NCBI GenBank assembly: GCA_963786955.1 | Contig: CAWBAT010000005.1 | Location: forward strand, 192,001-256,000 | Source: an uncultured Acidimicrobiia bacterium | Lineage (GTDB): Bacteria > Acidobacteriota > Terriglobia > Versatilivoradales > Versatilivoraceae | Direction of reading: 5' to 3' | DNA length: 64,000 nucleotides | Shown: one piece after another, positions 1 to 64,000 of the stretch | How positions within the stretch are numbered: the first letter of the stretch is position 1 | Layout of the letters: the number at the start of each line of letters is the position of its first letter | The notes under the pieces: model-generated | What the model was told of the DNA's origin: nothing | The model's input: only the letters and a program-made list of their open reading frames with translations | The model's database searches: none | Position numbers and translations under genes: made by a program

Positions 1-170
1 CCTGGGCTACAATCCGCGGCCCCTAAAGGGCCAAAAACTCGCTCGCCATCAGGCTTTCAGGTGCCCCCTTTACCCTAGCCTATTCCCACTTTGGGGAGAG
101 GGAGAATTTAATTGTGGGAAGCAAGTACATCTTCGTCCCCCCTTGCACAAGGGGGGACTTGAGGGGGGTG
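1..170. repeat. Cluster of GC-rich palindromic (REP-like) elements
   Basis: GGCCCCTAAAGGGCC, TTCCCACTTTGGGGAGAGGG and GTCCCCCCTTGCACAAGGGGGGACTTGAGGGGG; the last recurs at about 14693-14728, 51071-51102 and 57586-57610. Confidence 0.7.
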
Positions 171-206
171 AAGAATTACAGGCAAACAACCTTTAATTCG
201 TCTGCA

Positions 207-1943
207 CTAATACAGCACAAAGGCTCTCCCTGGTCCTCCGTGGCAGTTTGCAATCTTGATCGGAGCAAACAGGAAATAGGCGCGTCCCGGAATTTGGCTG
301 AGGTTCATCAAATACTCAACTCCGACCATCCCGTGCGATCCAAGAGCCCAGTATGTCATGAGTGCCTTCTTGGGGTCGGTTCCTCCCAGGGTCGGCCCAT
401 CAGTCCCGACACAATGAATCCCCTTCTTCGCAAGATACAAGATGGCGTCAGGTCCGGGCGAAATCCAGCCTTCTGATTTACCGTTGACGGGATCCGCCAT
501 ACAGACATTCCCCCCTGGCAGCGCCTGGTTGCATTTGTCAGTATACTGGCTGTAAAAAACAACGATTTCATTCGGCTTCAATTCCCCGTTATTCAACTCA
601 AATGTTTGAATGTCTTCAACCGTGATCTCGGGAGATTGAGGCCAGCTCTTTCGATCCGTTTTACCCGCCAGGTACCTCACATCGATGAGCCTCACCCATC
701 CGCACGTCTGCGAGAGAGGAACCTTCTCAGCAGTCACATTGCTTGTCCCTCGTGGACCGTACCGCTTCTCATAGGCCGCTAACCACTGCTGGACTTCCGG
801 AGAATAGTGACGAGGATCGAACGCCTCGGAGGGCAACGCGTAAGAGGGAGGAACTAAATGGGTCCCGCTGTGGCTATCCATCATATGACTTTGCTGGTAA
901 AGATCGGTAACGGGGTTGTGAGCAAAATTGATCGTCATGAAGGGCTGGCGGTGATTCCCACTCCCTGAACCCGGCCCCCAGACCGGAAAATTGTCCGTAA
1001 GGACCGCGGAAAGATCGATGACGTGTTTCTTTCGAGCGGAGTCAATGAGTTGCTGAGCTAACGGATTGCCGACAATTGCAAAAGCCCTCGCTTCGGCTGT
1101 AGCGACAGCGGCGTATTTAGGGCTCAGGTTACAATAAAACGCTCCAGTTGGTGGCAAAGGCCCTAAGCCAGTCGCGCCCTCTGTCCAAATCATCCCATGC
1201 TTGAGACCAGCCATATGTGTTGGCTCCGCAAATTCGGGAATCGGTCCCATGCTGGCACTATCGGTTCCCAATGTCATTACCCCGCGGCTCGCCAGATACT
1301 CCATGGCTTCTGGATGGGGATCCGGCCAGGCAGGGCTTTTTCCTTCCAAAGGATCAGCCACATATCGCCGGCCGGGCAAACCCGGTAAGTAGTATTTGTC
1401 GCTGTACCCACTATAGAAGAGCACCACGTCGCCTTGCCCGAGTCCCCGATATTTGCTCTCCCAATCGGTGATGTGCTGCTTCATGATGAGACTGCTGTAC
1501 CCTTTGGGGCTCTTATCCAATAACTCACGGACATCGATGACGCAAGCTTCTCCCATGAATTGCCAGGCAGGCACCCGATCCACAAACATGAAACCGGAAG
1601 GAAAAGCGTTGGGTTGCAATAGAGACGGGCGTGGAACCGAATGGGGCGGGACGTCCAGTTGGGTCCCGGTATTTCCGTCGATGATTAAGATGTCGCTGTT
1701 ATAGGCGCTCGATGCACCCAGACGCAGATAGTGATTAATCTGGAAATAAGGAAATCCGCCAGGCCAGGTGCAGGGGTATTCCGGTGCGACGAGGAGCGAG
1801 AGGTCGATGAATTGTGACGAGGCGTCTTGCCCTCTCAGGCGACGAGCTGGAAGAAAGCATAAAACAGCACTGAAAAGAAATATCCCAGCTACCCAAGGAG
1901 TTCGTTTCAGGACAGACCGAGAAAAATGCAAATTCATTTTCAT
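207..1943 (-). CDS. Secreted cyclase-family (kynurenine formamidase-like) metal-dependent hydrolase with two tandem cyclase domains
   Basis: 578 aa with an N-terminal signal-like segment; repeated IDLS...GT(Q/H)L...G(T/V)D pattern, with GNTGTQLDVPPH in domain 1 and HSGTHLVPP in domain 2. Confidence 0.75.
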   Translation of the reverse strand: MKMNLHFSRSVLKRTPWVAGIFLFSAVLCFLPARRLRGQDASSQFIDLSLLVAPEYPCTWPGGFPYFQINHYLRLGASSAYNSDILIIDGNTGTQLDVPPHSVPRPSLLQPNAFPSGFMFVDRVPAWQFMGEACVIDVRELLDKSPKGYSSLIMKQHITDWESKYRGLGQGDVVLFYSGYSDKYYLPGLPGRRYVADPLEGKSPAWPDPHPEAMEYLASRGVMTLGTDSASMGPIPEFAEPTHMAGLKHGMIWTEGATGLGPLPPTGAFYCNLSPKYAAVATAEARAFAIVGNPLAQQLIDSARKKHVIDLSAVLTDNFPVWGPGSGSGNHRQPFMTINFAHNPVTDLYQQSHMMDSHSGTHLVPPSYALPSEAFDPRHYSPEVQQWLAAYEKRYGPRGTSNVTAEKVPLSQTCGWVRLIDVRYLAGKTDRKSWPQSPEITVEDIQTFELNNGELKPNEIVVFYSQYTDKCNQALPGGNVCMADPVNGKSEGWISPGPDAILYLAKKGIHCVGTDGPTLGGTDPKKALMTYWALGSHGMVGVEYLMNLSQIPGRAYFLFAPIKIANCHGGPGRAFVLY

Positions 1944-2039
1944 TCTCCTTAACGTCAGCCATCGGAATCAAGTGGTCATCGAGCGACATTCCCCCAGAAA
2001 AATCGAGGCAGGCCCGCCAAGTTGATAGCCCACTTTGAA

Positions 2040-2310
2040 TAGGCCGCCCCTAGAGGGGCTTGGGGTAAATGCAGGGAAAGGGTTCTATTGACAGGTCGTC
2101 CCTAACGGGACTTCAATCCATTTCCCAATCAATCCCAGAGATAATCCTGAAAACCTCAGCTCCGTCAGAAGCGACCTATTTATAGAAAAAATAGAATGCA
2201 TAATTCGAATTCTCCCTCTCCCCTTGTGGGAGGGTGGTCCGTCAGGACCGGGTGAGGGGTCCACAATTGATAACTCACTATGAATATACCACCTCTAACG
2301 GGACTTCAAA
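2040..2310. repeat. REP-like palindrome cluster
   Basis: GCCCCTAGAGGGGC, GTCCCTAACGGGAC (partial second copy near 2295) and CCCTCTCCCCTTGTGGGAGGG...GGGTGAGGGG. Confidence 0.65.
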
Positions 2311-2430
2311 TCAACACCACTAAGCCTTGGAATAGAATACCAATCAAAGCCCAATCTGCCGTAAGACTTTCTCGACAATTTTCTTCCCCACGTCCTGGAC
2401 TTCGACTGAAGCTCGCGCTATTTCAGATTT

Positions 2431-2970
2431 CTATTTCTTTACTGGAGGTGGAAACTTCTGGAACATTTTCTTCAAGGCATTCGCGAGCTTCTTTTGATTC
2501 TTTTCGGGATTATCACTCAATGTGTCCCGGGCAGTCCCGCGCCAGATGAACTTCTTTGCCTGAACGTCTCCGATGTCCACAATGAGCTCACCCGTGGGGA
2601 TATTTTGCACTGTGGTAGTCGTCGTCCCCATCCCCATCCCTCCATATCGACCCCAACCATAGCCCCACCCTCCCATGTTCGTGCTATTCAACTGAGTCTG
2701 TTGTCCTACAGCGCCGTGGTACATCACTTCAAGGTCTGCGTTACCCTCTACTTTTTGTAGCCCCTTTGCAGCCAGTTGTCCTTCAATTCCCGCAATAATC
2801 CGCTGGTTCGCCATCGGGTTGGCCACCGGCGTTCCACTTGCCCACGTGAAGGTCTTAAATTTCGAAAAATCAACCGCCTTGTCGAAGTCCACGTTCACTT
2901 TCTGAGCCTGAGCGGCGACAGGGAGAAATAAAATGATTGCAAAAGCAATCAGAGTCTTTAGTTGTTTCAT
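2431..2970 (-). CDS. DUF4136-like exported protein
   Basis: Signal peptide, DFDKAVDFSKFKTFTW start, GELIVDIGD...IWRG and terminal KFPP; AGGAG RBS upstream. Confidence 0.75.
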   Translation of the reverse strand: MKQLKTLIAFAIILFLPVAAQAQKVNVDFDKAVDFSKFKTFTWASGTPVANPMANQRIIAGIEGQLAAKGLQKVEGNADLEVMYHGAVGQQTQLNSTNMGGWGYGWGRYGGMGMGTTTTTVQNIPTGELIVDIGDVQAKKFIWRGTARDTLSDNPEKNQKKLANALKKMFQKFPPPVKK

Positions 2971-3068
2971 GATCTTCTCCTTTCAGAATTAAGAATTAGT
3001 AATCAGTTTCAAACAAATGGATAAATTGAGTCTAGCTGGATCCTCCAGCGGAGGCGAATCTTAAAGAG

Positions 3069-3298
3069 TCCCCTCTTGGGAGGGGAAAGAGGGCTTGAGA
3101 AGCCTTCACGCGTCATTAGCCCTCAGGGGTGGGTTGGACTCCCACTGCGAGCGTCGCTATCTTGCCCGCTTATTGTCACTAATAAACCCACCCCTACACC
3201 CCTCCGGAGGAGGGGAATATATTCGTTCCCTGTTGGGAAATGAATGCCGCACTCCCCTCTTGGGAGGGGAAAGAGGGCTTTAGCCCTCAGAGGTGGGT
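3069..3298. repeat. REP-like palindrome array (X-spacer-Y-spacer-X) at the 3' side of the DUF559 gene
   Basis: X = TCCCCTCTTGGGAGGGGAAAGAGGGC..GCCCTCAGGGGTGGGT; Y = ACCCACCCCTACACCCCTCCGGAGGAGGGGAATA, approximately the reverse complement of a short X. Confidence 0.85.
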
Positions 3299-3697
3299 CG
3301 AGGTCTTCCCACCATTGCGAGAGGCGGATCCCTCTTTATTCTCTTCAATCCACGCTTGAATGGAACTCAAAACATTTCTCATGTCGCGCTTTACCATAAT
3401 GTCGGGAAAACGCAGGAAACGAATTCCCAGCGCCTCCAAACGCGATTGTCTTTCTCGATCCTCCTCACCGATCTGCCAATGACTCTCTCCGTCGATCTCA
3501 ATGGCAAGCTTGAGTTTGGCACAAAAGAAATCGAGAATGTAGTGATCAATAGGTTTCTGTCGATCAAAGTCGTAGCCAAGCATTTGTTTTCCCTTGAGTT
3601 GTCTCCAGAGCAGAATCTCAGCCAGAGTGCTGCGCCGCCGTAATACTCTTGCAAGATTTTTCAAGTGTGGTTCGTAGATAAAGATTTCTTTTCGCAC
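3287..3697 (-). CDS. DUF559 / Vsr-like PD-(D/E)XK endonuclease domain protein
   Basis: ARVLRRRSTLAEILLW, FDRQKPIDHYILDF, LAIEIDGESH and DRERQSRLEALGIRFLRF motifs; likely start is GTG at 3697 because the longer ORF start (3796) lies within the repeat. Confidence 0.85.
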   Translation of the reverse strand: MRKEIFIYEPHLKNLARVLRRRSTLAEILLWRQLKGKQMLGYDFDRQKPIDHYILDFFCAKLKLAIEIDGESHWQIGEEDRERQSRLEALGIRFLRFPDIMVKRDMRNVLSSIQAWIEENKEGSASRNGGKTSTHL

Positions 3698-3729
3698 AGA
3701 AGTTCCCTGGCTTAGGTGGATGGCCTTAG

Positions 3730-3927
3730 ACCCACCCCTACACCCCTCCGGAGGAGGGGAATATATTCGTTCCCTGTTGGGAAAAGAATGACGCACTCCC
3801 CTCTTGGGAGGGGAAAGAGGGCTTTAGCCCTCAGGGGTGGGTTGGACTCCCACTGCGAGCGTCGCTATCTTGCCCTCTCATTGTCACTAACAAACCCACC
3901 CCTACACCCATCCGGAGGAGGGGAATA
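3730..3927. repeat. REP-like palindrome array (Y-spacer-X-spacer-Y) at the 5' side of the DUF559 gene
   Basis: Near-identical copies of the X, Y and both spacer sequences found at 3069-3298. Confidence 0.85.
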
Positions 3928-4006
3928 ATTTCGTATCCCGTTTGGCGAAGAATAACACAGGCCAATAGAGGTCAGGTAATCAGTCCAACTTGTAGTTGCC
4001 CATACT

Positions 4007-6505
4007 TCACCTCCGCCGCCCGCCGCCCATTCTTGCTCCTCCGCCGCCGGCTCTTGCTCCCCCATAGCTTCCGCTTGACGCGCCGCCGCTCCGACTCATC
4101 TGCTGCTGGCGGGAGACTTGCTGATCACCGCGCTGGCGGGCGCTGGCTTCCCGATTAAGGCCATTCATGGTGTCGGGCGAGACGCTGCTGGTTTTGGAGG
4201 CAGCCTGAGATGTCCGTGCTTGTGACATCGTCTGCGACAACTGTGTCCCGGTCGACGACTGCGCCCCAGTTCCCTGCCCCGTGCCCATCTTACTTTGGGC
4301 CGACTGACTTGCCGACTCCCTCGTCACTCCCGAACTTTGGGCCTTTTGCTGGGCTTGTTGTTTCGCCCCAGAGGTATCCACCGAATTCCAGCTGCCGTTG
4401 TCGTACTTACTCCAACTGCCGCTGGAATCTTTCTTATAGACGTTTCCATCTTTACCGGCATATACGTTGTTGCCAGAGCCGCCAGCTACAAAGCCACCTC
4501 CAGCTCCACGGGCGATCGCTCCAGAACCTTGTGAAGAGTTGATGCCCGCAATAGTCCCCTGAGAGGTTGTCACGTGTCCTGTCCGCGCCCAATCGTCTCC
4601 GCGGACTGCAACTGAACTCCCCCACTGGGAATAAGCATTGTGTCCCTGGCTGGTTGCCCCATAGCCGCCAGTCCACGGATTATAGGCACTGGCAACAGTT
4701 CTGCCGCCGTAGGGAGTCTGTACGGTAGCCGAACGCCCATAGCGCCCGGTCGCCGGATTATACCAAGCCGATCCACCGGCAGCGCCATAAGGGCCGTAGA
4801 CAGCGTGTCCCACACGGTATCCCCCTGTATACGGATTGTAAACAGCGTGCACACCATAGGTGTAGGGATAAGGGCGGTAGATGGGATAGGGATAAGGCCC
4901 CCAATAATAATACGGTGGGTAGTAGTACCCTGTCCCATAGGCGACCGTCAGACCTACGGCCGTACCAATCATAAACATTCCCATGTATCCGCTGGTGTAA
5001 CTGGTCTCTACAGTCGTTGGAGTCGGATTGGAGACCGTGACGTAGGTTACATTGTACACGGGGGAACTCGGTGGAATCGTGTAGATCTCCTTGGGTATCG
5101 AGTCCGCAGTCTTCCAAGGCCCATCGGGCTGGGTGGAGATGAACCACACCCCTTGAAGGCAAAGATAATAAATGTCACCATACTTGATCACTTTGTCCGG
5201 GGTGTTCAAGGCATATTGCATCGACGTCTTCTCGATGGGCTTAAACTGCGGCTGCCCGTCATAGGAAACTTTTACTTTTGCTTCGGCTTGATCGCGATTC
5301 ACGATCGCCGTTGTCGGGATCTGAGCGAGGAGCACCGCATCCTCGGCTTCCTGTGTCCCGGGCACTGAAGGCAATACACGAGCAGGAGGACTATTCGGAG
5401 GAATCATCGCAAAATCTTTGGGGAGATTACCTTCCGCATAACTCCAGGGACCTTCCAATGACTTGGCGCGGAACCAGCGGCCCGAAGTCAAAAAGTAAAA
5501 TTGAATTTCTTGAGTATCACGAAAAATGTCACTATCCGTATTGGTTGCGTAAACCAGATTCGTGCCATATCATTTTGGAATAGACTGGATTACCCTATGA
5601 ACACGATCAGTTCGGCTGGCTTACTGCTGTAAAAGACTTCCGGTCCCTTCATGGTCGGAGACACCGTGGGAGGGAATGACTTTCTTGACGTCGTCCCAAT
5701 TCTGATTTGCTGGTAATTTGGACATGTCCGCCGGAAGCTTACCGGAAACCGCCCAGGGACCCTTCAAATCAGCCGCCGACAACCAGGTCCGATCATTCAG
5801 CAAGTAATATCGCTTGCCGGATAGATCGTAAAACAGGTCCCAATTGGTATTGACGACAAACTCCAATTTCAGTTTTTCAATCGGAGCTCGAACGGGCTCG
5901 CCATCAACCAGCAACAGAATGGCCGGATCATGACTGACGAAGATTCTGGGAGGATCCGGGTTGACGGCTACGGGCCGCTCAGAAGTTCGGCTCCTCTCAA
6001 TGTTCGCCATGAGACGATCCAACGAAATGGTGACGACACGGCTCGGAAAGAGCTGATGAAATAACAAGTCCATCTTTTTGGCAGCTTCAGCATCGAGAGA
6101 CGGGAAGCGGGTGCTGGTGATGCCGATGTCGCGGATCGTAACCGTCCGGCTGTCCGGATCCGCCATGGTTCTGGCAGTCAAGGAAGCCACGCCAGGAGTG
6201 GGCTGGCCACCGGGTGCGGTCAAAGAAAATGCCACATCCGCTGTCAAATCCCGATATTCCTTCCATTCATTAATCTGTGGCTGGTAAACAACCAGCCGCG
6301 CTCCATCCTTCTGAATCTCTCGCGGCCAGCCAGGATCCAGGGAGGCCGTTGAACTGGGCTGGGCTGCCGGTTTCAGGCTTTGCTGAGCGGAAATCGGCAT
6401 GCTTGCCGTAACCAGAGATAAGGACAATAAGAGGCAGAGTGCCGCGGAGCACTGCCTATGAAGTGTTGTAGGGACTCGATTCACAATTTTCTCCATTACG
6501 TTCAA
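4007..6505 (-). pseudogene. Large exported hypothetical protein with Gly/Tyr/Gln-rich C-terminus, split by frameshifts (true pseudogene or sequencing error)
   Basis: ORFs 5621..6505 and 4007..5491 are joined by coherent coding text (EVFYSSKPAELIVF, GTNLVYATNTDSDIF) in shifted frames at about 5550-5680; repeated YYLL..W...L.GPW units. Confidence 0.7.
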
Positions 6506-6855
6506 CTGAATTCGTATTTAATCGTTCGCGGGTACCTTACCCTCAGCCTCGTCGAGGGCTTTTTGTTCGGCGTACCCGTGGGCGCCTGAACTTCCTTAGG
6601 GAAGTCCAGCGTAGAGTCTTTGACGGTAGTCCCCATGTGGCCCTTGAATGGCGCCGCAGGACAGGGTAAGACATCCAGCGCGCTTACCGGCAGCGCAAGT
6701 GCTACCCCAGCGCGAAGCTAACAGTGATTAGGGCTGAAATGTTCTTCATGATTTATCTTCCTCTCATCTTCGTCAAAGGCAAATGTGCGGTTTTCACAAA
6801 TACGGTGAGGATTACTAGTACTAATGCTAAGTTGCACAAATTCACGGTAATTGCT

Positions 6856-6902
6856 GTAGCCGGGGACGTTGACCCCGGCCGGCCCCAGCGGGGCCAGCTA
6901 CA
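6856..6902. repeat. GTAG-type REP-like palindrome
   Basis: GTAGCCGGGGACGTTGACCCCGGCCGGCCCCAGCGGGGCCAGCTACA; related copies at about 11303-11358, 29874-29919 and 59945-59972. Confidence 0.75.
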
Positions 6903-7193
6903 ACACGGACCTCTGCAACTTAGTACTAGGGCGGGCGTCACGTAAGGTAGAGGTCTTGATCAAGCCTCAAGCTTACAAGGATTCAAGCCTGAAGCACTCT
7001 CAATCCTCTATCCCAATTGGGGGCAGCGTTATCGAATTGATGCAGCGAAGCGCTCAACCTCAACATCAGAGACAGACGTCACAGGCAATGGAATCCTCGG
7101 ACAAAGTGCGAGTATAACATCATGAAAAAATATTGAGCAACACGGTAATTGTCAGCCCTTCAGTTATAATCCATCTACCATGGTTGTGTCACT

Positions 7194-8684
7194 TTGGTTC
7201 GACTCTTTATAATCCAGGCGGCCAAAACCAAGACTCCATATAAAATAAATCAAACCGTGAACTCACTTTTCCGCCTTTTAATTTTCACCTTTTTTGCCCT
7301 TCCCAGGGGGGACGCTGCCACCCAAAAGATGGAGGCACCTGATGCCTTTTACGTGCCAGAAAATCCGGTTTATACGGTCGTCGCCTCAGCCCGCGACTCC
7401 GCCTGCTTTACCTTGGGAAAAACTTTGAAGCAGGGTCCTTGCAAGCACTTGACGGCAATCTCCAGTTTTGTAAATCCGGAAGGCGAAGTGATGAGCTGGC
7501 ACGACTTCGGTAATTTGGAAGGACCCGGGTGGGCGGCTAACGCCGTTGGTGGGGCATGGGAGCTGTACCGGTTTGGGCGTTTTCTCGGTGAACCGGATTG
7601 GCAGAACAGCGCTCTCTCAATCGTGGATCATGTGCTGGAGTGCGGCTTCGTGAGCTCGACAGGATTCATTCGCGGCTATCGCGAGACAACAACCGGGCAA
7701 TTTTGTCTGAACTTCAAACATCAGTCAGATTGGTTTTGCCCGGGCTCGATGGCGAAGAATGGATTTCAGCTTCTCCTGTTCGCCGATGAGCTCGAGAAAG
7801 GCCCGCGCGCCGCCCGGATGCGCGAGGCCGCACGGCTCTGCGCCGAATGGATCCGCCAAAACATAAGCTCGACGCCGAATGGATGGTTTCCACGACGCAC
7901 GACCCCAGACGGCCAACTCTACCGCAAGCCGCCGGGCAGAGAAGAAGATCCTTTCTGGCAGTCGTCCGCCGACGGGCTTTATATCCTGCAGCTCCAGGCC
8001 GCCCTCACCGAGCGCAAGCTGGCGGACTATCGAAAGGAACTCCGTGCGAGCACGGAAACTTTCATGCGTGCAGGAGGGTACTTCGCGAGCATCAATCACG
8101 ACACTTACGATCCGCACGAAAACGTTGCTTACTCCGTGGCGTTTCGGACTCTACTGCTCGTGTCACGCGTCTTAGAAGACCCCGCTATTCGCGATTTCGC
8201 CTACGCGAAATGTCTGGCGGGTCTGGACCAGTTTAAGATGCGGGATGACCGAAATGGAGTGACCACGAAAGGGCTGCTGTACATGGAAACGTCATGGGAC
8301 ACGGCCTATCTTTGGGAGAACGCAGAAGCTGCCCTGGCGATGTTTGAAGCGGCGCTCGATTTGCGTGTTGAGGACCCGACACGCAGCCGGAAACTGGAAC
8401 TCGATGGGCTGACGATCCTGCGCGCTATTGCCAAACATCACTATGGGCCGTATGGGTTCCTAACGGAGGGGGTGGATTGGAACAATCATGTAGGGCAAAA
8501 ACACCACATCGACCAGGTCAAGTACGGGGCCATCCAGTACACCGAACCGTTCCTCAATAACCAGCATATCATCGAGCCGACGCTGTTTTACCTGGACCAC
8601 CTCGCCACTAAAACGAAAACCGTAGACCATAGCGAATGGCGCGACCTCGAGGGAAACTTGCTCATTCGCATGATGGTGTTCTGA
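7194..8684 (+). CDS. Hypothetical protein, possibly a secreted alpha/alpha-barrel glycoside-hydrolase-like enzyme
   Basis: 496-aa ORF, helical and aromatic-rich; a GTG start near 7257 would give a signal-like N-terminus; the fold is a guess. Confidence 0.5.
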   Translation: MVRLFIIQAAKTKTPYKINQTVNSLFRLLIFTFFALPRGDAATQKMEAPDAFYVPENPVYTVVASARDSACFTLGKTLKQGPCKHLTAISSFVNPEGEVMSWHDFGNLEGPGWAANAVGGAWELYRFGRFLGEPDWQNSALSIVDHVLECGFVSSTGFIRGYRETTTGQFCLNFKHQSDWFCPGSMAKNGFQLLLFADELEKGPRAARMREAARLCAEWIRQNISSTPNGWFPRRTTPDGQLYRKPPGREEDPFWQSSADGLYILQLQAALTERKLADYRKELRASTETFMRAGGYFASINHDTYDPHENVAYSVAFRTLLLVSRVLEDPAIRDFAYAKCLAGLDQFKMRDDRNGVTTKGLLYMETSWDTAYLWENAEAALAMFEAALDLRVEDPTRSRKLELDGLTILRAIAKHHYGPYGFLTEGVDWNNHVGQKHHIDQVKYGAIQYTEPFLNNQHIIEPTLFYLDHLATKTKTVDHSEWRDLEGNLLIRMMVF

Positions 8685-9115
8685 CCTCCGACCTTAGGCT
8701 TATCTATTCGCGTTTGTCCGCGTTCATTCGCGGCCGACTTTGGAATTTCGACCTTAGACGTTGGACATTTTCTAATTTGGCATTCGTCATTCAGCATTTA
8801 CCATTTGTGACTTTTGACTTTGGACCTTCGACCTTGGACATTCATTCAGTTGGCTTTCCCCGTGTTCCCCGCGGTCCAGTTTGTTGTTTATCTTTTCGCC
8901 CTTTGCGCTATTTTGGGGATACCTTTGCATTTAGCTTTCCCCTTTTCTCTTAGACCTTTGACATCAGTCTTTGGATTTTGGACCTTAGACCTTCGACTTT
9001 GGACATTCGACCTTCGCCATTCGAATATCTATTCCCCCTTATTAAAGGGGGCGCCGGGGGATGTCCCAATTGGTGTGGATCCGCGTTTATTCGCGGCCGA
9101 CTTTGGAATTTGACT
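8685..9115. repeat. Modular intergenic repeat block (heptamer tracts plus 9-10 bp motifs)
   Basis: TTAGACC/TTCGACC/TTGGAC heptamers, CCCCGTGTTCCCCG, CCGCGTTTATTCGCGGC and CCCCCTTATTAAAGGGGGCGCCGGGGGATGTC. Confidence 0.85.
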
Positions 9116-9120
9116 TTTCA

Positions 9121-9149
9121 TTAACAGCTCCGCAAAGAGTATATATAAT
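9121..9149 (+). promoter_or_regulatory. Sigma70-like promoter of the toxin-antitoxin pair
   Basis: TTAACA (9121-9126), 17-bp spacer, TATAAT (9144-9149); GGAGG RBS at 9156-9160 before ATG 9168. Confidence 0.6.
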
Positions 9150-9167
9150 TGTTCGGGAGGCCCATCA

Positions 9168-9386
9168 ATGACGAATCTGCTCAAGGAAGCTTTTGCGAAG
9201 GCTGCCCTTTTGCCCGTTGAGTTGCAAGATTCATTGGCACAAACACTCCTCACCGAACTTGAGGCGGAATTTCAGTGGGATGACAATCTGGCGAAATCTC
9301 AGAGGCTACTCGATGAACTGGCGGAGCAAGCGCTGAAAGAAGACAAAGAGGGCAAGACCCGAAGCCTGGGCTTTGATGAACTGTGA
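9168..9386 (+). CDS. Type II antitoxin (small acidic protein)
   Basis: 72 aa, acidic, LLKEAFAKA..LP..QD...WD pattern; overlaps the toxin start by 4 bp. Confidence 0.7.
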   Translation: MTNLLKEAFAKAALLPVELQDSLAQTLLTELEAEFQWDDNLAKSQRLLDELAEQALKEDKEGKTRSLGFDEL

Positions 9387-9685
9387 ACTCGCGGCTGACT
9401 GAAGAATTCATCAGGTGCTTTCGCCACTTGCCTGCGCGTATTCAGGCCCAAAGCCGCAAGAGCTACAAGTTTTGGAGGGAGAACCCGCGACATCCAAGTC
9501 TCGATTTCAAGCGGGTGAGCCTGAAACTTCCGATATACTCGGTTCGTGTTGCCATTGGCTGGAGGGCTTTGGGGCACCTGAAGGACGAAACAATCGTTTG
9601 GTTTTGGATAGGATCGCATTCAGACTATGACGGGCTCTTGAAACGCATCAGAGAAGAAACCCCTGAGTACAGCCCTCCTCTCTGA
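9383..9685 (+). CDS. RelE/ParE-superfamily type II toxin
   Basis: 100 aa, basic, with ENPRHPSLDFKRV, YSVRV..GWRALG and WFWIGSHSDYD. Confidence 0.8.
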   Translation: MNSRLTEEFIRCFRHLPARIQAQSRKSYKFWRENPRHPSLDFKRVSLKLPIYSVRVAIGWRALGHLKDETIVWFWIGSHSDYDGLLKRIREETPEYSPPL

Positions 9686-9689
9686 GTAT

Positions 9690-9960
9690 CCTCATGACGT
9701 TTTTCCTCCTCCTTTTCTTTCCCCTCGTCGCTTCATTTCCGTCTTTAGACCGTTGACCTTCGACTTTGGACTTTTTTACACTCGACTTTGGACATTCATT
9801 CAGTTGGCTTTCCCCGTCTTCCCCGTGGTCCAGTTTGTTGTTTATCTTTGCGGTTTTTGCGCTCTTTTGCATCAATCCTTGCTTTAGGCTTTTCCCTTTT
9901 CATTCGACAATCGCCATTCGGCAATTGTCAGACCTTCGACTTTGGACTTTTTTCGGCCTT
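9690..9960. repeat. Modular intergenic repeat block
   Basis: Shares about 60 bp (9788-9849) nearly identically with 8834-8895; heptamer tracts and TTTGCG motifs. Confidence 0.85.
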
Positions 9961-10028
9961 CGGCCCCCCTTTCTCTTCATAGCTGCGGAAATCATTCAGG
10001 TTTATAATCCTCCGGCGGTGCATTCAGA

Positions 10029-11276
10029 ATGATCAATATCTCAATTTCGTGGCTGCGAAGAATTCTATCTCTAGGGGGAAGTCTTCTTGTCTTGTTTGCG
10101 CTGGTTCACGTCCTTTTGATCACGGTTTGGCGAGGGAATAACCGGGTTGAACGCTTTCTCTGCCGGACTTTCCTGATCTGTGACGACGAGCGGTTGCTCA
10201 AAGCGGCTCGCCAAAAACAGGAGGGACGAAATCCGAGCGATGTAGCTGCCGCAATCGAAGACTTTCAGGAAGCCGTTCGGCGCGATCCCGCTTCGGCCTA
10301 TCGCTGGTGCGACCTGGCTCAGGCCTGTCTCATCAGTGGCCAAGTCAGTCAGGCTCGCGACAGTATTGCCCATGCGCTAGAACTCGCACCGTACTTAAGC
10401 TCAATCGCAATGACAGCCGCAAACCTTTAATTTCAGCTACAAGATACCCGAGAAGGTCTGCACTGTTCACGACGCGTTTTAGCTCAGACCAACGAATTTG
10501 ATTCAAGCATCTTTGACACCTACGATCGGCTTGGTGTCGGTATAGACACCCTCCTGAACGAGGGAGTGCCTGCTGACGTGCGTCCGGCACAGGCTTTTTT
10601 CCACCATATTCTCGAGCGGGTTCAGGTTGCGGCTGTTCAAGCAACCTGGCAGTGGCTCTATGCTCGCGCTCTGACAGACGACAAATTGACAAGCCAATAC
10701 GTCGATTTCCTGCTCAAGACCCAGGAATATGAAGCGGCTCTCCAAGCCTGGACCGCGCAGCTTGGCAAGCGGGTCGGGGATTACCCGGAAGGGAATGGAC
10801 TATTTAATTCTGACTTTGAGGCTGAAACAACAGGAACTGCCTTGGATTGGAGAATCGGGCGGGTTGACGGAGTGGACGTGGAAGGAGACTCGACTGTGGC
10901 CAAGCAAGGCGGCTGGTCACTTCGGGTTCGTTTTGGCGGGAAAGTGAACCTGGCTTATAACCACATTTCGCAAAGAACGGTGATTAGGCCAGGGATATAC
11001 CGGTTTGAAGCGTGGGTTCGAACGGAAGAGATCACCACCGATCAAGGAATCGGTTGGCGGATTTTTGATGCGGAATCTCCGTCTCGATTGAACTTAGTTT
11101 TCGAGAATCGAGTCGGCACTGCGGCGTGGACAAAACTGGAAAAGACCTTTTTGATTCCTCCTGAAACCCGATTGCTGGAAGTGCAACTAGTTCGCCGGTC
11201 TTCACTCAAATTTGACAATAAAATCAGCGGCACAGTCTGGATTGATGCCGTGTCTCTGGTAGCGGTGAAGGATTGA
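10029..11276 (+). pseudogene. TPR plus carbohydrate-binding-domain protein associated with EPS loci, split near 10430
   Basis: N-terminal TM helix and TPR-like AVRRDPASAYRWCDLA; C-terminal LFNSDFE...WIDAVSL beta-sandwich; the two ORFs are joined by a frameshift. Confidence 0.6.
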
Positions 11277-11299
11277 TGCCTTACCGTTTTGGATCGTCG

Positions 11300-11585
11300 A
11301 GTTGTAGCCGGCCTCGCTGAGGCCGGCACTTAACCGGGGCCAGCGGCCCCGGCTACAACAATGGACTACTTCAGCATAACATTGGAGAGTCGAGCTCCTG
11401 CGATACCGGATGGAACCGTGGGTGGAACGCGAGCTCTGTGTGCGTTCAAGCGTGCGCCGGGGGACGGCGGTCCCACGCGCCCGCTCCACCTGAATGTGGT
11501 TTCTTGGAACTCCGCCCTTCAAAAATGTCCCTCCTGTATTTAAGGGGGGACTTCAGGGGAGTGGCTTCGTGAAGTTCCGCCCTCC
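11300..11585. repeat. REP-like palindrome cluster between convergent genes
   Basis: GTAG-type palindrome; GCGTGCGCCGGGGGACGGCGGTCCCACGCGC (copy at about 59805-59850); CCCTCCTGTATTTAAGGGGGGA. Confidence 0.75.
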
Positions 11586-11589
11586 AGGC

Positions 11590-12993
11590 TTATGCTGGAT
11601 TTGATTCAGCAGCCGATCGGAAGAACTCCAATCCCGCAGCAATTCCCGAGATCCAGGCTAACTGCATGGCGTTGGCAGGAATGTAAAGATTGAAATCCAC
11701 AACACTGTGGAGCAAGATCGCCGCGAGGGACCCGGTGCAGGCCAATGCCAGGCAGCAGCCATTGGCACTTTCCGGTTTAAGCGCAGCCCGTAAGACCTTA
11801 AACAAGATCACCAGCAGTAGTGTTGCCAGGATCAAAAAACCGATAACGCCCAGCTCGGCCAGAGACTGCAGGTAATCATTGTGAGCAAAGTCAACGGTGG
11901 CGTTCAGAGAAGAAGCACCATACTTCGGAAAAACGGATTCCAGACCACCAGGCCGCAGCCAAAGAGTGGATAGGCCGCGATGAGATGGATCGTATCTTTC
12001 CACATCAAAAGGCGATCATTGGCCGTAATCTCCTCGCTTGCACCCAGTTCGGCAAAACGAAGGATCAACTGGTCGGGGGGGCAGAAAAACGAATACCCAA
12101 AGAATAAGAAAGCCGACAAGCCCCACGGCTATCCACCTCTTTCTGCGTGAAATGCCTCCGCCTAATCCTGCAACACCCATAATAAACAGCGAAAAGAGTG
12201 CGGCAAGAAAATCCATCCGCGAGAGCGAGTAGATGATCCCGAGGAAGATTACGGTGGCCAGCGTCAGGGCGATACAAGCTTTGAAGACAGAAGGTCCGCG
12301 AAATCCTTCACGGGTCGCGCTTTGAAACAGAATCGCCACCGGATACATGACCGCGAAAGGCAGAGCCATTTCGAGGCAGCCGGCAAAATGATTCCGGTTG
12401 ACGAAAGTCCCATTGGCAACGGCGCCGCTTTCACCCAAAGCCGATTGTGCCAGGCCTAGTGCGGCTTCCAGACATGCGATCAATAGAATAGGGGCGGCGA
12501 GTACCCACGGCTTCTCCTGCATTTTCCGGGCGGCCTCACGGATCAGAAGAAAGATCAAGACACATCCCAATACGAGCAGCAATTTCTGGGAGGTCTCTCC
12601 CGGGTAAACGGTCAGCGGAACCAAGCGGTGTGCTGGAACAAGCTGAGCGAATCCTGCTTGTAGTTCCGCCCTTGCCGGTGACAAACTCCTCAACCAGGCA
12701 ACCGGCAGCGGAAGAAGCTGCAATGCGACATAACCGGGCAATAGCAATAAGGGGCAGGCTAGCCAGGCGTCCAGAGCGGCTCCGGAGAGGGGTGGCAGAA
12801 AGGTCAAGGCGAGGAACACGACCAGCATCCCCAATCCCAGCAGGCAGAGATTCAAGTCTTCCGACCACACTCCCCCCTGCCAAAAAACGGCGAAACCCAG
12901 GGGGAGGGTCAGAAGAACTGGCGTCCACCGAAAGCCGAAAAAAAAGAATCGAAATTCTAGGAATAATCTTAGTCGCCACTCATCGATTGTCAC
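11590..12993 (-). pseudogene. O-antigen ligase family (Wzy_C) membrane protein, frameshifted
   Basis: GTFVNRNHFAG, SLSR, AHNDYLQ..AELG and LHSVVDFNL motifs spread over three ORF pieces; one shift is at the G run near 12075. Confidence 0.8.
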
Positions 12994-12994
12994 T

Positions 12995-13405
12995 TTCTTA
13001 TTCCCCCTTACTTAAAGGGCGCCGGGGGATGTCCTGTTTTGTGAATTCTTCATTTGGCATTCGTCATTCAGCATTTATCATTTCTGACTTTAGACTCTTA
13101 ACCTTAGACCTTTGACCTATTTTCTGCTTTCTGCCTTCTGACTTTTGACCTCAGACCTCTGACTTTCGACGTTTAAGTTTGACCTTAGATCTTGGACAAA
13201 ATTTTTGCGTCCTTTGCGCTCTTTTGCGGCAATACTTGCTTTGACTTTTTCTTTAGGTTTTAGACTTTGGACTTTCGACCTTCGACCTTGGACCCTCGCT
13301 AATCTCCATTCGCCATTCGTCATTTCTGACTTTGGACTTTCAACCTTTGACTCTGAAACTCCGAACTCTTATCCCTGCCTTCTGCTTACTGCTTACTGCC
13401 TTCTG
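12995..13405. repeat. Modular intergenic repeat block
   Basis: Long heptamer tracts, TTTGCGTCCTTTGCGCTCTTTTGCGGC and a 47-bp segment identical to 26398-26444. Confidence 0.85.
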
Positions 13406-13411
13406 TCTTCT

Positions 13412-14605
13412 TCACCCCCGCAGTATCCCCATTCCATACTTGTTAGCCAGGCGGACTGCTCGAAGCGGGTAATAGAGAAACGAAAGCTTCGAAGGCAGCG
13501 AAAGGAGAGTCCAATCCGCCAGAGTTGGAGCCAGCGCAATGCTGAATGAATAACGTAACCCGTCACGCAGCCGCTCCCGGACGCGGAGATGAAACAAGGC
13601 AGCATTGAAGCCATCCGAGGGTTTGCCCAGGTCAGAGAATAACCAGGCGTAAACTCTTGTAGCCAGAGTTTCCACTACGGGTATCTTCTGCATCGCGATC
13701 AACATTTCGCTGGGAACCTCGGCTCCCAATAGATCGTTAGCCAGAAAGAGCCCCAGTAGCAGCATGCGCTCGCAACCCATGACTCTGGCCTGCTCCAGGA
13801 TCTTCTCCCATGCGAGATTTTTCTCGGCCGCGAGCAGACGAGCGATGTCGCAGATCCAACCCAGATTGAGCCAGAGATGCTTGGCGCCATGGACACAAAG
13901 AAGCAACAGCAAATCCTCCGAGGAGAGGGTCAAGACTTCCGTGCGGCAAAGCTGGACCGGATGCAATCGCCTACTCACATCGACCCACTCCAAAGGGAAA
14001 GCAAAGTCTTTGGGAGTGAGTTTGGAATGGAGTTCAACACAGATCTGGTTCTTCCCTTTGACAATTGGCCACTGACGAAGAGAAACAAGATAAGCCTCCT
14101 CTTGAGCTGGAGCCAAAGGGTACTGAGCTTGGTATCCCATAGTTGACAGCAGCGCTTTGGCACGCGGAAGATTTTCCTCTCCAAGAATGATGTCGAGGTC
14201 TCCGAACTGCCGAAAGGCCAGGTTTCCATAAGCCTTCACAGCTAAGGTAGGGCCTTTAAAGGGAATCGCCAGAATTCCGTGGGACTCCAGACGATTGAGG
14301 ATCTCCAGCAATTCCCCCGCTAGTAACAGGTTTGTTTTGGAAGTCTCGTGAAAACCCTTTTGTAGCTGGTCCAGAATGGCTTCAGGCACCGCTGCTCGAC
14401 AATTCGAATGGATGTGCCAATACAAGAGGGGCAGCAGACCATGGCGGGAGGCCGATTCGGTCAGCACGTCCCATTTGAGCCCTTTTTCGACGAGAGCATG
14501 TATTCGTTCGGTCCTCTCCGGATCGCTCCCAACCGAGGCAACCAGGACTAGTAGCTCATCTTCGGGCCGCAGAGCGATTCGCCTATTAGATCTGACGCTG
14601 ATCAC
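13412..14605 (-). CDS. Nucleotidyltransferase family protein (lasso-cluster associated)
   Basis: FKGPTLA..AYG....RQFGDLDI, VELH and LCVHGAKH...WICDI motifs. Confidence 0.85.
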   Translation of the reverse strand: MISVRSNRRIALRPEDELLVLVASVGSDPERTERIHALVEKGLKWDVLTESASRHGLLPLLYWHIHSNCRAAVPEAILDQLQKGFHETSKTNLLLAGELLEILNRLESHGILAIPFKGPTLAVKAYGNLAFRQFGDLDIILGEENLPRAKALLSTMGYQAQYPLAPAQEEAYLVSLRQWPIVKGKNQICVELHSKLTPKDFAFPLEWVDVSRRLHPVQLCRTEVLTLSSEDLLLLLCVHGAKHLWLNLGWICDIARLLAAEKNLAWEKILEQARVMGCERMLLLGLFLANDLLGAEVPSEMLIAMQKIPVVETLATRVYAWLFSDLGKPSDGFNAALFHLRVRERLRDGLRYSFSIALAPTLADWTLLSLPSKLSFLYYPLRAVRLANKYGMGILRG

Positions 14606-14614
14606 TTGTCACTC

Positions 14615-15020
14615 TTTCCTATCTTATTCCCCCTTAGTAAAGGGGGCGCCGGGGGATGTCCTGCTTTGAGGTTTTCTTCACTGGCACATGCTGTCCCCCT
14701 TTTGCACAAGGGGGGACTTCAGGGGGGATTGGCATTTATAATTTGTGACTTTTGACTTTCGACCTTGGACCTTTTGCCTCTGCTTTTGGCTTTCCCCGTG
14801 CCCCCGTGGCACGCTTCCCTGTTTATCCTCGCGCCCTTTGCGCTTTTTTGTGGCAAAAATTGTTCTTATCCTTTTCCAATCCGCGTTTATTCGCGTTCAT
14901 CCGCGGCTTATTTTTCTTTGTGTCTTTGCGTCCTTTGCGAGAGGTAGCTTTTCAATCTCAAATCGCCATTTTCCCTTTGGGACTCCGAACTCAGGACTCA
15001 AGACTCTAGACCTTTGACCG
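14615..15020. repeat. Modular intergenic repeat block
   Basis: Two GC hairpins followed by heptamers, CCCCGTGCCCCCGTGG and ATCCGCGTTTATTCGCGTTCATCCGCGGC. Confidence 0.85.
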
Positions 15021-15026
15021 GGAACA

Positions 15027-17141
15027 TTATTTAACAACGCCCACGGCTCGCACAAAGCGCTCAACGTGGCTACCAGCTCCTGCCACTTGAAACCTCTCAC
15101 CTGCTTTATCTTCTCTCATCTGAGCCGCCCAGGATTGAGCATAATCCCCGCCTCGTGCCAGTAACTCCGCGTGACTTCCGGATTCAACAATCCGCCCGTC
15201 GGCCATCACGTGGATCACATCCGCATGCATGGCAGTGGTGAATCGATGCGTGATAATCAGCACCGTGCGCCCTTGGGCCAACCTGCTGAAGCGGTCGAGC
15301 CAGTCCGCTTCCGCCCAAGGGTCCATGGCACTGGTGGGCTCATCCAAGAGGATGATAGGCGCCTGCCGGAAGAATGCCCGTGCCAGGGCGATTCGTTGCC
15401 ACTCTCCCACGCTCAGCTCTGCACCATTCACAAACCACTTCCCGAGAGGATTGTCATATCTTTGAGGTAGGCGGTGGACAATGTCTTCTGCTCCGGCAGT
15501 TCGTGCGGCCTCTTCTATCGATTTCTGTGAGTTGACACGAGACATCTCCACCTCGACCCACTCTTCGGCTCCCCTCTCCCCAACACGGGAGAGGGGCTGG
15601 AGGGTGAGGGGGAAACCCCACGCGCTGCCTGCCTTCGCCAAATCTCCCAAAGCAATGTTTTCGGCTACGGTATTGTTAAAGTGGACAGGCTCCTGGAAAA
15701 GCACCGTGAGCTGCTTGCGTAAATCCTCAATCGGTAGATCACGCAAATCAGTCCCGTCCAATTCAATCAGGCCTTCGTCAGGATCATAAAAGCGGCAGAG
15801 TAACTTAATCAGAGTACTCTTCCCTGAACCGTTGAGCCCCACGACAGCCACTTTCTTCCCAGTAGAGATATTCAAAGAAAAATCCCATAGCGCAGGTTGC
15901 TGGCTGCCGGGATAGCGGAAAGTCACATGCCGGAAGCTGATCCCTTCTTCTTGATTACCTCCCTCTCCTCTTGGGAGAGGGTGTTCGACGAGCGGGTGAG
16001 GGGAGGAAGACCACGGATCAATAATCTTGCGCGAATCGGATTCTTGCTCAGATATGATTTGGGTAGTGGCGGTTCGTATCGGAATGGGGTGAGGTCCGTC
16101 AATTACCTTTGGCTTCAGCGCCAGGAACTCAAACAAATTGCCCAGAAACAGGCTGTTTGAATACAGGTGTCCGACGTTCTGCAAAAGCGATCGCATCAAC
16201 TGCTGTCCTTGATTGAAGGCCTGGGTGAAGAGTGCCAGGTCGCCCAGTGAAACCAGGCCTTGGACGGCTTTCCACACCATCCAACCCAGGGCTGCGCCAG
16301 TAATCAACAGTCCGAAGCTGCCGGCAGCCAGCTCAGCCAGACCCTGTTCTCCAGCCATCTGCACTCGTTCCTGCCGCAGTTTCCAGCGAAGAGCCTGGTA
16401 AGCCGCCTGAAAGCGCGGACCCATTCCAAAGAGCCGCAGCTCTGCGGCAGTCTCCCGGCTGGTGAGCAGCCAGTCATAGTACCAGCTACGGCGTTCTTCG
16501 GAAGTGCTCTTCAGTCTCCATTGGTGTTGGATCAGGGTATAGCGGAGCACAACATAAAGTGCCGGAAGAGTGCTGACGAAAACCGCCGCAGGCAGCCAGG
16601 CCCCGTAAGGAACCAGCACTGCGCCCATCGCCAGCAAAGTAATTCCGTTTTGGAGCAGACTACCGAGACTTTCGAGTAATTCGACAGGCCGGTAACTGGC
16701 TTCATCGCGGGCGCGATGCAGGTGGTCATAGAACTCGGGCAGATCATAAAAAGCCAGGTCGAGTTCCACGGATTTGGTGTGGACGAGTCCCGTGACATGA
16801 TCTTTCAGGAGGTCAGCCTGGATTGTCCTAACCCAGACCGTTGCGCTGCGCAGTAACTCTGTCAGCAAGAGCACGGCACCCATCAACCCCATGGGAACAA
16901 GCACCGGGCGGAAGGTTTGCCAATCGCCATGAGAACCGAGGACAGGGACGAGGCTATTCACCAGCCACCGGGTCAGATAAACCGTAACAACAGGCAACAG
17001 CCCCTGGAACACCAGAAGGACTGCCCAAGCTATTGTCCAGCCGCGCGTCGCTCTCCAAGCCAGGCGCAATGCTCGGGGAAGATTGGGCAGCTGGGCGGCA
17101 GCCTTTCTTAATTTGCCAATGAGGAGTGGAAGATTTTGCAA
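15027..17141 (-). CDS. ABC transporter fused permease/ATPase (putative lasso peptide exporter)
   Basis: TM domain, Walker A GLNGSGKS, signature LSVGEWQRIALARA, Walker B IILLDEPT; two in-frame palindrome-derived insertions. Confidence 0.9.
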   Translation of the reverse strand: MQNLPLLIGKLRKAAAQLPNLPRALRLAWRATRGWTIAWAVLLVFQGLLPVVTVYLTRWLVNSLVPVLGSHGDWQTFRPVLVPMGLMGAVLLLTELLRSATVWVRTIQADLLKDHVTGLVHTKSVELDLAFYDLPEFYDHLHRARDEASYRPVELLESLGSLLQNGITLLAMGAVLVPYGAWLPAAVFVSTLPALYVVLRYTLIQHQWRLKSTSEERRSWYYDWLLTSRETAAELRLFGMGPRFQAAYQALRWKLRQERVQMAGEQGLAELAAGSFGLLITGAALGWMVWKAVQGLVSLGDLALFTQAFNQGQQLMRSLLQNVGHLYSNSLFLGNLFEFLALKPKVIDGPHPIPIRTATTQIISEQESDSRKIIDPWSSSPHPLVEHPLPRGEGGNQEEGISFRHVTFRYPGSQQPALWDFSLNISTGKKVAVVGLNGSGKSTLIKLLCRFYDPDEGLIELDGTDLRDLPIEDLRKQLTVLFQEPVHFNNTVAENIALGDLAKAGSAWGFPLTLQPLSRVGERGAEEWVEVEMSRVNSQKSIEEAARTAGAEDIVHRLPQRYDNPLGKWFVNGAELSVGEWQRIALARAFFRQAPIILLDEPTSAMDPWAEADWLDRFSRLAQGRTVLIITHRFTTAMHADVIHVMADGRIVESGSHAELLARGGDYAQSWAAQMREDKAGERFQVAGAGSHVERFVRAVGVVK

Positions 17142-17205
17142 GGCAAGATTAACTTAATAGAATGCTCAGTGAAAAGGAACGAAGGACCATCGTGCATCGC
17201 CCCTC

Positions 17206-18198
17206 TCACAACCTGCAGTGAAGCGCCTTCTTGAATTTGACTTCAGAAGAAAGGTTTTCGAGGATGGCTTCTTTTACAGCGGGCAAAAGCGAAAGATCGT
17301 GTGGATAACTCAATTGATAAAAGATGGGTAAATTCACAACGCGGCTTAAACAGCTGAACTCAGTCGAAAGCATGTCCCGGTCACCAATATCCAGCTTATA
17401 AGCGTATCGCACTAGCTCCAGAAAGCTTTCTCTCGGTGAAATCGGAATGATACTGATAGGCCCATTATCTTCTGAAGGTTTAGAGGTGTTGAGGAAATAA
17501 ATCCTGCGTAAAATGACTGGATCGTCTTGAAAAAGAAGTGAATGATCTATTAAGTCAATTCTCTTCTTGCGCGTATAGTGGGCAACATCACAATATTCTG
17601 GTTCTCTATTAAAGAGGGAATCGACAATTTCCTTCCAAAGCCGCAGTCCTGGATATCCCGGAAATGCAAGAAGCTCTCCTTTGCTTTCTTCGAGCACCAG
17701 GCAGTCATCGGTAATAAAAGGGAATCCATCTTTCGCAAAACTTGCCGCCAAAGTAGATTTTCCCGCTCCTGTTTTACCGATGAATGCGATAGCACCCGTT
17801 TCACTCACTACTGAGCTGGCATGCAGCACAAGTTTTCCTCTTTTGCTGAGCGCAAGAGGGAATACTTGATCTAGAAACAAGTGTCTTATCGTCTCCAACG
17901 GGACTTCAGGGACGGGTGTACATTGAACATTCTCTCCGGTTCCGGAAATGTAAAAATCGGCTAGATCAGGGAAGCGGAGGAGGTAACGGTCCCCTAGTTT
18001 GCCAAAGTAAAGCCAAACCTCCTCTTCCGTTGGCCCCCATTGGTGAAACCATGGAACGAGGATCGAATTCTGCTCTCTTGGAGACAAAAGTTCAAAATTA
18101 AACTCCGGTTTGGTTTTGTCGGTGAGAAGCAATTCAGGCAACTGGATACTGCTCTCGATAACTGTTCCGTAAATTTTATGAAGCATCGACTCCTGCAA
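17206..18198 (-). CDS. HPr kinase-like protein (lasso peptide kinase family)
   Basis: LHASSV, Walker A GKTGAGKST and ITDD motifs; located within the lasso cluster. Confidence 0.8.
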   Translation of the reverse strand: MQESMLHKIYGTVIESSIQLPELLLTDKTKPEFNFELLSPREQNSILVPWFHQWGPTEEEVWLYFGKLGDRYLLRFPDLADFYISGTGENVQCTPVPEVPLETIRHLFLDQVFPLALSKRGKLVLHASSVVSETGAIAFIGKTGAGKSTLAASFAKDGFPFITDDCLVLEESKGELLAFPGYPGLRLWKEIVDSLFNREPEYCDVAHYTRKKRIDLIDHSLLFQDDPVILRRIYFLNTSKPSEDNGPISIIPISPRESFLELVRYAYKLDIGDRDMLSTEFSCLSRVVNLPIFYQLSYPHDLSLLPAVKEAILENLSSEVKFKKALHCRL

Positions 18199-18346
18199 GT
18201 GTCATTCGATGTAGTGGAAATAAATGGGACTTGGGCCAATACAAAAAGAAGGGTAAAGAGCTTGCATGCAAGGTATTTCAGTGGTTTTGACAAAAAGTCA
18301 AATCACGCCCCATCGATCCCCCCGATAGGACCAAGAATGGAGTCGA

Positions 18347-19511
18347 CTATATTGTGTAACGCGTAACTACCTCCGCCACAAACGTGGCAGCTTCACTTGG
18401 TGAGCGAAAGAGCTTGGGATGATGCTCGTATGCCGCATTCTCTATTTCCGCAAGGCATCTTTTGCCATCACACAGGCTCAAGACTGTAAGCCGAGCTTCT
18501 CCCCTTGATGTAAGCTTTGGCTTGAAATCGGGCTGGGTTCTCTGGAGATCTCTCTTGCCGAGCAACATTCCTTTCCAGGTAGAGTGAGAAAACCAATCTT
18601 TTCTGAAGCCTCGCTCTTTAGTTGATTCCGATGGTTTTTCAAATACCTCTAGTTCCCATGCAACGACCGAGGCCCCAGGTAGAAAATGAATCTTGATCTC
18701 AATCAAATTCCCTTCCGTAACTTTGATGGCCCGTTCAATTGGAAAGAAAAGATGTTTTCTCTGAATGGTATCAGGTCGAAGTGGTGAATTTGTGACCGCA
18801 AAGCTTTCTGACAACTGGGCTGAGAACCAGCCTGCAATTCCGTGAAGTCTACCCGTCCTTCTGGCTGTAGCAGAAGCTTGTAGGCCGAATGGTTTGGCTG
18901 ACACTGTTGTGAGATCCAGAGAAGCCCCCATAACCGGCTCGCTTAGCAATTGTCCGGGTTGAAACGTAAAGCGGTAAGCGCAGTTGACAGCTACTGAACG
19001 TCCAGGTGAGAAATTTAAACCGGTCGACGAGTCGTTCCAGAAGTCGATCTGAGCAAAACTTTCGTCAGCATTCGACAGGCGCAAGGAACAAATCAACCCG
19101 CGCTGGAATCAGTCTTCCCCCAGTTTTCAAAAAGCGGTCGCGAGCGTCACTGAGAGAATCCAATAGGCCAAATTCAGGACCGAATCCAATCTGGTCAGCA
19201 ATGACGACATCAACCTTTTCTGGAAGGTCCACCCGCATAGAAAGGTCCTTGATGAAGACCACTCTATCCTGATACCCGTTGATCTCGAAAAGTTGGCGGG
19301 CCAGTTCAATGATTGCCCCTTCCTCAATCGAATAAATTCGTCGAGCTCCCGCCTGGCAGGCCAAAAGGCCGAGAATGCCTGTTCCCGCTCCAAGATCGAG
19401 AACAATATCTCCGGGTTTGACAACCTGAGCGATTGCTTGGCGAAAGGCCGAGACACGTACCTCATCTGCCAAGTAGTGGCGGTGCTCATGGAGAATCGCT
19501 GAGAAATCCAT
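18347..19511 (-). CDS. PRMT-fold SAM-dependent methyltransferase with a C-terminal PqqD/RRE-like region, frameshifted at about 19065
   Basis: VLDLGAGTGIL, LPEKVDVVIADQIG, GRLIP and GRLHGIAGWF; tail LSLCDGKRCLAEI; the two ORFs join at GAA-TGC-TGA / GCT-GAC. Confidence 0.75.
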
Positions 19512-19546
19512 TTCTTCTAAAACAGTCCCCCCTCTTCACCCACCAC

Positions 19547-19717
19547 TCATACCATGCCCATCCCGGATAGGCCGTCGGGAACTGAGCCATTTTGCCCCCG
19601 AGTCAGCTTGGAAACGCTTCCGTAATCCAGCAATCTGGGGCTAGCATACACTTTCTTTCCCTTATTTTTTTCTTCACGTTCTTGCATCGTTGGATGGATA
19701 TCCGGTAACTGGTGCAT
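19547..19717 (-). CDS. Lasso peptide precursor, 56 aa: MHQLPDIHPTMQEREEKNKGKKVYASPRLLDYGSVSKLTR-GQNGSVPDGLSGMGMV
   Basis: Hand-translated; AGGAG RBS at 19726-19730; leader motif YxxPxLxxxGxxxxxT with Thr at -2; core begins with Gly and has Asp at position 8. Confidence 0.92.
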   Translation of the reverse strand: MHQLPDIHPTMQEREEKNKGKKVYASPRLLDYGSVSKLTRGQNGSVPDGLSGMGMV

Positions 19718-19743
19718 AATGATTTCTCCTTCAGAATTTGGTC

Positions 19744-21696
19744 TCAGACTGCATGAAGAGCGACAGCCGCCTTAAGCGTCTCACCCTGACGCGGCAAATC
19801 TTGCCTGTTCAAAAAAATGGTGTTGAACCAAAGTTCGATGCCAAAAATCATCCATAGTGGCCAAATGTGTCTAACATCATCCCCCTTGTTGTAGAATTGT
19901 GTCATTTCCTGATACATATGCCGCACACTGTTTTCGGCCACCCATCCCTGAGATACTAGGCTTAGCGAATCCCAGAGCTGCTCGGCGCCGAGAGTCTGGA
20001 ACGTCTCGACAAAAAGATGGGTGAAATCCGCTTTTGTGAGTCGCTGGCGTACTGTTTCAGGCAAATAACCTTGGCATGCCTGGCGAAGAACGAATTTGTT
20101 TTGGTTACATTGGAAGCGCTGGTCTTCTGGCAGTGCCAGTGCAAATTCAACAACCCGCCGATCATGAAGTGGGTGCCGCCCTTCTAATCCATGCCACGAT
20201 GCTTCGCGTTCTTCCATCTCGCTGGCGTGGACCACAAAACCATTAGTCGCTGCCAGATAGATTTCCCAGGGGGCAAATCCTAACGGTGATGGGCGCATCG
20301 CCTTTGTTTCAATTCGCTCAGCAAGTCGTGTTCGACCAGCAAAGCCTCTCTCGATCCAGCCGGGAGTAGGCCGTCTGTTCTCCTTTCCAAGCATTCGCCT
20401 AACCCTCGAGCGCGCACTCTGGGGAAGCAGTGGCCAGAGGCCGTAATGTAATAGTCGAGACAAGGTAACAGCAGCTCCTTCAGTTCGGAACACAAATCCG
20501 AGCTCTCGAACTAATTCTGGAACTTTGAGCCGCTGCAAAAGGTCGGCATAGCGGTACCGGCTGCCCCCCAACCACTCATCACCACCCACTCCACTCAGCA
20601 CGACGCGGATCCCTCTGTCCCTAACCAGTTGGTTCACCGGGTTCGCAGTGCCGCCATTAGGATAACCGGGAAAATCTTGGTATCGCTGTGTTCGCTCGGA
20701 ATATAAGCTGAGTTCGCCGACGTGATGGCGAGTCGAGTGCCACCTGAGATGCCATATCTTGATAACGTCATTTATATAGGCGCTCTCATCGCAGGGATAA
20801 CCGGGATAAATTGTAGAAAAAGCCTCTATCTCGGAGATACAAGAACTTCCTTCCTCTGCAAGGGAAGCGGCCACACCTGCAACTGACGACGAATCCAGCC
20901 CTCCACTCAGCGACACTCCCACTGGCGTGGTGCTCCGCAGACGACAGCGCACAGCCTCTCTGAAAATCTCCAGAAAGTGTTCAGCATAGTCTTCGTCCGA
21001 CTCGTAGCGAATCTCTGGGCATGGATCGATGGACCAGTAGCGTTGTTTCCGGAATGAACTGGGACTGAGTCGCAAGTAGTGGGCTGGTGGCAGCCGGAAG
21101 ACATTTTGAAAGAGCGTCTCCTCTTGATGAGTGATAGCACTCGCCAAATATTCGGCAATCATACCCTCATTCGGTTTACGTCGAACTAAGGGGTCGATAA
21201 AAAGCGGAGGCAACTCGGAGGAAAATAGAAATGCCCGGCCCGTGTTCACATAGTAGAACGGCTTTAATCCTAGAAAGTCTCGAGCGCAGAAAAACACCTG
21301 TTGCCGCTTGTCCCAAATTGCAAAAGCAAAGTCACCAATGATTCGCTTCGGGCACTCTTCTCCCCAGCAATCGTAGGCCTTCAGGACTAGTTCAGCATCT
21401 GTATCATCTCGAAGCCTGCCGCCTTTGGCTTCAATGGCAGCTTTCAACTCGTCTCGATTATCGACACGCCCGTCAAGCGTAAGACAGAGATTGCCGGTTT
21501 CATCAAGCAGGGGCTGTTTCTCGTGAAGGGCCTCAGGCGTCGTGCAAAGCATTTGATGACCAAGCCCGACCGGACCGTCAATCCAGTACCCCACCCCGTC
21601 AGGCCCGCGGTGTGAAATCGCGTCGGTCATCCGCTGCAGTAACCTGCGATCAACGGGAGCCCCATCCAAATTATAGATGCCAGCAATGCCGCTCAT
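19744..21696 (-). CDS. Lasso peptide cyclase (asparagine synthetase-like C protein)
   Basis: AsnB fold with SLSGGLDSS and SGVGGDEW; N-terminus MSGI lacks the catalytic Cys; flanked by B1, B2 and precursor genes. Confidence 0.88.
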   Translation of the reverse strand: MSGIAGIYNLDGAPVDRRLLQRMTDAISHRGPDGVGYWIDGPVGLGHQMLCTTPEALHEKQPLLDETGNLCLTLDGRVDNRDELKAAIEAKGGRLRDDTDAELVLKAYDCWGEECPKRIIGDFAFAIWDKRQQVFFCARDFLGLKPFYYVNTGRAFLFSSELPPLFIDPLVRRKPNEGMIAEYLASAITHQEETLFQNVFRLPPAHYLRLSPSSFRKQRYWSIDPCPEIRYESDEDYAEHFLEIFREAVRCRLRSTTPVGVSLSGGLDSSSVAGVAASLAEEGSSCISEIEAFSTIYPGYPCDESAYINDVIKIWHLRWHSTRHHVGELSLYSERTQRYQDFPGYPNGGTANPVNQLVRDRGIRVVLSGVGGDEWLGGSRYRYADLLQRLKVPELVRELGFVFRTEGAAVTLSRLLHYGLWPLLPQSARSRVRRMLGKENRRPTPGWIERGFAGRTRLAERIETKAMRPSPLGFAPWEIYLAATNGFVVHASEMEEREASWHGLEGRHPLHDRRVVEFALALPEDQRFQCNQNKFVLRQACQGYLPETVRQRLTKADFTHLFVETFQTLGAEQLWDSLSLVSQGWVAENSVRHMYQEMTQFYNKGDDVRHIWPLWMIFGIELWFNTIFLNRQDLPRQGETLKAAVALHAV

Positions 21697-22286
21697 ATCC
21701 GGTTCACTTCCTGCAAGAGGGTTGGATCAAAAGGCGAGAAGCGCTCGTGAATGTCGCTGCCCTCATTGAGAGGTTGTCCGAAGCACTCCACCCAGGCGTG
21801 GGCTTCAAGTAAAGCTGCTTCTTTACGCACACCGATTCGCAAGGTGCTCTCCATCCCATTCCGCCGCAAAAACCACCAGGTAACAAGCGACTGCTTGAGG
21901 CAGTTGGCCCGAAAGGGGCCGTGGTTAGCCGCGAGCCTCACCACTCTGGCAACGAGGGCTGCCTTGGCTTCGAGATCGGAGGGGCGAGAGCCTTTAGAGT
22001 CCACGGGAGTCAGTGGTTCGCTAGGGACACACCCCGGCACGCTCCCGCTTGCCACCCCTCTCAAGAGGGGACTTCTAGCCATGTCACCACCCCCTAGTCC
22101 TTCGAACAGTTCCTCCCCCTGTCTGTGTTCGAATGAAGGAGAAGCCCTTTGGGCTAGAAAAGAATAGATCCGCCGGAAGCCAAGGATGCGCATGGCCAAG
22201 GCCGCGAGTGGGAGCAGCAGCAAGGCCTGGAAAAAGATTTGCTTTTCTAAACGGCTCAGTTGAATAAGCTTGAAGAGTTTATTCAT
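21693..22286 (-). CDS. Lasso peptide B2 leader peptidase (transglutaminase-like)
   Basis: NCLKQSL (Cys), LRIGV and AHAWVE (His) motifs; carries an in-frame palindrome-derived insert. Confidence 0.9.
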   Translation of the reverse strand: MNKLFKLIQLSRLEKQIFFQALLLLPLAALAMRILGFRRIYSFLAQRASPSFEHRQGEELFEGLGGGDMARSPLLRGVASGSVPGCVPSEPLTPVDSKGSRPSDLEAKAALVARVVRLAANHGPFRANCLKQSLVTWWFLRRNGMESTLRIGVRKEAALLEAHAWVECFGQPLNEGSDIHERFSPFDPTLLQEVNRI

Positions 22287-22563
22287 CCTTAATCTCGACC
22301 AATTCCTGGTCCACTAGTTTTTGAAGTAAATCTTCCAGGTCTTTTCGAAGAATCTCGGGCTCCACCTCATATTCTGACAACAAGGTGTCATACGCTTCTT
22401 GCAGCGAGGGAGCTGTCGTCAAGACAGTCCACATGCGAGTACCCATTTCATCCAGTCCAAAATAGCGTTCGCTTTTAAGGCTGAGTATCACCGATTCACT
22501 ACCAAGAACATTGATGAGAGTATCCGATGGGATGGAAACGCGTGTTGTATTCGTTATGGTCAT
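22279..22563 (-). CDS. Lasso peptide B1 / PqqD-family RiPP recognition element
   Basis: 94 aa, ESVILSL..ERYFGLDEMGTRMW...EYEV..E.LRKDL..LL..L; AGGAG RBS. Confidence 0.9.
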   Translation of the reverse strand: MTITNTTRVSIPSDTLINVLGSESVILSLKSERYFGLDEMGTRMWTVLTTAPSLQEAYDTLLSEYEVEPEILRKDLEDLLQKLVDQELVEIKDE

Positions 22564-22599
22564 AATCTTCTCCTGAAAGGACTCACTGCATAACTCGCG

Positions 22600-22852
22600 G
22601 AGGACATAGAAAATGGGCGGAGTGCACGCGGATAAACACGGGAACGATTAACCGCCAAGAACGCCAAGTACGCAGAGAAAAATGAGCCGCAAATGGAAGA
22701 TGGCGATTGGCGATTGAAAAGCTAACTCTCGCAAAGAACGCAGAGTGCGCAAAGAGAAATAAAAGAGTAAGTGTCGTCAATTAGACCTTGGGCCTTGTAC
22801 TACGGACTTTTGACCTCCTAACTTGCAATTGCTTTTTGCGTTTTTTGCGCCC
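22600..22852. repeat. Modular repeat block whose last module is interrupted by the DUF1670-like cassette
   Basis: CGCAAAGAACGCAGAG-type motifs, then TTTTTGCGTTTTTTGCGCCC, which resumes as TTTTTGCGGCGATA at about 24562. Confidence 0.75.
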
Positions 22853-22961
22853 TTATAGTTGTGCAATATTGCTTATTCTCTTGCCCCTGGCAGGGAAGGA
22901 GCCCGAAGGGCGACTGGAATGCCAGGGGCAAGAGAACTCATTTCGACAGCAGGAGCCCCTC

Positions 22962-23786
22962 TTGATCAACAACACCAGTTTGCAACGTTGGGACCGCATC
23001 AGTGCTAAATCCATTGACACTCAATTTAAGACCGCCATGCAGCGGGGGCTGAATTGTTCCCCTTTCGAAGCCCAGATCATGGTCGAAAAAGTCCATGAAC
23101 TTTATGGACCCTTGTTCGACAACTCAACCACTGTGCAGCCCGGACAGATTCAACTCATGGTAGTGGATGCCTCTGTGCCTCCCGGTGTTCCGCTGTCCCA
23201 AGCTGCTCAGAAGCTGGCCACCCTCACCCTGCTGGATAAAGAGGAAGACAACCAGATCCAGCAGCGGCAAACCATCCCGGCCCTGCGGCAACATCGTCTG
23301 ATGCGAGTTGCCGAAGAAGCCTTCCAGCAAGGGGGTCTGCTGACTTTGGAGGATCTGGCCCTGTTGTTTAATTGCGGCCTGCGCACTTTGGTTGGCGACT
23401 TGGCCGCATTGCGCCAGCAGAATCTGGTGCCGCCTCTTCGTTCCACCGTCAAAGACATCGGTCGAGCTGTAACCCATCGCCGCCTGATTGTCTCACTGTG
23501 GCTGGAAGGCAAAGAGTATTCCGACATCGCCTTGCATTCTCATCACAGCGTTTCTTCAGTGGCCAACTACGTGGAAAAATTCAAACGCTGTGCCGCCTTG
23601 CTCCAACATGGCTTTGATCTGACGACCACCGCTTTCCTGATTCGCTTGTCCGCCCCTTTGGTGGAGCAATTCCGCCAGTTGCATCAGACGGCCAAACCGG
23701 CGGTCCACCGGCAGCAGGAACTCTTGGGCTTCTTAAAAAAAAGCTCAGCCGATCTGCCGAGCCGCCCAACCCGGAGGTCCCAGTGA
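22962..23786 (+). CDS. DUF1670-like HTH protein 1
   Basis: RVAEEAFQQGGLLTLEDLA..F...RT...D and P.RSTVKDIGRAVTH; likely TTG start at 22962 after AGGAG (22951-22955). Confidence 0.7.
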   Translation: MINNTSLQRWDRISAKSIDTQFKTAMQRGLNCSPFEAQIMVEKVHELYGPLFDNSTTVQPGQIQLMVVDASVPPGVPLSQAAQKLATLTLLDKEEDNQIQQRQTIPALRQHRLMRVAEEAFQQGGLLTLEDLALLFNCGLRTLVGDLAALRQQNLVPPLRSTVKDIGRAVTHRRLIVSLWLEGKEYSDIALHSHHSVSSVANYVEKFKRCAALLQHGFDLTTTAFLIRLSAPLVEQFRQLHQTAKPAVHRQQELLGFLKKSSADLPSRPTRRSQ

Positions 23787-24532
23787 ATCCTCCGGCCCAA
23801 TCCATAAAACATTACCGCTCTGCTCAAAACCGCTTTCTCCGCCCTTCCATCCAGCGGTTTTTGCAAAGCCAGTGCCCCAAGCTTTTTGGCCCCTTGCTTG
23901 CCGAACGTTTGGCGGAAAAAATTGTCGAGCTAGTTGAAAAACAGTTGCCCCATAAAGATCATCTGCAGCCGGGCCAGATGGTCTGGAATGCGGTCTCTCA
24001 ACAATCCAGACCTAACAGCCCGAACCTGCAATTGCTCCCAGTCCTGTTGACGTTGGTCGATCCTTCCGATGTCGAGCAACTGGCAAAGGGCTCCTCGATG
24101 ACAACCATCGCTAAAAAGGCCATCGCCCGTATTTGCTGCGAGGCCCATCAACAAGGCGCCTTGTTGACCATGCGGGATATCGGCCTTTTTTGCTGGCGGC
24201 AAAACTCGAGGCTTTCCTCCTTGCGGGCTGCCTGGGAAAAAGAACATGACACCACTCTCCCACACAGCGGCAGTTTGCAGGACTTTGGCTCTTGTATCTC
24301 TCACAAAAAAACCATCGTCAAAAAGGCCATCCTTGACAAAAAAGACCCGAAACGGATCGCTCTCGAAACCAAACATTCACAAAAGGCCGTGGACCGCTAT
24401 CTGAAGGATTTCCATCGGGTCAAAACCTGTTTCCAACACAATCAAAGCCTCGAGTTCATCGCTCAAGTCACTGCCTTGTCACCTTTCCTGGTCAAACAAT
24501 ACGTGGAGATAATCAATGCCTCTAATCTCTAA
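23783..24532 (+). CDS. DUF1670-like HTH protein 2
   Basis: RICCEAHQQGALLTMRDI, PHSGSLQDFGSCISHK and HSQKAVDRYLKDF; GTGA overlap with the upstream paralog. Confidence 0.7.
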   Translation: MNPPAQSIKHYRSAQNRFLRPSIQRFLQSQCPKLFGPLLAERLAEKIVELVEKQLPHKDHLQPGQMVWNAVSQQSRPNSPNLQLLPVLLTLVDPSDVEQLAKGSSMTTIAKKAIARICCEAHQQGALLTMRDIGLFCWRQNSRLSSLRAAWEKEHDTTLPHSGSLQDFGSCISHKKTIVKKAILDKKDPKRIALETKHSQKAVDRYLKDFHRVKTCFQHNQSLEFIAQVTALSPFLVKQYVEIINASNL

Positions 24533-24655
24533 AAAACAACTTGATACGCAATATTGCCTAATTTTTGCGGCGATAGCTGCTTTAGGCTTTTGACTTTCGA
24601 CCTTAGACCTTAAACCTGCCTTCTGTCTTTTGACTCCGGACTCTTGGAACTCTGA

Positions 24656-26152
24656 TCAATTCACTCTGGTAAAGGCACCGGCTGCTTTGGCGCGGACCGC
24701 CTCGCGGTTATCCCGCTCTGCCGTCTCCTCTGCTACATCACGCACAACCTCGCGAACGGATCCCTGCAATCGCTCGCGCAGGCCGCGGTGCAGCACCTCG
24801 ACAAAAGGGGCTACGATCATTGCATTATTGCCAGACTCAAACTTCCGGGTGAGATTGATATAACCAAAGCCATCCAGAGGAATCCTCAAGTGCCAGCAAT
24901 TATCCACCGTTTCCGTCCCTAGTTGTGCTTCGAAAACCTGTTCCAGCAAATGGCAGCGCACTTCGATGAAACCAAGGCTCTGGCAGGTTTCTCGAATGGC
25001 ACTCCAGAAATCTTCAACCGTTTTGGCTGCGGCCAGCGTCTCTTCAAAGCGCCGCAGGAGCAAATGCCCGCTCAGCATGCGCCGGAAAGCCCCTGCCAGT
25101 ACCAGGCGGCGGGCGACGCCGAACTCAACATAACCCAGGTGTTGCACCCCAACCCAGGTAACCGCGCAAAACAGCAGAATGATGAGCCCCTGGCCCCGGT
25201 TTTGCAGAAAACCTTGGAGTAACGAGAAGGCGGCTCCGAGCGCGCATAGCCCGTAGAGAACCAAAGCGACACGGCGGGGAGTGAATCCGCGATCAAGCAG
25301 ACGATGATGGATGTGTCCCCGGTCTGCCTTGAAAAGCGGCTCGTGGTGCAGATAGCGGCGCACCACCGAAAGGCAGACATCCAGAAGCGGAATGGCGAGG
25401 GTCATGAGGGGTGCGGTCATGCCCAGAAAGGTGGCGGACTTCTGGCTCCAGATCACCCCAAAACAGCCCAGCAGAAAACCAATCAACAGACTTCCGGAAT
25501 CCCCCAGGAAAATGGAAGCGGGATTGAAATTGTAACGCAGAAAACCCAGCAACGCACCGGCCAGAGGAATTGTGGCCAGAGCCAGCGGCACATTTTTCTG
25601 CAGTAAGGCGGCAACAAACGTCGTGACGGTGGCAAAGAGTCCCAGGCCCGAAGCTAGCCCGTCCACCCCATCAATCAGATTGAAGGCGTTCATGCAAGCT
25701 ACTAGCCAGAGAAGCGTCAGCGGCAATGTCCACCACCAGCTATCGGCGCCATGTCCTGCCACTGATAAGATGCGGACGCCGGCCCAGTAAGCGAGTAATG
25801 AAGCACTCACCTGGCCAACCAACTTTTGCCAAGGTCGCAACCCGAACAGGTCATCCGCCAGACCGACGGCGAAAATCAGGGCAGCAGCGGGCAAGAGCAA
25901 CAGAGCCTGATGAATATTTTTAGCAATGAGGTTGCCTGCGTTCAATGGGGACAGTAGCAGCAGCCCATAAGCAGCCAGATAGGCCGCTACGATTGGGACA
26001 CCCCCCATTCGCGGAATGGGATTTTGCTGCAGCTTACGCTGGCCATCGGGCTGATCCACCATACCCAGGCAACGAAAAGCGTTTCGGCACAGAGGGGTGA
26101 GGATCAACGAACAGAAAAAAGAAACAATTCCGAGTATGAGAAGTGAATACAT
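24656..26152 (-). CDS. WecA/MraY-family undecaprenyl-phosphate sugar-1-phosphate transferase
   Basis: PRMGG, GLADD, NAFNLIDGVDGL, IFLGDSGS and DRGHIHHRL motifs. Confidence 0.9.
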   Translation of the reverse strand: MYSLLILGIVSFFCSLILTPLCRNAFRCLGMVDQPDGQRKLQQNPIPRMGGVPIVAAYLAAYGLLLLSPLNAGNLIAKNIHQALLLLPAAALIFAVGLADDLFGLRPWQKLVGQVSASLLAYWAGVRILSVAGHGADSWWWTLPLTLLWLVACMNAFNLIDGVDGLASGLGLFATVTTFVAALLQKNVPLALATIPLAGALLGFLRYNFNPASIFLGDSGSLLIGFLLGCFGVIWSQKSATFLGMTAPLMTLAIPLLDVCLSVVRRYLHHEPLFKADRGHIHHRLLDRGFTPRRVALVLYGLCALGAAFSLLQGFLQNRGQGLIILLFCAVTWVGVQHLGYVEFGVARRLVLAGAFRRMLSGHLLLRRFEETLAAAKTVEDFWSAIRETCQSLGFIEVRCHLLEQVFEAQLGTETVDNCWHLRIPLDGFGYINLTRKFESGNNAMIVAPFVEVLHRGLRERLQGSVREVVRDVAEETAERDNREAVRAKAAGAFTRVN

Positions 26153-26194
26153 ATTAGATCAATGGATTAATAAAATTGCCGATTGAAGAAGGGC

Positions 26195-26630
26195 AATAGT
26201 TCAGAGTCCGGAGTCAAAGGTCTAAGGTCAAATGTGCAAAATGTCGAATGTCGATTGCCAAATGTCGAATGAAACGCTGGTAGCCTCATTGAGCGTTATC
26301 GGCCTGCTGTTTTCTGCTTGCTGCCTTCTGAACTCTGACTTTTGACTTTAGACCTCAGACCTTGGATATTCATAAAGGGGGCGCCGGGGATGTCCTATTT
26401 TGTGAATTCTTCATTTGGCATTCGTCATTCAGCATTTATCATTTGTGACTTTGGACTTTCGGCCTTCGACATTGGACACTCATTCAGTTGGCTTTCCCCG
26501 TGTTCCCCGTGGTTCATACTCAATGTTTTCCCCCTTGTATTTAAGGGGGGATTACAGGGGGGTCCGCCCATAGCGTCCTTTGCGAGAATAAGTCTTTGAC
26601 CTTGGACCTTAGACTTTGGACCTTAGACTC
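26195..26630. repeat. Modular intergenic repeat block with mixed orientation
   Basis: Purine-strand heptamers at 26195-26270, then pyrimidine-strand modules and hairpins. Confidence 0.8.
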
Positions 26631-27878
26631 TCGGTACTCACATGGCTCTCAAGACGAGATGCCACCGGGTAGTCAGCGAATGGCGATGCGCCTCTTGTCA
26701 TCAGCTCCGCCATTTGACCGCACAGCACTTCTTTCGAGAAAACACGCCTCTCTTGGGACTCTGTCCGAGGAATCCGGGTAGCTGTCAGGATGTGAGTAAC
26801 CACCAGATCCACCTGGCCGTGCGGGGCGATATAGGCGGGTCCCCCGAGCGGCCATTGCTGGACCAGATCGACAACATGGCTCTCAGTGGGGCCGACATAC
26901 AGGAAAGGGATTCCGAGGTGCAGAATGTTATAAACCTTGCACGGATGCAGAATCCCCACAAAGGGATCTCCCATCACGACCACATGCAGGTCGGCTGCGG
27001 AAAGCGAGCTGGAGAGCTGATCCAATGGTTGGTACGGCAGAGTAACGATATTATGCAGTCCATGGTGAAGTTGGAATTGCTTCACTTTTGCAAATTCGCT
27101 GCCCCCCCCCACGAAACAAAAAACGATTTCAGATTGCCCGGCCAGTCGCAAAGCTGCCTTCAGCAGGGTATCCAGGGAATGGCAAGGACTGTGATTCCCG
27201 GAATACATCACCACAAACTTCCCCGTAAGTCCGTGGCTGCTGCGAAAAGTCTTCGCGCCCGATTGAGTCATAGCCAATAACGTCGTCGTGGGACCAGGGC
27301 GGGATCACCGCGATCTTCTCTGCGGCGATACCTTTCTCAATCAGCCGCTGCTTCATGAAGCGATCTAGGACGACGAGAGTACGGGCTTCCCGGAAGCTGA
27401 AACGAGAGAAAGCTACCAGCAAGCGAGCCGCCACGGATCCCGGTTCAAGCCACCCGGCGGCCAGAGCTTCGTCAGGATTAAGATCCATCACCCAGCAGAT
27501 CAGTTGTCCTCCCCGAAGAGTGACTAGCAGCGCGGCAACAAAAGAGATTAGCGGAGGGGAGGTCATGGCTACGACCAGATCGAAGCGCGGCAACATCAGA
27601 CTACGGACTGAGCAACTCAGGATAAAACTCGCGAAGTTGAGCATTCGCCGCCAACGCGTATTTTTCCCTAGACCCAGGGACGAAATGCGAACGATCCGGA
27701 CTCCCTTCCAATTCTCCCGCTTTGGAAACATGAGGCTGGGATCATCATAGCCTCGAGCGCCGGCCAGAACTGTCACCTGATGGCCTTGTTCCGTCAAGTG
27801 GGTAGCCAGATCAGCCGCGTACTGAGCGGTGGCAACGACGTCCGGATAGAACGTCTGGTTCAAAATAAGAATTTTCAT
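26609..27878 (-). pseudogene. GT4 glycosyltransferase (WcaI/WbuB-like), frameshifted near 27270
   Basis: MKILILNQTFYPD and MTSPP in the upstream ORF; VMYSGNH...HPCKVY in the downstream ORF. Confidence 0.8.
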
Positions 27879-28066
27879 TCGGAAATTTCTGATTACGCCG
27901 GTGTTATTATTTTTTAAGCGGTCGCCGGCGGATTTCCTGTTTGCTGGAGATTTTCAATCGACATTGGCATTTTCCATTTTCTGACCTCCGGACTCTAGCC
28001 TTTCGACCTTCGACCTTAGACCTTTGACTCTGGACTATTTATTTTGACCTTAGACCTTGGACCTAT

Positions 28067-29833
28067 TCATCCTTTTCCCGCCGCTGCAAACGCCTGTTTG
28101 GTTTCGCTCAGATGTATATTCTCGGCCTTTGCCAAGACAAAAGGCCCCATAACGAGCAAGTCCATCTGGGTTCGCAAAAAGCAATCCAAGGCTTCAGCAG
28201 GCGTATTGACAATAGGTTCATTCTCGTTGAAGGAGGTATTAAGCAGTACGGGCACTCCGGTGATCTCTTCGAAACGTTTGATAAGGCCCCAGTACAAAGG
28301 ATTCACATCTCGTTCAACCGTTTGCAGCCGGCCCGTACCATCGCCGTGGGTGACAGCCGCGATCCGCTCTTGCTGGTGGGGTTTGACCCGATAAGCCATC
28401 ACCATAAACGGAGAAGGATGGTCGATCTCGAAATAATCAGAAGTAGCCTCCGCCAAAATCGAAGGGCAAAACGGGCGAAACGGCTCCCGATACTTGATAC
28501 GGCGGTTCAAGATGTCCTTCATCTCCTTCCTTCGCGGGTCGGCCAAAATGCTGCGATGGCCCAAGGCGCGCGGGCCGAATTCCATCCGACCCTGGAACCA
28601 GCCTACGATCTTTCCATCGGCAATGGCGCTGGCCGTGCGATCGAGCAGTTCGCTCTCCTCAAGACGGTGATATACGGCGGCAGAGTCTTCCAGGGCACAG
28701 TCGATATCAGTCTCTCCATACGCCGGGCCATAATAGACATGCCTCATCACAAACGATCGGGGCTGCTTCAGCACTTGGTGTTGCACGTAGAGTGCGGCTC
28801 CAATCGATGTTCCCGCATCATGGGCAGCTGGCTGGATGTAAATTTCTTGGAAGGGAGTCTTCTCAAAGATCTTTCCGTTAGCCGCACAATTGAGGGCTAC
28901 GCCCCCGGCCAGGCAGAGCCGTTTGAGGCCAGTTCGTCGGTAGACTGTATTCAAAAGGGCAAAATAGTTTTCCTCCAAAACGGCCTGCACCGAAGCAGCC
29001 AGGTCGGCATGTTCGGGGAAGATTTCACTTCGGGCCAGGCGAGGCTTGCCAAAAACATCTGACATTTTCCCGGAAAAGACAGTTCCCAAGACCGGCTCCC
29101 CTGAATCCCAGGTCATATCGACGCCTTGGCTGTGATGCAAGAAATAATCCAGGTTCAGACGGCACTGTCCCTCGCGCGTCTGCACCACATCGCGCACTCG
29201 CGGAAGAAAGCGAGGCTCACCATAGACTGCCAGGCCCATCATCTTGTACTCATCGCCGTATTTGGGAAAGCCCAGGAATTGAGTGAAGGCGGTGTAAAAG
29301 AGCCCGAGCGAGTGTGGGAATCGCACCGACCCAAGAACCTTGATCTGGTTGCCTTTCCCGACGCCCCACATGACGCTGCTGAAGTCTCCAAAACCATCCA
29401 CCGACACTACGGCAGCTTCCTCGAAAGGCGAGGCAAAGAAGGCGCTGGCCAGGTGAGCGCGATGATGTTCGACATGATGCACTCGCGCCTGTGCCGGAAT
29501 ATTCAGGCCAGATTCGTGGATCTCGCGCCCCAACTGGGCAACGCGCCAGCTATTGCTGGCCCTACCCCTCACTCGGTTCCAATCGCCGGGTCGTGTGGTC
29601 ACACGCAGCAGTTTTCGCCAAAGCTGGGCGCGGGGATCGCGTGAAATGGCGACGTGTCCGAGCTCTTGAGCTTCCGTCCCTTTCAAACAGGCTTCAATGG
29701 CCAGAGCCGGGAATCCCGCCCAGTGTTTGACGCGATTGAAGCGCTCCTCCTCGACCGCGAAACTCAAGTCTCCGTCGACTAACAATGCAGCCGACGCATC
29801 CCCATGAAAAGCATTAATACCGAGAATATTCAT
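28067..29833 (-). CDS. Carbamoyltransferase (NodU/CmcH family)
   Basis: HGDASAALL, EEERFNR.KH, EHHRAH, AGGVALN, EFGPRALGHRS and LNTSFN motifs. Confidence 0.92.
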   Translation of the reverse strand: MNILGINAFHGDASAALLVDGDLSFAVEEERFNRVKHWAGFPALAIEACLKGTEAQELGHVAISRDPRAQLWRKLLRVTTRPGDWNRVRGRASNSWRVAQLGREIHESGLNIPAQARVHHVEHHRAHLASAFFASPFEEAAVVSVDGFGDFSSVMWGVGKGNQIKVLGSVRFPHSLGLFYTAFTQFLGFPKYGDEYKMMGLAVYGEPRFLPRVRDVVQTREGQCRLNLDYFLHHSQGVDMTWDSGEPVLGTVFSGKMSDVFGKPRLARSEIFPEHADLAASVQAVLEENYFALLNTVYRRTGLKRLCLAGGVALNCAANGKIFEKTPFQEIYIQPAAHDAGTSIGAALYVQHQVLKQPRSFVMRHVYYGPAYGETDIDCALEDSAAVYHRLEESELLDRTASAIADGKIVGWFQGRMEFGPRALGHRSILADPRRKEMKDILNRRIKYREPFRPFCPSILAEATSDYFEIDHPSPFMVMAYRVKPHQQERIAAVTHGDGTGRLQTVERDVNPLYWGLIKRFEEITGVPVLLNTSFNENEPIVNTPAEALDCFLRTQMDLLVMGPFVLAKAENIHLSETKQAFAAAGKG

Positions 29834-29869
29834 GAAATTTGTGGAGGATCGAGCTACTGCGAGACTGTT

Positions 29870-30200
29870 GTTATAGCCGGGCTCGTTGACCCCGGCCGGC
29901 CTCAGCGAGGCCAGCTACAGCCCAGGAGGGTCGAGTCCGCCAGATGGCGGAGGAGACTGGATTCGCCGACTGAGTGGGGACAGGCATCCTTGCCTGTCCA
30001 GTGGCTGGAAGCCACTATCAGCCACGCTACAGCGTGGCTCGACAGGCCAGGAGGCCTGTCGCTACCAAGTATCATGGCGTCGCGGAGCTCCGCCCACAAC
30101 AAATGTCCCCCTTGTATTTAAGGGGGGAATTCACGGGGGTAGCGACGTGGAGTTCCGTCCTCCAAATTCCTTGGCACTCCTGGAGAGTCGAACTCCTGCG
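29870..30200. repeat. REP-like palindrome cluster
   Basis: GTAG-type palindrome, GACAGGCATCCTTGCCTGTC, GCGGAGCTCCGC and CCCCCTTGTATTTAAGGGGG. Confidence 0.7.
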
Positions 30201-30226
30201 AGACTGCCATTGTGATTTCGTCATTG

Positions 30227-30886
30227 CTAACTTACTTTGACAGTCGAACACAGCATGGACTTCCAGAGAAAAGGTAGTCTGCCTACGAAATGAATCGATG
30301 GCTCGGCAAATCCCTCGGATTTCAGCAAATTGGTTAGAGTCGTGGGAGAAAAGAATTTGACATGTCCCCCATCCCACAAGACGGTCATGTGCCGATCCAT
30401 TCTGCCCGAGACTGCCAGAGCCAGGTATTTGAGGTAGCCGTGGTAGGGCGTAGAAATGATGAGGCGTCCATCTTTTCTCAACACCTTTCTGGCTTGTCGC
30501 ACAAGCTCCCTGGGGTAGAGCAGATGCTCAATGACCTCGACAGAGATGACAAGATCAAACGGAGGCTGCAAATCGTCAAGGGGCAGGTCATAAATACTGG
30601 CCTGAAGGAATTGGCAATCAGGGAAATGACTCTTCGCGAGCCAATACCTGATTCAGATTGGTCAACCCCAACCACCCGATGACCTTTCATGGAAACGAGA
30701 TGACTCAAGACTTCCATTACCACATCCAAGGTCTAGAACATGGAGGCGCCTGCCAGTGCCGATTAACTCGAGCAATTTGGGGGCTACATACGTGTGAGCA
30801 CAGCCCAATTCCGCGATCGAGTAACCATACTCTACTAACGGAACGTTCTGTGAATCGCTAAGAGTTCTGGATATGGCTGTTGACAT
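30227..30886 (-). pseudogene. Class I SAM-dependent methyltransferase, multiply frameshifted
   Basis: VLDLGCGNG, VVGVD and FDLVISVEVIEHL...ISTPYHGY are each in different frames. Confidence 0.75.
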
Positions 30887-31822
30887 TATCGATGGGCGTC
30901 AGGTTGTCTAGCTTGAAATGGGTCGAGCTCCTGCGAGACCGGATTCTCTGACAATCTTGCTGTCGCGGCGTTGCCTTTCTGCTCATAGATTGATGCATCT
31001 ACCAGAAATCGAAACCAGCAACCCTGCAGAAAGTGGAAAATGAGTCCTTCCTTCCCATCGAGAAATCCCAGACGGAGGAAGTACCGATAGAACCAGTACA
31101 GAAAGGCGCGAGAAGAGAGGCAAGCGCAGATAAACTCCCTCCCGCAACCAGCGTCTTTTCTCGATTGGGTTCCCGCCCGCATCGGGCCGGACCCGATTTC
31201 CATTTTTGTGAACTCTCAAGATCTCGTCAGCTTCCAATTGGGCCCATCTTGTGTGGCGCAGAGTCCACGAACGCAGGTTGCAGGCAACAATATCGAGATA
31301 ATCATGCTTTAGTGCTTGCACTCGTCCGTTTACCAAGAAGTGTTGGTCATAGAGCCGGTCCTCGCAGGAGCCATGACTTCGGCGGAAGAGCCTAAGATGG
31401 TAAGAAGGATAGTGCCCCCCGTGGCGGACCCACCTGCCCATAAATATAGTGCGCTTGCGCAGCATGAATCCTTCGATGTCTTGGGGTGGGTTCTGAAGTA
31501 CCTGGTTAATCTCGGCAACCAGTTCAGGTGTGAGACGTTCGTCAGCATCAAGGTGCAGGACCCAATCTCCGGATAAGGGCAAATTATCCTGCGCCCAGTT
31601 CCTCTGTGCGCCGTAATGTTCAAAAGGATGGTGAAAGGTCCGGGCGCCAGCGGACTTTGCAATCTCGAGAGTTCCATCAGTGCTGCCGGAATCGACCACG
31701 AAGATTTCAGAATCCAGTCCTTTGAGGCTCTGCAGGCAACTGGGGAGATTGATCTCCTCGTTCATTGTCAACAGAATGACGGACAGTTTGGTTTCGACAG
31801 CATTCGTCATGATCAAGCGCAA
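30886..31822 (-). pseudogene. GT2 glycosyltransferase, frameshifted near 31120
   Basis: SVILLTMNEE, VDSGSTD and LDADE; C-terminal RLGFLDGKEG in another frame. Confidence 0.8.
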
Positions 31823-33009
31823 TGCCCTATGGCCAGGCTGGAGTTGCCTGTTGCACGGTATAAGTTGATGAGTTCCAGGGCAATGGTAGGCCAGGAGAAA
31901 CGAAGTCTGACTAGCTCTCTTCCGGCCAGCCCGCGTTGCCGCCGCTCCTCCTTGTCCTCGAGAGCAGCCCGGAACGCTTCTTTGAGGTCTTTACCATTCA
32001 ATGGAGTGACCCAACCCGCCCTCGCTGCCACTATCTCATGGCACAGGTTGACCTGGGTGCTCACCAGAACTGGCACGCCGCAGGACAAGGATTCGACAAC
32101 ACAAAGACCGAAGTTCTCCTGGTGTGAAGTCAGTGCCAAGAGATCGGCAGTCCGCAGAGCAGACACCTTCTCAGCTCCCTCCAACCAGCCGGGAAAAAGA
32201 ATGTTGCCTTCAACCTGTTTTTCTCTTGCTAGCTGTTTCAGAGATTGGATGTAAGCGGGATCGCCATCCCCAGCGACCACCAGGCGCCATTGCTGGAAGC
32301 GCTTCTCCGCGATCAGGTCAGCAAACACCTGTATAAACAATTCCAATCCTTTCTTGGGATGAATTCTGCTCATCACCAGCACAAAAGGGTGGGATCCGAG
32401 AGACGGCTGCTTCTGGCGGAAAAGACCAACCTCAGATTCATTCTGGAACATAGCTGAGTCAACCCCCAGGCCGATGACGACTCCCCGCTCCAGGTTGAGG
32501 GAATCCTCGGCTAGACGCCGCTCTTCCTCAGTGGTGTAATGGATCGCTGCAGCCCCCATCAAGATTTGTTTCACGCCCAGTTGCCAGAAGAGCTGCTTCC
32601 TGAAACGCTTCTGTTGCAGGCTCCACGGATCCAGGGTGCCCAGAGGGCGAATGATGTAAGGCACCTTGTGTCGCCGGCTGGCATGGGCTGCCGCCAGGCA
32701 GGCATGGGAAAAGACGGCGTGGATATGCACCACGTCAAATTGTGAAACATTGGCTTCCAGCCATCGGGACAGTGGGTACGAATATTTGAAGGCCTCACTC
32801 CATTGCCGGTGAAAGAAGAGAGTTGGAATATTGTGAAACAGCACTGGCTTGTCACACTCGACAGGTAGGCGCCCGTCACCGTCAGCATCGGTGGTTACCA
32901 CCAACAGATCGAGTCCTGCGCTCCGAAGGGCCGTGCACATTTCGAGAATGGCCCGGCTCGGACCACCGTACCTGGGGGCAACCGAGGGAATGACGTGCAA
33001 TATTCTCAT
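31813..33009 (-). CDS. GT4 glycosyltransferase
   Basis: Start MRILHVIPS at 33009; SRIHPKKG and ENFGLCVVESLSCGVPV motifs. Confidence 0.88.
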   Translation of the reverse strand: MRILHVIPSVAPRYGGPSRAILEMCTALRSAGLDLLVVTTDADGDGRLPVECDKPVLFHNIPTLFFHRQWSEAFKYSYPLSRWLEANVSQFDVVHIHAVFSHACLAAAHASRRHKVPYIIRPLGTLDPWSLQQKRFRKQLFWQLGVKQILMGAAAIHYTTEEERRLAEDSLNLERGVVIGLGVDSAMFQNESEVGLFRQKQPSLGSHPFVLVMSRIHPKKGLELFIQVFADLIAEKRFQQWRLVVAGDGDPAYIQSLKQLAREKQVEGNILFPGWLEGAEKVSALRTADLLALTSHQENFGLCVVESLSCGVPVLVSTQVNLCHEIVAARAGWVTPLNGKDLKEAFRAALEDKEERRQRGLAGRELVRLRFSWPTIALELINLYRATGNSSLAIGHCA

Positions 33010-33016
33010 GGGCGTT

Positions 33017-34986
33017 TCATCTTGTGGCGGCTGCTGCGAGGTTTCCACAGTGCATCCCGTTCTTTTCGATCCATTCTTCGAGCACCACCAGTATCCATAA
33101 TCGGGACCACGAGACATCCTTTCCTTGAGCTAGAAAGGACCGCCAGATCTTTTGCACTTCTTCAGGCTTCATCAGGCCTCGGGCTCTAACCCGGTCAGGA
33201 CTGAGTCGTTCTTCGCAGAACTTTTTGAGCTTTCCTCGCATCCATGGGTCGAATGGGAGAGTAAAGCCTTGTTTGGGACGGTGGGTGACCTCTTCGGGAA
33301 GCTGCACTCCCAGGCTGTTGATCAACAGGGGTTTCGGATTCCTGTTGGACCGCTTGTAGCTGTCCGGTAAACCAATCATATACTCCACCAATTTATGGTC
33401 TAGCAGCGGGACTCGAACTTCCAGGGACAGAGCCATGCTCATCTGGTCCGTGTCTCTCAGGAGAACGTCATGCATATAGGTACGCGCTTCCGCATACGAG
33501 ATCTGGGCAAGAGGGCTTGGCAGACTGCCATTAGCGAAAGCGGCCCGGAGTAGGTTGACATAAGGGTCGGCCATCCCTTCCGGGAAAAGCAGTCGGGAAT
33601 CGGAGACCAACGCCTTCCGTTGAGACTGGGATAGAACCTGGCGAAGCAACGGATACGTTTCGGCGATATTGCCTCCGCTTTCAAGGATGGCCCCGAATTT
33701 GGTCATCGTAATTGAGGAGCCTGCTAGCCCCTGAAAGCTCTTTACCATCATTGAACGCAGCGGCCCTGGCACATGCCCCAAAACTTTGAAGAACCGCTGC
33801 AAATCTGCAAGTCGCCTAAACGACGGGTAGCCTGCAAAAAACTCGTCCCCACCCAATCCCGAGAGTGCTACTTTCACTCCCGCTGCGCTAACGGCTCTGG
33901 ACACAACATAGGTATTGATTCCATCACCGGTGGGCTGGTCCATGGCAGCCACGGCACCGGGAAGCTGATCCAGCAGGTTTTGTTCACTGAGACAAATCTC
34001 GGTGTGTTCGGAGCCAAAGCTGCTTGGCCACCAGTCTGGCATGAGGGCTTCATCAAAATTGCTTTCGGAGAAAGCTACAGAGAATGTGCGTGGGACTGTA
34101 CCGCTCTTGCACATCAAGGCCACGATGGCACTCGAATCGATCCCCCCAGAAAGAAAAACCCCCACTGGCACATCGCTCACCAGATGAGAAGCGACGGAAT
34201 CCTGCAGAAGCTGCTCGATTCGTTTCTGCGCTTCCTCTAATGGTACGTCTTGCGCCCGGGAGTCGCCATCTTCAAGGAGGTCCCAGTACCGATGCAGGTC
34301 GGAGTGCGCGTGAACATCAACTTCCATCCAGGTCCCCGGCAGGAGGGCTTTGACTCCCTCTACCATGGTCCGCGGGGCCGGCACAGACTGGTAAGCCAGG
34401 TATTCATGGAAGGCAACAATATCCAATTCTCTTGGGACCAGCTCACTTGCCAGCAGAGATCTCACCTCGGAGGAGAAGAGAAAGAGGCCGTCGCGGCTGT
34501 GATAGTAGAGCGGCTTGATCCCCAGTCGATCTCTAGCCAAAAAGAGTTTTTGCCTTTGCTCATCCCAGAGTGCAAAAGCAAACATTCCCCTGAAGTGATT
34601 CACACATGCATTGCCCCACCGGGCATAGGCCTTAGAATGACTTCAGTGTCGGTCTTCGATCTCCAGCCCCCAGGCGGGTCTCCAAGCTCCTGCCGCAGTT
34701 CCCGGTAGTTATAGATCTCACCGTTGTACGTGATCCAATTTCCCGTACTCGGGTCAAGCATGGGCTGGTGCCCAGCCTGAGACAAGTCCAAGATTGAAAG
34801 GCGAGTGTGGCCAAGGGCAATCAGGCTTTCCGCGTTGACAATAATCTGTACCCCTTGATCGTCTGGCCCGCGATGAGCAAGAGCTCGCGTCATTCGAGCC
34901 ACAATTTCATTAAGCCGTGTGTCAAGGGAGGAATCTGTTTGGCCCCTATCATTGGCCGACTTCAGAATTCCTGTTATTCCGCACAT
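33017..34986 (-). pseudogene. asnB: Asparagine synthase (glutamine-hydrolysing) / polysaccharide amidotransferase, frameshifted near 34620
   Basis: MCGI N-terminus, HRGPD, NGEIYN, LSGGIDSS and SLEVRVP; an additional compensated shift is likely near 34020-34050. Confidence 0.82.
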
Positions 34987-35111
34987 CAGTTTTCTATGAT
35001 TAGACTAACTATTAATAGAGTTCAGAGATATGAGTTACGACGATCTGCAATCGATTTAGGTTTATATTGTCAAATTCTACTTGAACCAAAATTGCATTCA
35101 GAATTACAGGA

Positions 35112-36267
35112 CTACAATCGTTGAGAATAGCAAGAAGAGGCAGCAGCCCCGGTTTTAAGCCGGCCAGCTATTGCTGCGTTTTCTCCATGGTGAGTATCCA
35201 GAGTTCCATTGATGGCCGAATGGAAACGCTCAACCCCATCCGATAAATTATGCTTGGACACTGTGAGGCGGGCCGCGCTTGAACGCTCTAAGCGTTGGTC
35301 GAGAGAAAGAAGGACAGCGTCTCGCATCGCCTGATAAAGAGACCCTTCATCTCCGGCTGGAATGAGCCATCCATTCTTCTGGTTGATAAATTCCAGTGCA
35401 GCCCCCGTTCGGTCCGTACTAATCACAGGCAATCCCGCCGCCAGCCCTTCGGGAACAACCAGTCCCCAACCGTCATAACGAGATGGCACGCAGAGAAAAT
35501 CAGAGCGCCGGTAAAATTCTGGCAGTTCCTCCCAGCTTCTAAACCCCCGGAAGTGAACACGGTCTTGATGCTTCAGCAACATCCTTTCCAGCTTGGGACG
35601 CAGTGGCCCCTCACCAACAAGGTCCAGCTGAACGAATGGAAATTCCCCAGCCAGTCTGCTGAATGCCATTGCCAGTAGGTCAATGCCTTTTCGGTAAATC
35701 AATGAGCCGGAGTATAAGGAACCTTAGTTCTTTGTCGTGATTGCCTGACTTACTTTGAATGGGGGCGAAGCGATTCAGGTTGGAATAGTAGGGAACATTG
35801 AAGTACCTTCGATTTGGACCAAATTCCCGACGATATTGGTCGACGGCCCATCCACCGATTCCCCAGATGGATATGTTTGATCTGTGCAGAGCAGCCAGCT
35901 TCCATTTCCTATATAGAGTCCCCAGGCGTTCGAAACCGCGATAACCGGGTCTTTCACCCCAAAAGGACCACGCCTTGCCAGTCTTCACTCGAACCTTGAG
36001 CAACCGCAGAAGTAGCGGGTTCTGGTAGTAATTGAAAATCACCAGGTCAGCGGAAGCCATTTGGGCTTCTGCGACTTCACATTTTGAATCCTCGCCATTG
36101 AGAAAGAGGTACTCATGCTGAAGGCCCGAGACATTCCACAACCGGTTAGCTGATGTTTCATGGAGATAGACCACCTGCAAGGAATGCAAACCATGCCGGG
36201 TGAGCGCGTCGAACAGCTCCACCTGATAGGGAGAGGGGATATGGGTAATGACCTGGATCTTTGCCAC
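35112..36267 (-). pseudogene. GT4 glycosyltransferase, frameshifted near 35700
   Basis: HIPSPYQ N-terminus; RKG and PSRYDGWGLVVPEGLAAGLPVI in the second ORF. Confidence 0.8.
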
Positions 36268-36289
36268 AGTTCAATTGACTATAAGCTTA

Positions 36290-36785
36290 ACTAGGCCTCA
36301 TTCCCCTCCACGCTGGAGGGGAATGAGACTTAAGGCTTTAGGGGGGCTCTCGGACCTGTCGTTTACACGACCCAGCAAGTTAAACCTTGCAGGTCCTCAA
36401 TCCCCTGAAATTTGAAAGTATTGGTTTCGGTGTTGCATTGAGAATGTCCCCCTTGGTTAAGTGAGCATGCCCCATATCTTTTTTTGGCTGGACACGGGGG
36501 GTTCCTGAAAGCCTGACGGTGAGCCAGTTTTCAGCCCTGTAGGGGCCACGCATTGTAGCCCAGGGCAAGCGCCTAAGCGCGCCGCCCTGGGGTGAAAGAA
36601 CATCCGAATTACCCGCCTCCTCCCCCGCTTGGGAATCCTAAGATTCGGTGAAACGTGCTCCCAAAGCGGGGAGGGGGAAGGGGAGTGGGGGCCTTGACGT
36701 AAGGGTTCGGGAGCAAACGATTAGCCCCCCGTCTCCAGCCACCTGACTTATTGGTAAGGTTCAGCTTAGTTAAGGGGGACCTCAT
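36290..36785. repeat. Palindrome/REP-like cluster
   Basis: CTCATTCCCCTCCACGCTGGAGGGGAATGAG, GCCCTGTAGGGGC...GCCCAGGGC...GCCCTGGG and related hairpins. Confidence 0.65.
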
Positions 36786-36808
36786 TCTTACAATCAGCAA
36801 ATAAGCCA

Positions 36809-38236
36809 TCACCAATCTGCTGCCCAACGATTTCGCACAGCCGGCTTGGGAAAAAGCGACGGGCGCAGAAACAGGCGATCCACCACGATCAGACACAACA
36901 GCGGGTACGTGGTCAAAATGACTTCGATCATACTGCGGATGCCCAGGAACAAAGCCATCAAGCCCATTCCATAAACTGCAATCCCCGTTGGAGTCTCTGA
37001 CTGGTCGAAGAGCTGAGTCCACCATCTGGCCAGAATACCAAACAAAAGACCTCCTCCAGCAACCCCCCACCATCCGAAGGCCATATACCATTCCCCTATT
37101 GAAGACATGCTGTAGCTGACACCCTTGTAACCCAGGAATTCGGGCAGCGAAAAGCCTGGATCGATGGGTTTCCCAGGCCATAAGATCCGTGGCACGGGGC
37201 GCACGACAATATACCAGAGCCAGTCGAAACCAACATGAGGATGGTCTTTAGGGATGATTTGGATGATCTGCGCCAGTCTCAGGAAGTTGTCATCCACCTT
37301 CACTTGATGGATTTCATCCGTTTCGTAGGAAAAGTCCCGGAATCCACGATTGCGGGTGTCTAACATGATTTCCATGATGAACAACAAACTGACCACGATC
37401 GAAACCGTCAATAGCACATGCTTGGGACGAAGGCGATCCCGGTGAACACCCAGCCAGGTGAACAAAGCCGCTCCTACGATCACCCCGGGTAGCCTCCGGC
37501 CTCCACCCTGGGCCACGAACAAAAGGAAAATCACTGATAACACAAGTCCGACAATCACGGACCAATGATTCCAGGTCCGCCGCCGCAGAGCCAGCATTAC
37601 GGTGAAGGTGGGCAGTGCGTAGCCAAAGTAGGTCATGAAATCGAGGAAAGCATTCCAACCCCCTAATGCTCCACGGGACCATGGCGCCCCCCATCTGTTC
37701 TCAAGCAAACCACCGATCATCGTGGAAATCGAAAAGTCACTGTAGAAGGCAAAATCAAACATCCCCAAAATGAAAAAGATAATCAGAGCCTTAAAAAGCA
37801 ATCGGGTCGAGTATTCGTGCGAGGTCAGATTCTTCAGGACTTTCGGGAGCGGCCGCGGCTGGATTGCCGAACCCACAACGCATCCTGCCGCGAAAAGGCT
37901 AATGGCGACGAATGCTTCGCTGACAGCCCAGGCCATATCGTCCACCATGTATAGGCTTTGGATTAGATCCACCAAAATGAAGTAGACCAATCCCACATAG
38001 ATGCAATGCTGGGCGGCAAAGCCCCGTTTGATGCCACGAACAAAGATGTCTGCGACAACACAACCCAGCACTCCGGCCGTCATGGCCACGGCAGGCCACC
38101 TCAAGAGATGCTCTGACGTGTTGGCTTCGGGGATGAGTTCAATGGCCACGACCAGCCCTAGGACCAAGCTAGCCAAGGAGAGAGTCGTAACCAGCGAGTC
38201 CATTTGGTTATATGACTTCATCTTCATGTAAGTCAA
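36809..38236 (-). CDS. Wzy-like polysaccharide polymerase
   Basis: About 10-12 predicted TM segments, GGRR, RPVPRILWPGKP and SIGEWYMAFG; start may be ATG 38203. Confidence 0.75.
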   Translation of the reverse strand: MTYMKMKSYNQMDSLVTTLSLASLVLGLVVAIELIPEANTSEHLLRWPAVAMTAGVLGCVVADIFVRGIKRGFAAQHCIYVGLVYFILVDLIQSLYMVDDMAWAVSEAFVAISLFAAGCVVGSAIQPRPLPKVLKNLTSHEYSTRLLFKALIIFFILGMFDFAFYSDFSISTMIGGLLENRWGAPWSRGALGGWNAFLDFMTYFGYALPTFTVMLALRRRTWNHWSVIVGLVLSVIFLLFVAQGGGRRLPGVIVGAALFTWLGVHRDRLRPKHVLLTVSIVVSLLFIMEIMLDTRNRGFRDFSYETDEIHQVKVDDNFLRLAQIIQIIPKDHPHVGFDWLWYIVVRPVPRILWPGKPIDPGFSLPEFLGYKGVSYSMSSIGEWYMAFGWWGVAGGGLLFGILARWWTQLFDQSETPTGIAVYGMGLMALFLGIRSMIEVILTTYPLLCLIVVDRLFLRPSLFPKPAVRNRWAADW

Positions 38237-38239
38237 AGA

Positions 38240-38445
38240 ATTCCCTCTTTGAAGGGGGATTTAGGGGAATGTTTCTGAGTCGTTCCTGGCCAATCACTGT
38301 TTGAACAAGTGATTCCCCATTTTGAAGGGGGAAGGTGTGAAGTAATTCGATTTTGGTTCCCCTCCTTGGTAAGGAGGGGCCAGCGGGTGGTAGTAAGTCC
38401 TCATTCACAAACCCCCTCTAGTCCCCCTTAACCAAGGGGGACACT
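38240..38445. repeat. Hairpin cluster
   Basis: CCCTCTTTGAAGGG, TTCCCCATTTTGAAGGGGGAA, CCCCTCCTTGGTAAGGAGGGG and GTCCCCCTTAACCAAGGGGGAC. Confidence 0.7.
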
Positions 38446-38523
38446 TGAAGAGCGACACCGAAACTAATTCTTTCACACTTTCTGAGGAGTCAGGAGGATG
38501 TCTCTGAGTCGTTCCAGACCAGG

Positions 38524-39759
38524 CTAACCAACAGCGACATTTTGCAGCATCTCGACGGGCCGATGGGTCTGCTGGGCAAGTTGACTATAGAAAGCCTGAG
38601 CCCTATTTCCGTAAGCCTCCCAGGTTACCTCTTGGGCCCGCTCAAGCGCAGCGTTGCCCATTTGCTCGCGAAAATCTGGATTCTCATAGAGATAGAGGAT
38701 TTTCTCTTTCAACGCTTCAACGTCACGAATAGGAACAATAAAGCCCTCCTTCCCATTGGTCACAACTTCCTTCGACCCACAGTTTTCAGTCACGATCACG
38801 GGCAGTCCGCATGCCATGGCTTCGGGTACAACCAGGCCAAAGGAGTCGGTTAAAGACGGTAAGACCAAGACTGAACTGCTACTGTAGTAATTGGCTAAAT
38901 CTGACTTGGGCAGCGCAGGAATATGAGTAAATTTGCCTTCACATCTCTTGAGAATGGGTTTGAAGTTGGGATCGAGTGGTCCGATTAACAACAATTCAGC
39001 CTTGATTGGCTTCAACTGATCAAACGCCTGAAGAAGATAATGAACTCCCTTCTCCGCCGTGATCCGACCCACATATAGGATGCGAAAGCCGCTTGCCATT
39101 GCCCCCTTCCTTTGGAAATAACTCAGGTCAGTGCCATACTGATTGACGACGATGCGACTGGCCTCATTGCCGTGCCTCACAAAGGTCTCTTTTACGTAGG
39201 AGGAGGGGACTACTAGATAGTCCGCTAGATCGAATTCCTCCAGCATCTTCTCTACATACAATTGACCAGGATTCTTAGCAGCGATCCCTAGTCTTTTGTA
39301 TTCTTCTTCGAGCAGGCTCCTCTGAAAGACAGGATGCGCCTGGCGGACATCACAAACTAGGGTAGCACCGAATCTTTTGGCTTTTCTGCCGCAATACAGC
39401 CCCACACTATTCACAAAATGGAAGACGTCACAATCTTCAATCCATCGTTCTGCCATCCAGTCAAACAAATGATTGTTGATCCAGTTTCCGCGATCTGCTG
39501 ATATTAATCCTGTCATCGGGAGACCGCGTTGCAACAGCTCAGGCAGCCACAATTGCCGGATTTTTTCCTCTGTGACTCCGTTGATTCTTCTGCCTTCCAA
39601 TTTCCTTTGCCAGTAATCCGGTAGAATACCGGGTGTACTGACTCCGGTTGTGAGGGCAATGGTAGTGATGTATCTCTTGAGACATCCTGATTGCTGTAGG
39701 GCACTAGCCAGGTGGTGATAGTGCGGGACGTTGGATAGAAGAATAGTTTCCAGACTCAT
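38524..39759 (-). CDS. GT4 glycosyltransferase
   Basis: VGRITAEKG and PSLTDSFGLVVPEAMACGLPV motifs. Confidence 0.9.
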   Translation of the reverse strand: MSLETILLSNVPHYHHLASALQQSGCLKRYITTIALTTGVSTPGILPDYWQRKLEGRRINGVTEEKIRQLWLPELLQRGLPMTGLISADRGNWINNHLFDWMAERWIEDCDVFHFVNSVGLYCGRKAKRFGATLVCDVRQAHPVFQRSLLEEEYKRLGIAAKNPGQLYVEKMLEEFDLADYLVVPSSYVKETFVRHGNEASRIVVNQYGTDLSYFQRKGAMASGFRILYVGRITAEKGVHYLLQAFDQLKPIKAELLLIGPLDPNFKPILKRCEGKFTHIPALPKSDLANYYSSSSVLVLPSLTDSFGLVVPEAMACGLPVIVTENCGSKEVVTNGKEGFIVPIRDVEALKEKILYLYENPDFREQMGNAALERAQEVTWEAYGNRAQAFYSQLAQQTHRPVEMLQNVAVG

Positions 39760-40700
39760 TAGTGCTGCACGGGGGCCTTTAAATTTCGGTGCATTGGTTG
39801 CCGCCCTAAACCCCAGACGAGAGTGGGGTCAGTTACCTTTGACCGATTAATCATCAAACATCGACGTAGGGTCTCGGTCTTTACCGCCTTGCGATTTCGT
39901 AATGCCATAAGAAGCATTCTGAAGGCATCAACCCAGACGCGGCATTCGACCGTCCACCAACGCCTACCCAGACTGTACCAAAGTTGAGAATTCATTCTCC
40001 ACAGCATCAATGGGATGACATAAATTAAGGGAGCACGCATCCATGTGCTGAGAATTTCGTTGCGAGCGTGATAATAATGAGTACGCTGTTCATTCCGGTT
40101 CAGATTACTGAATTCGTGCCAGACCAATATGTCGTTCCAACAGAGACAACGATAGCCGGCATCCCATATCCGAATGGCCAAGTCAGGCTCCTCGTAGGCG
40201 TGCCAGAAGAAGGAAGGGTACAGACCAGTTTTCTCTAGCACTTTCCTCCTCAATGCAAACCTTGCTGAGCTGTAGCTTGAGGTGTGATATTCCCCATGCC
40301 TTCGCGCCGGAGAACTTTCAGGAATACGTTCCGGAAATTCTGGGCCGATGTCCTGAAAGTCAATCAGCCCCAAATCGGGCTCTTGCTGAAATCTTTCTAC
40401 CACCTTGCCGGTGCTGTCCTTTTCCATAAACCGGCTATCGTCGTCAAAGCCAATGAGGATGTCCCCTGTGACCCTTTCGAAGATTTGATTTCGACTAGCC
40501 ACAGAACCTTGAGCGGGTTCATTTCGCGTGAGAATCACACCGGGGAAAAGGGTGCGGACTGCCTCAAAGGTTCCATCACTGGAGCCATCATCAATAACGT
40601 GCACTTCTTTATCTGGATAAGTCTGTTCATGACATGACCGCAGGGTCTTCAACAACTCTTCCCTGCGGTTGTGTGATGCCACCATGAAGCTTACTTTCAT
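39759..40700 (-). CDS. GT2 glycosyltransferase
   Basis: IDDGSSD, FDDD and EEPDL motifs. Confidence 0.88.
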   Translation of the reverse strand: MKVSFMVASHNRREELLKTLRSCHEQTYPDKEVHVIDDGSSDGTFEAVRTLFPGVILTRNEPAQGSVASRNQIFERVTGDILIGFDDDSRFMEKDSTGKVVERFQQEPDLGLIDFQDIGPEFPERIPESSPARRHGEYHTSSYSSARFALRRKVLEKTGLYPSFFWHAYEEPDLAIRIWDAGYRCLCWNDILVWHEFSNLNRNEQRTHYYHARNEILSTWMRAPLIYVIPLMLWRMNSQLWYSLGRRWWTVECRVWVDAFRMLLMALRNRKAVKTETLRRCLMINRSKVTDPTLVWGLGRQPMHRNLKAPVQH

Positions 40701-40777
40701 GCGACTGGGAAATTGAAAGAACTCAATGATGTCCGCTTCATTTTCAACAAAGGCATGTCATCGATTTTCATCGTATC

Positions 40778-41713
40778 TCACAAGGGTGAAACCAAAACAA
40801 TTCTCGTAAGCGCCCTTAGTCGGCCAATGCATCGCGGCATAAAACCCTCGAATCTGAGTCGACGGAGTGCTCCAAGCAGGTTGCTGAGAGTTTCAATCAG
40901 GAAGAATACACCCACTTGACCGAAAGAAATAATTGCCCCATTCCCCATCGTGTTACGCATGATCCAAAACCGATTATAAAGGTCATCTTCCGCTACTTCC
41001 GCTGTAGGAAGGCGACCACCTGATGCTTGATGGTGAGCTAAACGAGCTGACGGGCAAAAAAGAATCTTCCCGATTGACCTTAGTTTCAGACCAAGATCCA
41101 CGTCCTCATTCACAGTACAACGGTGCAGAAAGAAATCTGAGAACCCGCCTACCGTTTCAAAAGCTGAGCGCCGAACGAGACTGTTGCCGGCCCCAATCCA
41201 GTCCATCGGCAGAGGCGAAGCAGGTGTAGGATTGAATCCGAATCGTAGAAGCGGCCCCACCACTCGACCTTGCCACTGATCCTCCTTCAATCGCAGCCCA
41301 TAACGAAGATAGATTCGCCAGGCGATCGTTGGCATTGCCCAGGGCTGATTATTGAAATCAGCCACGACACCAACTACATCAGAACGCGACTGCAATAACA
41401 GCGTCAGGTTCTGAAGGCAATCCATCTCCAGAACGACGTCGTCATCCAACAACAGTAGCAAGTCGCCCCGAGCCGATTGGATCGCTGCTTTCCTTTGGAG
41501 AACCGCATTCGGTGGGGTCACCTCAACCCGGCGGACATGCAAACCTAATCCCGACCAGCGGTCGCTGTCTGTCACGGCCGCTATTTGGCCGCTGCCGCTG
41601 CTGTCCGCCACCACGACCTCATCCGGCTTCATGGTTTGCTCAGCCAGCGATTGAAGAAGCATAGAAAGCGAATCGGGGCGGCCAATCGTAGGAACAATCG
41701 CGGAGATGGACAC
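40778..41713 (-). CDS. GT2 glycosyltransferase
   Basis: SAIVPTIGR, LDDD and EDVDL motifs. Confidence 0.88.
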   Translation of the reverse strand: MSISAIVPTIGRPDSLSMLLQSLAEQTMKPDEVVVADSSGSGQIAAVTDSDRWSGLGLHVRRVEVTPPNAVLQRKAAIQSARGDLLLLLDDDVVLEMDCLQNLTLLLQSRSDVVGVVADFNNQPWAMPTIAWRIYLRYGLRLKEDQWQGRVVGPLLRFGFNPTPASPLPMDWIGAGNSLVRRSAFETVGGFSDFFLHRCTVNEDVDLGLKLRSIGKILFCPSARLAHHQASGGRLPTAEVAEDDLYNRFWIMRNTMGNGAIISFGQVGVFFLIETLSNLLGALRRLRFEGFMPRCIGRLRALTRIVLVSPL

Positions 41714-41714
41714 T

Positions 41715-42653
41715 CTAAGGAATCTCCGAAGCCCTGTACAGCCTCCAACCGGTTCGGAGCTGGAAGTCCTGCAGGTTCCGCATTGCTAGCACGTTCTCCA
41801 CGCCCACGGGCTGGTAATCAACATCAACTTCATTAAGGCAATCTGGGCCTTGGATACGGTAAAGCATGAAGCCTCGGTCTCTCAGAAACTGCAGAAGATC
41901 CCTGACTGTGTATCCGAACCAACCGAAATGCTCAGATCCAACCTCAAAATGGATGCAATCCGTCACCGTGAGGAGTTTTTCTGCTCCAGCTAGCACAAAT
42001 TTTTCGTACCCTTCGACGTCCACTTTTAGAAGCTGGACCCGTTCCGTTGCCGATATGAGGTCATCCAACCTTTCTACCTTTACTTCAAACCCACCTTGTT
42101 CCCCATTTACTCGATTCATATCATCGCGGCGATTATCCGAGAAGAAGATCTGTCCAGGGGTAACTCCCAAGGCTACATTATGAGTTTCAACTCTATGGAC
42201 CCGGTTAAGAGCAAGGTTCTTTTTCAGGTAACCATAAATTCTTGGATGTGGTTCGAAGGCGTATATTTTCCCTTTTTCGCCTACTAGCGGTGATGCGGTC
42301 AAGACCGTGTCACCAATGTTGGCTCCAACATCTACTACCCGGTCTCCGAGTTTGAGATAGGCGCGAAAAAACCGTAATGCTTCCGCCCGCTCGATCGGAT
42401 TAATCCATAACGAGCAGGACAGGTTGGAGGGAAAAAACCGCAGCTTATAACCGTTTTGTCTTATTTTGAAGAGCAGGCAGAAGCGCGTAGTTACGAGCAG
42501 TCTCGCCGCAATAAACCTCAGGGGACGTTCATGGTTTCGCAGAATCTGGTAGTAATGCTTCATCGGCCCAAAATATTTCCAGGGCAACGATGGAATCCTA
42601 TCAATGGCTGGTTCAATCACATTCACCGATTTCAGTTCTCCTCGGGGGACCAT
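41715..42653 (-). CDS. FkbM-family methyltransferase
   Basis: VDVGANIG, AFEP and LLKVDVEGYE motifs. Confidence 0.88.
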   Translation of the reverse strand: MVPRGELKSVNVIEPAIDRIPSLPWKYFGPMKHYYQILRNHERPLRFIAARLLVTTRFCLLFKIRQNGYKLRFFPSNLSCSLWINPIERAEALRFFRAYLKLGDRVVDVGANIGDTVLTASPLVGEKGKIYAFEPHPRIYGYLKKNLALNRVHRVETHNVALGVTPGQIFFSDNRRDDMNRVNGEQGGFEVKVERLDDLISATERVQLLKVDVEGYEKFVLAGAEKLLTVTDCIHFEVGSEHFGWFGYTVRDLLQFLRDRGFMLYRIQGPDCLNEVDVDYQPVGVENVLAMRNLQDFQLRTGWRLYRASEIP

Positions 42654-42673
42654 AAGCTGACATGTGTGACAAC

Positions 42674-43864
42674 TTATCCTTTAACTTCAAAGCCAAACTG
42701 GAAGTGTGAAACCTTGCGCGTGACAAATGGCACCTCTACGACCAGGTGTGCCAGGTATGCCACCAGCAGACAGATAAGGATCCCGACAAACGACCACCCG
42801 AAATGCTCTGGAAGGCAGTGGCCAGGAGAAGACGACATCAGCCATCCGCTCATGAAGACCAGGATAGGGAAATGCAGAACATAAAGGGAGTAAGACATGT
42901 CACCCAATGGCTTTATGGCGTCAAGGAGATTCAAACTCCTTCCCTTCTCCTGGAAGGCAAAACAGACCGCGATGAGACCACCGAACATAAGACTGCAAAG
43001 AATATCGTGAACAACCGAGTTGGTTTTGAAAATAGGCAACAGGATGACGAATCCTAAAAATGGGGAAAGGCGCTTGAACGGGACGTTAATCCTCTGAGTA
43101 AATACATCGGCTAGTAATGCCCCAACCCACCAGGCAAGCATCATTGAAAAGACATCATTGAGTAGGACAATATGCGTTAGCAACTGGAACAAGCTTAAGA
43201 TCCACAGGCATGACATAAGGCCTGTTGCCAGTGCGATAGATTTTTTTGAAAGCCACCAGAAAACAGGATAGATCATATAAAACCACCACTCGAATTTAAG
43301 CGACCAGAGCGGTCCGTTCGTACCCCAGGTTGGGACATACGAATTCATCAGGAAAAGTAGATTCCCAAGTCCTGTAAACCAATCGTGAGGTACAAGAACA
43401 TTTTGGTTGATCAAGGGGTAAGGTGTTTTTTGTTGATAGATAATGAAGCCGAGGCTAGCACCAAGCAGATCCAAGGCAAGCGTCAGAGCTAGCGAAAGGA
43501 ATAGGGGAGGGTAAAGCCGTCTTACCCTACGCATCAGATAGCGAGTCCAATCAAATTGAGCCTCCTCTCGATTCATGTACAACTGCTTTGAATACCGGAG
43601 GTGAATAACAAAGCCGGAAAGAACGAAGAAGAAAACAACCGCTTCATGACCAAATCTGAATAGTGAAGAGGCATAAACAAGGGCCGTCTCGAATCTACTG
43701 TAGTCATGGGGATGTTTCACAAAACCTTCTGAATAGCCTTCCCACAGTAACCATCTGGCGTGGCCAACCAGGACGTAAAAGGCGGCTAGACCACGAAGCC
43801 CATCAAGAAAAAAAAGGCTGTGATTTTCCCTAACTTTCAGCTCTGCCTGCCTTTGCTTTTCCAC
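42674..43864 (-). CDS. Acyltransferase-3 (OafA-like) O-acyltransferase
   Basis: LDGLRGLAA, FFVLSGF, WSLKFEWWFY and SYSLYVLH motifs. Confidence 0.9.
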   Translation of the reverse strand: MEKQRQAELKVRENHSLFFLDGLRGLAAFYVLVGHARWLLWEGYSEGFVKHPHDYSRFETALVYASSLFRFGHEAVVFFFVLSGFVIHLRYSKQLYMNREEAQFDWTRYLMRRVRRLYPPLFLSLALTLALDLLGASLGFIIYQQKTPYPLINQNVLVPHDWFTGLGNLLFLMNSYVPTWGTNGPLWSLKFEWWFYMIYPVFWWLSKKSIALATGLMSCLWILSLFQLLTHIVLLNDVFSMMLAWWVGALLADVFTQRINVPFKRLSPFLGFVILLPIFKTNSVVHDILCSLMFGGLIAVCFAFQEKGRSLNLLDAIKPLGDMSYSLYVLHFPILVFMSGWLMSSSPGHCLPEHFGWSFVGILICLLVAYLAHLVVEVPFVTRKVSHFQFGFEVKG

Positions 43865-43921
43865 TTATTTTAATCAACAGGAAATGAATCAGTGAAGATT
43901 GACGGGTCGCATAAAATCCAA

Positions 43922-44986
43922 TCAAGCAACTTTGCGCATCCAGAAACTGGCGCAGCCAAGCGAACCCGGCCTGAACTCTCCAGCGATTGTTGGCCACAGT
44001 TGCTCTACATCAGCCATGTGTTCAAGGCAAAGCCAATAGTTGGAGGCGGCTACTGAGAAGGATCGGTTATAAGACAGAAAGGCCTCCAACAAATATTGCT
44101 CACCGAATGCAATTCTCTTTTCGATGAGCCATTCGGATGGGTAATCATGCGGGAAAAAGATGTCGTGAACGTGAATCCACACGCCCGGCTTGAGGGCTGG
44201 AAGAATTTCCAAGAACTCACGGCAAACGTCTCCACCAAACTTCACCGCGTGGCTTGAATCAATAAATAGAATGTCTCCGCTTTGAAGCCGGGAGAAGAAG
44301 TCGAGGGGTAAGCTCTCAACCGGTTTCTCAATGAGTTCAATTTCAAGCTTTGGCGCCGTGAGACGCGGCTGAGGAAAAGGTTCGACACAGGTGAGCTTGC
44401 CATCATGCCCTTCGGTCCGATTTCGTTGCAGCGCTTTATGGGCGACTCGCGTCGAGTAGCCGCTGCCTATCTCGATCACCTGCCTGGGCTTCAAATCGCG
44501 AATGATGGAATAATAAAGCGCGGCATCAAAGCCTCCAAAATAATCGTTCTGGAAATTAAATCCCTCGGGATCTGAACGCTGTGCGAGACCCTGCAGTTCG
44601 ATCCGATATTGCCGGCCAAGGCGACGTATAAGTTCCAATTGTTCATGAAGGTTAAAATCAATGGCTGCAAAATCACGACGCCTTGTGGTCTGCTCGGTCT
44701 GAATCAGTGAGAAGTCTGGCAAGGGCTCGTAGAAATGAATGGGCCGGATGTGGTAGCCCCAGCGATCGGTGATTTCTGGATTAGACCTGAGCAGGAACAG
44801 CAAGTGCCGGGTAAGTCTAACGGGCAGGATTCGACAAAACGCGAGCGCAATGTGATTAAAGAGTACTTTCAACAGGGACTTGGCTTCGTAAGTCAGTGCA
44901 TAAGGGTCTTTGTTCGCAGATCGCGTTATACAAGATCTGCTGGCCAGTCTCGCATCCGAAGTAACTCTGGCCAGTCTCCAATGCAC
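43922..44986 (-). CDS. Class I SAM-dependent methyltransferase (Methyltransf_24-like)
   Basis: IEIGSGYST, LFIDSSH and HVHDIF motifs; the true start is probably near 44870. Confidence 0.82.
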   Translation of the reverse strand: MHWRLARVTSDARLASRSCITRSANKDPYALTYEAKSLLKVLFNHIALAFCRILPVRLTRHLLFLLRSNPEITDRWGYHIRPIHFYEPLPDFSLIQTEQTTRRRDFAAIDFNLHEQLELIRRLGRQYRIELQGLAQRSDPEGFNFQNDYFGGFDAALYYSIIRDLKPRQVIEIGSGYSTRVAHKALQRNRTEGHDGKLTCVEPFPQPRLTAPKLEIELIEKPVESLPLDFFSRLQSGDILFIDSSHAVKFGGDVCREFLEILPALKPGVWIHVHDIFFPHDYPSEWLIEKRIAFGEQYLLEAFLSYNRSFSVAASNYWLCLEHMADVEQLWPTIAGEFRPGSLGCASFWMRKVA

Positions 44987-46112
44987 GTTTACCCAACTGG
45001 ATTCGGTCGGCAGGATCTTGCGTTAAGCGCCGCAAAGAAATCGTCAACAATTCCGGGCTATCCGTATTCACCACCTCGGCGACTCCGGGATTCTCTTTAG
45101 CCCAGCGTACGGCGGAACAGTAATCCGGACCGTAGATCAACAGTGGCAACCCAACCGCTGTGTAATCGGTGAGCTTGCTGGGAAAACTAATCTCCATATT
45201 CGGCCGGTCAGTTGGGGCGAAGGACATTGGTACAAAAAGAGCGTCTGCTTCCTCACGCAACCGCGTCATCAACTCACTGGACTTCACTAAACCGCGCAAC
45301 AAGATATTAGAGCGGTCGAGGCCAGCCTGCCGCAGCGCTTCTGGAGTAGAAGGACCGAAAATGAGCAAACGGCCATCGATGGGCGCCAGTGCATTGGCCA
45401 TGTTCACCAGGGCGCTGACATAACCCGGTGAATTGATGCTCCCTCCGAAGGCAACTGTGAATGGGTGATCGTCCCGGGCAATTCGTTCCGGCGGTGCATC
45501 GAACCTTGGGCAATCCGCCGCCCGCGAAGGATAGAGGACAGTGCCCGGGAAACCGTACCTTCTTTGATACTCTTCCGCCATGTAGGGGGACACACAGAGA
45601 CGCGAAACTGCTTGCCGATAGATCCGGCCAAACTCCTTCTCCAGCCAAGGGCGAAACCATTCCGCAATCTGGGCCATCCGGGGCAGATCATCATGACAGA
45701 TGAGGTGCAATGGCAATTCATGTTGCGACGCAAAACGTGCGGCGGTCAACCACGAGAATCCATGCGTCACAGTCAGTACTGCCTCTGAACGGAAGCCTGC
45801 CAATAATCGAGCCACTTGTCCGGCGCTTCTACTGGTTCTCATCAACCATGCAGCATACCAGCGAGCGAAACGCGTATGAAGCAGGCGATAGTTGCCGACC
45901 TGGAGTTCCTCGTATTGAATCCCCGACAGCCGGCGGTCCGGCAGCGAGCGCAAAAGATTCGTCTCAATAATGCGCAGTCGGTTTGACGGCCAACTTTGCA
46001 ACAAGCGAAACAGCAGCGCCGAGCCGTGGTAAGACGCCTCGACAGGGACATCACCGAGGTATAGCAGTCGTGGAAGATCGAGGCTGCTCGTTGCTTGGGG
46101 ATCATCAAGCAT
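44856..46112 (-). CDS. Glycosyltransferase (GT4-like)
   Basis: FGGSI and SFPSKLTDYTAVGLPLL motifs; operon context. Confidence 0.75.
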   Translation of the reverse strand: MLDDPQATSSLDLPRLLYLGDVPVEASYHGSALLFRLLQSWPSNRLRIIETNLLRSLPDRRLSGIQYEELQVGNYRLLHTRFARWYAAWLMRTSRSAGQVARLLAGFRSEAVLTVTHGFSWLTAARFASQHELPLHLICHDDLPRMAQIAEWFRPWLEKEFGRIYRQAVSRLCVSPYMAEEYQRRYGFPGTVLYPSRAADCPRFDAPPERIARDDHPFTVAFGGSINSPGYVSALVNMANALAPIDGRLLIFGPSTPEALRQAGLDRSNILLRGLVKSSELMTRLREEADALFVPMSFAPTDRPNMEISFPSKLTDYTAVGLPLLIYGPDYCSAVRWAKENPGVAEVVNTDSPELLTISLRRLTQDPADRIQLGKRALETGQSYFGCETGQQILYNAICEQRPLCTDLRSQVPVESTL

Positions 46113-47349
46113 TTGCGGTTTTTAGAGTACGATATTCATCACATTTTTTGATACCTCTGGCAAAACCTTCATAGAGGAACCGCTGGCCATACCGAACGAT
46201 GGGTCTCTCAAAATATTGCCACGACAACGACGCCATACATAGAGTAATTGCCAGTGCCATCACTGTCACAAATGCGTCCAGAGTGTTTGCGATCCGGGGA
46301 GGTTGAGAGAGAATCATAGCATGTAACAGCCCGGACACAGGCTGATGGAAGAGATAAACCCCGTAAGACACCGTACCGACCCAGACGAGGAATGAATTAC
46401 GAAAAAGAATGCGTGTCAGGCCCTCGGTTGAGAGGGTAGCCAGAAGAATCAAACCCAAGCTCATCACCGCGAGAACCGTATGACCAAAGAAGGACATGCC
46501 TTCGGAGGCTATGCCTTGACTCTTCGCCAGTAAACCCAAGGTCGCAAACACGCAGACCACGACACAGACCCGAATCCATTTTGTGCAAGCGGCTAGCCAG
46601 ACGCGGGCATCGTCCCGCCGCATGGCGTAAGCCCCGAGTGCCCCGAGGAACAAGGCATCCCAACGCGCCGGTAAGAGGACATAACCGGGGACGCCAGCGT
46701 GCGGATGCCAGAGGAACAGCACGCCTCGCAACACAGGCGCGCATAACACAAGTACGGCCAGCAACCAAGGCAATGCCCGCGCCGGCACAAATCGGACCAG
46801 AAGCGGCAGAACGATGTAAAACTGCTCCTCAATCGCAAGCGACCACGTGGGTCCCATCCAGTTTGGGCCCATATCACCGGAAGAGGCCATTGCGAAATTC
46901 TGGAGGCAAGTTGCGTAGGTCCACAGTGGAAATGAACCTCCAAACAACCAGTAAAACCCGCGTCCTTTCGCAGCCCATCCGGCGGCGACCGCCAAAGCAA
47001 ATAATCCGAACATGAGATAGTAGAGCGGGAATATGCGACAAAACCGACGGGCGTAAAAGGCTCTGAAATAATTCGGCGCAGACCGGTTGTCGAGCAGGAT
47101 ACCTGCGATGAGAAAGCCCGACAAAACAAAGAACAAATCCACACCCGCCCAAGTCAACGAGAACATTTTCATACCATAAGCGGCAAACGAACCAGGCCGT
47201 GTTTGTACCGTTGTTGCAAAATAATGCCACACGATCACAAGCAGTATTGCCATACCGCGCACGCCGTCTAGTTCTGGAATGCGTCCCGCAATGACTTTCG
47301 CCTGTCTGAAAGTGTCCACCGACAATATCGATTGTGCAGTGGCCATCAA
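46105..47349 (-). CDS. Acyltransferase-3 (OafA-like) O-acyltransferase
   Basis: LDGVRG, GVDLFFVLSGF, WSLAIEEQFY and SYGVYLFH motifs. Confidence 0.9.
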   Translation of the reverse strand: MMATAQSILSVDTFRQAKVIAGRIPELDGVRGMAILLVIVWHYFATTVQTRPGSFAAYGMKMFSLTWAGVDLFFVLSGFLIAGILLDNRSAPNYFRAFYARRFCRIFPLYYLMFGLFALAVAAGWAAKGRGFYWLFGGSFPLWTYATCLQNFAMASSGDMGPNWMGPTWSLAIEEQFYIVLPLLVRFVPARALPWLLAVLVLCAPVLRGVLFLWHPHAGVPGYVLLPARWDALFLGALGAYAMRRDDARVWLAACTKWIRVCVVVCVFATLGLLAKSQGIASEGMSFFGHTVLAVMSLGLILLATLSTEGLTRILFRNSFLVWVGTVSYGVYLFHQPVSGLLHAMILSQPPRIANTLDAFVTVMALAITLCMASLSWQYFERPIVRYGQRFLYEGFARGIKKCDEYRTLKTANA

Positions 47350-47487
47350 TTGAATTTCGAGGGAAAACTCATGTTGACCAAAAACAAGCCAATGTCTTTC
47401 GGCGGATTACTCATGCTTTCATATTGTTTCCGGTCGAGGCGACCATTGAATAATTTGACTGCGCAACGACAACTTGCATGATCTTGG

Positions 47488-48480
47488 TTATGATCTTGTT
47501 GCAACTTGACTCAGCTTTTTTGACGGAAGCTCGTAAGCCCTCAGCATCCATTCGGTTGTCAGGCGGACCCCCTCCTCTAGACTGTAGGAGTTTCTGTGAC
47601 CTAGATCACGAATCGACTTCGTGGTGTCTACCTGCTTGTGCTTGGTGGTGAGAATTTCCGAGTCGCGGTATTCGACAAGTTTTGGATCTGCCCCAGTCAC
47701 TCGCAGAATCGTGTCAGAGAGCTCCTCAATGGTATGTTGGGAATCTCCGCCAATGTTGTATGTTTCTCCCGGCTTAAAATTGTCCACAATGTTTGCCAAG
47801 GTGCCTACGGTGTCCGCAAGATAAGTGGAGGTTCGCGAGTGGCCTCGAAAGACCACCCAAGGCAAACCCATCAAAGCGCAGTAAAGGAATCGGCAGTTCA
47901 CTGAGCGGTATGGGCTGTAATATTCGCCCGGTCCATATGTGTTAAAGAGGCGCACAACCACGCTTTCAGTTTTGTACTGGGCAGCCGAGTTTCGAATTTG
48001 CATTTCGTTGACCCATTTACTCATGGCGTAGTCGTTGAGTTGTTTGACTTCGTGCTCATCCATAACGCTTTCCAGCATGAGGTCTGGCCAGTCTCCGTAC
48101 ACTTCAGAAGAAGAGAAATGTATTAGTCGAAACTTGAGTCGCTCCTGAAGACGAATGATGTTCTTGGTGCCGACGGCGTTGGTGCGCCAGAGGCTTTCAT
48201 AGAAGTCCTCCCCATTCCAACGCCCGAACTCTGCGGCTGCATGATAAACATGATCGAACGGTCCGAGCCCCTCAATCACACGTTCTATCTGGCGAAACTC
48301 GCCAACATCGCACCGCGCATAAGTTGGCTTGTCCACATCCGTCCGGAGCGAAAATCCAGTTTCGTCTTCGCGATGTGAACGATCACACGATAGAACCCAG
48401 TGACCACGTTCTCGTAGTTCCTTTACCAAGCCAGCACCCACCGTTCCATTGCCACCGGTAACTAATATTCTCTTTTGCAT
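47488..48480 (-). CDS. NAD-dependent sugar epimerase/dehydratase (extended SDR)
   Basis: TGGNGTVG, SSSEVYG, YAMSK and RLFNTYGP motifs. Confidence 0.9.
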   Translation of the reverse strand: MQKRILVTGGNGTVGAGLVKELRERGHWVLSCDRSHREDETGFSLRTDVDKPTYARCDVGEFRQIERVIEGLGPFDHVYHAAAEFGRWNGEDFYESLWRTNAVGTKNIIRLQERLKFRLIHFSSSEVYGDWPDLMLESVMDEHEVKQLNDYAMSKWVNEMQIRNSAAQYKTESVVVRLFNTYGPGEYYSPYRSVNCRFLYCALMGLPWVVFRGHSRTSTYLADTVGTLANIVDNFKPGETYNIGGDSQHTIEELSDTILRVTGADPKLVEYRDSEILTTKHKQVDTTKSIRDLGHRNSYSLEEGVRLTTEWMLRAYELPSKKLSQVATRS

Positions 48481-48616
48481 AGGATTATCTTTGATTGATA
48501 AGACCGACTTGTCCGCCGAAAGTTGAACACACTGTTTCTTCTTGCCGTGCGAGTCGCTGTGCGCCTCTTATGGAAGAATTCATCGTATGGATTTTGTTTT
48601 CACGCTGTAGCCGGAG

Positions 48617-49276
48617 TTAAGGCTGAAATTGAGCAAGCATGCTGCTCCAGTCATCTAATTCCGGGATTTGGACCTTTTGCCGTAGTGTTCGGTTGAGCGC
48701 CTGTAAGGACCGTCGAGATACCGGGGCTCTGTTCCAGACCATGCCGATATTTGGATTTATTCCCGTAAATCGGTAGCGGTGGCGGAACGAACTGGCTGCC
48801 TGCCTGTAAGGCAGGTACTCGAAGTCGTGAATAATTACAATAGGCGTTTGCGGTTGCGCAGCAGCGACCGCGCGTATTGTGTTGCAACGTTCGCGCCCCG
48901 TGGTGGAATCGTCAATGAGAATCAGGTCAAAAGCCTCGATGTCTATTTCTCCCACTGCTTTGGCTACAGGCCCGTTCACCAGATGCAGCTTCAAAAGTGG
49001 GTTCGCTCCAAGCTGCTCCCGAATGCGCTCTGCCCACGCTGGGTCGTTCTCATACGAATCCAATTGTTGGAGTTGTGGAAAACACCGCGAGTCCAAAAAC
49101 AACCTCGTGCTGTACTCACCACAGCCGAACTCGAGAACTCGCTGAATCCGCCACCATCGCTCCGCGGCCAGCAGAATGGGTATGTGTGTGAGATACGGGT
49201 TAGAGGCCCGTGTGGGGAGGCGGAGCAGGTAACGGTCACGCAGGACGTGGAAGTTACTTGCTAAACGGGCGAGCAT
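48617..49276 (-). CDS. Methyltransferase-like hypothetical protein
   Basis: VLEFGCGEYST, DLILIDD and IHD resemble a class I SAM fold. Confidence 0.6.
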   Translation of the reverse strand: MLARLASNFHVLRDRYLLRLPTRASNPYLTHIPILLAAERWWRIQRVLEFGCGEYSTRLFLDSRCFPQLQQLDSYENDPAWAERIREQLGANPLLKLHLVNGPVAKAVGEIDIEAFDLILIDDSTTGRERCNTIRAVAAAQPQTPIVIIHDFEYLPYRQAASSFRHRYRFTGINPNIGMVWNRAPVSRRSLQALNRTLRQKVQIPELDDWSSMLAQFQP

Positions 49277-50844
49277 TTTGGGGATGCTTCAGGGCAGCTC
49301 GAAGCTCCAGCAAAGACCGACGGTTTCCCCAATTTCATTAGCGCCGCGGCGTGGAGTCGGTATTTCAAAGCAATGAACGCCATACCCGCAAATGATCCAG
49401 CGAAAATAGCCCAGGCAAATGGAAGTTGTTGGAACGCCACGACGCAGGCAGCAAAAAGCAGCGTGGCGGTGGCAGCGACCAAACCCCAACGCATGTATTT
49501 CATCACGGCCGGCAGTTGCCTGTAGAGGAACACAACACAAGGAAGGTTTGCCAAGCCGTACGCGGCCACCATACTGGCGGCATAACCTGCAGCCCCATAT
49601 CGCGGCACTAGAATCCAGGCTGCCGCACCAAACAAGACGGCAAAGACCGCATTGACGACAAGAGAAAACCAAATTCGGCCCATGCTGATAAGGATGCTAC
49701 CCATCGGGAACAGCAGAGCATACAAAACCGCGTGGAGCATGAGCCACAAGACCACACTGGAATGTCTCTCATACTGCGCGCCATAAGGCATGAGCGTCAA
49801 GCCAGGCGCAGCCGCCTGCAACAGCGAAACCGGCACGATGATCAGAGTCGCGAGAAGAAAGTTGAAAAGAAGGGTGCGCTGAAAAGTGACACGATCCCCT
49901 TTGCCAAAGGACTCACATAAGATCGGCAACATTGGGGCGATGAGCATGGCAAGAAATGTTTCCGGCAACAGCTTCACCCGCAGAGCCGCGTTGTAGATTC
50001 CCATATCGCCATAGCCGCCTGCCTGGTTCACCACCAGTGCACCCGCACCCCACGCCACTACACTGTTCAATACCCCGGACAGCACAGCGGGAACGCTGAA
50101 ACTCCAGAACAGCTTGTTCTCCGCCAGTGCTCCGGCGAGTTGGATGGGAACCTGAAACCGACCGGATTCCGCGCGGAGGGCGACAAAACAAAGAAGACAG
50201 TTCGCCAGTTGGCTGCCGATCAGCCCCCAAACCGCGCCAGCCACGCCCCAATACAACGCCCCCACAACCATCAGCGGAAACGTGAGCAGCCCAGCGATCA
50301 GATTGATGCGGGCGATGGCCTTAAACGCCTCAAAGCCAGAGAGTGCGCCCGTCTGCGCGCCGTTGATGCCACTAAGGAAAAGCAGCAATGCGCCCACTTG
50401 CAGCAAACGAGCGAGGTGTGGCGCGGCTAGTGTGTTCGCCGCCAGCCAAGGGCCGAAGAATAAAAGCACGAGTGCCATGAGACCGCTCGCGATCCAAGCG
50501 GTAGCACTAGCCAGTGCAATAATGCGCCCGGCACGTGCGGGGTCCGTATGTTTGAATTCGGCGACATGCTTGTTGGCCGTCAACCCCATGCCGAAGCCTG
50601 CCAAAGTACCGAACATGCCAATGGTGTTCTGGATGATGCCGAGTTCGCCGAATAATTCCTTGCCAAGCATCCGGCCCACTAGAATCGCCGAGAGCAATCC
50701 CAAGCCCCGCGAGATAAGCGAGCCAGACAGCGACCAGAACGCGCCGCGGGTAAGCCGGCTTCCCAAAGGCGAGGCTTCGACGCGCTGGAAGAAACCCTGA
50801 AAAGAAGTGGGCGAGAAGAAGTAGATTAGAGACTTGGTTGTCAT
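49261..50844 (-). CDS. wzx: Wzx polysaccharide flippase
   Basis: 12-14 hydrophobic segments, RMLGKELFG and GIYNAA; ATG 50844 is the likely start. Confidence 0.85.
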   Translation of the reverse strand: MTTKSLIYFFSPTSFQGFFQRVEASPLGSRLTRGAFWSLSGSLISRGLGLLSAILVGRMLGKELFGELGIIQNTIGMFGTLAGFGMGLTANKHVAEFKHTDPARAGRIIALASATAWIASGLMALVLLFFGPWLAANTLAAPHLARLLQVGALLLFLSGINGAQTGALSGFEAFKAIARINLIAGLLTFPLMVVGALYWGVAGAVWGLIGSQLANCLLCFVALRAESGRFQVPIQLAGALAENKLFWSFSVPAVLSGVLNSVVAWGAGALVVNQAGGYGDMGIYNAALRVKLLPETFLAMLIAPMLPILCESFGKGDRVTFQRTLLFNFLLATLIIVPVSLLQAAAPGLTLMPYGAQYERHSSVVLWLMLHAVLYALLFPMGSILISMGRIWFSLVVNAVFAVLFGAAAWILVPRYGAAGYAASMVAAYGLANLPCVVFLYRQLPAVMKYMRWGLVAATATLLFAACVVAFQQLPFAWAIFAGSFAGMAFIALKYRLHAAALMKLGKPSVFAGASSCPEASPKCSPV

Positions 50845-50859
50845 TAATGAGATCTTAGG

Positions 50860-51120
50860 TCCAGTGTCCAAAGTCGAAGGGCGGAACTAAAGGTCCAAGG
50901 TCTAAGGTCGAAAGTCTACCAATTGCCGAATGCCGATTGCGGATTGCCGAGTGGTGATTGAAAAGCAAATTCTCGCAGAGAACGCGAAGGACACCAAGAA
51001 AACGATCAAGGTCAAAAACTTAAGACAAAAGCAAATATTGCCGCAAAAGAGCGCAAAGGGCGGGCCCACCCCCCTGAAGTCCCCCCTTGTGTAAAGGGGG
51101 ACAGAAGGTGCCAAAGATCC
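50860..51120. repeat. Modular intergenic repeat block (purine-strand orientation)
   Basis: AAGGTCC AAGGTCT AAGGTCG heptamers, GCCGCAAAAGAGCGCAAAG and a GC hairpin. Confidence 0.8.
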
Positions 51121-51181
51121 CGCCAATACTGGGCTTCGGTTCGCCCCGCTTCAATGACGATTTCCTGGGAGGCACCGTTCA

Positions 51182-51772
51182 TCATCGAAGCTTTACCTCA
51201 TAATAGAAGAACTTCACCACTTCGTTCTGAAACTCTATAAGGCCTTTTTCATTTTGCCACCAGTTGGACGAAACAGAGGAGACAGGTTTGGTCGACGTGA
51301 CCAGAACCTCGACTTGGTTTGCGCCTTTGTTCAGCATCTTTTCAAATAACCAGTTGACTCGCCGTGTATGGAAAGGCTCTGTTGGAACGATCAACCGATG
51401 GGCCTTGTTGGAATGCACCCAATCTTGAAGCGCTAACCCCTCTTCATAGGTACTGGAAACCTCACTCCCTATAAAAACCAGAGCTTCTTCCGGTACGCCT
51501 CGGTTGATGAGGACTTCTTTCAGAAGAGATGTTTCAGGCTGGGTTATTCCGATTTCTTCAGTATTCCTGTGCTCGATGTTCATTACCACAACCTTGGGCG
51601 CAAGACCTTGTTTGTAAAGCTCCGCGGCTAGAAAAGGCCTCGTCTGCAAGCCGCCTCCGAGGACGACAATGGCATCCGCTTTGGACAAAGGTTCGTCGAC
51701 GATCCAGAGCCGGGCAAGGCCGGTGAGCAGCGGGGCGCGGAAAAGGAAGATACCGACGAGAACCAGGGTCAA
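51182..51772 (-). CDS. YdcF/DUF218 family protein
   Basis: KADAIVVLGGG, STYEE and VPTEPFHTRR motifs; start uncertain. Confidence 0.8.
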   Translation of the reverse strand: MTLVLVGIFLFRAPLLTGLARLWIVDEPLSKADAIVVLGGGLQTRPFLAAELYKQGLAPKVVVMNIEHRNTEEIGITQPETSLLKEVLINRGVPEEALVFIGSEVSSTYEEGLALQDWVHSNKAHRLIVPTEPFHTRRVNWLFEKMLNKGANQVEVLVTSTKPVSSVSSNWWQNEKGLIEFQNEVVKFFYYEVKLR

Positions 51773-52063
51773 GAGGAGGAGACGGAGGAGCCATTTGGTA
51801 ATTATGGATTGGCGAATAAAGATAAGCGAGGGTCCAGAGTCTAAGGTCTACCGAATGCCGAATGGCGATTGCCGATTGAAAAGTCAATTCTCGCAAAGAG
51901 CGCTAAGGACGCAAAGACAAACACGAATCTAAACCACGGGGAAAGACAAGACAGCCGCGGTCTCGCAGGAGCTCGCCCCTCCAGAAAGCAGAAGGCAGCG
52001 GGCAGAAAGCAAAGGCAAAAGTAAAAACTCTAAGGAAATAGGTAAAGCAAATAGGGGAGTTAT

Positions 52064-53080
52064 TTAGGTCTTGGAACCGACCGCTTGCGTCATGTGGCGT
52101 TGGCTCGCCGCGCTTGCGCTCTGTGAAAGAGAGTTCTTCGAATTGCAGTACCACTCGTAAGTTGCGCGAATCCCGTCTTCGAGCGAAATTTGTGACTGCC
52201 ATCCCAAATTCTGCATGCGAGTGATATCCAACAATTTCCTGGGAGTCCCATCGGGTTTCGACGAGTCGAAGCGCAATTCGCAATCTGTCCCAACAATCCG
52301 GCGTATCAGCAAGGCAAGTTCTCCAATCTCTAAATCCGTACCACTTCCCACATTGAGGATCCCATCCGGGGCTGCCTTGCGTATGGTATCCATCGGTAGC
52401 TGGAGTATGAAGACACAGGCAGCGGCTAAGTCATCTACGTGCAGAAACTCCCGGCGAGGCCTCCCACTCCCCCAAATTTCGACAGCCGCATTTCCATTGC
52501 GCCCGGCCTCGTAGAATTTGCGAATCATTGCCGGCAGAACATGAGAAGTTGTCAAATCGAAGTTGTCGCCCGGACCATACAGGTTGGTCGGCATCAGGCA
52601 AATGGAGTTGAACCCGTGCTGGATCTGATAAGCCTGGCACATTTTGATTCCCACAATCTTTGCTATCGCATAGGCTTCATTTGTTGGTTCCAATGGCCCA
52701 GTGAGGAGGTACTCTTCCTTGAGAGGTTGTGGCGCCAGCTTTGGGTAAATGCACGAAGAGCCCATGAAGATAAACTTTTTGGCACCATTCCGCCTAGCAG
52801 CATCGATCACATTGGTTTCAATAAGAATATTCTCCCGTATGAAATCGGCCGGGTAGCTGCTGTTGGCGAGGATTCCACCAACTCTAGCAGCCGCTAAAAT
52901 GACACAGTCCGGTCGTTCTTCCTCGAAGAAACGATTTACTCTCTCCTGGACAGTCAGGTCCAGCTCGGCTTGAGTTCGGAGCACGATGTTGGCATAGCCT
53001 TCGACTTGTAGCCTGCGCAGGATGGCTGCCCCCACCAATCCACGATGCCCCGCCAGAAAAATTTTCCCCTCTTTATGCAT
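52064..53080 (-). CDS. fcl: GDP-L-fucose synthase
   Basis: [28 protein letters not shown] and PTNLYGP motifs; ATG 53080. Confidence 0.93.
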
Positions 53081-54116
53081 GGGCAAAACCTCGCTTCTCC
53101 GAAGCGAACCCCGCATCATTCAAATGCCGCTCTTGTTCAGCTAGTTTCAGATCATGGTCTACCATCATCCGGACCACCTCTTTAAATTTGATCCGTGGAC
53201 GCCAGTTGAGAACTCTTTCAGCTCTAGATGAATCACCCTCTAGAATGTCCACTTCCGTGGGGCGATAATAGCGGGGATCGGTTTTCACGAATGGCCTCCA
53301 ATCCATCCCCAGGCATTCCCCCACTTCGTCCAGGTATTCCCTCACCGAACTGGATTCCCCCGTGGCCACGACATAGTCGTCGGGCTCTGGTTGCTGCAGT
53401 GTCAGCCACATGGCTTCGACAAAGTCGCCCGCAAAACCCCAGTCCCTGCGTGCTTCGAGGTTCCCCAAATAGAATACGTCCTGCACCCCCATCTTAATTC
53501 GGCACAAGGCTCGCGTAATCTTGCGCGTCACAAAGGTTTCCCCCCGACGGGGTGATTCATGGTTGAAAAGGATGCCATTGCAGTTAAACATGCAATAGGC
53601 CTCCCGGTAATTGACGACGTACCAGTGGGCCGCTACTTTGCTAACTGCATAGGGACTGCGCGGACGAAAGGGCGTTTGTTCGTTTTGCGGCGGCGGGGAT
53701 GAACCAAACATCTCGGAAGTGCCCGCCTGGTAGTAACGAACGATTTTGCCCGTTGTGGCCACATGATCCCGTATTGCCTCTAACAGTCGCAGTGTCCCCG
53801 TAGCCCCGATATCGGCACTGTATTCGGCCTGCTCAAAAGAGATGAGTACATGGGATTGGCCCCGAGGTTGTAGACCTCGTCCGGTTGGACTTTTTCCAAA
53901 ATGCGTCTCAGGCCTGTACCATCGGCCAAATCACCGTAGTGCAGGTAGAGACGCGTCTCGGGATCGTGAGAATCGCGATAAAGATGATCAATTCGCGATG
54001 TATTGAATGAGGAAGATCGGCGAATGATGCCGTGAACTTCGCAGCCTTTCTCAAGTAGGAATTCCGTTAAGTAAGAACCGTCCTGACCGGTAGTACCCGT
54101 GATTAGTGCATTTCAC
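53073..54116 (-). pseudogene. gmd: GDP-mannose 4,6-dehydratase, frameshifted near the start and near 53860
   Basis: Upstream frame reads [14 protein letters not shown]; downstream ORF has [27 protein letters not shown] and RDWG. Confidence 0.88.
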
Positions 54117-54124
54117 ATTGGGTT

Positions 54125-54435
54125 TTTGTCAAAGTCTAAGGTCGAAGGGTCTAAAGCTTAAAGCAAAAGGGAAAAGACTTAGAGCAAATATAGCCGCGAA
54201 TGAACGCGAATTGACGCCGATTAAGACATCCCCCGGCGCCTCCTTTAGTAAGGGGGAAGTAATTGCCGAGTCGGGATTTAAAAGCTAACTAACGCAAAGG
54301 ACGCAAAGAGCGCCAAGAAAAGAACTAAGGTCTAAAACCAAAAGCAAAAGCGAAAAGCGAATGTTGCCGCAAAAAAGCGCAAGAAAAAAATTGAAAAGCG
54401 AAGGCCGGGACTCTGAACTACGGACTCCGAACTCT
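54125..54435. repeat. Modular intergenic repeat block
   Basis: Heptamers, GCCGCGAATGAACGCGAAT, GACATCCCCCGGCGCC hairpin and CGCAAAGGACGCAAAG. Confidence 0.8.
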
Positions 54436-54439
54436 CATT

Positions 54440-56866
54440 TTAGGCACCTTTGGCTTTGGCTTTGGGCTTGTCCTTTTCGCTGGGCCGGTAATAGTAGTAG
54501 TTGTCGTAGTGGCCCTGAGTTCTCTTAGGATTCCAGTGATTCAAAATTGTGCCCAATACAGGCGTATTGTCAGCCCGGAAACACTCTACAGCCGTCAGCG
54601 CCGCGTCCCGAGAGGTGAAGTTGGAGAAGAAGACCAGAATCACGCCGTCCGACAACCGGCCCAGGATGCGCGCATCCGAGAGGTTCAACATGGGCGGAGT
54701 GTCAATGAGAACAGTGTCGAACTCTCTTCGAAAACGTTTCAGAAGCTGGGGCAGACGCGTTGAAAACAACAGGTTGGCGATTTTGGTAGTCTCAGACCCG
54801 CAAGACAAAAGATGAAGGTTGGGAATGAGAGTTTTTGTCACGACCGATTCGATCTTGTACTCGTCCACCGGCGTTTCATCCAGCAACAGATCGGTCAAGC
54901 CCCGTTTGTTCTCCAAGCCGAAGATATGGTGCAGGCGCGGCTTGCGGAGATCGCCGTCAATGAGCAACACCCGCCGGTTGATCTCGGCCAGCGCAATACC
55001 CAGGTTGGTGGTCACCGTTGTCTTACCAGCCATCGGGTTGCAACTCGACACCACAATGACCCGAGGGCTGTTGCCGTTCTCCGAAGAGAAGAGAATGGAG
55101 GCCAGTGTCGTTCGGAATGCCTCCGCCACCAGAGACGGATTTTTTTGCCAGGTGACCAGTTCGACACATTCCGAATCTTTTCCATCCCCTAGCGATCGCC
55201 CCCGGGCGTAGCCGACCGGCAGGCTCTCCCGGACTGGTCTGTCCAACGCCGCCTGGCCATCGCCGGAATCGAGCTGCAGCGTGACTAACGGCGGCCGATG
55301 TCCGTACATCCTGGTCTTTCGATCGGCCCCCGCCATCGGAATCGCTCCAAACTCACGCACATTGAGGTAAAGCGGCGCGTCGCCGGGATCGTGGAGACTA
55401 TGATCCGCCCGGTCTCGAACGGCAGCAAAGACAATACCGAGAAAGACTCCCGCTAGAAGGCCAAGAGTGGTACTCCGCACGAAGTTTGGCTTGTAAGGGG
55501 ACGTGGGAATCCTGGCAGGATCCACGACACGCATGTTGCTCATTCGCATGGCCGCCGCGATCCCGTATTCCTTGACCTTCTGCAGGAGACTTTCGTACAG
55601 GCTGCGGTTGGTGTCTACCTCGCGCTTCAGGATGTTGTATTGAACGGCCTTGGCTGCCTGTTCGGAAACGAGCTTGGACTGCTCGGCATAGGCTTCAGAC
55701 AGCAGATTCTCGTTACGCCGTGAAGTTTCGTATTCGTTTCGAATGCGCTGGGAAACATTGTTGCGTTCCTTTGACAGGGTGGTTTCCAGCTCCTTGATCT
55801 GGGCCTCGATTACTTTTACTTTGTAGTGCCCCGGAGCAAACAAAGCCGTGAGTTCAGCACGCTGCCGGCGCAGATCGGTGAGCTTTTCCTGATAAGTCTT
55901 CAGAGAAGCATCATCCAGCACCTGGGGCAGAGAATCTACCGGGTTGGAAACGGTAATTCCAAACTGCGATTGTTTGGTCATGCGTTCTGCCTGGGCAGCG
56001 GAAAGCGCTTCCTGCAACTGCCGTAGCTTTTCTTCATCCAAGCTGTTCTTTTCCCCGGTGAACATCAGCCCAGTGGCATAAGCGTACGATTGAAGCTGGT
56101 CTTCAGATTTTTGCAACTTGATCTTGATGTCTTCGAGTTGGCGGGTGAGCCAATCGCCGGTACGCTGGGTACTCTTCCAACGAACTTCAATGCTTTGTTC
56201 AATGTATTCGTTGGCCAGAGTGTCAACAAACTTGGCAGCAATTTTAGGGTCGGTGGAGTCCGCTGAAATCGCAACGATGCGGGTCTGCGGTAACGCGCGA
56301 ACACTGAGGCTACCGCTGGCCATCGCTGCAGCCTCTTCTTGGCTGGAGATAGGTTTTGGTCCGGGCAGACGTAGTGCTTTGCGCCAAACGGAAATCCGGT
56401 CTTGTTGCTCCAAAACCTCCGGATGCTTTTCCAAATCCAGTTTGGCCAGAACCCGCGAAATGAGGGTTTCGCTTTGAATGATTTTGATTTGGGTGGGCAG
56501 GTTGGTTTCGGCAGAGTAGTAGTCGGTCGAGGCCCCCGTATCCACCTCCCGGTTGTTTAAGAGGATCTCTGTCTGAGGTTGGATCTCTAGAGTAGTTTGC
56601 GAGCGGTAAACTCTGGTTTGAGGCAATGCCACCAGCAGCCCGATAATAGCCCCCATAAACGCGATCAAGAGAATCGTCCATTGGTGACGACGGAGCAGTT
56701 TCCAATATTCCAGCACAAGGCTGGGCGATTCATCCTGGTGAGCCCTCCGCCGATTGGAAAAGTATGGGCGCTCAGCCTGTTGAACGGTTGAGTCTTCGTG
56801 TTTGGAGAGTGCAGTAAAAGGTTCACCCGTCAGAAGATAGCGGGGTTCGTTTATTTTAGGTTCCAT
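54440..56866 (-). CDS. wzc: Wzc-like polysaccharide co-polymerase / tyrosine autokinase
   Basis: Two TM helices with a coiled periplasmic domain, EAFR, AGKT, IDGDLRKP, IDTPP and a C-terminal Tyr cluster. Confidence 0.9.
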   Translation of the reverse strand: MEPKINEPRYLLTGEPFTALSKHEDSTVQQAERPYFSNRRRAHQDESPSLVLEYWKLLRRHQWTILLIAFMGAIIGLLVALPQTRVYRSQTTLEIQPQTEILLNNREVDTGASTDYYSAETNLPTQIKIIQSETLISRVLAKLDLEKHPEVLEQQDRISVWRKALRLPGPKPISSQEEAAAMASGSLSVRALPQTRIVAISADSTDPKIAAKFVDTLANEYIEQSIEVRWKSTQRTGDWLTRQLEDIKIKLQKSEDQLQSYAYATGLMFTGEKNSLDEEKLRQLQEALSAAQAERMTKQSQFGITVSNPVDSLPQVLDDASLKTYQEKLTDLRRQRAELTALFAPGHYKVKVIEAQIKELETTLSKERNNVSQRIRNEYETSRRNENLLSEAYAEQSKLVSEQAAKAVQYNILKREVDTNRSLYESLLQKVKEYGIAAAMRMSNMRVVDPARIPTSPYKPNFVRSTTLGLLAGVFLGIVFAAVRDRADHSLHDPGDAPLYLNVREFGAIPMAGADRKTRMYGHRPPLVTLQLDSGDGQAALDRPVRESLPVGYARGRSLGDGKDSECVELVTWQKNPSLVAEAFRTTLASILFSSENGNSPRVIVVSSCNPMAGKTTVTTNLGIALAEINRRVLLIDGDLRKPRLHHIFGLENKRGLTDLLLDETPVDEYKIESVVTKTLIPNLHLLSCGSETTKIANLLFSTRLPQLLKRFRREFDTVLIDTPPMLNLSDARILGRLSDGVILVFFSNFTSRDAALTAVECFRADNTPVLGTILNHWNPKRTQGHYDNYYYYRPSEKDKPKAKAKGA

Positions 56867-56869
56867 GAG

Positions 56870-57735
56870 AGGTCAGAGTTTTAGAGTTCGGAGTGAAAAT
56901 AAAAGGTCCAAGGTCTAAAGCTTAAAGCAAAAGCTAAAAGCAAATGTTGCCGCAAAGAAGCGCAAAGGGCGCAAAGATTTGCAACAAACTGGACCACGGG
57001 GAACACGGGGAAAGTCAAGAAAGCCGCAGATGGACGCGAATAAACGCGAATCAAAACTAGATCACAGGTTAAAGGTTCAAGGGCGAAGGGCAAAAAGTCC
57101 GGAGTATGGAGTCCGGAGTCAAAATAAAAGTTCAAAGGTCGAAAGTCAAAAGCCTAAGGCAAAAGCGAAAAGCAAATATCGCCGCAAAAGAACGCAAAGA
57201 CACAAAGAAAAAGGGCCGCGAATTGACGCGAATAAACGCGGATAAAGCCAGAAGGAAAAAAGTAAAAGCAAATGTTGCCGCAAAGGAGCGCAAAGGGCGC
57301 AAAGATTAACAACAATGGACCACGGGGAACACGGGGAAAGTCAAGACAGCCGCGAATGGACGCGAATAAACGCGAATCAAAACTAGATCACAGGTTAAAG
57401 GTTGAGGTTAAAAGTCCAAGGTCAAAGGTCTGACAATTGTCGAATGGCGATTGCCGAGTGTCGATCTAAAAGCTAACTAACGCAAAGGACGCAAAAAAAA
57501 GAGTCAAAGGTCGAAGGTCTAAGGTCGAAAGTCAAAAGTCACAAATGAAAAATGGAAAATGATGAATGACAAATGAAAAACCTCCACCCCCCTGAAGTCC
57601 CCCCATGTGTAAAAAGAGAAGGCAGAAAGCAGAAGGCAGGTACGAGTGAAAAGATCTCAAAGCAGGACATCCCCCCGGCGCCCCCTGTAAGAATGTCCAA
57701 GGTCAAAGGTCGAAAGTCCAAAGTCAAAGGAAAAA
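56870..57735. repeat. Largest modular intergenic repeat block (~860 bp)
   Basis: Two near-identical ~130-bp units (about 56935-57075 and 57263-57402) plus heptamer tracts and hairpins. Confidence 0.88.
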
Positions 57736-57752
57736 AGTCTATAACTGCTGGG

Positions 57753-58745
57753 TCAATAGTGGGCAATGATGGCAATGCTGGTCGCCATTGAGGTAGCACC
57801 CATAAGGGACTGCATGAAACTCGGTCTCGTCCTGCCGGGAATGTAGAGGATGTCGCCAGTCTGAAGCGTGACATCACTGGCGCCTCCAGTCAACATCACC
57901 TTCAAATCCACCGGCACCTCTTCCCGGCTGTCGGCTCCGGGAACGGGACGCAGAATTCTAGCTTTATCAGGTATTGCCGTTTTCTCCAGGCCTTCAGCCA
58001 TCGACAGAGCTTGCAGGGCGGTGATGGTTTTCTGTTCGCTAAGAATGATTCCGCCGGGTTTGCGTACGTCGCCAATCACATAGACCAGTTCCCCCTTGGG
58101 TACCGAGATGACGTCAAAAGGGCAGATGAGGATGTTCTCTTCCGGCTTGGTAGCCTCCATGATGGAGTTGAGATTGACGGTGGCAACGCTATACCGGCCG
58201 CTGTCTTCATTGACTGCATTGGGAAGTGGAATTTTGCCGAACTCCCGCCTGCGCGTAATTTTCACACTGTACCCGGCTTCCGGCTTGACTCCGTCGGCCA
58301 GCGAAAGCACTTCAAACAAGGTCTTGCGTCCCTCCAATTGCACCACGCCCGGTTTATTCACCCATCCGATAATAGAAACGGGTTGGCTGCGGTAATCCGT
58401 AATGTTGACAGACACCTGAGGTTCGTTGAGGGTATCCTTCAGCCGTGTGGCAATTTCCGCCTCAAGTTGTTCCGCCGTCATGCCGGATACTTTGATTTGC
58501 CCGATCATGGGGAGTTTGATATTTCCGGTATTTCCGATACGGACCGGTTTGTCGCTGATCTCTTCGAGATGCAGGACGCGGAGACTGATGGTATCCCCCG
58601 GCCCCAAGACGTATTCAGAGTCGCTCTGGGCGGGCTGGCCCGGGACAGATTGGGGAGCAGTGGCGGGGTTGTCTTGTGCGAAGAGAGCGGAAGAGAGGAG
58701 GAGAAAGAAGGCCACAAATAAGCGCGAGAGTTTGAGAGGTTTCAT
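57753..58745 (-). CDS. wza: Wza/OPX-family polysaccharide export protein
   Basis: Signal peptide, YVLGPGD, G.IKLPMIG and SLBB repeats (GWVNKPG, GDVRKPG). Confidence 0.85.
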   Translation of the reverse strand: MKPLKLSRLFVAFFLLLSSALFAQDNPATAPQSVPGQPAQSDSEYVLGPGDTISLRVLHLEEISDKPVRIGNTGNIKLPMIGQIKVSGMTAEQLEAEIATRLKDTLNEPQVSVNITDYRSQPVSIIGWVNKPGVVQLEGRKTLFEVLSLADGVKPEAGYSVKITRRREFGKIPLPNAVNEDSGRYSVATVNLNSIMEATKPEENILICPFDVISVPKGELVYVIGDVRKPGGIILSEQKTITALQALSMAEGLEKTAIPDKARILRPVPGADSREEVPVDLKVMLTGGASDVTLQTGDILYIPGRTRPSFMQSLMGATSMATSIAIIAHY

Positions 58746-58774
58746 GATGGTTTATCGGTCTTAGGGTGAAGGGA

Positions 58775-59160
58775 AAAGTTCGGAGTCCGGAGTTCAATAG
58801 GCAGAGAACAAAAGGTAGAGTGTATAGAGATAAGGGTCAAGGGCGAATTAAGAGGTCGAAGGTCGAAAGTCAAAAGCTTAAAGCAAAAAACTAAAAGCAT
58901 ATATTGCCGCAAGAAAACGCAAAGAACACAAAGGGAGCAAAGATAAACAAAAAAATAAACCACGGGAACACAGGGAAGAACAATATAGCCGCGAATGAAC
59001 GCGGATTAACACGATTCGAGGGCGATTGGGACATCCCCCGGCGCGCCCTTCAGAAAGGGGGAATAGTTTGTAGAAGGGCGAAAGGAAAAGTTCAGAGTTC
59101 GGAGTCCGTAGTCTAAAACTAAAGGAAAAACTAAAGCAAAAAGGGCAAGTACAAGAAGCA
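58775..59160. repeat. Modular intergenic repeat block
   Basis: Same module set as 56870-57735. Confidence 0.82.
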
Positions 59161-59175
59161 TTCGGCGGTCGGCGA

Positions 59176-59715
59176 TTAGCGGTGAGCGGCAACTAATCTC
59201 ATGGGCTGTTCAATCGGGCTGACCCAGTCCTGGTCAACTTCTACAGCCACGGAACGTTGCAGCAGAGTGACTGAAACAACTAATCGGGAAGGTTTCTTAA
59301 CGGAGGTCAGAATCCCTTCCACTCCTTCCAGAGATCCCCGCTCGATACGCACCCGCTGCCCAACTTTCAAATACGGCCAAGGTTCGGCTTGAAGACCCGA
59401 ATTCACGATGGATCGGAGCGCCGTAATTTCGCTCTCATCAACGGGAAGCGGAACCTTGCCAGCCCCAACAACCTGCAAAACGCCCGGCGTTACCAGAATC
59501 GGAAGCCGATAGTTCAGGTCAAAGCGGCAAAACACATACCCGGGGAACAGTGGCAACATGAGTTCTTTCATGCGGTCCGACCAGCGGCGCCTGATGCTGT
59601 AGAGAGGCAACAATTCTTCGTAGCCTTTGTCTTGCAATGCGGCAGCTACAATTTTTTCGTGCTGACTTCTAACAACGAGCGCAAACCATTGAAGTTCGTT
59701 GTTGGGTGACAGCAT
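59176..59715 (-). CDS. UpxY/RfaH-like NusG-paralog transcription antiterminator
   Basis: WFALVVRSQHEK, PLFPGYVF and KOW motif GQRVRIERGSLEG; first gene of the polysaccharide operon; GGAGG RBS. Confidence 0.88.
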   Translation of the reverse strand: MLSPNNELQWFALVVRSQHEKIVAAALQDKGYEELLPLYSIRRRWSDRMKELMLPLFPGYVFCRFDLNYRLPILVTPGVLQVVGAGKVPLPVDESEITALRSIVNSGLQAEPWPYLKVGQRVRIERGSLEGVEGILTSVKKPSRLVVSVTLLQRSVAVEVDQDWVSPIEQPMRLVAAHR

Positions 59716-59744
59716 GGTTTGTCCTCCGTTTCATACACACAGCC

Positions 59745-59975
59745 GACGGCCGGGGTCAACGACCCTAGGTACAACAATGGCGTCGCGGGAGCGGGAGTGT
59801 TGAAGCGTGCGCCGGGGGACAGCGGTCCCACGCGCCAGTTCCACCTGAATCTAACATCGCCACCCACCCCTGGAGCCTGAAGGCTCCGCCCCTCCGGAGG
59901 GGAATTCAGTCCGTCGAGAGGTCGGCCAGGGGTCGCGGGAGCTAACCGGGGTCAACGACCCCGGCTACAACAAAA
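59745..59975. repeat. REP-like palindrome cluster in the operon leader
   Basis: CCGGGGTCAACGACCCCGGCTACAAC and a partial second copy; 46-bp match to 11450-11495; CCCCTCCGGAGGGG. Confidence 0.72.
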
Positions 59976-60028
59976 GCGTCGCCATTAATTAATAAAGCCC
60001 ACGGCGTCGTCCGCCAGCCAAATTTATA

Positions 60029-60358
60029 TCAGAGGAAGCGGTGACTTTTAAATGCCACTGCCAGCCCCTGCTTTCCATCAGGCTTTGGCTCGACTCGTAC
60101 CACGATGCCTTGGGCCGATACGCGTGCCGCCAACTTTTTGCCATTAAAGGGGCTTATAAAATGGACAATCAATCTTAGCTGGGCGCCATTCGCAACCTTC
60201 TGCTGTAAAGCCAGGTAGAGGCCGCTGGCGCTGAGATTCTCGAGCTGGATCTCGGCCTCGATTGACTGACCGCTCGAATCCTTGCCCATGACTTTGACTG
60301 GGAAGGCTTCGCGGATGCGAGGCTTACCTCGCCGCTCTGGTCCGGCGTACTCGATCAA
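60029..60358 (-). CDS. PilZ domain protein
   Basis: ERRGKPR (RxxxR) and NLSASG motifs of c-di-GMP-binding PilZ domains. Confidence 0.8.
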   Translation of the reverse strand: MIEYAGPERRGKPRIREAFPVKVMGKDSSGQSIEAEIQLENLSASGLYLALQQKVANGAQLRLIVHFISPFNGKKLAARVSAQGIVVRVEPKPDGKQGLAVAFKSHRFL

Positions 60359-60538
60359 AAAAGCCCCTTAGGAAATTGGAGTTCTTTTACCATCAAGACA
60401 AGCTACCGCACAAATTGTCCCATCCTTTCTTAGATCTAAGAAAGGCCGAGACAATGTAGGAGCAAAACCCGTTATGGACAGTGGAAAGATAATTGAAGAC
60501 CAGTGACGCCTTTTATTCGGGCCTTCTGCTGCTTTCTG

Positions 60539-61618
60539 CTAGTGTAGTGCGTCTAACGCTTCTTTACATTTGATGACTTTGGCCAGTATTTGGTCAGCTG
60601 TTGCTGTCCAAACGAAAACCTGAGGTTTTTCGTTATGCTTCCGCAAGTAGTCTTCGATGACGGCTACCAAATCAGGAACACTGGCAAAAGAACCGCGGCG
60701 AATGCGTTTCTCCGTGAGATTGCGAAACCAGCGTTCTACCAGATTCAGCCAAGAGCTCGAGGTCGGAGTAAAGTGCAAATGAAACCTGGGGTGGCGTCGA
60801 AGCCAGGACACTACGCGGGGATGTTTGTGTGTTCCGTAATTGTCGACGATCAGATGCAGGTTCAGCTCATCGGGAGTCTGGCAGTCGATCCGCTTCAAAA
60901 ACCGAATGAACTCCTGGTGGCGATGCCTCGGCATACAATCGCCGATCACGCGGCCGTCCAGCAGGCTCAGGGCGGCATACAGCGTCGTGGTGCCGTGGCG
61001 TTTGTAATCGTGAGTCAGGGTGCCACAACGCCCCTTCTTCAAAGGCAACCCCGGCTGAGTTCGATCCAGGGCTTGAATCTGCGATTTCTCGTCGACGCAC
61101 AGCACCAGCGACTTATCGGGAGGATTCAGGTACAAGCCCACAATGTCACGCAGTTTCTCGATAAACCGTTTGTCTCGGCTGAGCTTAAAGGTCTTCGTCA
61201 GGTGGGGCTTCAGATTATGTTGTTTCCAGACCCGCCGGATGGTGGCTTCACTAAGCCCCTGAGCCGCTGCCATCGTGCGGGTGCTCCAGTGCGTCGCATT
61301 CGGCGGTTTGCTATGCAACGTTGCTTCTATGACGGCTCGAATCTTTGGGTCAGGAATTTTCGGAAAGCGTCCGGGGCGCGGCGCATCCTTCTCCAGACCT
61401 TCCAGCCGAAGCGCCAGAAACCGCTGGCGCCAGAGTTGTACCGTAGGGCGAGATACTCGCAGCGCCTGCGCGATAGCCTGACTCTGCATACCCTCAGCCG
61501 CCATCTGAATGATCTGCGCCCGCTGAACGACTCGCAGAGGCATGCTTCGACTCCGTGCCCAGGTTTCCAAAATAGAGTGTTCTTCGGTCGAAAGGAAAAT
61601 CATCGGGGCTATTCTCAT
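60539..61618 (-). CDS. IS630-family DDE transposase
   Basis: HTH region, VDEKSQIQAL, YKRHGT, DNYGTH and SWLNLVERWF; the stop codon uses the TA target site. Confidence 0.93.
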   Translation of the reverse strand: MRIAPMIFLSTEEHSILETWARSRSMPLRVVQRAQIIQMAAEGMQSQAIAQALRVSRPTVQLWRQRFLALRLEGLEKDAPRPGRFPKIPDPKIRAVIEATLHSKPPNATHWSTRTMAAAQGLSEATIRRVWKQHNLKPHLTKTFKLSRDKRFIEKLRDIVGLYLNPPDKSLVLCVDEKSQIQALDRTQPGLPLKKGRCGTLTHDYKRHGTTTLYAALSLLDGRVIGDCMPRHRHQEFIRFLKRIDCQTPDELNLHLIVDNYGTHKHPRVVSWLRRHPRFHLHFTPTSSSWLNLVERWFRNLTEKRIRRGSFASVPDLVAVIEDYLRKHNEKPQVFVWTATADQILAKVIKCKEALDALH

Positions 61619-61676
61619 GACTCGACATCATAGCCAAGTCAGTAATATAAGTAAAGTTATTTATGACGCATACCAC
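60542..61676 (-). mobile_element. IS630-family insertion sequence
   Basis: TA duplication at 60540-60541 and 61677-61678 in a CTAG site; imperfect TIRs GTGTAGTGCGTC / GTGGTATGCGTC. Confidence 0.9.
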
Positions 61677-61894
61677 TAGTTTCCCGAATTTTCTTATTCC
61701 CAAGAGTATTTCAACTGAGCTCGCAATCTATAGGTATCCTCAAGAAAACACAACGGATGTTGCGCCCATTCTGCATGGCCGGTTAGTGCCATTTTTTCAA
61801 AGTGATTTTATGGGAGGCTCGTGCCATATCAGGCGGGAGCTATGATTAACGGGGAATTGCTGCATTCATTTTAGGGTAGGAAATCGTATCGAAG

Positions 61895-62611
61895 TCATTC
61901 ATATTTTCCTGCGGATTTGACTCGAGTTTCCGGCGGACTAACCAATTTCTGGCGATAGGCAAAAATGATAAGCTCAAACCGACTAGTGACTTCCAGCTTG
62001 CTGAAGACCGAGGTGAGATGGTGTCGGACGGTCGTTTCACTGATAAAAAGACGGTTGGCAATGTCTTTGTTCTTGAGCCCGGCAGAAACAAGATCGAAAA
62101 CCTCGCGCTCCCGGGCGGTAAGCAAAGAAATGCCAGGAGAGGCAGAGGTCTTCTTTTCCCAAAGGCTCGGCTGCGACATCTTAGTAATGATGCCCGTTGC
62201 CAGCTTGCGGTTTAACCAGATCTCTCCGGAGTGAACCTTCAGAATGGCTCTGCGTAATTCTTCGGGCGCTTGCTCCTTTAGTACCAAACCCATGGCTCCA
62301 ACAAGAATCGCCTGGTGGTGAGCATCTGAGTCGTTCACCGAAGTCAAAACGATGATACGCCCTCCTTCGGATGCCTCTTGCAAATCAGGGATGCAGTCTA
62401 TGGCACTGCCGGCACGTCCTAAATCGAGGTCAATCAAGATAATTTGGGGCTTCTCGCGGGCTGCAATCACATGAGCCTCAACGGGAGTTCCAGCCTCCCC
62501 GATCACCTTCATACCTAGCCAGCTTTCGATCAGCAGGCGGAGGCCTGCACGAACGATCTTCTGGGGATCAACGAGCAGGACCCGAATTGAAGGTTTTCCG
62601 CCGGAGGACAT
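61895..62611 (-). CDS. NarL/LuxR-family response regulator
   Basis: Receiver domain (LIDLDL, VLTS, VLK) plus LTAREREV..GLKNKDIA..LFISETTVRHH HTH. Confidence 0.9.
   Translation of the reverse strand: MSSGGKPSIRVLLVDPQKIVRAGLRLLIESWLGMKVIGEAGTPVEAHVIAAREKPQIILIDLDLGRAGSAIDCIPDLQEASEGGRIIVLTSVNDSDAHHQAILVGAMGLVLKEQAPEELRRAILKVHSGEIWLNRKLATGIITKMSQPSLWEKKTSASPGISLLTAREREVFDLVSAGLKNKDIANRLFISETTVRHHLTSVFSKLEVTSRFELIIFAYRQKLVSPPETRVKSAGKYE

Positions 62612-64000: not shown

Follow-up and report, generated by a model that had tools for sequence, protein, structure and literature searches.

Does a lasso-peptide cluster that lies inside a polysaccharide locus work as a part of that locus, or is it there by chance? 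The question is raised by a stretch of 64,000 nucleotides of acidobacterial DNA (hereafter the window), in which an initial annotation had recognised a lasso cluster embedded in a Wzy-dependent polysaccharide operon and had suggested that its peptide is made with the polymer or even attached to it.

The lasso genes and the locus around them

The gene series read by the initial annotation (B1-B2-cyclase-precursor-methyltransferase-kinase-ABC-nucleotidyltransferase, all co-directional) was confirmed throughout, on the minus strand from 22563 down to 13412. B1 (22279-22563) is a PqqD-like, leader-binding RRE (Pfam PqqD, E 4e-15), and B2 (21693-22286) a leader peptidase (Transglut_core3, E 3e-22; NF033537, 86 bits for a cut-off of 33). 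The lasso macrolactam cyclase C (19744-21696) has Asn_synthase and GATase domains (NF033535, 528.3 bits for a cut-off of 525), and the precursor A (19547-19717) matches the lasso leader profile NF033521 (22, cut-off 19). Next come a PRMT-like methyltransferase, MT, with a frame change at about 19065-19096 (18347-19511; PrmA and PRMT_C on its halves), an HprK-related peptide kinase, K, whose P-loop (Walker A) reads GKTGAGKS (17206-18198; weak Hpr_kinase_C, and TIGR04352 at E 7e-11, under the family cut-off), and an MsbA-like ABC exporter, D (15027-17141; ABC_tran and ABC_membrane). The last gene, N (13412-14605), encodes a PsmN-type nucleotidyltransferase of PF14907 (NTP_transf_5, E 1e-62, spanning profile positions 3-249 of 249) with an FGDLD motif at residues 134-138 and the acidic pair D136-x-D138; PsmN itself we take to be a PF14907 member. 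The profile matches thus supply the cyclase, the B1 RRE with its B2 peptidase and the precursor of a split-B cluster. Judged from its sequence, this is a genuine lasso set of the paeninodin/pseudomycoidin type (kinase plus PF14907 nucleotidyltransferase), with an added PRMT-like methyltransferase.

The cluster lies, as the initial annotation had it, between a wecA-like gene and an O-antigen ligase gene and downstream of a UpxY-type antiterminator, all on the minus strand. The UpxY-family NusG paralogue heads the polysaccharide locus, 37 kb upstream of the lasso genes (59176-59715; NusG, E 2.7e-18; NF033644, 102.9 for a cut-off of 100, a narrow pass). It is followed by a Wza-type export protein (57753-58745; Poly_export and SLBB), a Wzc-type co-polymerase and tyrosine autokinase (54440-56866; Wzz, GNVR and AAA_31; TIGR01007, 126.9 for a cut-off of 108), a Wzx-type flippase (49261-50871; Polysacc_synt, E 3e-21), a candidate Wzy-like polymerase (36809-38236; weak O-ag_pol_Wzy, E 0.0015) and a WecA-like initiating phosphoglycosyl transferase (24656-26152; Glycos_transf_4, E 3e-38; TIGR02380 under its cut-off). 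The initiating transferase, flippase, polymerase, co-polymerase and exporter of a Wzx/Wzy locus are thus all represented, the polymerase through weak matches only. The ligase gene (11590-12993) belongs to the Wzy_C family of O-antigen ligases and polymerases, but the annotation had overlooked that it is frameshifted. Its C-terminal piece matches Wzy_C weakly, two frame changes are needed near 12090-11960, and a conserved motif lies in a third frame; a single tblastn alignment nonetheless joins it to an intact Wzy_C gene in a related locus (L019), and intact homologues exceed the Pfam cut-off.

From B1 to D the genes are packed tightly, with overlaps of 8 and 4 nt and gaps of 26-148 nt, and B1-B2-C-A-MT-K-D look like a single operon. 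The operon of the initial annotation is at best probable for these genes, and N and the ligase gene each lie behind a spacer of ~420 bp. Promoter-like and terminator-like sites were about as frequent as in shuffled sequence (12 promoter-like sites where shuffles gave 9.6, and 22 terminator-like sites where they gave 20.2), and an Rfam search of the window and of the corresponding locus of a sister species (G002) gave zero matches. The same annotation had also overlooked a mobile insertion of 1,710 bp on the opposite, plus strand between wecA and B1 (22853-24562), with two Pfam DUF1670 genes (22788-23786 and 23783-24532, plus strand). A second copy of this element, 99.94% identical, lies on another contig (C7). 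A 424-nt environmental contig (DNA run X1) gives the empty site: in it 22852 adjoins 24563, the two sides having 0 and 2 mismatches. The element is absent from the G002 locus. These comparisons identify the DUF1670 genes as a recent, polymorphic mobile insertion. Without it, wecA and B1 lie ~382 bp apart in the same orientation; with it, read-through from wecA would face 1.7 kb of antisense DNA, in which the minus strand has two terminator-like hairpins.

The repeat scan found arrays of a heptamer (GACYTYN) in intergenic spacers. An intergenic array lies at 13075-13363 and further ones at 14729-14782, 22780-22819, 24574-24646 and 26319-26633; the window holds 18 of the genome's 37. They occupy the junctions between a glycosyltransferase gene and wecA, wecA and B1, D and N, and N and the ligase, as well as sites upstream of wza, wzc and wzx, and G002 has arrays at the corresponding junctions. 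Several short-read joints (13068, 13294 and 13357 to 14750, and others) were set aside as repeat artefacts, their sides being 21-39 nt inside repeated spacers. Synteny through a TPR/CBM gene was likewise dropped: the ligase-adjacent gene of locus L013 gave zero tblastn matches to the TPR and CBM ORFs of the window at 10029-11276.

Related loci and the slot in a sister species

The initial annotation had proposed counting how often lasso cyclases lie next to wzx, wzy and wzc, and we found EPS genes there above chance. We compared 80 related lasso loci with 20,000 random 22-kb windows of the source genome (G000). A Wzc homologue was present in 20 of the 80 loci and in 1.7% of the random windows (~15-fold excess), and any of Wzc, Wza, Wzy_C, WecA, Wzx or Wzy in 22 loci and 4.2% of windows (~6-fold), figures that take one genome as baseline and loci that are mutually related. 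Glycosyltransferases (21/80 against 6.3%) and Wzy_C genes (6/80 against 1.6%, intact in those loci) were also in excess. The comparison is conservative because the loci average only 17.2 kb. Full 10-kb flanks were available for 42 loci, of which 14 had core EPS genes and 23 had core genes or glycosyltransferases. That orthologous lasso clusters usually lie away from EPS genes, which would have spoken against a link, is true as a count, since core EPS genes are missing from the examined flanks of 58 of the 80 loci (46 had no EPS-like match), but fails as a rule of chance given the Wzc and core EPS excess. When the EPS label is mapped on a tree of 82 cyclases, 16 changes are needed, and well-supported branches force at least 11 of these. 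Six loci from Nostocales and three from acidobacteria are clear orthologues. A kinase homologue lies beside the cyclase in 69 of the 80 loci, and an N homologue occurs in 36.

As an unbiased control, we scanned 400 random long ORFs of the source genome against the same 80 loci. Eight matched at least 20 loci (four of them all 80, the other four having 42-47 paralogue bins) and are presumably cyclase and ABC paralogues. Next in rank came a paralogue of the Wzc kinase, with matches in 19 loci, and five GT1 enzymes with matches in 10-17. Among the 263 control families with at most six paralogue bins, only the Wzc paralogue matched 10 loci or more. In some loci the two gene sets are interleaved. 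A Bryobacterales MAG (L078) has NusG-epimerase-Wza-B1-B2-C-K-A-N-Wzc on one strand, with the lasso genes between wza and wzc and 2-71 nt between genes that abut. Locus L019 reads Wzy_C-Wza-Wzc-N-B1-B2-D-C-A-MT-K, and L012 reads WecA ... N-D-B1-B2-C-K-porin-Wza-Wzc-Wzy_C.

The sister species (G002) has the same slot filled, from wecA to the Wzy_C gene, which overturned our earlier view that there is no orthologue within the genus; its cyclase is merely 34% identical. Conservation is split along the cluster: identity is 91% for WecA, 88-92% for B1, 79% for B2, 72% for D, 81-83% for N and 82-87% for the ligase, but 34% for C, 33% for K and 46/26% for MT. DNA similarity ends at 21599 and returns at 17126. 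Between these points G002 has a distantly related cassette of ~4.5 kb in the order C-A-K-MT (C-A-MT-K in the window), with a precursor core, GTKAKPDAAVTVVKHE, unlike that of the window; the nearest relative of its cyclase (41%) is from a locus of another family. The C-A-MT-K cassette has been exchanged between sister species on a constant B1, B2, D, N and flanks. Because these flanking lasso genes are as conserved as wecA and the ligase, the slot is old and not a fresh landing. The genus has a third species (G001, 95% complete), in which N was unmatched and the cyclase matched only AsnB-like proteins. An RNA run (X10) gave contigs 90-95% alike, from a relative, on the ligase, N, D, B1 and wecA, and none over 16901-21319. 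This fits a variable cassette, although coverage gaps are uninformative and contigs from an RNA library are no proof of transcription.

We think it fairly probable that the cluster is a resident module of the UpxY/Wza/Wzc/Wzx/Wzy locus, not a chance neighbour, and that the peptide is made and acts together with the polymer. The peptide would then be a matrix or biofilm factor, or be decorated with the activated sugars of the locus. The heptamer arrays common to lasso and polysaccharide spacers speak for this too. The tie proposed by the initial annotation finds partial support in the Wzc and core EPS enrichment, the conserved slot and the arrangement in L078; it is weakened by the 58 loci that lack core EPS genes and by a peptide core without a C-terminal Ser. 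In addition, the promoter and terminator signal does not rise above shuffled background, and the methyltransferase and ligase genes are broken in the assembly.

The main competing explanation, that the cluster sits in the locus by chance or as a passenger of a recombination hotspot and makes a secreted lasso antibiotic or signal, transcribed on its own and with no glycan tie, seems to us unlikely. Gene exchange is known to concentrate in EPS loci, and a cassette swapped between sister species, a mobile element at the junction and a cluster not detected in G001 are what such a passenger would show; the dedicated exporter D, the spacers ahead of B1, N and the ligase, which leave room for separate promoters, and the many loci without core EPS genes in their flanks point the same way. 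Chance accounts poorly for the excess of Wzc and core EPS genes, for EPS families being the top non-lasso neighbours in the unbiased scan, for at least 11 independent label changes, for the tight interleaving in L078, L019 and L012, and for B1, B2, D and N being conserved like wecA and the ligase.

The peptide, its tailoring enzymes and the glycan

The precursor is the only ORF with the leader motif within 11000-27000. Its leader ends ...KKVYASPRLLDYGSVSKLTR and its predicted core is GQNGSVPDGLSGMGMV; the junction (...SKLTR/GQNGSVPD...) has Thr at -2, Gly1 and Asp8. A protein-database search with it returned the window's own entry alone, and it could be aligned with 11 precursors of related loci. 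The leader residues Y, P, L, G and T do not vary among the 12, and each core has an acidic residue at position 8 or 9; the cores share no conserved Arg. The window core ends ...GMGMV and so lacks the C-terminal Ser that accepts phosphate in the paeninodin type, its only Ser residues being at positions 5 and 11. From these features, B1 would bind the leader (Y-x-x-P-x-L ... T at -2), B2 would cleave it after Arg-1, and C would link Gly1 to Asp8, leaving an 8-residue ring and an 8-residue tail, GLSGMGMV. The target of phosphorylation by K would be a Ser or Thr residue, here Ser5 or Ser11, there being no C-terminal Ser. N, like PsmN, would load this phosphate with a sugar or nucleotide, the methyltransferase would modify the peptide at some atom, and D would export the product. 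The end of this core in Val, where PadeK and PsmK use Ser, counts against the resident-module reading.

A stronger version of the link, in which the exported peptide is phosphorylated and joined, through the phosphate or by the Wzy_C ligase, to a glycan that the locus assembles on undecaprenyl, giving a peptide-capped or peptide-anchored surface polysaccharide, we consider very doubtful. The Wzy_C family includes the protein O-oligosaccharyltransferases PglL and PilO, but also plain glycan polymerases and ligases, and its enrichment near related clusters, with intact genes, is to be set beside the frameshift of the window's own copy. An ORF of L012 joins a Polysacc_synt_2 sugar dehydratase to PF14907, though in a long-read MAG, where the fusion may be an assembly artefact. 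Three database proteins fuse PF14907 with a GT-C (PMT_2), GT1 or sulfotransferase domain, few cases that come from a weak fusion search. Addition of a hexose to phospho-Ser does require PsmN-type enzymes, according to the available text on pseudomycoidin (PMC6993621).

The methyltransferase gene was rightly named in the initial annotation, which had missed that it is a PRMT homologue and frameshifted here. It consists of two ORFs in different frames (148 and 249 aa, overlapping at 19065-19096), and its homologue is one intact ORF in 18 of the 19 other loci. PrmA and Methyltransf match the N-terminal piece and PRMT_C (E 1.5e-9) the C-terminal one, giving the Rossmann SAM-binding and PRMT beta-barrel domains of a type I PRMT; for an intact homologue, the match to PRMT6 has E 2e-26. 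The canonical double-E loop is absent (SEW...HE in PRMT6, ADQ...DA in the homologue, ADQIGFGPEF in the window). An RRE was sought in its C-terminal tail of ~80 residues: hhalign against the B1 alignment gave a probability of 4.5%, Pfam PqqD matched 4 of 15 tails, all at E 0.019 or worse, and a complex prediction of the methyltransferase with its precursor (locus L014) scored 0.02. The subfamily has at least 150 clusters (50% identity, full-length matches), with Met-rich cores that often end in Cys-Leu.

Errors of assembly are the most likely source of the frame breaks, given that those of G002 hit other genes (wecA, B1, N and C). That the breaks are real and the module is on its way out of the lineage is very improbable: the methyltransferase does lie in two frames, broken at a site that is no homopolymer, and the ligase in three, but at least five window genes are split alike (glycosyltransferases at 26609-27878 and 35112-36267, AsnB, Gmd and the ligase), one short-read contig has a one-base difference in the run of Gs at 19527, and the remaining lasso genes are all intact.

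Known systems and the meaning of the locus

The initial annotation described the known systems correctly: PsmK places a phosphate on the C-terminal Ser, and the addition of a hexose to that phosphate depends on PsmN (PMC6993621, PMC9266682). As described in PMC6993621, the pseudomycoidin cluster of Bacillus pseudomycoides (psmCAKB1B2ND) shares with the window the split B1 and B2, the Asn-synthetase-like cyclase, the HprK-like kinase, the ABC exporter and an uncharacterised nucleotidyltransferase with a catalytic D-x-D, to which N is likened by family and motif and not by the PsmN sequence. The window differs from it in gene order, in its Gram-negative-type host, in a core ending in Val where pseudomycoidin has its phospho-acceptor Ser, in the extra PRMT-like methyltransferase and in the Wza/Wzc/Wzx/Wzy locus around it.

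The co-location of paeninodin-like lasso clusters and capsule genes is already published for Bacilli. The accessible part of this study (PMC13381572, Nat Commun 2026) describes paeninodin-like lasso and LPP clusters inside capsular polysaccharide loci, up-regulated in synchrony with an EPS gene, and its authors call their biological role unknown. Both there and here, kinase/NTP-transferase RiPP clusters lie within polysaccharide loci. That work concerns Bacillota (its supplement may list wider taxa), whereas our loci are from Acidobacteriota, Cyanobacteria, Chloroflexota and deltaproteobacterial MAGs with Wza; the enrichment figures, the conserved slot and the swapped cassette go beyond what its accessible part covers. 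Glycosyltransferases also accompany kinase-type lasso genes in rumen Butyrivibrio (PMC7533575), in 36% of clusters, together with HPr kinase, nucleotidyltransferase, GT2 and EpsH; those clusters are from Firmicutes, and the available text gives them neither a Wza/Wzc context nor a functional interpretation. Davasins (PMC11912497) resemble the window in having a sugar-adding enzyme nearby, but their Ser is O-glycosylated directly by the cluster-encoded glycosyltransferase IgtG, with no kinase/nucleotidyltransferase route and, in the available text, no reported link to export-type polysaccharides. Methylated lasso peptides (PMC9266682) come, as in the window, from clusters that encode a SAM-dependent methyltransferase, either the lassomycin-type C-terminal O-methyltransferase StspM or the PIMT-type enzymes of cellulonodin and lihuanodin; the window enzyme, a type I PRMT homologue, is neither mitomycin-OMT-like nor PIMT-like. 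In the literature we found nothing on the PRMT-like enzyme, on a Met-rich core without C-terminal Ser or on a cassette swap.

A wider and quite speculative proposal is that lasso systems with a kinase and a nucleotidyltransferase belong, across phyla, to the machinery of polysaccharide export as an accessory module. The peptide, first phosphorylated and then loaded with the sugars of the locus by PF14907 or a Wzy_C-type transferase, would cap, prime or organise the polymer, and swaps of C-A-MT-K would give each strain a peptide 'serotype' on a constant chassis of export and leader recognition.

What producers use lasso peptides for is largely unknown, as PMC13381572 states for the paeninodin type. 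This locus gives a quantified link between lasso peptides and polysaccharide export outside Firmicutes. The sister species provide a natural experiment, with a shared slot, leader handling, export and nucleotidyltransferase, and with different core, cyclase, kinase and methyltransferase. The PRMT-like enzymes and their Met-rich cores form a large unstudied subfamily. Together, the locus, the sister pair and this subfamily make the question of a peptide acting with a polymer testable in a defined system.

Lasso genes at the end of a polysaccharide array

The minus strand of the window carries a 48-kb array of co-directional genes. Its first polysaccharide gene encodes a UpxY-family NusG paralogue (59715-59176, minus strand; NF033644, 102.9 vs a cut-off of 100) and is followed by genes for Wza, Wzc, GDP-sugar enzymes and Wzx, by numerous glycosyl-, acyl- and methyltransferase genes, and by a Wzy-like gene. 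The WecA-like initiating transferase (26152-24656) comes after an AsnB-type amidotransferase and a carbamoyltransferase, ahead of the lasso genes. The latter, all on the minus strand like WecA, encode the leader-binding B1 (22563-22279; PqqD), the leader peptidase B2 (22286-21693; NF033537, 86 vs 33), the cyclase C (21696-19744; NF033535, 528.3 vs 525), the precursor A (19717-19547; NF033521, 22 vs 19), a methyltransferase, MT (19511-18347; PrmA and PRMT_C, one on each half), an HprK-like kinase, K (18198-17206; P-loop GKTGAGKS), an MsbA-like ABC exporter, D (17141-15027), and a PF14907 nucleotidyltransferase, N (14605-13412; E = 1e-62, FGDLD motif). The array ends, on the same strand, with a Wzy_C-family gene (12993-11590), here called the ligase. 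The initial annotation had placed a lasso gene set within a Wzy-dependent polysaccharide locus. This observation is confirmed, because all the genes were found and the precursor is the only ORF with a leader motif between 11000 and 27000. We have very little doubt that this is a real lasso cluster of the kinase/nucleotidyltransferase type.

A second gene of the Asn-synthetase family, split in two ORFs (33017-34986) and paralogous to the lasso cyclase fold of the same locus, lies within the polysaccharide (EPS) part; its best match, under the cut-off, is the XrtA/PEP-CTERM system amidotransferase model. The UpxY gene is separated from a NarL/LuxR-type response regulator (61895-62611) by an IS630-like transposase with DDE_3 and HTH domains (60539-61618).

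The methyltransferase is homologous to protein arginine methyltransferases of the eukaryotic type (E = 2e-26 between an intact relative and PRMT6), with an altered double-E loop. No fewer than 150 representatives of its family, at 50% identity, give end-to-end profile matches of E = 2e-111 or better. The window copy is divided over two frames at ~19065-19096; the gene is a single stop-free ORF of ~310-390 aa in 18 of 19 other loci. Two frame changes are also required in the Wzy_C gene. These breaks are probably assembly errors, since at least four further window genes are split likewise, different genes are broken in the sister species (G002), and the G run at 19527 is off by one G in a short-read contig.

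A constant slot with an exchanged cassette

In G002, a single contig encodes glycosyltransferases, WecA (91% to the window protein), a 1.45-kb spacer, B1 (92/88%), B2 (79%), C (34%), the precursor, K (33%), MT (46/26%), D (72%), N (81-83%), and Wzy_C (82-87%). DNA similarity between the two species stops at window position 21599 and returns at 17126: the C-A-MT-K block of the window, ~4.5 kb long, is swapped for an equal-sized block ordered C-A-K-MT, and the precursor core is different (GTKAKPDAAVTVVKHE). The closest relative of the G002 cyclase is in a locus of another family (41%). The genes that need to fit the core peptide move as a unit, while the leader handlers (B1 and B2), the exporter, and N remain. 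Besides the divergent cyclase of G002, no close orthologue of the window cyclase was found in 24 genomes of the same family. In the third species of the genus (G001), N was unmatched and the cyclase query returned only AsnB-like matches.

We aligned the window precursor with those of 11 related loci. The leader residues Y, P, L, G, and T(-2) are invariant. The predicted window core, GQNGSVPDGLSGMGMV, would fold into a Gly1-Asp8 ring of 8 residues followed by an 8-residue tail. Cores from loci with the order C-A-MT-K have a common ring size and Met-rich tails; the window core ends in Val, and six of the nine others end in Cys-Leu. Met-rich precursors with this ending lie beside the PRMT-like enzyme in L002, L011, L014, L016, L017, and L022, and the precursor of L019 has a run of seven Met. 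Such tails and ends might indicate metal binding or C-terminal modification. The kinases PadeK and PsmK act on a C-terminal Ser, according to passages of PMC9266682 and PMC6993621, which also describe the PsmK/PsmN chemistry. A C-terminal Ser occurs in none of the 12 aligned cores, each of which has at least one Ser or Thr, at variable positions. No Arg is conserved among the 12.

Spacers, repeats, and a recent insertion

The gap between wecA and B1 contains two plus-strand DUF1670 genes forming a 1,710-bp element (22853-24562). It is a recent, polymorphic insertion, because a copy on another contig of the same genome is 99.94% identical (G000:C7:144829-146545), G002 lacks the element, and a 424-nt contig of the environmental DNA run X1 represents the empty site, joining 22852 straight to 24563. 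Before the insertion, wecA and B1 were ~382 bp apart on the same strand. This two-gene module behaves as a mobile element, and no transposase domain was recognised in it. A palindromic GCAATATTGC motif lies ~10-15 nt inside each end, and a 70% identical copy of the module is found beside the one on C7 (C7:146903-148620). The 1.45-kb wecA-B1 stretch of G002 (G002:C20:22973-24419, in L098) lacks ORFs longer than 63 aa, matches no Rfam family, and shows no similarity to the window.

The spacers of the window locus have in common a heptamer array, (GACYTYN)n. Of the 37 arrays of at least three units in the 5.65-Mb genome, 18 fall in the 64-kb window, all of them intergenic. They are found between a glycosyltransferase gene and wecA, between wecA and B1, D and N, and N and the ligase, as well as upstream of wza, wzc, and wzx. 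The orientation switches between the two halves of the locus, from plus (8809-9951, 13140-13290, 14747-14774, 24592-24612, 26337-26625, 28005-28025) to minus (50889-50916, 57410-57725, 58851-58871, 62996-63227), and the corresponding junctions of G002 also carry arrays. The arrays may represent tandem binding sites or a repeat specific to this locus. With them, the lasso module shares the spacer architecture of the EPS genes, which by itself is no demonstration of co-regulation. Consensus promoter and terminator sites were about as frequent as in shuffled sequence (12 and 22 vs 9.6 and 20.2). Contigs of an RNA run from a relative (X10) fall on wecA, B1, D, N, and the ligase and none on the variable cassette, a weak hint only.

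Other repeats occur in these spacers. Hairpin-like repeats (CCCCCTT...AAGGGGGG) are present at 11519-11562, 14685-14728, and 26520-26563, a 36-nt box is shared directly upstream of the start codons of the ligase and N (12993-13028 and 14619-14654), and a 103-nt repeat, 85% identical, is at 13014-13116 and 26375-26477. The three spacers that precede wecA, N, and the ligase resemble copies of a single module. An inverted repeat of 62 nt, with arms 85% complementary, brackets the B1-to-D operon (14924-14985 in the D-N spacer and 22684-22745 upstream of B1), with another copy at G000:C5:161251-161312.

Polysaccharide genes beside related clusters

Eighty loci holding cyclase relatives were retrieved, with one genome per species, and the window proteins were mapped on them by tblastn. 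The lasso genes K (69 loci), B1 (67), D (41), N (36), B2 (34), and MT (18) were found at varying frequency. An association with EPS genes was seen in part of the loci: Wzc homologues are in 20/80 loci vs 1.7% of random windows, Wza in 3 (1.1%), Wzy_C in 6 (1.6%), any core EPS gene (Wzc, Wza, Wzy_C, WecA, Wzx, or Wzy) in 22 (4.2%), a glycosyltransferase in 21 (6.3%), and any EPS-like match in 34 (11.7%), the baseline being 20,000 random 22-kb windows of a single genome (G000) and the related loci being shorter, 17.2 kb on average. However, the fetched flanks of 58/80 loci have no core EPS gene. Full 10-kb flanks were available for 42 loci, of which 14 have core EPS genes and 23 have core or glycosyltransferase genes. 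The N-terminal co-polymerase part is included in 11 of the 20 Wzc matches. As an unbiased control, we took 400 long ORFs at random from other parts of G000 and ran them against the same 80 loci. The top eight were presumed cyclase and ABC paralogues; next came a Wzc-kinase paralogue, present in 19 loci, and five GT1 enzymes, present in 10-17. Some clades in the tree of 82 cyclases are plainly orthologous (Nostocales, one acidobacterial group). Yet, the EPS label requires 16 changes on this tree, of which well-supported branches force at least 11; a single accident passed on by descent therefore does not explain the link.

Individual loci show the arrangement in detail. In L078, from a Bryobacterales MAG, NusG, an epimerase, Wza, B1, B2, C, K, the precursor, N, and Wzc follow each other on one strand with overlaps or gaps of 2-71 nt, save for the 227-nt K-to-N interval containing the precursor. 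L019, from a Vicinamibacterales MAG, has the order LuxR ... Wzy_C, Wza, Wzc, N, B1, B2, D, C, A, MT, K. The nearest neighbour of the window on the cyclase tree, L012, reads WecA ... N, D, B1, B2, C, K, porin, Wza, Wzc, Wzy_C/TPR. A 1,061-aa ORF adjoining its lasso cluster and Wza/Wzc (L012:2314-5499) joins a CoA_binding_3/Polysacc_synt_2 sugar dehydratase (PglF/CapD-like) to the PF14907 domain of N, and could reflect a genuine fusion or an artefact of long-read assembly. A weak search for longer relatives of N gave three PF14907 fusions, to PMT_2 (GT-C), a sulfotransferase, and GT1 (P0121, P0122, and P0123).

The general co-location of lasso clusters and polysaccharide loci is already in print for Bacilli. 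Passages of PMC13381572 describe capsular polysaccharide loci harbouring paeninodin-like lasso clusters as well as a linear family related to them, both of which rise together with an EPS gene; their role is given there as unknown, with biofilm offered as speculation. Other articles report lasso peptides decorated by glycosyltransferases (PMC11912497) and the co-occurrence of glycosyltransferases and EpsH with lasso clusters in rumen Firmicutes (PMC7533575). Unlike the Bacilli capsular loci of PMC13381572, the lasso cluster of the window lies in a Gram-negative export context. Our literature search, supplements excluded, found no lasso link with Wza/Wzc-type loci or outside Firmicutes. It also found no paper on a PRMT-like enzyme in lasso clusters or on Met-rich lasso cores, which here lack a C-terminal Ser, and neither the cassette swap nor the Gram-negative export context in print.

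Covalent attachment of the peptide to the glycan, as first suggested, is speculation and quite improbable. A functional tie of the lasso peptide to the polymer has about an even chance. With good confidence, the slot that the cluster occupies in a Wzx/Wzy polysaccharide locus is conserved and modular, and in several phyla the association with genes for polysaccharide export is not random.

Follow-up and report, generated by a model that had tools for sequence, protein, structure and literature searches.

Lasso peptides are prized as very stable scaffolds and as antibiotic leads, and their stability normally comes from bulky plug residues. The nearest described relative of the locus analysed here is the bsf cluster of Bradymonas sediminis (BsfA/B1/B2/C/K/N/D), which resembles it in having split B1 and B2 proteins, an asparagine-synthase-type cyclase, an HprK-like kinase K, a nucleotidyltransferase N, and an ABC exporter D, and whose precursor carries the same YxxPxL leader motif (PMC10368454). 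BsfK is described as phosphorylating Ser3 of the ring, aided by B1 (PMC10368454). The mature bsf peptide was never obtained, so that even the nearest relative comes without a known product. In systems of the paeninodin/pseudomycoidin type (PadeK, ThcoK, SyanK, PsmK/PsmN), a homologue of HPr kinase acts on the linear precursor before folding, and N-type enzymes add sugars to the phosphate (PMC8498205). PadeK, ThcoK, SyanK, and PsmK act on a C-terminal serine, their hosts are Firmicutes and Proteobacteria, and a methyltransferase is absent from these systems, whereas the core peptide encoded here ends in valine and thus lacks the C-terminal serine acceptor of the paeninodin type.

Methylation of lasso peptides has been described in several forms. 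Longipeptin A from Longimycelium tulufanense has a Gly1-Asp8 ring and an S-methylated Met13, a sulfonium at a plug-equivalent position (PMC10664482); our core matches it in ring size and likewise has a methionine at position 13. Unlike our peptide, longipeptin A is an actinomycete product in which P450s form a Trp-Trp biaryl link (PMC10664482). Its candidate methyltransferase LopH is MTHFR-like and presented there as unconfirmed (PMC10664482), while the enzyme of our cluster is PRMT-like and its methylation a prediction. The reported signatures of the sulfonium are a 62-Da loss of Me2S in MS/MS and a downfield shift of the methionine gamma-CH2 in NMR (PMC10664482). SAM-dependent methylation of lasso peptides or their precursors is also described for lassomycin/StspM and for cellulonodin-2/lihuanodin (PMC8498205, PMC9266682, PMC13352647), but these enzymes either O-methylate the C-terminal carboxyl group or are aspartate methyltransferases of the PIMT type, whereas the enzyme considered here has the fold of a type I PRMT.

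The gene cluster in the window

The window is the whole stretch of DNA that was analysed, 64 kb in length. On its minus strand lies a cluster in the order B1-B2-C-A-MT-K-D-N, with the following features.

22279..22563, minus strand: B1, PqqD-type leader-binding protein (RRE), 94 aa; Pfam PqqD, E 4.2e-15
21693..22286, minus strand: B2, transglutaminase-like leader peptidase, 197 aa; Pfam Transglut_core3, E 3e-22
19744..21696, minus strand: C, Asn-synthase-like lasso cyclase, 650 aa; Pfam Asn_synthase and GATase_7
19726-19730, minus strand: Shine-Dalgarno sequence AGGAG, 8 nt 5' of the precursor ATG; read directly in the sequence
19598..19717, minus strand: leader of precursor A, 40 aa, ending in KKVYASPRLLDYGSVSKLTR; NF033521 and Tyr-17, Pro-14, Leu-12, Thr-2
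19550..19597, minus strand: predicted core of precursor A, 16 aa, GQNGSVPDGLSGMGMV; from the translation, with Gly1, Asp8, and the Met-rich tail placed by family alignment and profile
19065..19511, minus strand: N-terminal (SAM-binding) fragment of the PRMT-fold methyltransferase, 148 aa; TGA at 19065-19067
18347..19066, minus strand: C-terminal part of the methyltransferase in the +1 frame, PRMT beta-barrel and three-helix extension; Pfam PRMT_C, E 1.5e-9
17206..18198, minus strand: K, candidate peptide kinase related to HprK, 330 aa; NCBIfam TIGR04352 HprK_rel_A
15027..17141, minus strand: D, ABC exporter (permease and ATPase), 704 aa; Pfam ABC_tran, E 7.2e-32
13412..14605, minus strand: N, NTP_transf_5 nucleotidyltransferase, 397 aa; Pfam PF14907, E 1e-62

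Apart from the methyltransferase gene, every gene of the cluster is intact in the window. The NCBIfam models for the lasso maturation proteins gave scores above the cut-off for B2 (NF033537, 86.2 bits versus 33) and the isopeptide cyclase C (NF033535, 528.3 bits versus 525), while B1 scored 53.2 bits on lasso_PqqD_Bac, under the cut-off of 80. Along its entire length, the cyclase shares 45% identity with that of the orthologous cluster G038. K matched TIGR04352 with an E value of 6.8e-11 and 41.8 bits, under the cut-off of 200; a search by sequence against solved structures returned nothing for it at E<0.03. In the K family the GxxGxGKS P-loop is invariant and the TDD motif is kept, pointing to an intact predicted ATP site. 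The exporter D matched MsbA-type NCBIfam models, every one under its cut-off. Of 61 loci inspected, 26 contained a homologue of N.

Compared with the bsf cluster, the window has a threonine at position -2 of the leader where bsf has isoleucine, an additional PRMT-fold methyltransferase, and gene A placed after C. Neither the bsf precursor nor ours has a terminal serine, so the kinase must act elsewhere, which leaves the internal-serine mode of bsf for K of the window.

Scanning positions 14500-23000 yielded 6 promoter-like signals (5.1 expected) and 8 terminator-like signals (9.6 expected), counts at chance level, so that no operon boundary can be called. K and the 3' portion of the methyltransferase gene show a mild dip in GC content, to 0.47 from about 0.50-0.56 nearby, which does not amount to evidence of an island. 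Among sequencing runs, no RNA run with the stretch was found, which carries no weight for or against expression; 20 DNA runs contained small shares of it, at most 0.18 of the sampled words, and these permit no inference on habitat or expression. The kinase, nucleotidyltransferase, and methyltransferase did not form part of the finding in an earlier note on this DNA, which also gave no strand.

The precursor and its relatives

The precursor ORF occupies positions 19547-19717 of the minus strand, with an ATG start, 56 codons, and a stop codon at 19547-19549; its translation is MHQLPDIHPTMQEREEKNKGKKVYASPRLLDYGSVSKLTRGQNGSVPDGLSGMGMV (56 aa). The start lies 26 nt past the stop of cyclase C on the same strand, and an alternative in-frame ATG at 19687 has no AGGAG-type site. 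NF033521, the NCBI model for lasso RiPP leaders, matched residues 24-42 with 22.0 bits against a curated cut-off of 19. Given a cut at Arg|Gly, Tyr-17, Pro-14, Leu-12, and Thr-2 are all correctly spaced; these positions are named as leader recognition elements in PMC10368454. The core begins with Gly1, and Asp8 falls within the span of 7-9 required of a ring acceptor. Since Asp8 is the single acidic residue of the core, a Gly1-Asp8 ring is the sole possible closure. Basic and aromatic residues and cysteine are absent, and a core free of cysteine, hence of disulfides, corresponds to class II.

The earlier note had proposed a lasso precursor here on the basis of the letters alone, and the leader model, the canonical -17/-14/-12/-2 spacing, and the position after B1, B2, and C uphold this identity. 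Its strong ribosome-binding site is the AGGAG listed above, the leader and core strings that it quoted are exact, and its 16-residue core closed by a Gly1-Asp8 macrolactam agrees with the single acidic residue and with the family. Its description of the gene as unannotated was right for its own ORF track and wrong for the public record, in which an identical 56-aa protein has already been called (NCBI, ENA). The leader model, the position after C, and the syntenic equivalents described below confirm, at the level of sequence, that the ORF is a genuine gene beyond chance.

G038, G043, G084, G098, and G091 share this gene order and have an equivalent precursor, and six further loci show variants of it; in these syntenic clusters of other Terriglobia genomes the equivalent small ORF has the same leader and stands in the same place. 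In an alignment of 10 such precursors, the Tyr, Pro, and Leu of the leader motif, Gly-8, and Leu-3 are invariant and Thr-2 is present in 9 of 10, while residue -1 is arginine in the window precursor and glutamine in most relatives. A family profile built from these 10 syntenic precursors and searched against representative proteins gave 4,985 matches at E<=0.001, 73 of them at E<=1e-10, so the homologous precursors that the earlier note had wished to see sought do exist in number.

Among the 146 short top matches, the core starts with glycine in 101, Thr-2 is present in 143, the first Asp/Glu falls at position 8 in 127, and the tail contains methionine in 124. The recurrent tail motif among the best profile matches is D-G-x-S-G-M-x-M with a methionine peak at position 13, and across 128 cores with Asp/Glu at 8 methionine is commonest at positions 13 (58), 14 (41), and 15 (36). 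An aromatic residue occurs in only 32 of 145 tails, and 78 of 145 relatives end in 'CL'. The lack of an aromatic plug, pointed out in the earlier note, is thus a family trait, and its suggestion that Met13, Met15, or tailoring would take part in threading fits the family, in which methionine is commonest at 13-15 and the methyltransferase tracks Met-rich tails.

That note had not recognised the peptide as a described one, and in agreement with this the core string was not found in the papers searched and the nearest relatives are unnamed or 'hypothetical'. No characterised family member was found in these papers either, although the supplementary lists of Acidobacteriaceae precursors in PMC10368454 may include relatives. 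Literature searches combining lasso peptides with arginine methyltransferases, for methionine-rich lasso peptides, and for lasso peptides of Acidobacteria/Acidobacteriota returned nothing relevant, the last of these yielding mostly surveys. Judged by these sequence comparisons, the window peptide is no oddity but a typical representative of a very large soil-bacterial precursor family.

The PRMT-fold methyltransferase

By sequence and by predicted structure, the methyltransferase is a homologue of type I PRMTs with a Rossmann and beta-barrel fold. The intact G038 enzyme aligned with PRMT6 by sequence over residues 20-293 (E 1.6e-28), and Foldseek placed this orthologue with type I PRMTs at E values of about 1e-25 and TM scores of 0.72-0.80. 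It shares its two-domain architecture with the eukaryotic enzymes PRMT6, PRMT1, PRMT2, and PRMT8, but differs from them in the replacement of the 'ATHWKQ' stretch, in an added three-helix C-terminal extension, and in the arginine-poor cores with which it is associated. In the HMMER alignment with PDB sequences, where PRMT6 has 'ATHWKQ', G038 has 'PIERRN' and the window has 'TIQRKH', and in the arginine-holding loop the first glutamate is replaced by aspartate and the second is displaced by one place; we take the aligned PRMT6 stretches to be the loops called THW and double-E.

The C-terminal extension, considered as a possible RRE/PqqD-like leader-binding domain, is predicted with three confident helices and without a beta-sheet. 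With VIA-align, its best match among 48,161 chains was PqqD (3g2b; Z 6.5, 1.9 A over 49 residues, 26% identity), and it scored Z 5.0 against lasso B1 proteins, both within the chance range of Z<8. Foldseek gave a best E value of 2 and nothing at E<=0.001, hhalign against B1 proteins gave a probability of 0.24%, and Pfam returned a weak HTH_47 match alone. The predicted complex of the G038 methyltransferase with its precursor scored 0.07 against a mark of 0.32, which is no verdict for or against binding. Two narrow patterns from the C-terminal half retrieved as related loci only G038 and a 28%-identical locus from Myxococcota.

We compared 67 precursors in Terriglobia loci, 23 with and 44 without the methyltransferase. 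Tail methionine occurs in 17 of the 23 loci with the enzyme versus 6 of 44 without it, or, counted by genus, in 10 of 14 versus 1 of 17. Core arginine shows the opposite pattern (7/23 versus 33/44). The presence of the methyltransferase thus tracks tail methionine and runs opposite to core arginine, a correlation drawn from genomes that are related to each other. Methylation of arginine in the peptide was set aside as the main reading, with the core free of arginine, position -1 mostly glutamine, and arginine distributed opposite to the enzyme.

On a tentative reading, which we consider rather unlikely as it stands, the PRMT-fold enzyme would be a second, unrelated peptide methionine S-methyltransferase; a bulky, charged sulfonium at Met13, and perhaps also at Met15, would lock the plug-less Gly/Ser-rich tail and, together with serine phosphorylation by K, would give a zwitterionic, doubly tailored lasso. 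It is distinctly possible, if short of an even chance, that the methyl group goes instead to the carboxylate of the C-terminus, to the phosphate that K would add, or to a nitrogen of the backbone or of a side chain, and that the link to methionine reflects metal binding or a lineage effect. The conserved Arg-Arg/Lys pair in 'PIERRN'/'TIQRKH' could hold an anion, K accompanies the methyltransferase in 22 of its 23 loci, five of the 23 associated tails have neither methionine nor cysteine, and the known lasso methylations are O-methylations in the accounts of PMC8498205 and PMC9266682. However, 60 of the 67 precursors have a kinase within 4 kb, with K also present in 38 of the 44 loci that lack the methyltransferase, and the C-terminus is universal in peptides, so neither the phosphate nor the C-terminus explains why the enzyme follows methionine specifically.

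The window copy of the gene is split by a 1-nt frame change at about 19064-19070, the first frame ending at a TGA after ...APVEC. The N-terminal fragment has generic methyltransferase Pfam matches and shares 60% identity with residues 17-162 of the G038 enzyme, which is intact at 401 aa, and the C-terminal part is 45% identical to its residues 168-401. A programmed +1 frameshift at UGC-UGA-C was considered and set aside, as no slippery re-pairing was seen and other genes of the window are split too. It is improbable, in our estimate, that the frameshift is real and the cluster decaying or silent in this strain, so that the mature peptide is either not made or made without the methyl group. The methyltransferase likewise occupies two frames in G091 and G002, and G002, which belongs to the same genus, has B1, B2, and C matching as two pieces too; Bsf-type clusters, moreover, are described as silent in the laboratory (PMC10368454). 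Against decay, the other seven genes of the cluster are intact, and a 90-95% identical relative from metagenome run X3 does not have the extra base and stays in frame across the break. At least three other genes of the 64-kb window are split mid-domain, which indicates indel errors in the assembly, and the frame break is possibly one of them. No contig of the identical strain (X1) was found to span the break. The enzyme is intact in the orthologous clusters G038, G043, G084, and G098.

Proposed pathway and product

We propose, with a probability of about 0.8, that the ORF encodes a class II lasso precursor with a 40-aa leader and a 16-aa core, in a minus-strand operon B1-B2-C-A-MT-K-D-N that would act as follows. 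As in the established lasso pathway, B1 would bind the leader, B2 would cleave between Arg-1 and Gly1, and C would use ATP to activate the side chain of Asp8 and couple this to the amine of Gly1 so that the ring encloses the tail GLSGMGMV; the resulting macrolactam, with a calculated mass of 1486.654 Da ([M+H]+ 1487.662), would be exported by D. The linear core has a calculated mass of 1504.665 Da; phosphorylation would add 79.966 and a neutral methylation 14.016, while a sulfonium would appear as an M+ of 1501.678. By analogy with its known homologues, K would phosphorylate Ser11 or Ser5 of the linear precursor, and N may decorate the serine phosphate. Family conservation suggests that Ser11-Gly12-Met13-Gly14-Met15 is the functional segment of the tail, with Met13 and Met15 flanking the ring in place of aromatic plugs. 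In the most speculative step, an intact PRMT-fold methyltransferase would methylate the tail, likeliest at a methionine sulfur, to form a sulfonium plug as in longipeptin A. The gene is split in the assembly, and the local product may therefore lack the methyl group.

A stable thread is not assured, because the tail has no bulky residue. Its only side chains larger than serine are those of leucine, methionine, and valine, none of its residues is aromatic, basic, or acidic, and the family member G232 has just three residues past Asp8, too short to thread. The core might then be cut and cyclised into a branched-cyclic peptide that is not threaded, or into a lasso that readily loses its thread, an outcome to which we give little credence: most members of a large conserved family have Met-rich tails without a plug, an argument for a shape that is functional and under selection, and longipeptin A carries its Met13 sulfonium at the plug-equivalent position of a ring of equal size (PMC10664482). 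That the ORF is a chance open frame is refuted: Pfam gave no match and a word-based search returned only the query itself, the latter an artefact of requiring exact 5-mers, given the thousands of relatives found by profile, and the leader model, the ribosome-binding site, and synteny across genera all speak against it.

For the lasso precursor and its pathway as proposed, the window itself is of modest value, adding one further member to the family with a methyltransferase that is split in the assembly; the orthologous clusters with an intact enzyme, G038, G043, G084, and G098, are a better experimental entry. The wider interest lies in a family of thousands of plug-less precursors with Met-rich tails, accompanied by a kinase, often by a nucleotidyltransferase, and often by a PRMT-fold methyltransferase. 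An enzyme that follows tail methionine and avoids arginine makes for a concrete, testable hypothesis on its role. To our knowledge, longipeptin A is the only known sulfonium-bearing RiPP, and the comparison ties the family to this peptide, whose own methyltransferase remains unconfirmed. If methionine S-methylation holds true, an arginine methyltransferase scaffold of the animal type would have been redirected to sulfur in RiPP clusters that number in the thousands among soil bacteria.

Precursor gene and cluster

The 56-codon open reading frame A (19547-19717, minus strand) opens with an ATG and encodes MHQLPDIHPTMQEREEKNKGKKVYASPRLLDYGSVSKLTRGQNGSVPDGLSGMGMV. An AGGAG sequence lies 8 nt upstream of this start codon, and inspection of the sequence ahead of a second in-frame ATG, ten codons downstream, revealed no AGGAG-type site. 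Residues 24-42 pass the lasso-leader model NF033521 (22.0 bits, curated cut-off 19), and if the leader is cut between Arg40 and Gly41, Tyr-17, Pro-14, Leu-12 and Thr-2 are in place, at positions cited as B1/B2 recognition elements in PMC10368454. The core comprises 16 residues, with Asp8 as its sole acidic residue and no Cys, so that a Gly1-Asp8 class II macrolactam is the only product open to the standard pathway. The leader and core strings of the earlier note match the translation exactly, and on the grounds of the leader model, the recognition residues and the place after B1, B2 and C, its reading of a lasso precursor is sound and the finding real. Its description of the gene as unannotated holds for the ORF track then used and no further, since the exact protein has already been called in a public collection (sources NCBI and ENA).

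Genes of the lasso cluster, in order of transcription
22279-22563, minus strand: B1, PqqD-type leader binder (Pfam E 4.2e-15)
21693-22286, minus strand: B2, transglutaminase-like peptidase (NF033537, 86.2 bits, cut-off 33)
19744-21696, minus strand: C, lasso cyclase (NF033535, 528.3 bits, cut-off 525)
19547-19717, minus strand: A, lasso precursor
19065-19511 and 18347-19096, minus strand: MT, PRMT-like methyltransferase, two ORFs
17206-18198, minus strand: K, HprK-related protein (TIGR04352 E 6.8e-11, below cut-off)
15027-17141, minus strand: D, ABC exporter
13412-14605, minus strand: N, NTP_transf_5 nucleotidyltransferase (E 1e-62)

All eight genes lie on the minus strand in the order B1, B2, C, A, MT, K, D, N. 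The bsf cluster of Bradymonas sediminis, as described in PMC10368454, has the same gene set A/B1/B2/C/K/N/D, whereas the window cluster adds a methyltransferase. Two tandem DUF1670 genes (22788-24532, plus strand; E 8e-39 and 1e-47) are divergent from the lasso operon and could be its regulators. A large polysaccharide-type cluster with several GT1, GT2 and GT4 glycosyltransferases (about 24656-39759, minus strand) adjoins the lasso cluster; its members include a Glycos_transf_4 initiating transferase (24656-26152), a carbamoyltransferase (28067-29833) and an Asn-synthase-like amidotransferase.

Relatives and core shape of the precursor family

A word-based homologue search with the A protein gave no match except A itself. 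The nearest cyclase, at 45% identity, was found in genome G038, whose cluster shares the gene order; a small ORF equivalent to A is present there, and the methyltransferase is intact (401 aa). When the window proteins were used in tblastn, MT and K were both present in 11 of 11 wider loci, directly adjacent in 10, and a precursor with an SD-like site was located in each. An alignment of ten precursors showed Tyr-17, Pro-14, Leu-12, Gly-8 and Leu-3 to be invariant, with Thr-2 in nine.

A ten-sequence precursor profile was searched against 1.84 billion representative proteins; 4,985 of them were hits at E<=0.001, of which 73 also reached E<=1e-10. Core statistics were taken from the best 150 of the 4,985 hits, 146 of which were short and fitted the leader pattern, four longer proteins being set aside. 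Within these 146, the first core residue is Gly in 101, Thr-2 is present in 143, and the first Asp or Glu lies at position 8 in 127 and at position 9 in 18; the tail contains Met in 124 and Cys in 80. A second count on the same best 150 hits, with a slightly different length filter, gave 145 cores, of which 78 end in 'CL', 62 contain M-x-M and 32 carry an aromatic residue in the tail; where position 8 is Asp or Glu (128 cores), Met is the commonest residue at positions 13 (58), 14 (41) and 15 (36). The cores closest to that of A among these hits, GQGGGSADGMSGMGLL, GQTGSSPDGGSGMAMN, GQSGPANDGSSGMAMA and SGGSGGTEGLSGMAMA, come from metagenome proteins that are unnamed or 'hypothetical'. The A peptide is thus a typical member of the non-'CL' subgroup with a D-G-x-S-G-M-x-M tail. 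The earlier note had remarked on a tail without an aromatic plug; the plug is indeed missing, but this is a trait of the precursor family rather than a peculiarity of A.

Several relatives depart from this pattern. Locus L055 (G002:C20:19000-38000), from the genus of the window, is homologous, with B1 about 90%, B2 79% and D 72% identical, whereas C, K and the methyltransferase are only 26-46% identical and the core, TVGTKAKPDAAVTVVKHE, is very different, as if the C-A-K-MT cassette had been swapped. In L055, several genes match in two pieces. In L052 (G342:C328), a single cluster has two cyclases and encodes two precursors, whose tails are Met-rich in one case (…PDGNSGMGMGW) and Lys/Gln-rich in the other (…GEQNDSQKFKRP). 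L086 (G043:C48:1-8300) contains a second, orphan copy of the precursor of G043 with a few core positions changed, and no B1, C, K or methyltransferase was found within the 8 kb retrieved. The L050 precursor (G232:C3, 8655-8792) carries Val at -2, and its core stops three residues past Asp8 (GTGSINTD-VMR). This leaves a tail too short to thread, which could mean a truncated gene or a branched-cyclic product. The Myxococcota locus L015 contains a 469-aa ORF, 28% identical to the beta-barrel half of MT, and no obvious cyclase ORF of about 600 aa is in its ORF list. Longer profile hits (P0002, 382 aa; P0018, 199 aa; P0005, P0019 and P0133) carry 2-5 tandem lasso-type leader motifs, each followed by a core-like stretch; these could be precursors with several cores, or gene calls with read-through.

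Methyltransferase and kinase

The N-terminal ORF of MT ends ...LAPVEC-TGA and the remainder continues in the +1 frame with ...DESFAQIDFW, where intact orthologues read APVEC-x-E-x-x-x-Q-I-E-F-W. Contigs of sequencing run X1, identical to the window, span the precursor and do not reach this break. In metagenome run X3, the match of a contig from a relative 90-95% identical stops at 19063, and ahead of the shared CATTCGACAGG the contig's overhang shows 4 letters against 5 in the window; being one letter shorter, the relative's coding strand reads ...VECAESFAQ... in frame, a reading from one contig at depth 2.6 with the overhang interpreted by hand. At least three other window genes are split mid-domain into two overlapping ORFs, which suggests assembly indel errors.

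Other split genes in the window
33017-34986, minus strand: Asn-synthase-like gene, GATase profile split between consecutive ORFs (positions 1-75, then 72-123)
26609-27878, minus strand: GT4/GT1 glycosyltransferase, one ORF for the N-terminal domain and another for the C-terminal domain
35112-36267, minus strand: second glycosyltransferase, probably split likewise

Given the in-frame relative and these split genes, an assembly indel error is no less likely an explanation of the MT break than a true pseudogene. G091 and G002 likewise have their methyltransferase in two frames.

In sequence, the intact orthologue of G038 matches type I PRMTs (PRMT6, E 1.6e-28 over residues 20-293), and its model (pLDDT 78.8) matches PRMTs in Foldseek with E of about 1e-25 and TM 0.72-0.80 on the target. 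In the HMMER alignment, 'ATHWKQ' of PRMT6 corresponds to 'PIERRN' in G038 and 'TIQRKH' in the window, and at 'SEWMG' the first Glu is replaced by Asp and the second acidic residue is displaced by one place; we take these stretches to be the THW and double-E loops. The approximately 95 residues past the PRMT match are confidently modelled as three helices (pLDDT 95-98). Among 48,161 chains, the best match of this extension was PqqD 3g2b (Z 6.5, 1.9 A over 49 residues, 26% identity), and the lasso B1 proteins 6jx3 and 5v1u gave Z 5.0, both values being of a size that small helical bundles reach by chance; an RRE-like domain was not supported by Foldseek, hhalign against B1 proteins, or Pfam. A putative leader-binding role of the extension is possible.

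To learn what the methyltransferase acts on, its presence was compared with tail composition. The precursor profile matched in 59 of 401 sampled Terriglobia genomes (57 of 399 without G090 and G117, both left out of all MT-versus-tail and N counts), and a profile of the C-terminal half of MT in 29 of 401. About 7 kb on each side was retrieved for 49 further precursor matches, and 61 loci were scanned with profiles of A, MT, K, B1 and C, yielding 67 precursors that fit the leader pattern.

Precursors with MT within 4 kb versus those without
Tail Met: 17/23 versus 6/44
Tail Met or Cys: 18/23 versus 9/44
Core Arg: 7/23 versus 33/44
Kinase within 4 kb: 22/23 versus 38/44

Fisher p values over the 67 precursors (1.4e-6 for Met, 6e-4 for Arg) overstate the significance, since related genomes do not count as independent; per genus, Met is in the tail of most precursors in 10 of 14 genera with MT versus 1 of 17 without. 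Four of the 44 non-MT rows have no Asp or Glu at positions 7-10 and are maybe not lasso precursors, one is the orphan copy on G043 contig 48, and another (G315), with Met in its tail, has MT 8 kb off and was counted as non-MT under the 4-kb limit. The tails of five of the 23 precursors with MT have neither Met nor Cys. These counts indicate that K is a general partner of this leader type and that MT is an add-on following Met-rich tails, and they argue that arginine is not its target. A single-sequence search of limited reach detected N homologues in 15 of 23 loci with MT and in 11 of 38 without, 26 of the 61 in all.

Across seven family members, K keeps an invariant GxxGxGKS P-loop together with a TDD motif and a conserved His. 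Paeninodin-type kinases act on a C-terminal Ser, whereas the A core ends in Val, so this mode cannot apply. According to PMC10368454, BsfK, the kinase of the bsf cluster, can target an internal Ser, and B1 aids the reaction. In 7 of the 10 closest cores the first tail Met is preceded by Ser or Thr, immediately or by one or two residues, and on this basis we would favour Ser11 over Ser5 as the target. Kinase-only relatives (L087-L132, no MT) have a different tail, typically D-G-G-[KR]-F-P-x-x-[KR]-T-x-x, rich in Arg, Lys and aromatics, in which a Thr conserved close to the C-terminus would make a plausible target for the kinase.

Precedent and significance

Our literature search found nothing relevant on lasso peptides with an arginine methyltransferase, on methionine-rich lasso peptides, or on the A core sequence; the available portions of two reviews give C-terminal and Asp O-methylation as lasso-peptide methylations, and no other. 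Longipeptin A, according to PMC10664482, has a Gly1-Asp8 ring, and S-methylation turns its Met13, which occupies the place of a steric plug, into a sulfonium, a modification that the authors call unprecedented among RiPPs, with the MTHFR-like LopH as the candidate, unconfirmed methyltransferase. The ring size is shared with the family of A, and Met13 matches the family's Met peak at position 13, which by analogy makes Met S-methylation the most economical guess; the tail Met would then be S-methylated by MT, an unrelated enzyme with a PRMT fold.

The A peptide is new, in that neither the peptide itself nor another member of its family was found characterised in the literature searched, and it is one of thousands of similar precursors. 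What takes it beyond a routine lasso hit is the combination of a plug-less, Met-rich tail with a tailoring pair of kinase and PRMT-fold enzyme, a pair that offers a specific, testable hypothesis with chemical precedent.

Follow-up and report, generated by a model that had tools for sequence, protein, structure and literature searches.

A 1.7-kb mobile element with two DUF1670 genes, inserted at small DNA hairpins

Genes and features of the element

The window, by which we mean the whole 64-kb stretch of DNA analysed here, carries a unit of 1710 bp with two overlapping genes, a hairpin between its left end and the genes, and a short palindrome near each terminus. The element boundaries were refined with unoccupied sites, and the features are as follows.

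22854..24563, + strand: mobile element, 1710 bp, each end uncertain by about 3 bases, delimited from copies and unoccupied sites
22848..22853, + strand: target 5' arm CGCCCT, flanking DNA outside the element, identical at the copy-2 site and at metagenome sites
22854..22872, + strand: left end, with TATAGT (-10-like, 22854-22859) at the terminus, then TTGT and the palindrome GCAATATTGC (22863-22872)
22876..22936, + strand: hairpin with a perfect 17-bp stem and a conserved 27-nt loop, and an inner hairpin GCCC-GAA-GGGC at 22901-22911
22962..23786, + strand: orfA, a DUF1670 protein of 274 aa with a TTG start
23783..24532, + strand: orfB, a DUF1670 protein of 249 aa, whose GTG start overlaps the orfA stop
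24541..24563, + strand: right end, with TTGATA (-35-like, 24541-24546), the palindrome GCAATATTGC (24548-24557) and the terminal CTAATT (24558-24563)
24564..24572, + strand: right flank TTTGCGGCG, the rest of the split repeat module, with a weak GGCG partner of the 5' arm

The original prediction, made from the letters of the window, had placed the ends at 22853-24561, which is within 1-2 bases of 22854-24563 as derived from copies and empty sites. It had also described the clean split of a repeat module, and the rejoined flanks indeed give the local TTTGCG..TTTTGCGGCG module without duplication. The two ORFs lie on the + strand and the lasso genes (PqqD-like, transglutaminase-like and Asn-synthase-like) on the - strand, so the antisense arrangement proposed for them holds. 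The element is located 290 bases upstream of the first gene of the lasso-peptide operon and may affect the expression of the operon. It contains 3 terminator-like sites on the - strand, and shuffled sequences give 3.2.

Both ORFs encode full-length DUF1670 (PF07900) members, with profile matches of E 4.6e-39 (134.5 bits) for orfA and E 1.1e-47 (162.7 bits) for orfB at a cut-off of 25. They are paralogous as had been claimed (28% identity, E 4e-20), and their coupling is seen in the GTG of orfB (23783), which overlaps the TGA of orfA (23784-23786). With its TTG start at 22962, orfA encodes an N-terminus (MINN) that is shared with 27 homologues. The dN/dS ratio is 0.05-0.09 for orfA (9 pairs) and 0.05-0.12 for orfB (8 pairs), that is, strong purifying selection. 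No known transposase or recombinase was found in the ORFs by Pfam, NCBIfam or PHROGs, in line with the first reading of the sequence; NCBIfam gave no match near a cut-off for either ORF, and PHROGs gave nothing under E 0.2.

The AlphaFold model has a pLDDT of 93.5 and contains just two beta-strands. Residues 105-168 resemble a winged helix (Z 5.2-5.8). For residues 172-220 the likeness is to sigma region 4, at Z about 6 and with an rmsd of 1.4-1.9 across 47-50 residues. In the VIA fold comparison, the whole protein had no match at Z >= 8 and its N-terminal domain none at Z >= 5, and Foldseek against PDB gave 0 matches at E <= 0.001, the best one (9n9q_C, E 0.16, TM 0.18) being set aside. The sole match of a PDB profile search, 8vd6, is a designed HTH repeat protein and was discarded as irrelevant, and ESM Atlas provided just sub-0.9 leads to small archaeal HTH clusters. 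Judged by the model, both proteins are multi-HTH DNA-binding proteins, and for each of them we infer an N-terminal domain that is helical and includes a beta-hairpin, together with a winged helix and an HTH like that of sigma region 4. A serine or tyrosine recombinase domain is absent by Pfam and NCBIfam, and the fold likeness is at the level of HTH (Z < 8), at which a distant relationship is possible. Over 87 diverse members, G169, H174, H198 and Y206 (orfB numbering) are invariant, and D167 is nearly so.

Fused A-B proteins (532 aa) and triple forms exist in the family. The prediction of an A+B complex scored 0.39, against 0.00 for the best of 3 controls. Of 80 solved complexes 58 reach the mark used here, as do 2 of 110 mismatched pairs; at scores of 0.60 or under, just 7 of the 80 solved complexes reach it, together with both passing mismatches. 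The prediction runs agree in at least 50% of contacts, with a partner pLDDT of at least 68. We take this as a weak, model-based prediction of a heterocomplex.

Copies, unoccupied sites and the hairpin target

A search with orfB found 606 homologues, and among the 120 best of them 116 are on contigs under 5 kb; a profile search yielded 1048 protein clusters at 50% identity. The 51 loci are spread over many bacterial phyla and include one archaeal bin. Related units are 1.7-1.8 kb long, and within a genome the copies share 99.3-100% identity while their flanks differ. It turned out that the two DUF1670 ORFs are the sole conserved content, in 48 of 52 loci, and that no outside gene is common to more than 3 of the 52, so relatives do not always come with a separate transposase, a point that the original prediction had singled out for examination. 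Single DUF1670 genes in relatives have a conserved chromosomal neighbourhood and are non-mobile, indicating that the fold can serve as a plain regulator. A literature search gave no paper on DUF1670, PF07900 or IPR012872. The element family is not described in the literature searched, and the link of DUF1670 to a mobile element, together with its target and ends, is worked out here.

The same genome contains two further copies. Copy 2 (C7:144829-146545) lies in unrelated flanks and is 100% identical to the 1717-bp block 22848-24564 of the window, where copy 1 is located, while copy 3 is decayed, at 70%. Unoccupied sites are present at C4, C5 (two) and C6. The rejoined flanks of copy 2 read CGCCCT followed directly by TACAGGGC, and those of copy 3 read CGCCCC followed directly by GATGGGGC, each being the exact unoccupied sequence; as the unoccupied sites are restored exactly by rejoining the flanks, there is no target duplication. 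Besides, C6:617982 resembles the empty counterpart of a site filled in two metagenomes, with a left flank that is similar, not identical. For copy 1, the search for an orthologous empty site gave no match in genome G001, and genome G002 has an unrelated 1320-bp intergenic stretch there. One site retains just the last 6 bases of the right end, which is a deletion scar; an inserted element can be lost, with a scar left behind.

The stretch 22847-24564 is also covered, with other flanks, by metagenome contigs of 1743 and 1760 bp. Contigs from the RNA-library run X12 cover 22969-24564 with the hairpin region uncovered, and such contigs are no proof of transcription. The original prediction had read the locus as a mobile element of which other copies and empty sites were to be sought; both were found, and the two further copies in the genome, the unoccupied sites and the near-identical multi-copy units in other genomes support it. 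The 1.71-kb unit moves as a block, and the element is clearly widespread and active.

Copies 2 and 3 lie head to head within a 500-bp repeat, which could suggest local duplication, and the cassette might then be non-mobile, either a duplicated chromosomal segment or an assembly artefact. We give this reading practically no credence. Copy 1 is in a context unrelated to that of copy 2 and the identity between them ends sharply on both sides, unoccupied sites and a deletion scar exist, the same element has other flanks in independent metagenome assemblies, and the unit occurs in many genomes.

Insertion takes place precisely where the 5' arm of a short, GC-rich hairpin or palindrome gives way to the loop. 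In this lineage the target is 3' of CGCCCT in a REP-like motif, GCCCT-TAC-AGGGC, and the target motif GCCCTTACAGGGC has 16 occurrences in this genome. Inverted repeats of 5 or more bases flank the element at fixed positions in 25 of 31 loci versus 20 of 90 controls, with a sequence that varies by locus and a length of 5-16 bases. The window copy is at an atypical site, which has the 5' arm only and no right arm. We also considered whether these inverted repeats could be the termini of the element itself, and rejected this reading, because empty sites already have both arms, the arm sequences vary among loci, and copy 1 has just the one arm.

Another candidate, a target duplication of 2-4 bases, fits copy 3 (GAT or CGAT) but fails for copy 1. 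It also fails for L029, L031 and L039, three copies which are 99.9% identical and in which the left junction is constant and the right one variable (TCT, TTC and TCC). The model of insertion without duplication is preferred.

Ends, predicted circular intermediate and proposed mechanism

The palindrome GCAATATTGC had been noted near both ends, and its two positions turned out to be its sole occurrences in the window, where the chance expectation is 0.03 and two occurrences were seen in 0 of 100 shuffles. The 10-bp palindromes lie 9 bases inside the left terminus and 6 inside the right, in the same orientation and without a loop, and a motif of T[TA]GTGC plus palindrome is kept in nearly all related loci. 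In the integrated copy, no promoter-like site was found upstream of orfA. When the ends of the window copy are abutted, they read TTGATA-17-TATAGT, and abutted ends give the pattern of a sigma-70 promoter (TTGnnn, 17 +/- 1 bases, TAnnnT) in 27 of 33 loci, which are mutually related, not independent, and whose termini were fixed by rule (palindrome + 6; TTGTGC - 5). As sequence evidence, this junction promoter points to a circular intermediate with its ends abutted. A right-end/left-end junction was found in none of the contigs of 4 runs, and a first degenerate junction pattern had 0 matches over metagenome contigs; contigs seldom contain such junctions. A second degenerate pattern was set aside, as its 2 chance matches over metagenome contigs are AT-rich sequence without similarity to the element.

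The perfect stem (22876-22892 / 22920-22936) and its loop are present in the sequence as the original prediction described them, and the covariance analysis that it had proposed supports the hairpin, with 25 of 27 pairs covarying. The predicted fold of the 79-nt hairpin segment is -46.0 kcal/mol. Among 288 cells of the 12 core stem pairs there are 3 wobble cells and 4 mismatches, the arms being an almost pure Watson-Crick palindrome. The hairpin loop is unpaired and nearly invariant, although targets differ widely. A search of Rfam over 22600-24800 found no known RNA family, with three microRNA chance matches at E 2-4.6. A comparison of the target arm with the 230 non-coding bases on the left gave a mean longest match of 4.70 in own pairs and 4.81 in crossed pairs, by exact matches only, which short split guides could escape. 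The guide hypothesis was dropped at this sensitivity, since own-pair matches are no longer than those of crossed pairs.

We consider it probable that the unit in the window is a copy of an autonomous IS-like mobile element, in which the DUF1670 pair acts on the ends and a circle inserts into hairpins. The universal presence of the two proteins in the family and the dN/dS of 0.05-0.12 argue for them as the mobilising machinery. In the proposed mechanism, the paralogues encoded by orfA and orfB would act together, probably as a hetero-oligomer, binding the 10-bp palindromes near both termini and synapsing the ends, and they would then break and join the strands themselves or directly recruit this activity. 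Excision would produce a circle, and its abutted ends would make up a strong promoter, with the -35 from the right end and the -10 in the first six bases of the left end, 17 bases apart, and this would switch on orfA-orfB. The palindromes would fall in the promoter spacer and over the transcription start of the circle, so that they would also serve as operators. The circle junction would recombine with a hairpin target, and the hairpin after the left end would be a cis-acting part, either as a leader RNA structure or as a DNA hairpin.

A more specific version of this mechanism is advanced tentatively. In this version, the DUF1670 A/B proteins would be a new transposase or recombinase class made solely of helical DNA-binding modules, in which the catalytic role of a DDE, DEDD, HUH, serine or tyrosine fold would fall to the conserved His, His, Asp and Tyr residues. 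The circle would be inserted precisely at the junction of 5' arm and loop, and the hairpin of the element itself would be an obligatory nucleic-acid cofactor, as an origin for the complementary strand, as the place of synapsis or as a structural RNA subunit.

The element could also be mobile with catalysis supplied in trans, by an IS110-family DEDD enzyme, a Y1 HUH RAYT or a Xer-type enzyme acting on REP-like hairpins, with the DUF1670 proteins confined to end binding and regulation. Neither protein shows a recognisable catalytic fold, and IS110-type and Y1 transposase genes are both present in all 5 of the 5 genomes with multi-copy elements, against 6 of 14 controls for each family. Y1 transposases account for 21 matches in this genome. 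As with IS110 and IS200/IS605, insertion is at REP-like hairpins and leaves no duplication. The 500-bp repeat into which copies 2 and 3 are inserted also has a copy at C4, and this contains a fragment of the IS110 type. We nevertheless think a helper in trans rather unlikely, as no such gene is near the element in any of the 52 loci or within about 8 kb of the C7 copies, and as a helper would be needed in every phylum carrying the element. Besides, the element has its own conserved termini and palindromes and a predicted junction promoter for its own genes, and both genes are under strong purifying selection across phyla. Its left non-coding region has neither a known RNA family in Rfam nor guide-like complementarity to the target arm in the exact-match comparison (4.70 vs 4.81 crossed).

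The circular form expected from ends that abut into a promoter would also suit an integrative mini-replicon, that is, a self-replicating circle of 1.7 kb in which the DUF1670 proteins would act as initiator-repressors of the winged-helix type, and complementary-strand synthesis would start from the hairpin as a single-strand origin. The almost pure Watson-Crick arms with a conserved unpaired loop agree with such an origin, and the proteins have a weak fold likeness (Z 5.2-5.8) to DNA binders of the winged-helix or DnaA domain IV type. However, all copies seen are integrated, no junction appeared in metagenome contigs, and the short contigs end in varied flanks, indicating a repeat rather than a circle. 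A tblastn search with orfB gave no match among 72,556 plasmid records, and this reading, which we judge very improbable, leaves the precise integration without a mechanism.

Comparison with known systems

Prokaryotic insertion sequences are classed by the chemistry of their transposases, namely DDE, DEDD, HUH, serine, tyrosine and Cas1. Judged by sequence searches, the sole genes of this element fit none of these classes. If the DUF1670 proteins are the catalyst in the autonomous mechanism that we favour, they would represent a new recombinase type, and their specificity for small hairpins, with insertion that leaves no scar, would make them attractive engineering tools. If they are not the catalyst, the element would have a new way to borrow a host or foreign enzyme. 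Either way, DUF1670 gains a biological context, one more element that targets REP hairpins is added to a small known set, and precise, testable ends, a target and candidate residues are supplied.

The element differs from a MITE or another non-autonomous element in having two conserved ORFs under purifying selection. Among IS3-family elements, IS1397, ISKpn1 and IS911 are examples that insert in REP-hairpin loops or use a circle-junction promoter, with two overlapping ORFs. The element shares the REP-loop insertion and the two overlapping ORFs, and a junction promoter is predicted for it. IS3-family elements have a DDE transposase and make duplications of 3-4 bp, whereas this element has no duplication and no DDE or RNase H-like domain by Pfam or in a model with two beta-strands.

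IS200/IS605 elements (IS608) use a Y1 HUH TnpA, which recognises subterminal imperfect hairpins as single-stranded DNA. Like them, the element inserts directly 3' of a short specific sequence (CGCCCT in this lineage) without duplication, and inside each of its ends, at a fixed distance, it has a small palindrome, both in the same orientation. The hairpin target suggests action on single-stranded DNA, as in IS200/IS605. However, the element has no Y1_Tnp (PF01797), the Y1 genes being elsewhere in the genome, and its terminal palindromes are 10 bp, loopless and too short for stable hairpins. They look more like sites for a dimeric HTH on duplex DNA than like hairpins that fold, and a duplex junction promoter is predicted for the element.

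By analogy, the closest counterpart in behaviour is IS110. Two kinds of difference set the element apart from the IS110/IS1111 elements (IS621, ISPpu9, ISPpu10), which have a DEDD recombinase. As for the genes, it has neither the DEDD domain (PF01548) nor Transposase_20 (PF02371), both ORFs match DUF1670 alone, and there are two paralogous HTH genes, not one recombinase. As for the hairpin, its loop is nearly invariant while the targets are varied, with no complementarity found and no Rfam match, so by the exact-match test it is not a bridge RNA or seekRNA. The IS110/IS1111 elements make no target duplication, use REP-like palindromic targets, have no classical long inverted repeats and contain a structured non-coding region, and their promoter is split between the right and left ends of the circle. 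The element likewise inserts without duplication at REP-like palindromes, has no long inverted repeats of the classical kind at its ends and carries a structured non-coding region between the left end and the genes. For its putative circle, a promoter split between the right and left ends is predicted.

Insertion locus, copies and empty sites

The orfA-orfB pair, the only genes of the element, lies between the PqqD-like gene of the lasso operon and a family-4 glycosyltransferase gene.

Genes at the insertion locus (window coordinates)
22282-22563, minus strand: PqqD-like gene, first of the lasso-peptide operon
22962-23786, plus strand: orfA, full-length DUF1670 (PF07900), E 4.6e-39
23783-24532, plus strand: orfB, full-length DUF1670 (PF07900), E 1.1e-47
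24659-26152, minus strand: family-4 glycosyltransferase gene

The two proteins share 28% identity, and the GTG start of orfB overlaps the stop of orfA, which itself starts with TTG at 22962 to give the N-terminus MINN kept in 27 homologues. Across the 64-kb window there are just two occurrences of the palindrome GCAATATTGC (22863-22872 and 24548-24557; chance expectation 0.03). The element is antisense to the PqqD-like gene and 290 bases upstream of it, with transglutaminase-like and Asn-synthase-like genes following downstream, and any polar effect on the lasso operon depends on the position of the operon promoter. This lasso-peptide cluster (18347-22563, minus strand) contains PqqD-like, transglutaminase-like protease and Asn-synthase-like cyclase genes; a 56-aa ORF after these genes (19547-19717), without Pfam match, could be the precursor, and an arginine-methyltransferase-like gene is apparently split (ORFs 19065-19511 and 18347-19096). 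In G002, a genome of the same genus, the element is absent and 1320 bp of unrelated sequence with small ORFs separate the glycosyltransferase from the lasso genes (locus L085, G002:C20:23062-24382).

The original prediction was of a cassette that had cleanly split a repeat module, to be checked through other copies and empty sites, and both were found in G000, the genome of the window (9 contigs; C4 to C7 are contigs, the window being part of C5). Copy 2 (C7:144829-146545) matches the window element (copy 1) at 100% identity across 22848-24564, beyond which the two diverge sharply into unrelated flanks. Copy 3, 70% identical and with a stop codon in its orfB, lies head to head with copy 2 at a distance of 357 bases. 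No transposase was found within ~8 kb of the C7 copies. Both are hosted by a hairpin-rich repeat of ~500 bp.

The ~500-bp hairpin-rich repeat, five in G000
C6:650406-650903: unoccupied
C4:199348-201536: unoccupied
C5:1306015-1306516: unoccupied
C5:181348-182349: unoccupied
C7:144760-148675: host of copies 2 and 3

The repeat has two hairpin targets in mirror-image positions, both occupied on C7 and empty elsewhere. Unoccupied sites in G000 read CGCCCT-TACAGGGC and CGCCCC-GATGGGGC, each a 5-bp stem with a 3-base loop, and taking the element out after the 5' arm restores them exactly. The window flanks likewise rejoin as TTTGCGCCCT-TTTGCGGCG, which matches the local module recognised earlier, and the clean split was thus upheld. 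Because excision after the 5' arm restores the empty sites or the local module, we place the element at 22854-24563 without target duplication; T runs and a shared base or two blur each end by ~3 bases. A 2-4-base target duplication fits copy 3; it fits neither copy 1 nor a set of three copies (99.9% identical) in another genome, where the left junction is constant and the right one variable (TCT, TTC, TCC). At one "empty" site the terminal 6 bases of the right end persist, and at two more the loop is altered by 1-2 bases, which we read as scars of past occupation.

Two DNA runs from different studies also yield the element: their contigs (1743 and 1760 bp) cover 22847-24564, show 5 differences and run on into other flanks. 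On the right, several of the flanks seen there start with loop and 3' arm (ACAGGGC or ACAGAGC). The site occupied in these runs has an apparent empty equivalent in G000, C6:617982, with a left flank that is similar, not identical. Judged from its sequence contexts, the DUF1670 unit of the window is mobile.

The C4 repeat is interrupted by ~1.7 kb (C4:199650-201343) carrying an IS110-type (PF01548) fragment, and therefore a second kind of element also inserts in this repeat. On C7, an Lhr-type large helicase (C7:138654-143050, minus strand; L095:2655-7051) appears as three consecutive ORFs of 232, 298 and 979 aa, which may reflect frameshift or sequencing errors. Modules of the form TTTGCG..TTTTGCGGCGATA recur across the window and contig, and copy 1 split one.

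Short intergenic modules, TTTGCG..TTTTGCGGCGATA then CTTTTGACTTTCGACCTT
13259-13289 (C5:205259)
57128-57161 (C5:249128)
57508-57538 (C5:249508)
58853-58885 (C5:250853)

Target hairpins, element ends and internal hairpin

A flanking-repeat test was entered by 35 loci, 31 of them scorable (the other 4 had a cut flank or an unrecognised right palindrome). It turned out that inverted repeats 5 bases or longer flank the element in 25 of 31 loci, against 20 of 90 at shifted control positions, counts that are not independent since some scored loci are near-identical copies. One arm abuts the left end, with its partner 8-10 bases past the right palindrome; the arms vary by locus in sequence and length (5-16 bases), and most end in CC or CCT. 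We conclude that the insertion site is the junction of 5' arm and loop of small GC-rich hairpins. The window copy departs from this pattern, its site matching the 5' arm alone (CGCCCT), and is atypical in this respect. Orientation relative to the asymmetric loop is the same in all insertions seen of the window lineage (copy 2 and the metagenome-run contexts). G000 has 16 occurrences of GCCCTTACAGGGC, a REP-like hairpin, spread over at least three distinct repeat contexts. One of two 99.3% identical copies elsewhere (L042:5729-5760 compared with L043) lacks the last ~13 right-end bases; the truncation directly follows an internal CCCGCC resembling the target 5' arm, as if the element had been cleaved at this mimic.

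The plan of the ends is common to all lineages. The left end has five bases (TATAG, TATGA, TATAT or TACTA), TTGT and a 10-bp palindrome of GCCATATGGC type, while the right end has a CTTGACA-like sequence, one or two bases, the same type of palindrome and six bases. With right and left ends joined, 27 of 33 loci yield TTGnnn, 17 (+/- 1) bases and TAnnnT, for example TTGATA-17-TATAGT for the window element and TTGACA-17-TATGAT in five Acidobacteriota-type loci; in this arrangement the spacer of the promoter is taken up by the right palindrome, and the left palindrome overlies the expected start of transcription. No promoter-like site was found upstream of orfA in the integrated window copy. A promoter assembled from abutted ends is a known design of elements that transpose through a circle, and because the ends here form one in the same manner, we infer a circular intermediate, whose right-end/left-end junction would switch on orfA-orfB. 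No such junction molecule was seen in the metagenome contigs and run contigs scanned.

After the left end, a perfect 17-bp stem with a 27-nt loop is present at 22876-22892 and 22920-22936, as originally described, and the covariation suggested as its check was found: across 24 distinct aligned sequences, both partners vary in 25 of the 27 proposed pairs. Paired cells amount to 86.9%; shuffles reach 52.3%, and sliding the partner gives no more than 46.9%. The outer stem (13-23 bp) differs in sequence in every lineage; the loop is constant (GGAAGGAG, an inner 4-bp hairpin, GACUGGAA), except that in Bacteroidota the arms of the inner hairpin are exchanged (GGGC/GCCC for GCCC/GGGC). Only 3 wobbles and 4 mismatches exist in the 288 cells of 12 core pairs, so the arms remain a palindrome of nearly pure Watson-Crick pairing, which would be compatible with a hairpin of DNA no less than with one of RNA. 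The covariance model matches only the three element copies in G000 and 27 of 45 other loci (5 of the 27 outside the training set), and several lineages are without the motif. In a Desulfobacula-bin element with intact ORFs (L065:4064-4142) the loop is inverted relative to all others, and the arms can evidently mediate such inversion, to judge from this one locus.

Family distribution and proteins

The search with orfB gave 606 homologues at E <= 0.001, and 116 of the best 120 are on contigs < 5 kb, as for collapsed repeats. A profile search of 1.84 billion representatives gave 1048 DUF1670 clusters (E <= 0.001), including fused A-B proteins and triple forms, with no native-looking fusion to a catalytic domain among them. 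In species-representative genomes we found 51 loci; the record titles, some of them of bins, which can be contaminated, assign these to Acidobacteriota, Desulfobacterales, Bacteroidota, Balneolaceae, Acidimicrobiia, Thiobacillaceae, a Methanomicrobiales bin and others. The elements are 1.74-1.80 kb long and 99.3-100% identical within genomes, with different flanks. The two DUF1670 ORFs, present in 48 of 52 loci, are the sole common content; other ORF clusters common to more than 3 loci are all shadow frames within the element. The dN/dS is 0.05-0.09 for orfA (9 pairs) and 0.05-0.12 for orfB (8 pairs; the ninth is saturated). Of 61 related genomes, DUF1670 was matched in 8, G000 included. Three of them (G010, G008, G006; loci L019, L022, L023) have a lone DUF1670 gene (225-258 aa open frame) beside the same conserved neighbour, so it is probably non-mobile and possibly a domesticated family member.

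Regions of the orfB structure model (pLDDT 93.5)
1-104: three N-terminal helices and a beta-hairpin
105-168: winged helix
169-249: sigma-region-4 or TrpR-like HTH region

Fold searches with this model gave similarities at HTH level only (Z about 6), and Foldseek gave nothing at E <= 0.001. The N-terminal domain modelled alone (pLDDT 81.3) had no fold match at Z >= 5. No classical catalytic fold is apparent, as the protein has only two strands, although the lack of a match does not prove that such a fold is absent. G169, H174, H198 and Y206 (orfB numbering) are invariant in 87 diverse members of both paralogues. Complex prediction hints weakly at an orfA-orfB complex.

Comparison with known systems

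Named homologue records read "hypothetical" or DUF1670, a literature search on DUF1670, PF07900 and IPR012872 found no paper, and neither protein had an NCBIfam match near the curated cut-off. On the literature and family profiles searched, we rate the DUF1670 element as a putative new element family. A catalyst acting in trans stays a live rival to the element's own proteins, because IS110-type and Y1 genes exist elsewhere in all 5 host genomes checked. In the whole G000 genome, 21 Y1 (HUH) transposase and 8 IS110 DEDD family matches, together with many REP-like hairpins, suggest an active REP/RAYT-type system.

Duplication-free insertion 3' of a short sequence is shared with IS200/IS605, whose Y1 enzyme the DUF1670 element lacks. 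IS110/IS1111 elements are characterised by REP-like targets, no duplication, a junction promoter and a structured upstream region. The DUF1670 element lacks the DEDD recombinase that defines the IS110 family, and a complementarity comparison found no guide-like relation of its hairpin to the target. It nevertheless resembles IS110/IS1111 in its REP-like hairpin targets, absence of duplication, predicted junction promoter and structured non-coding region upstream of the gene, and its behaviour is closest to that of IS110/IS1111.
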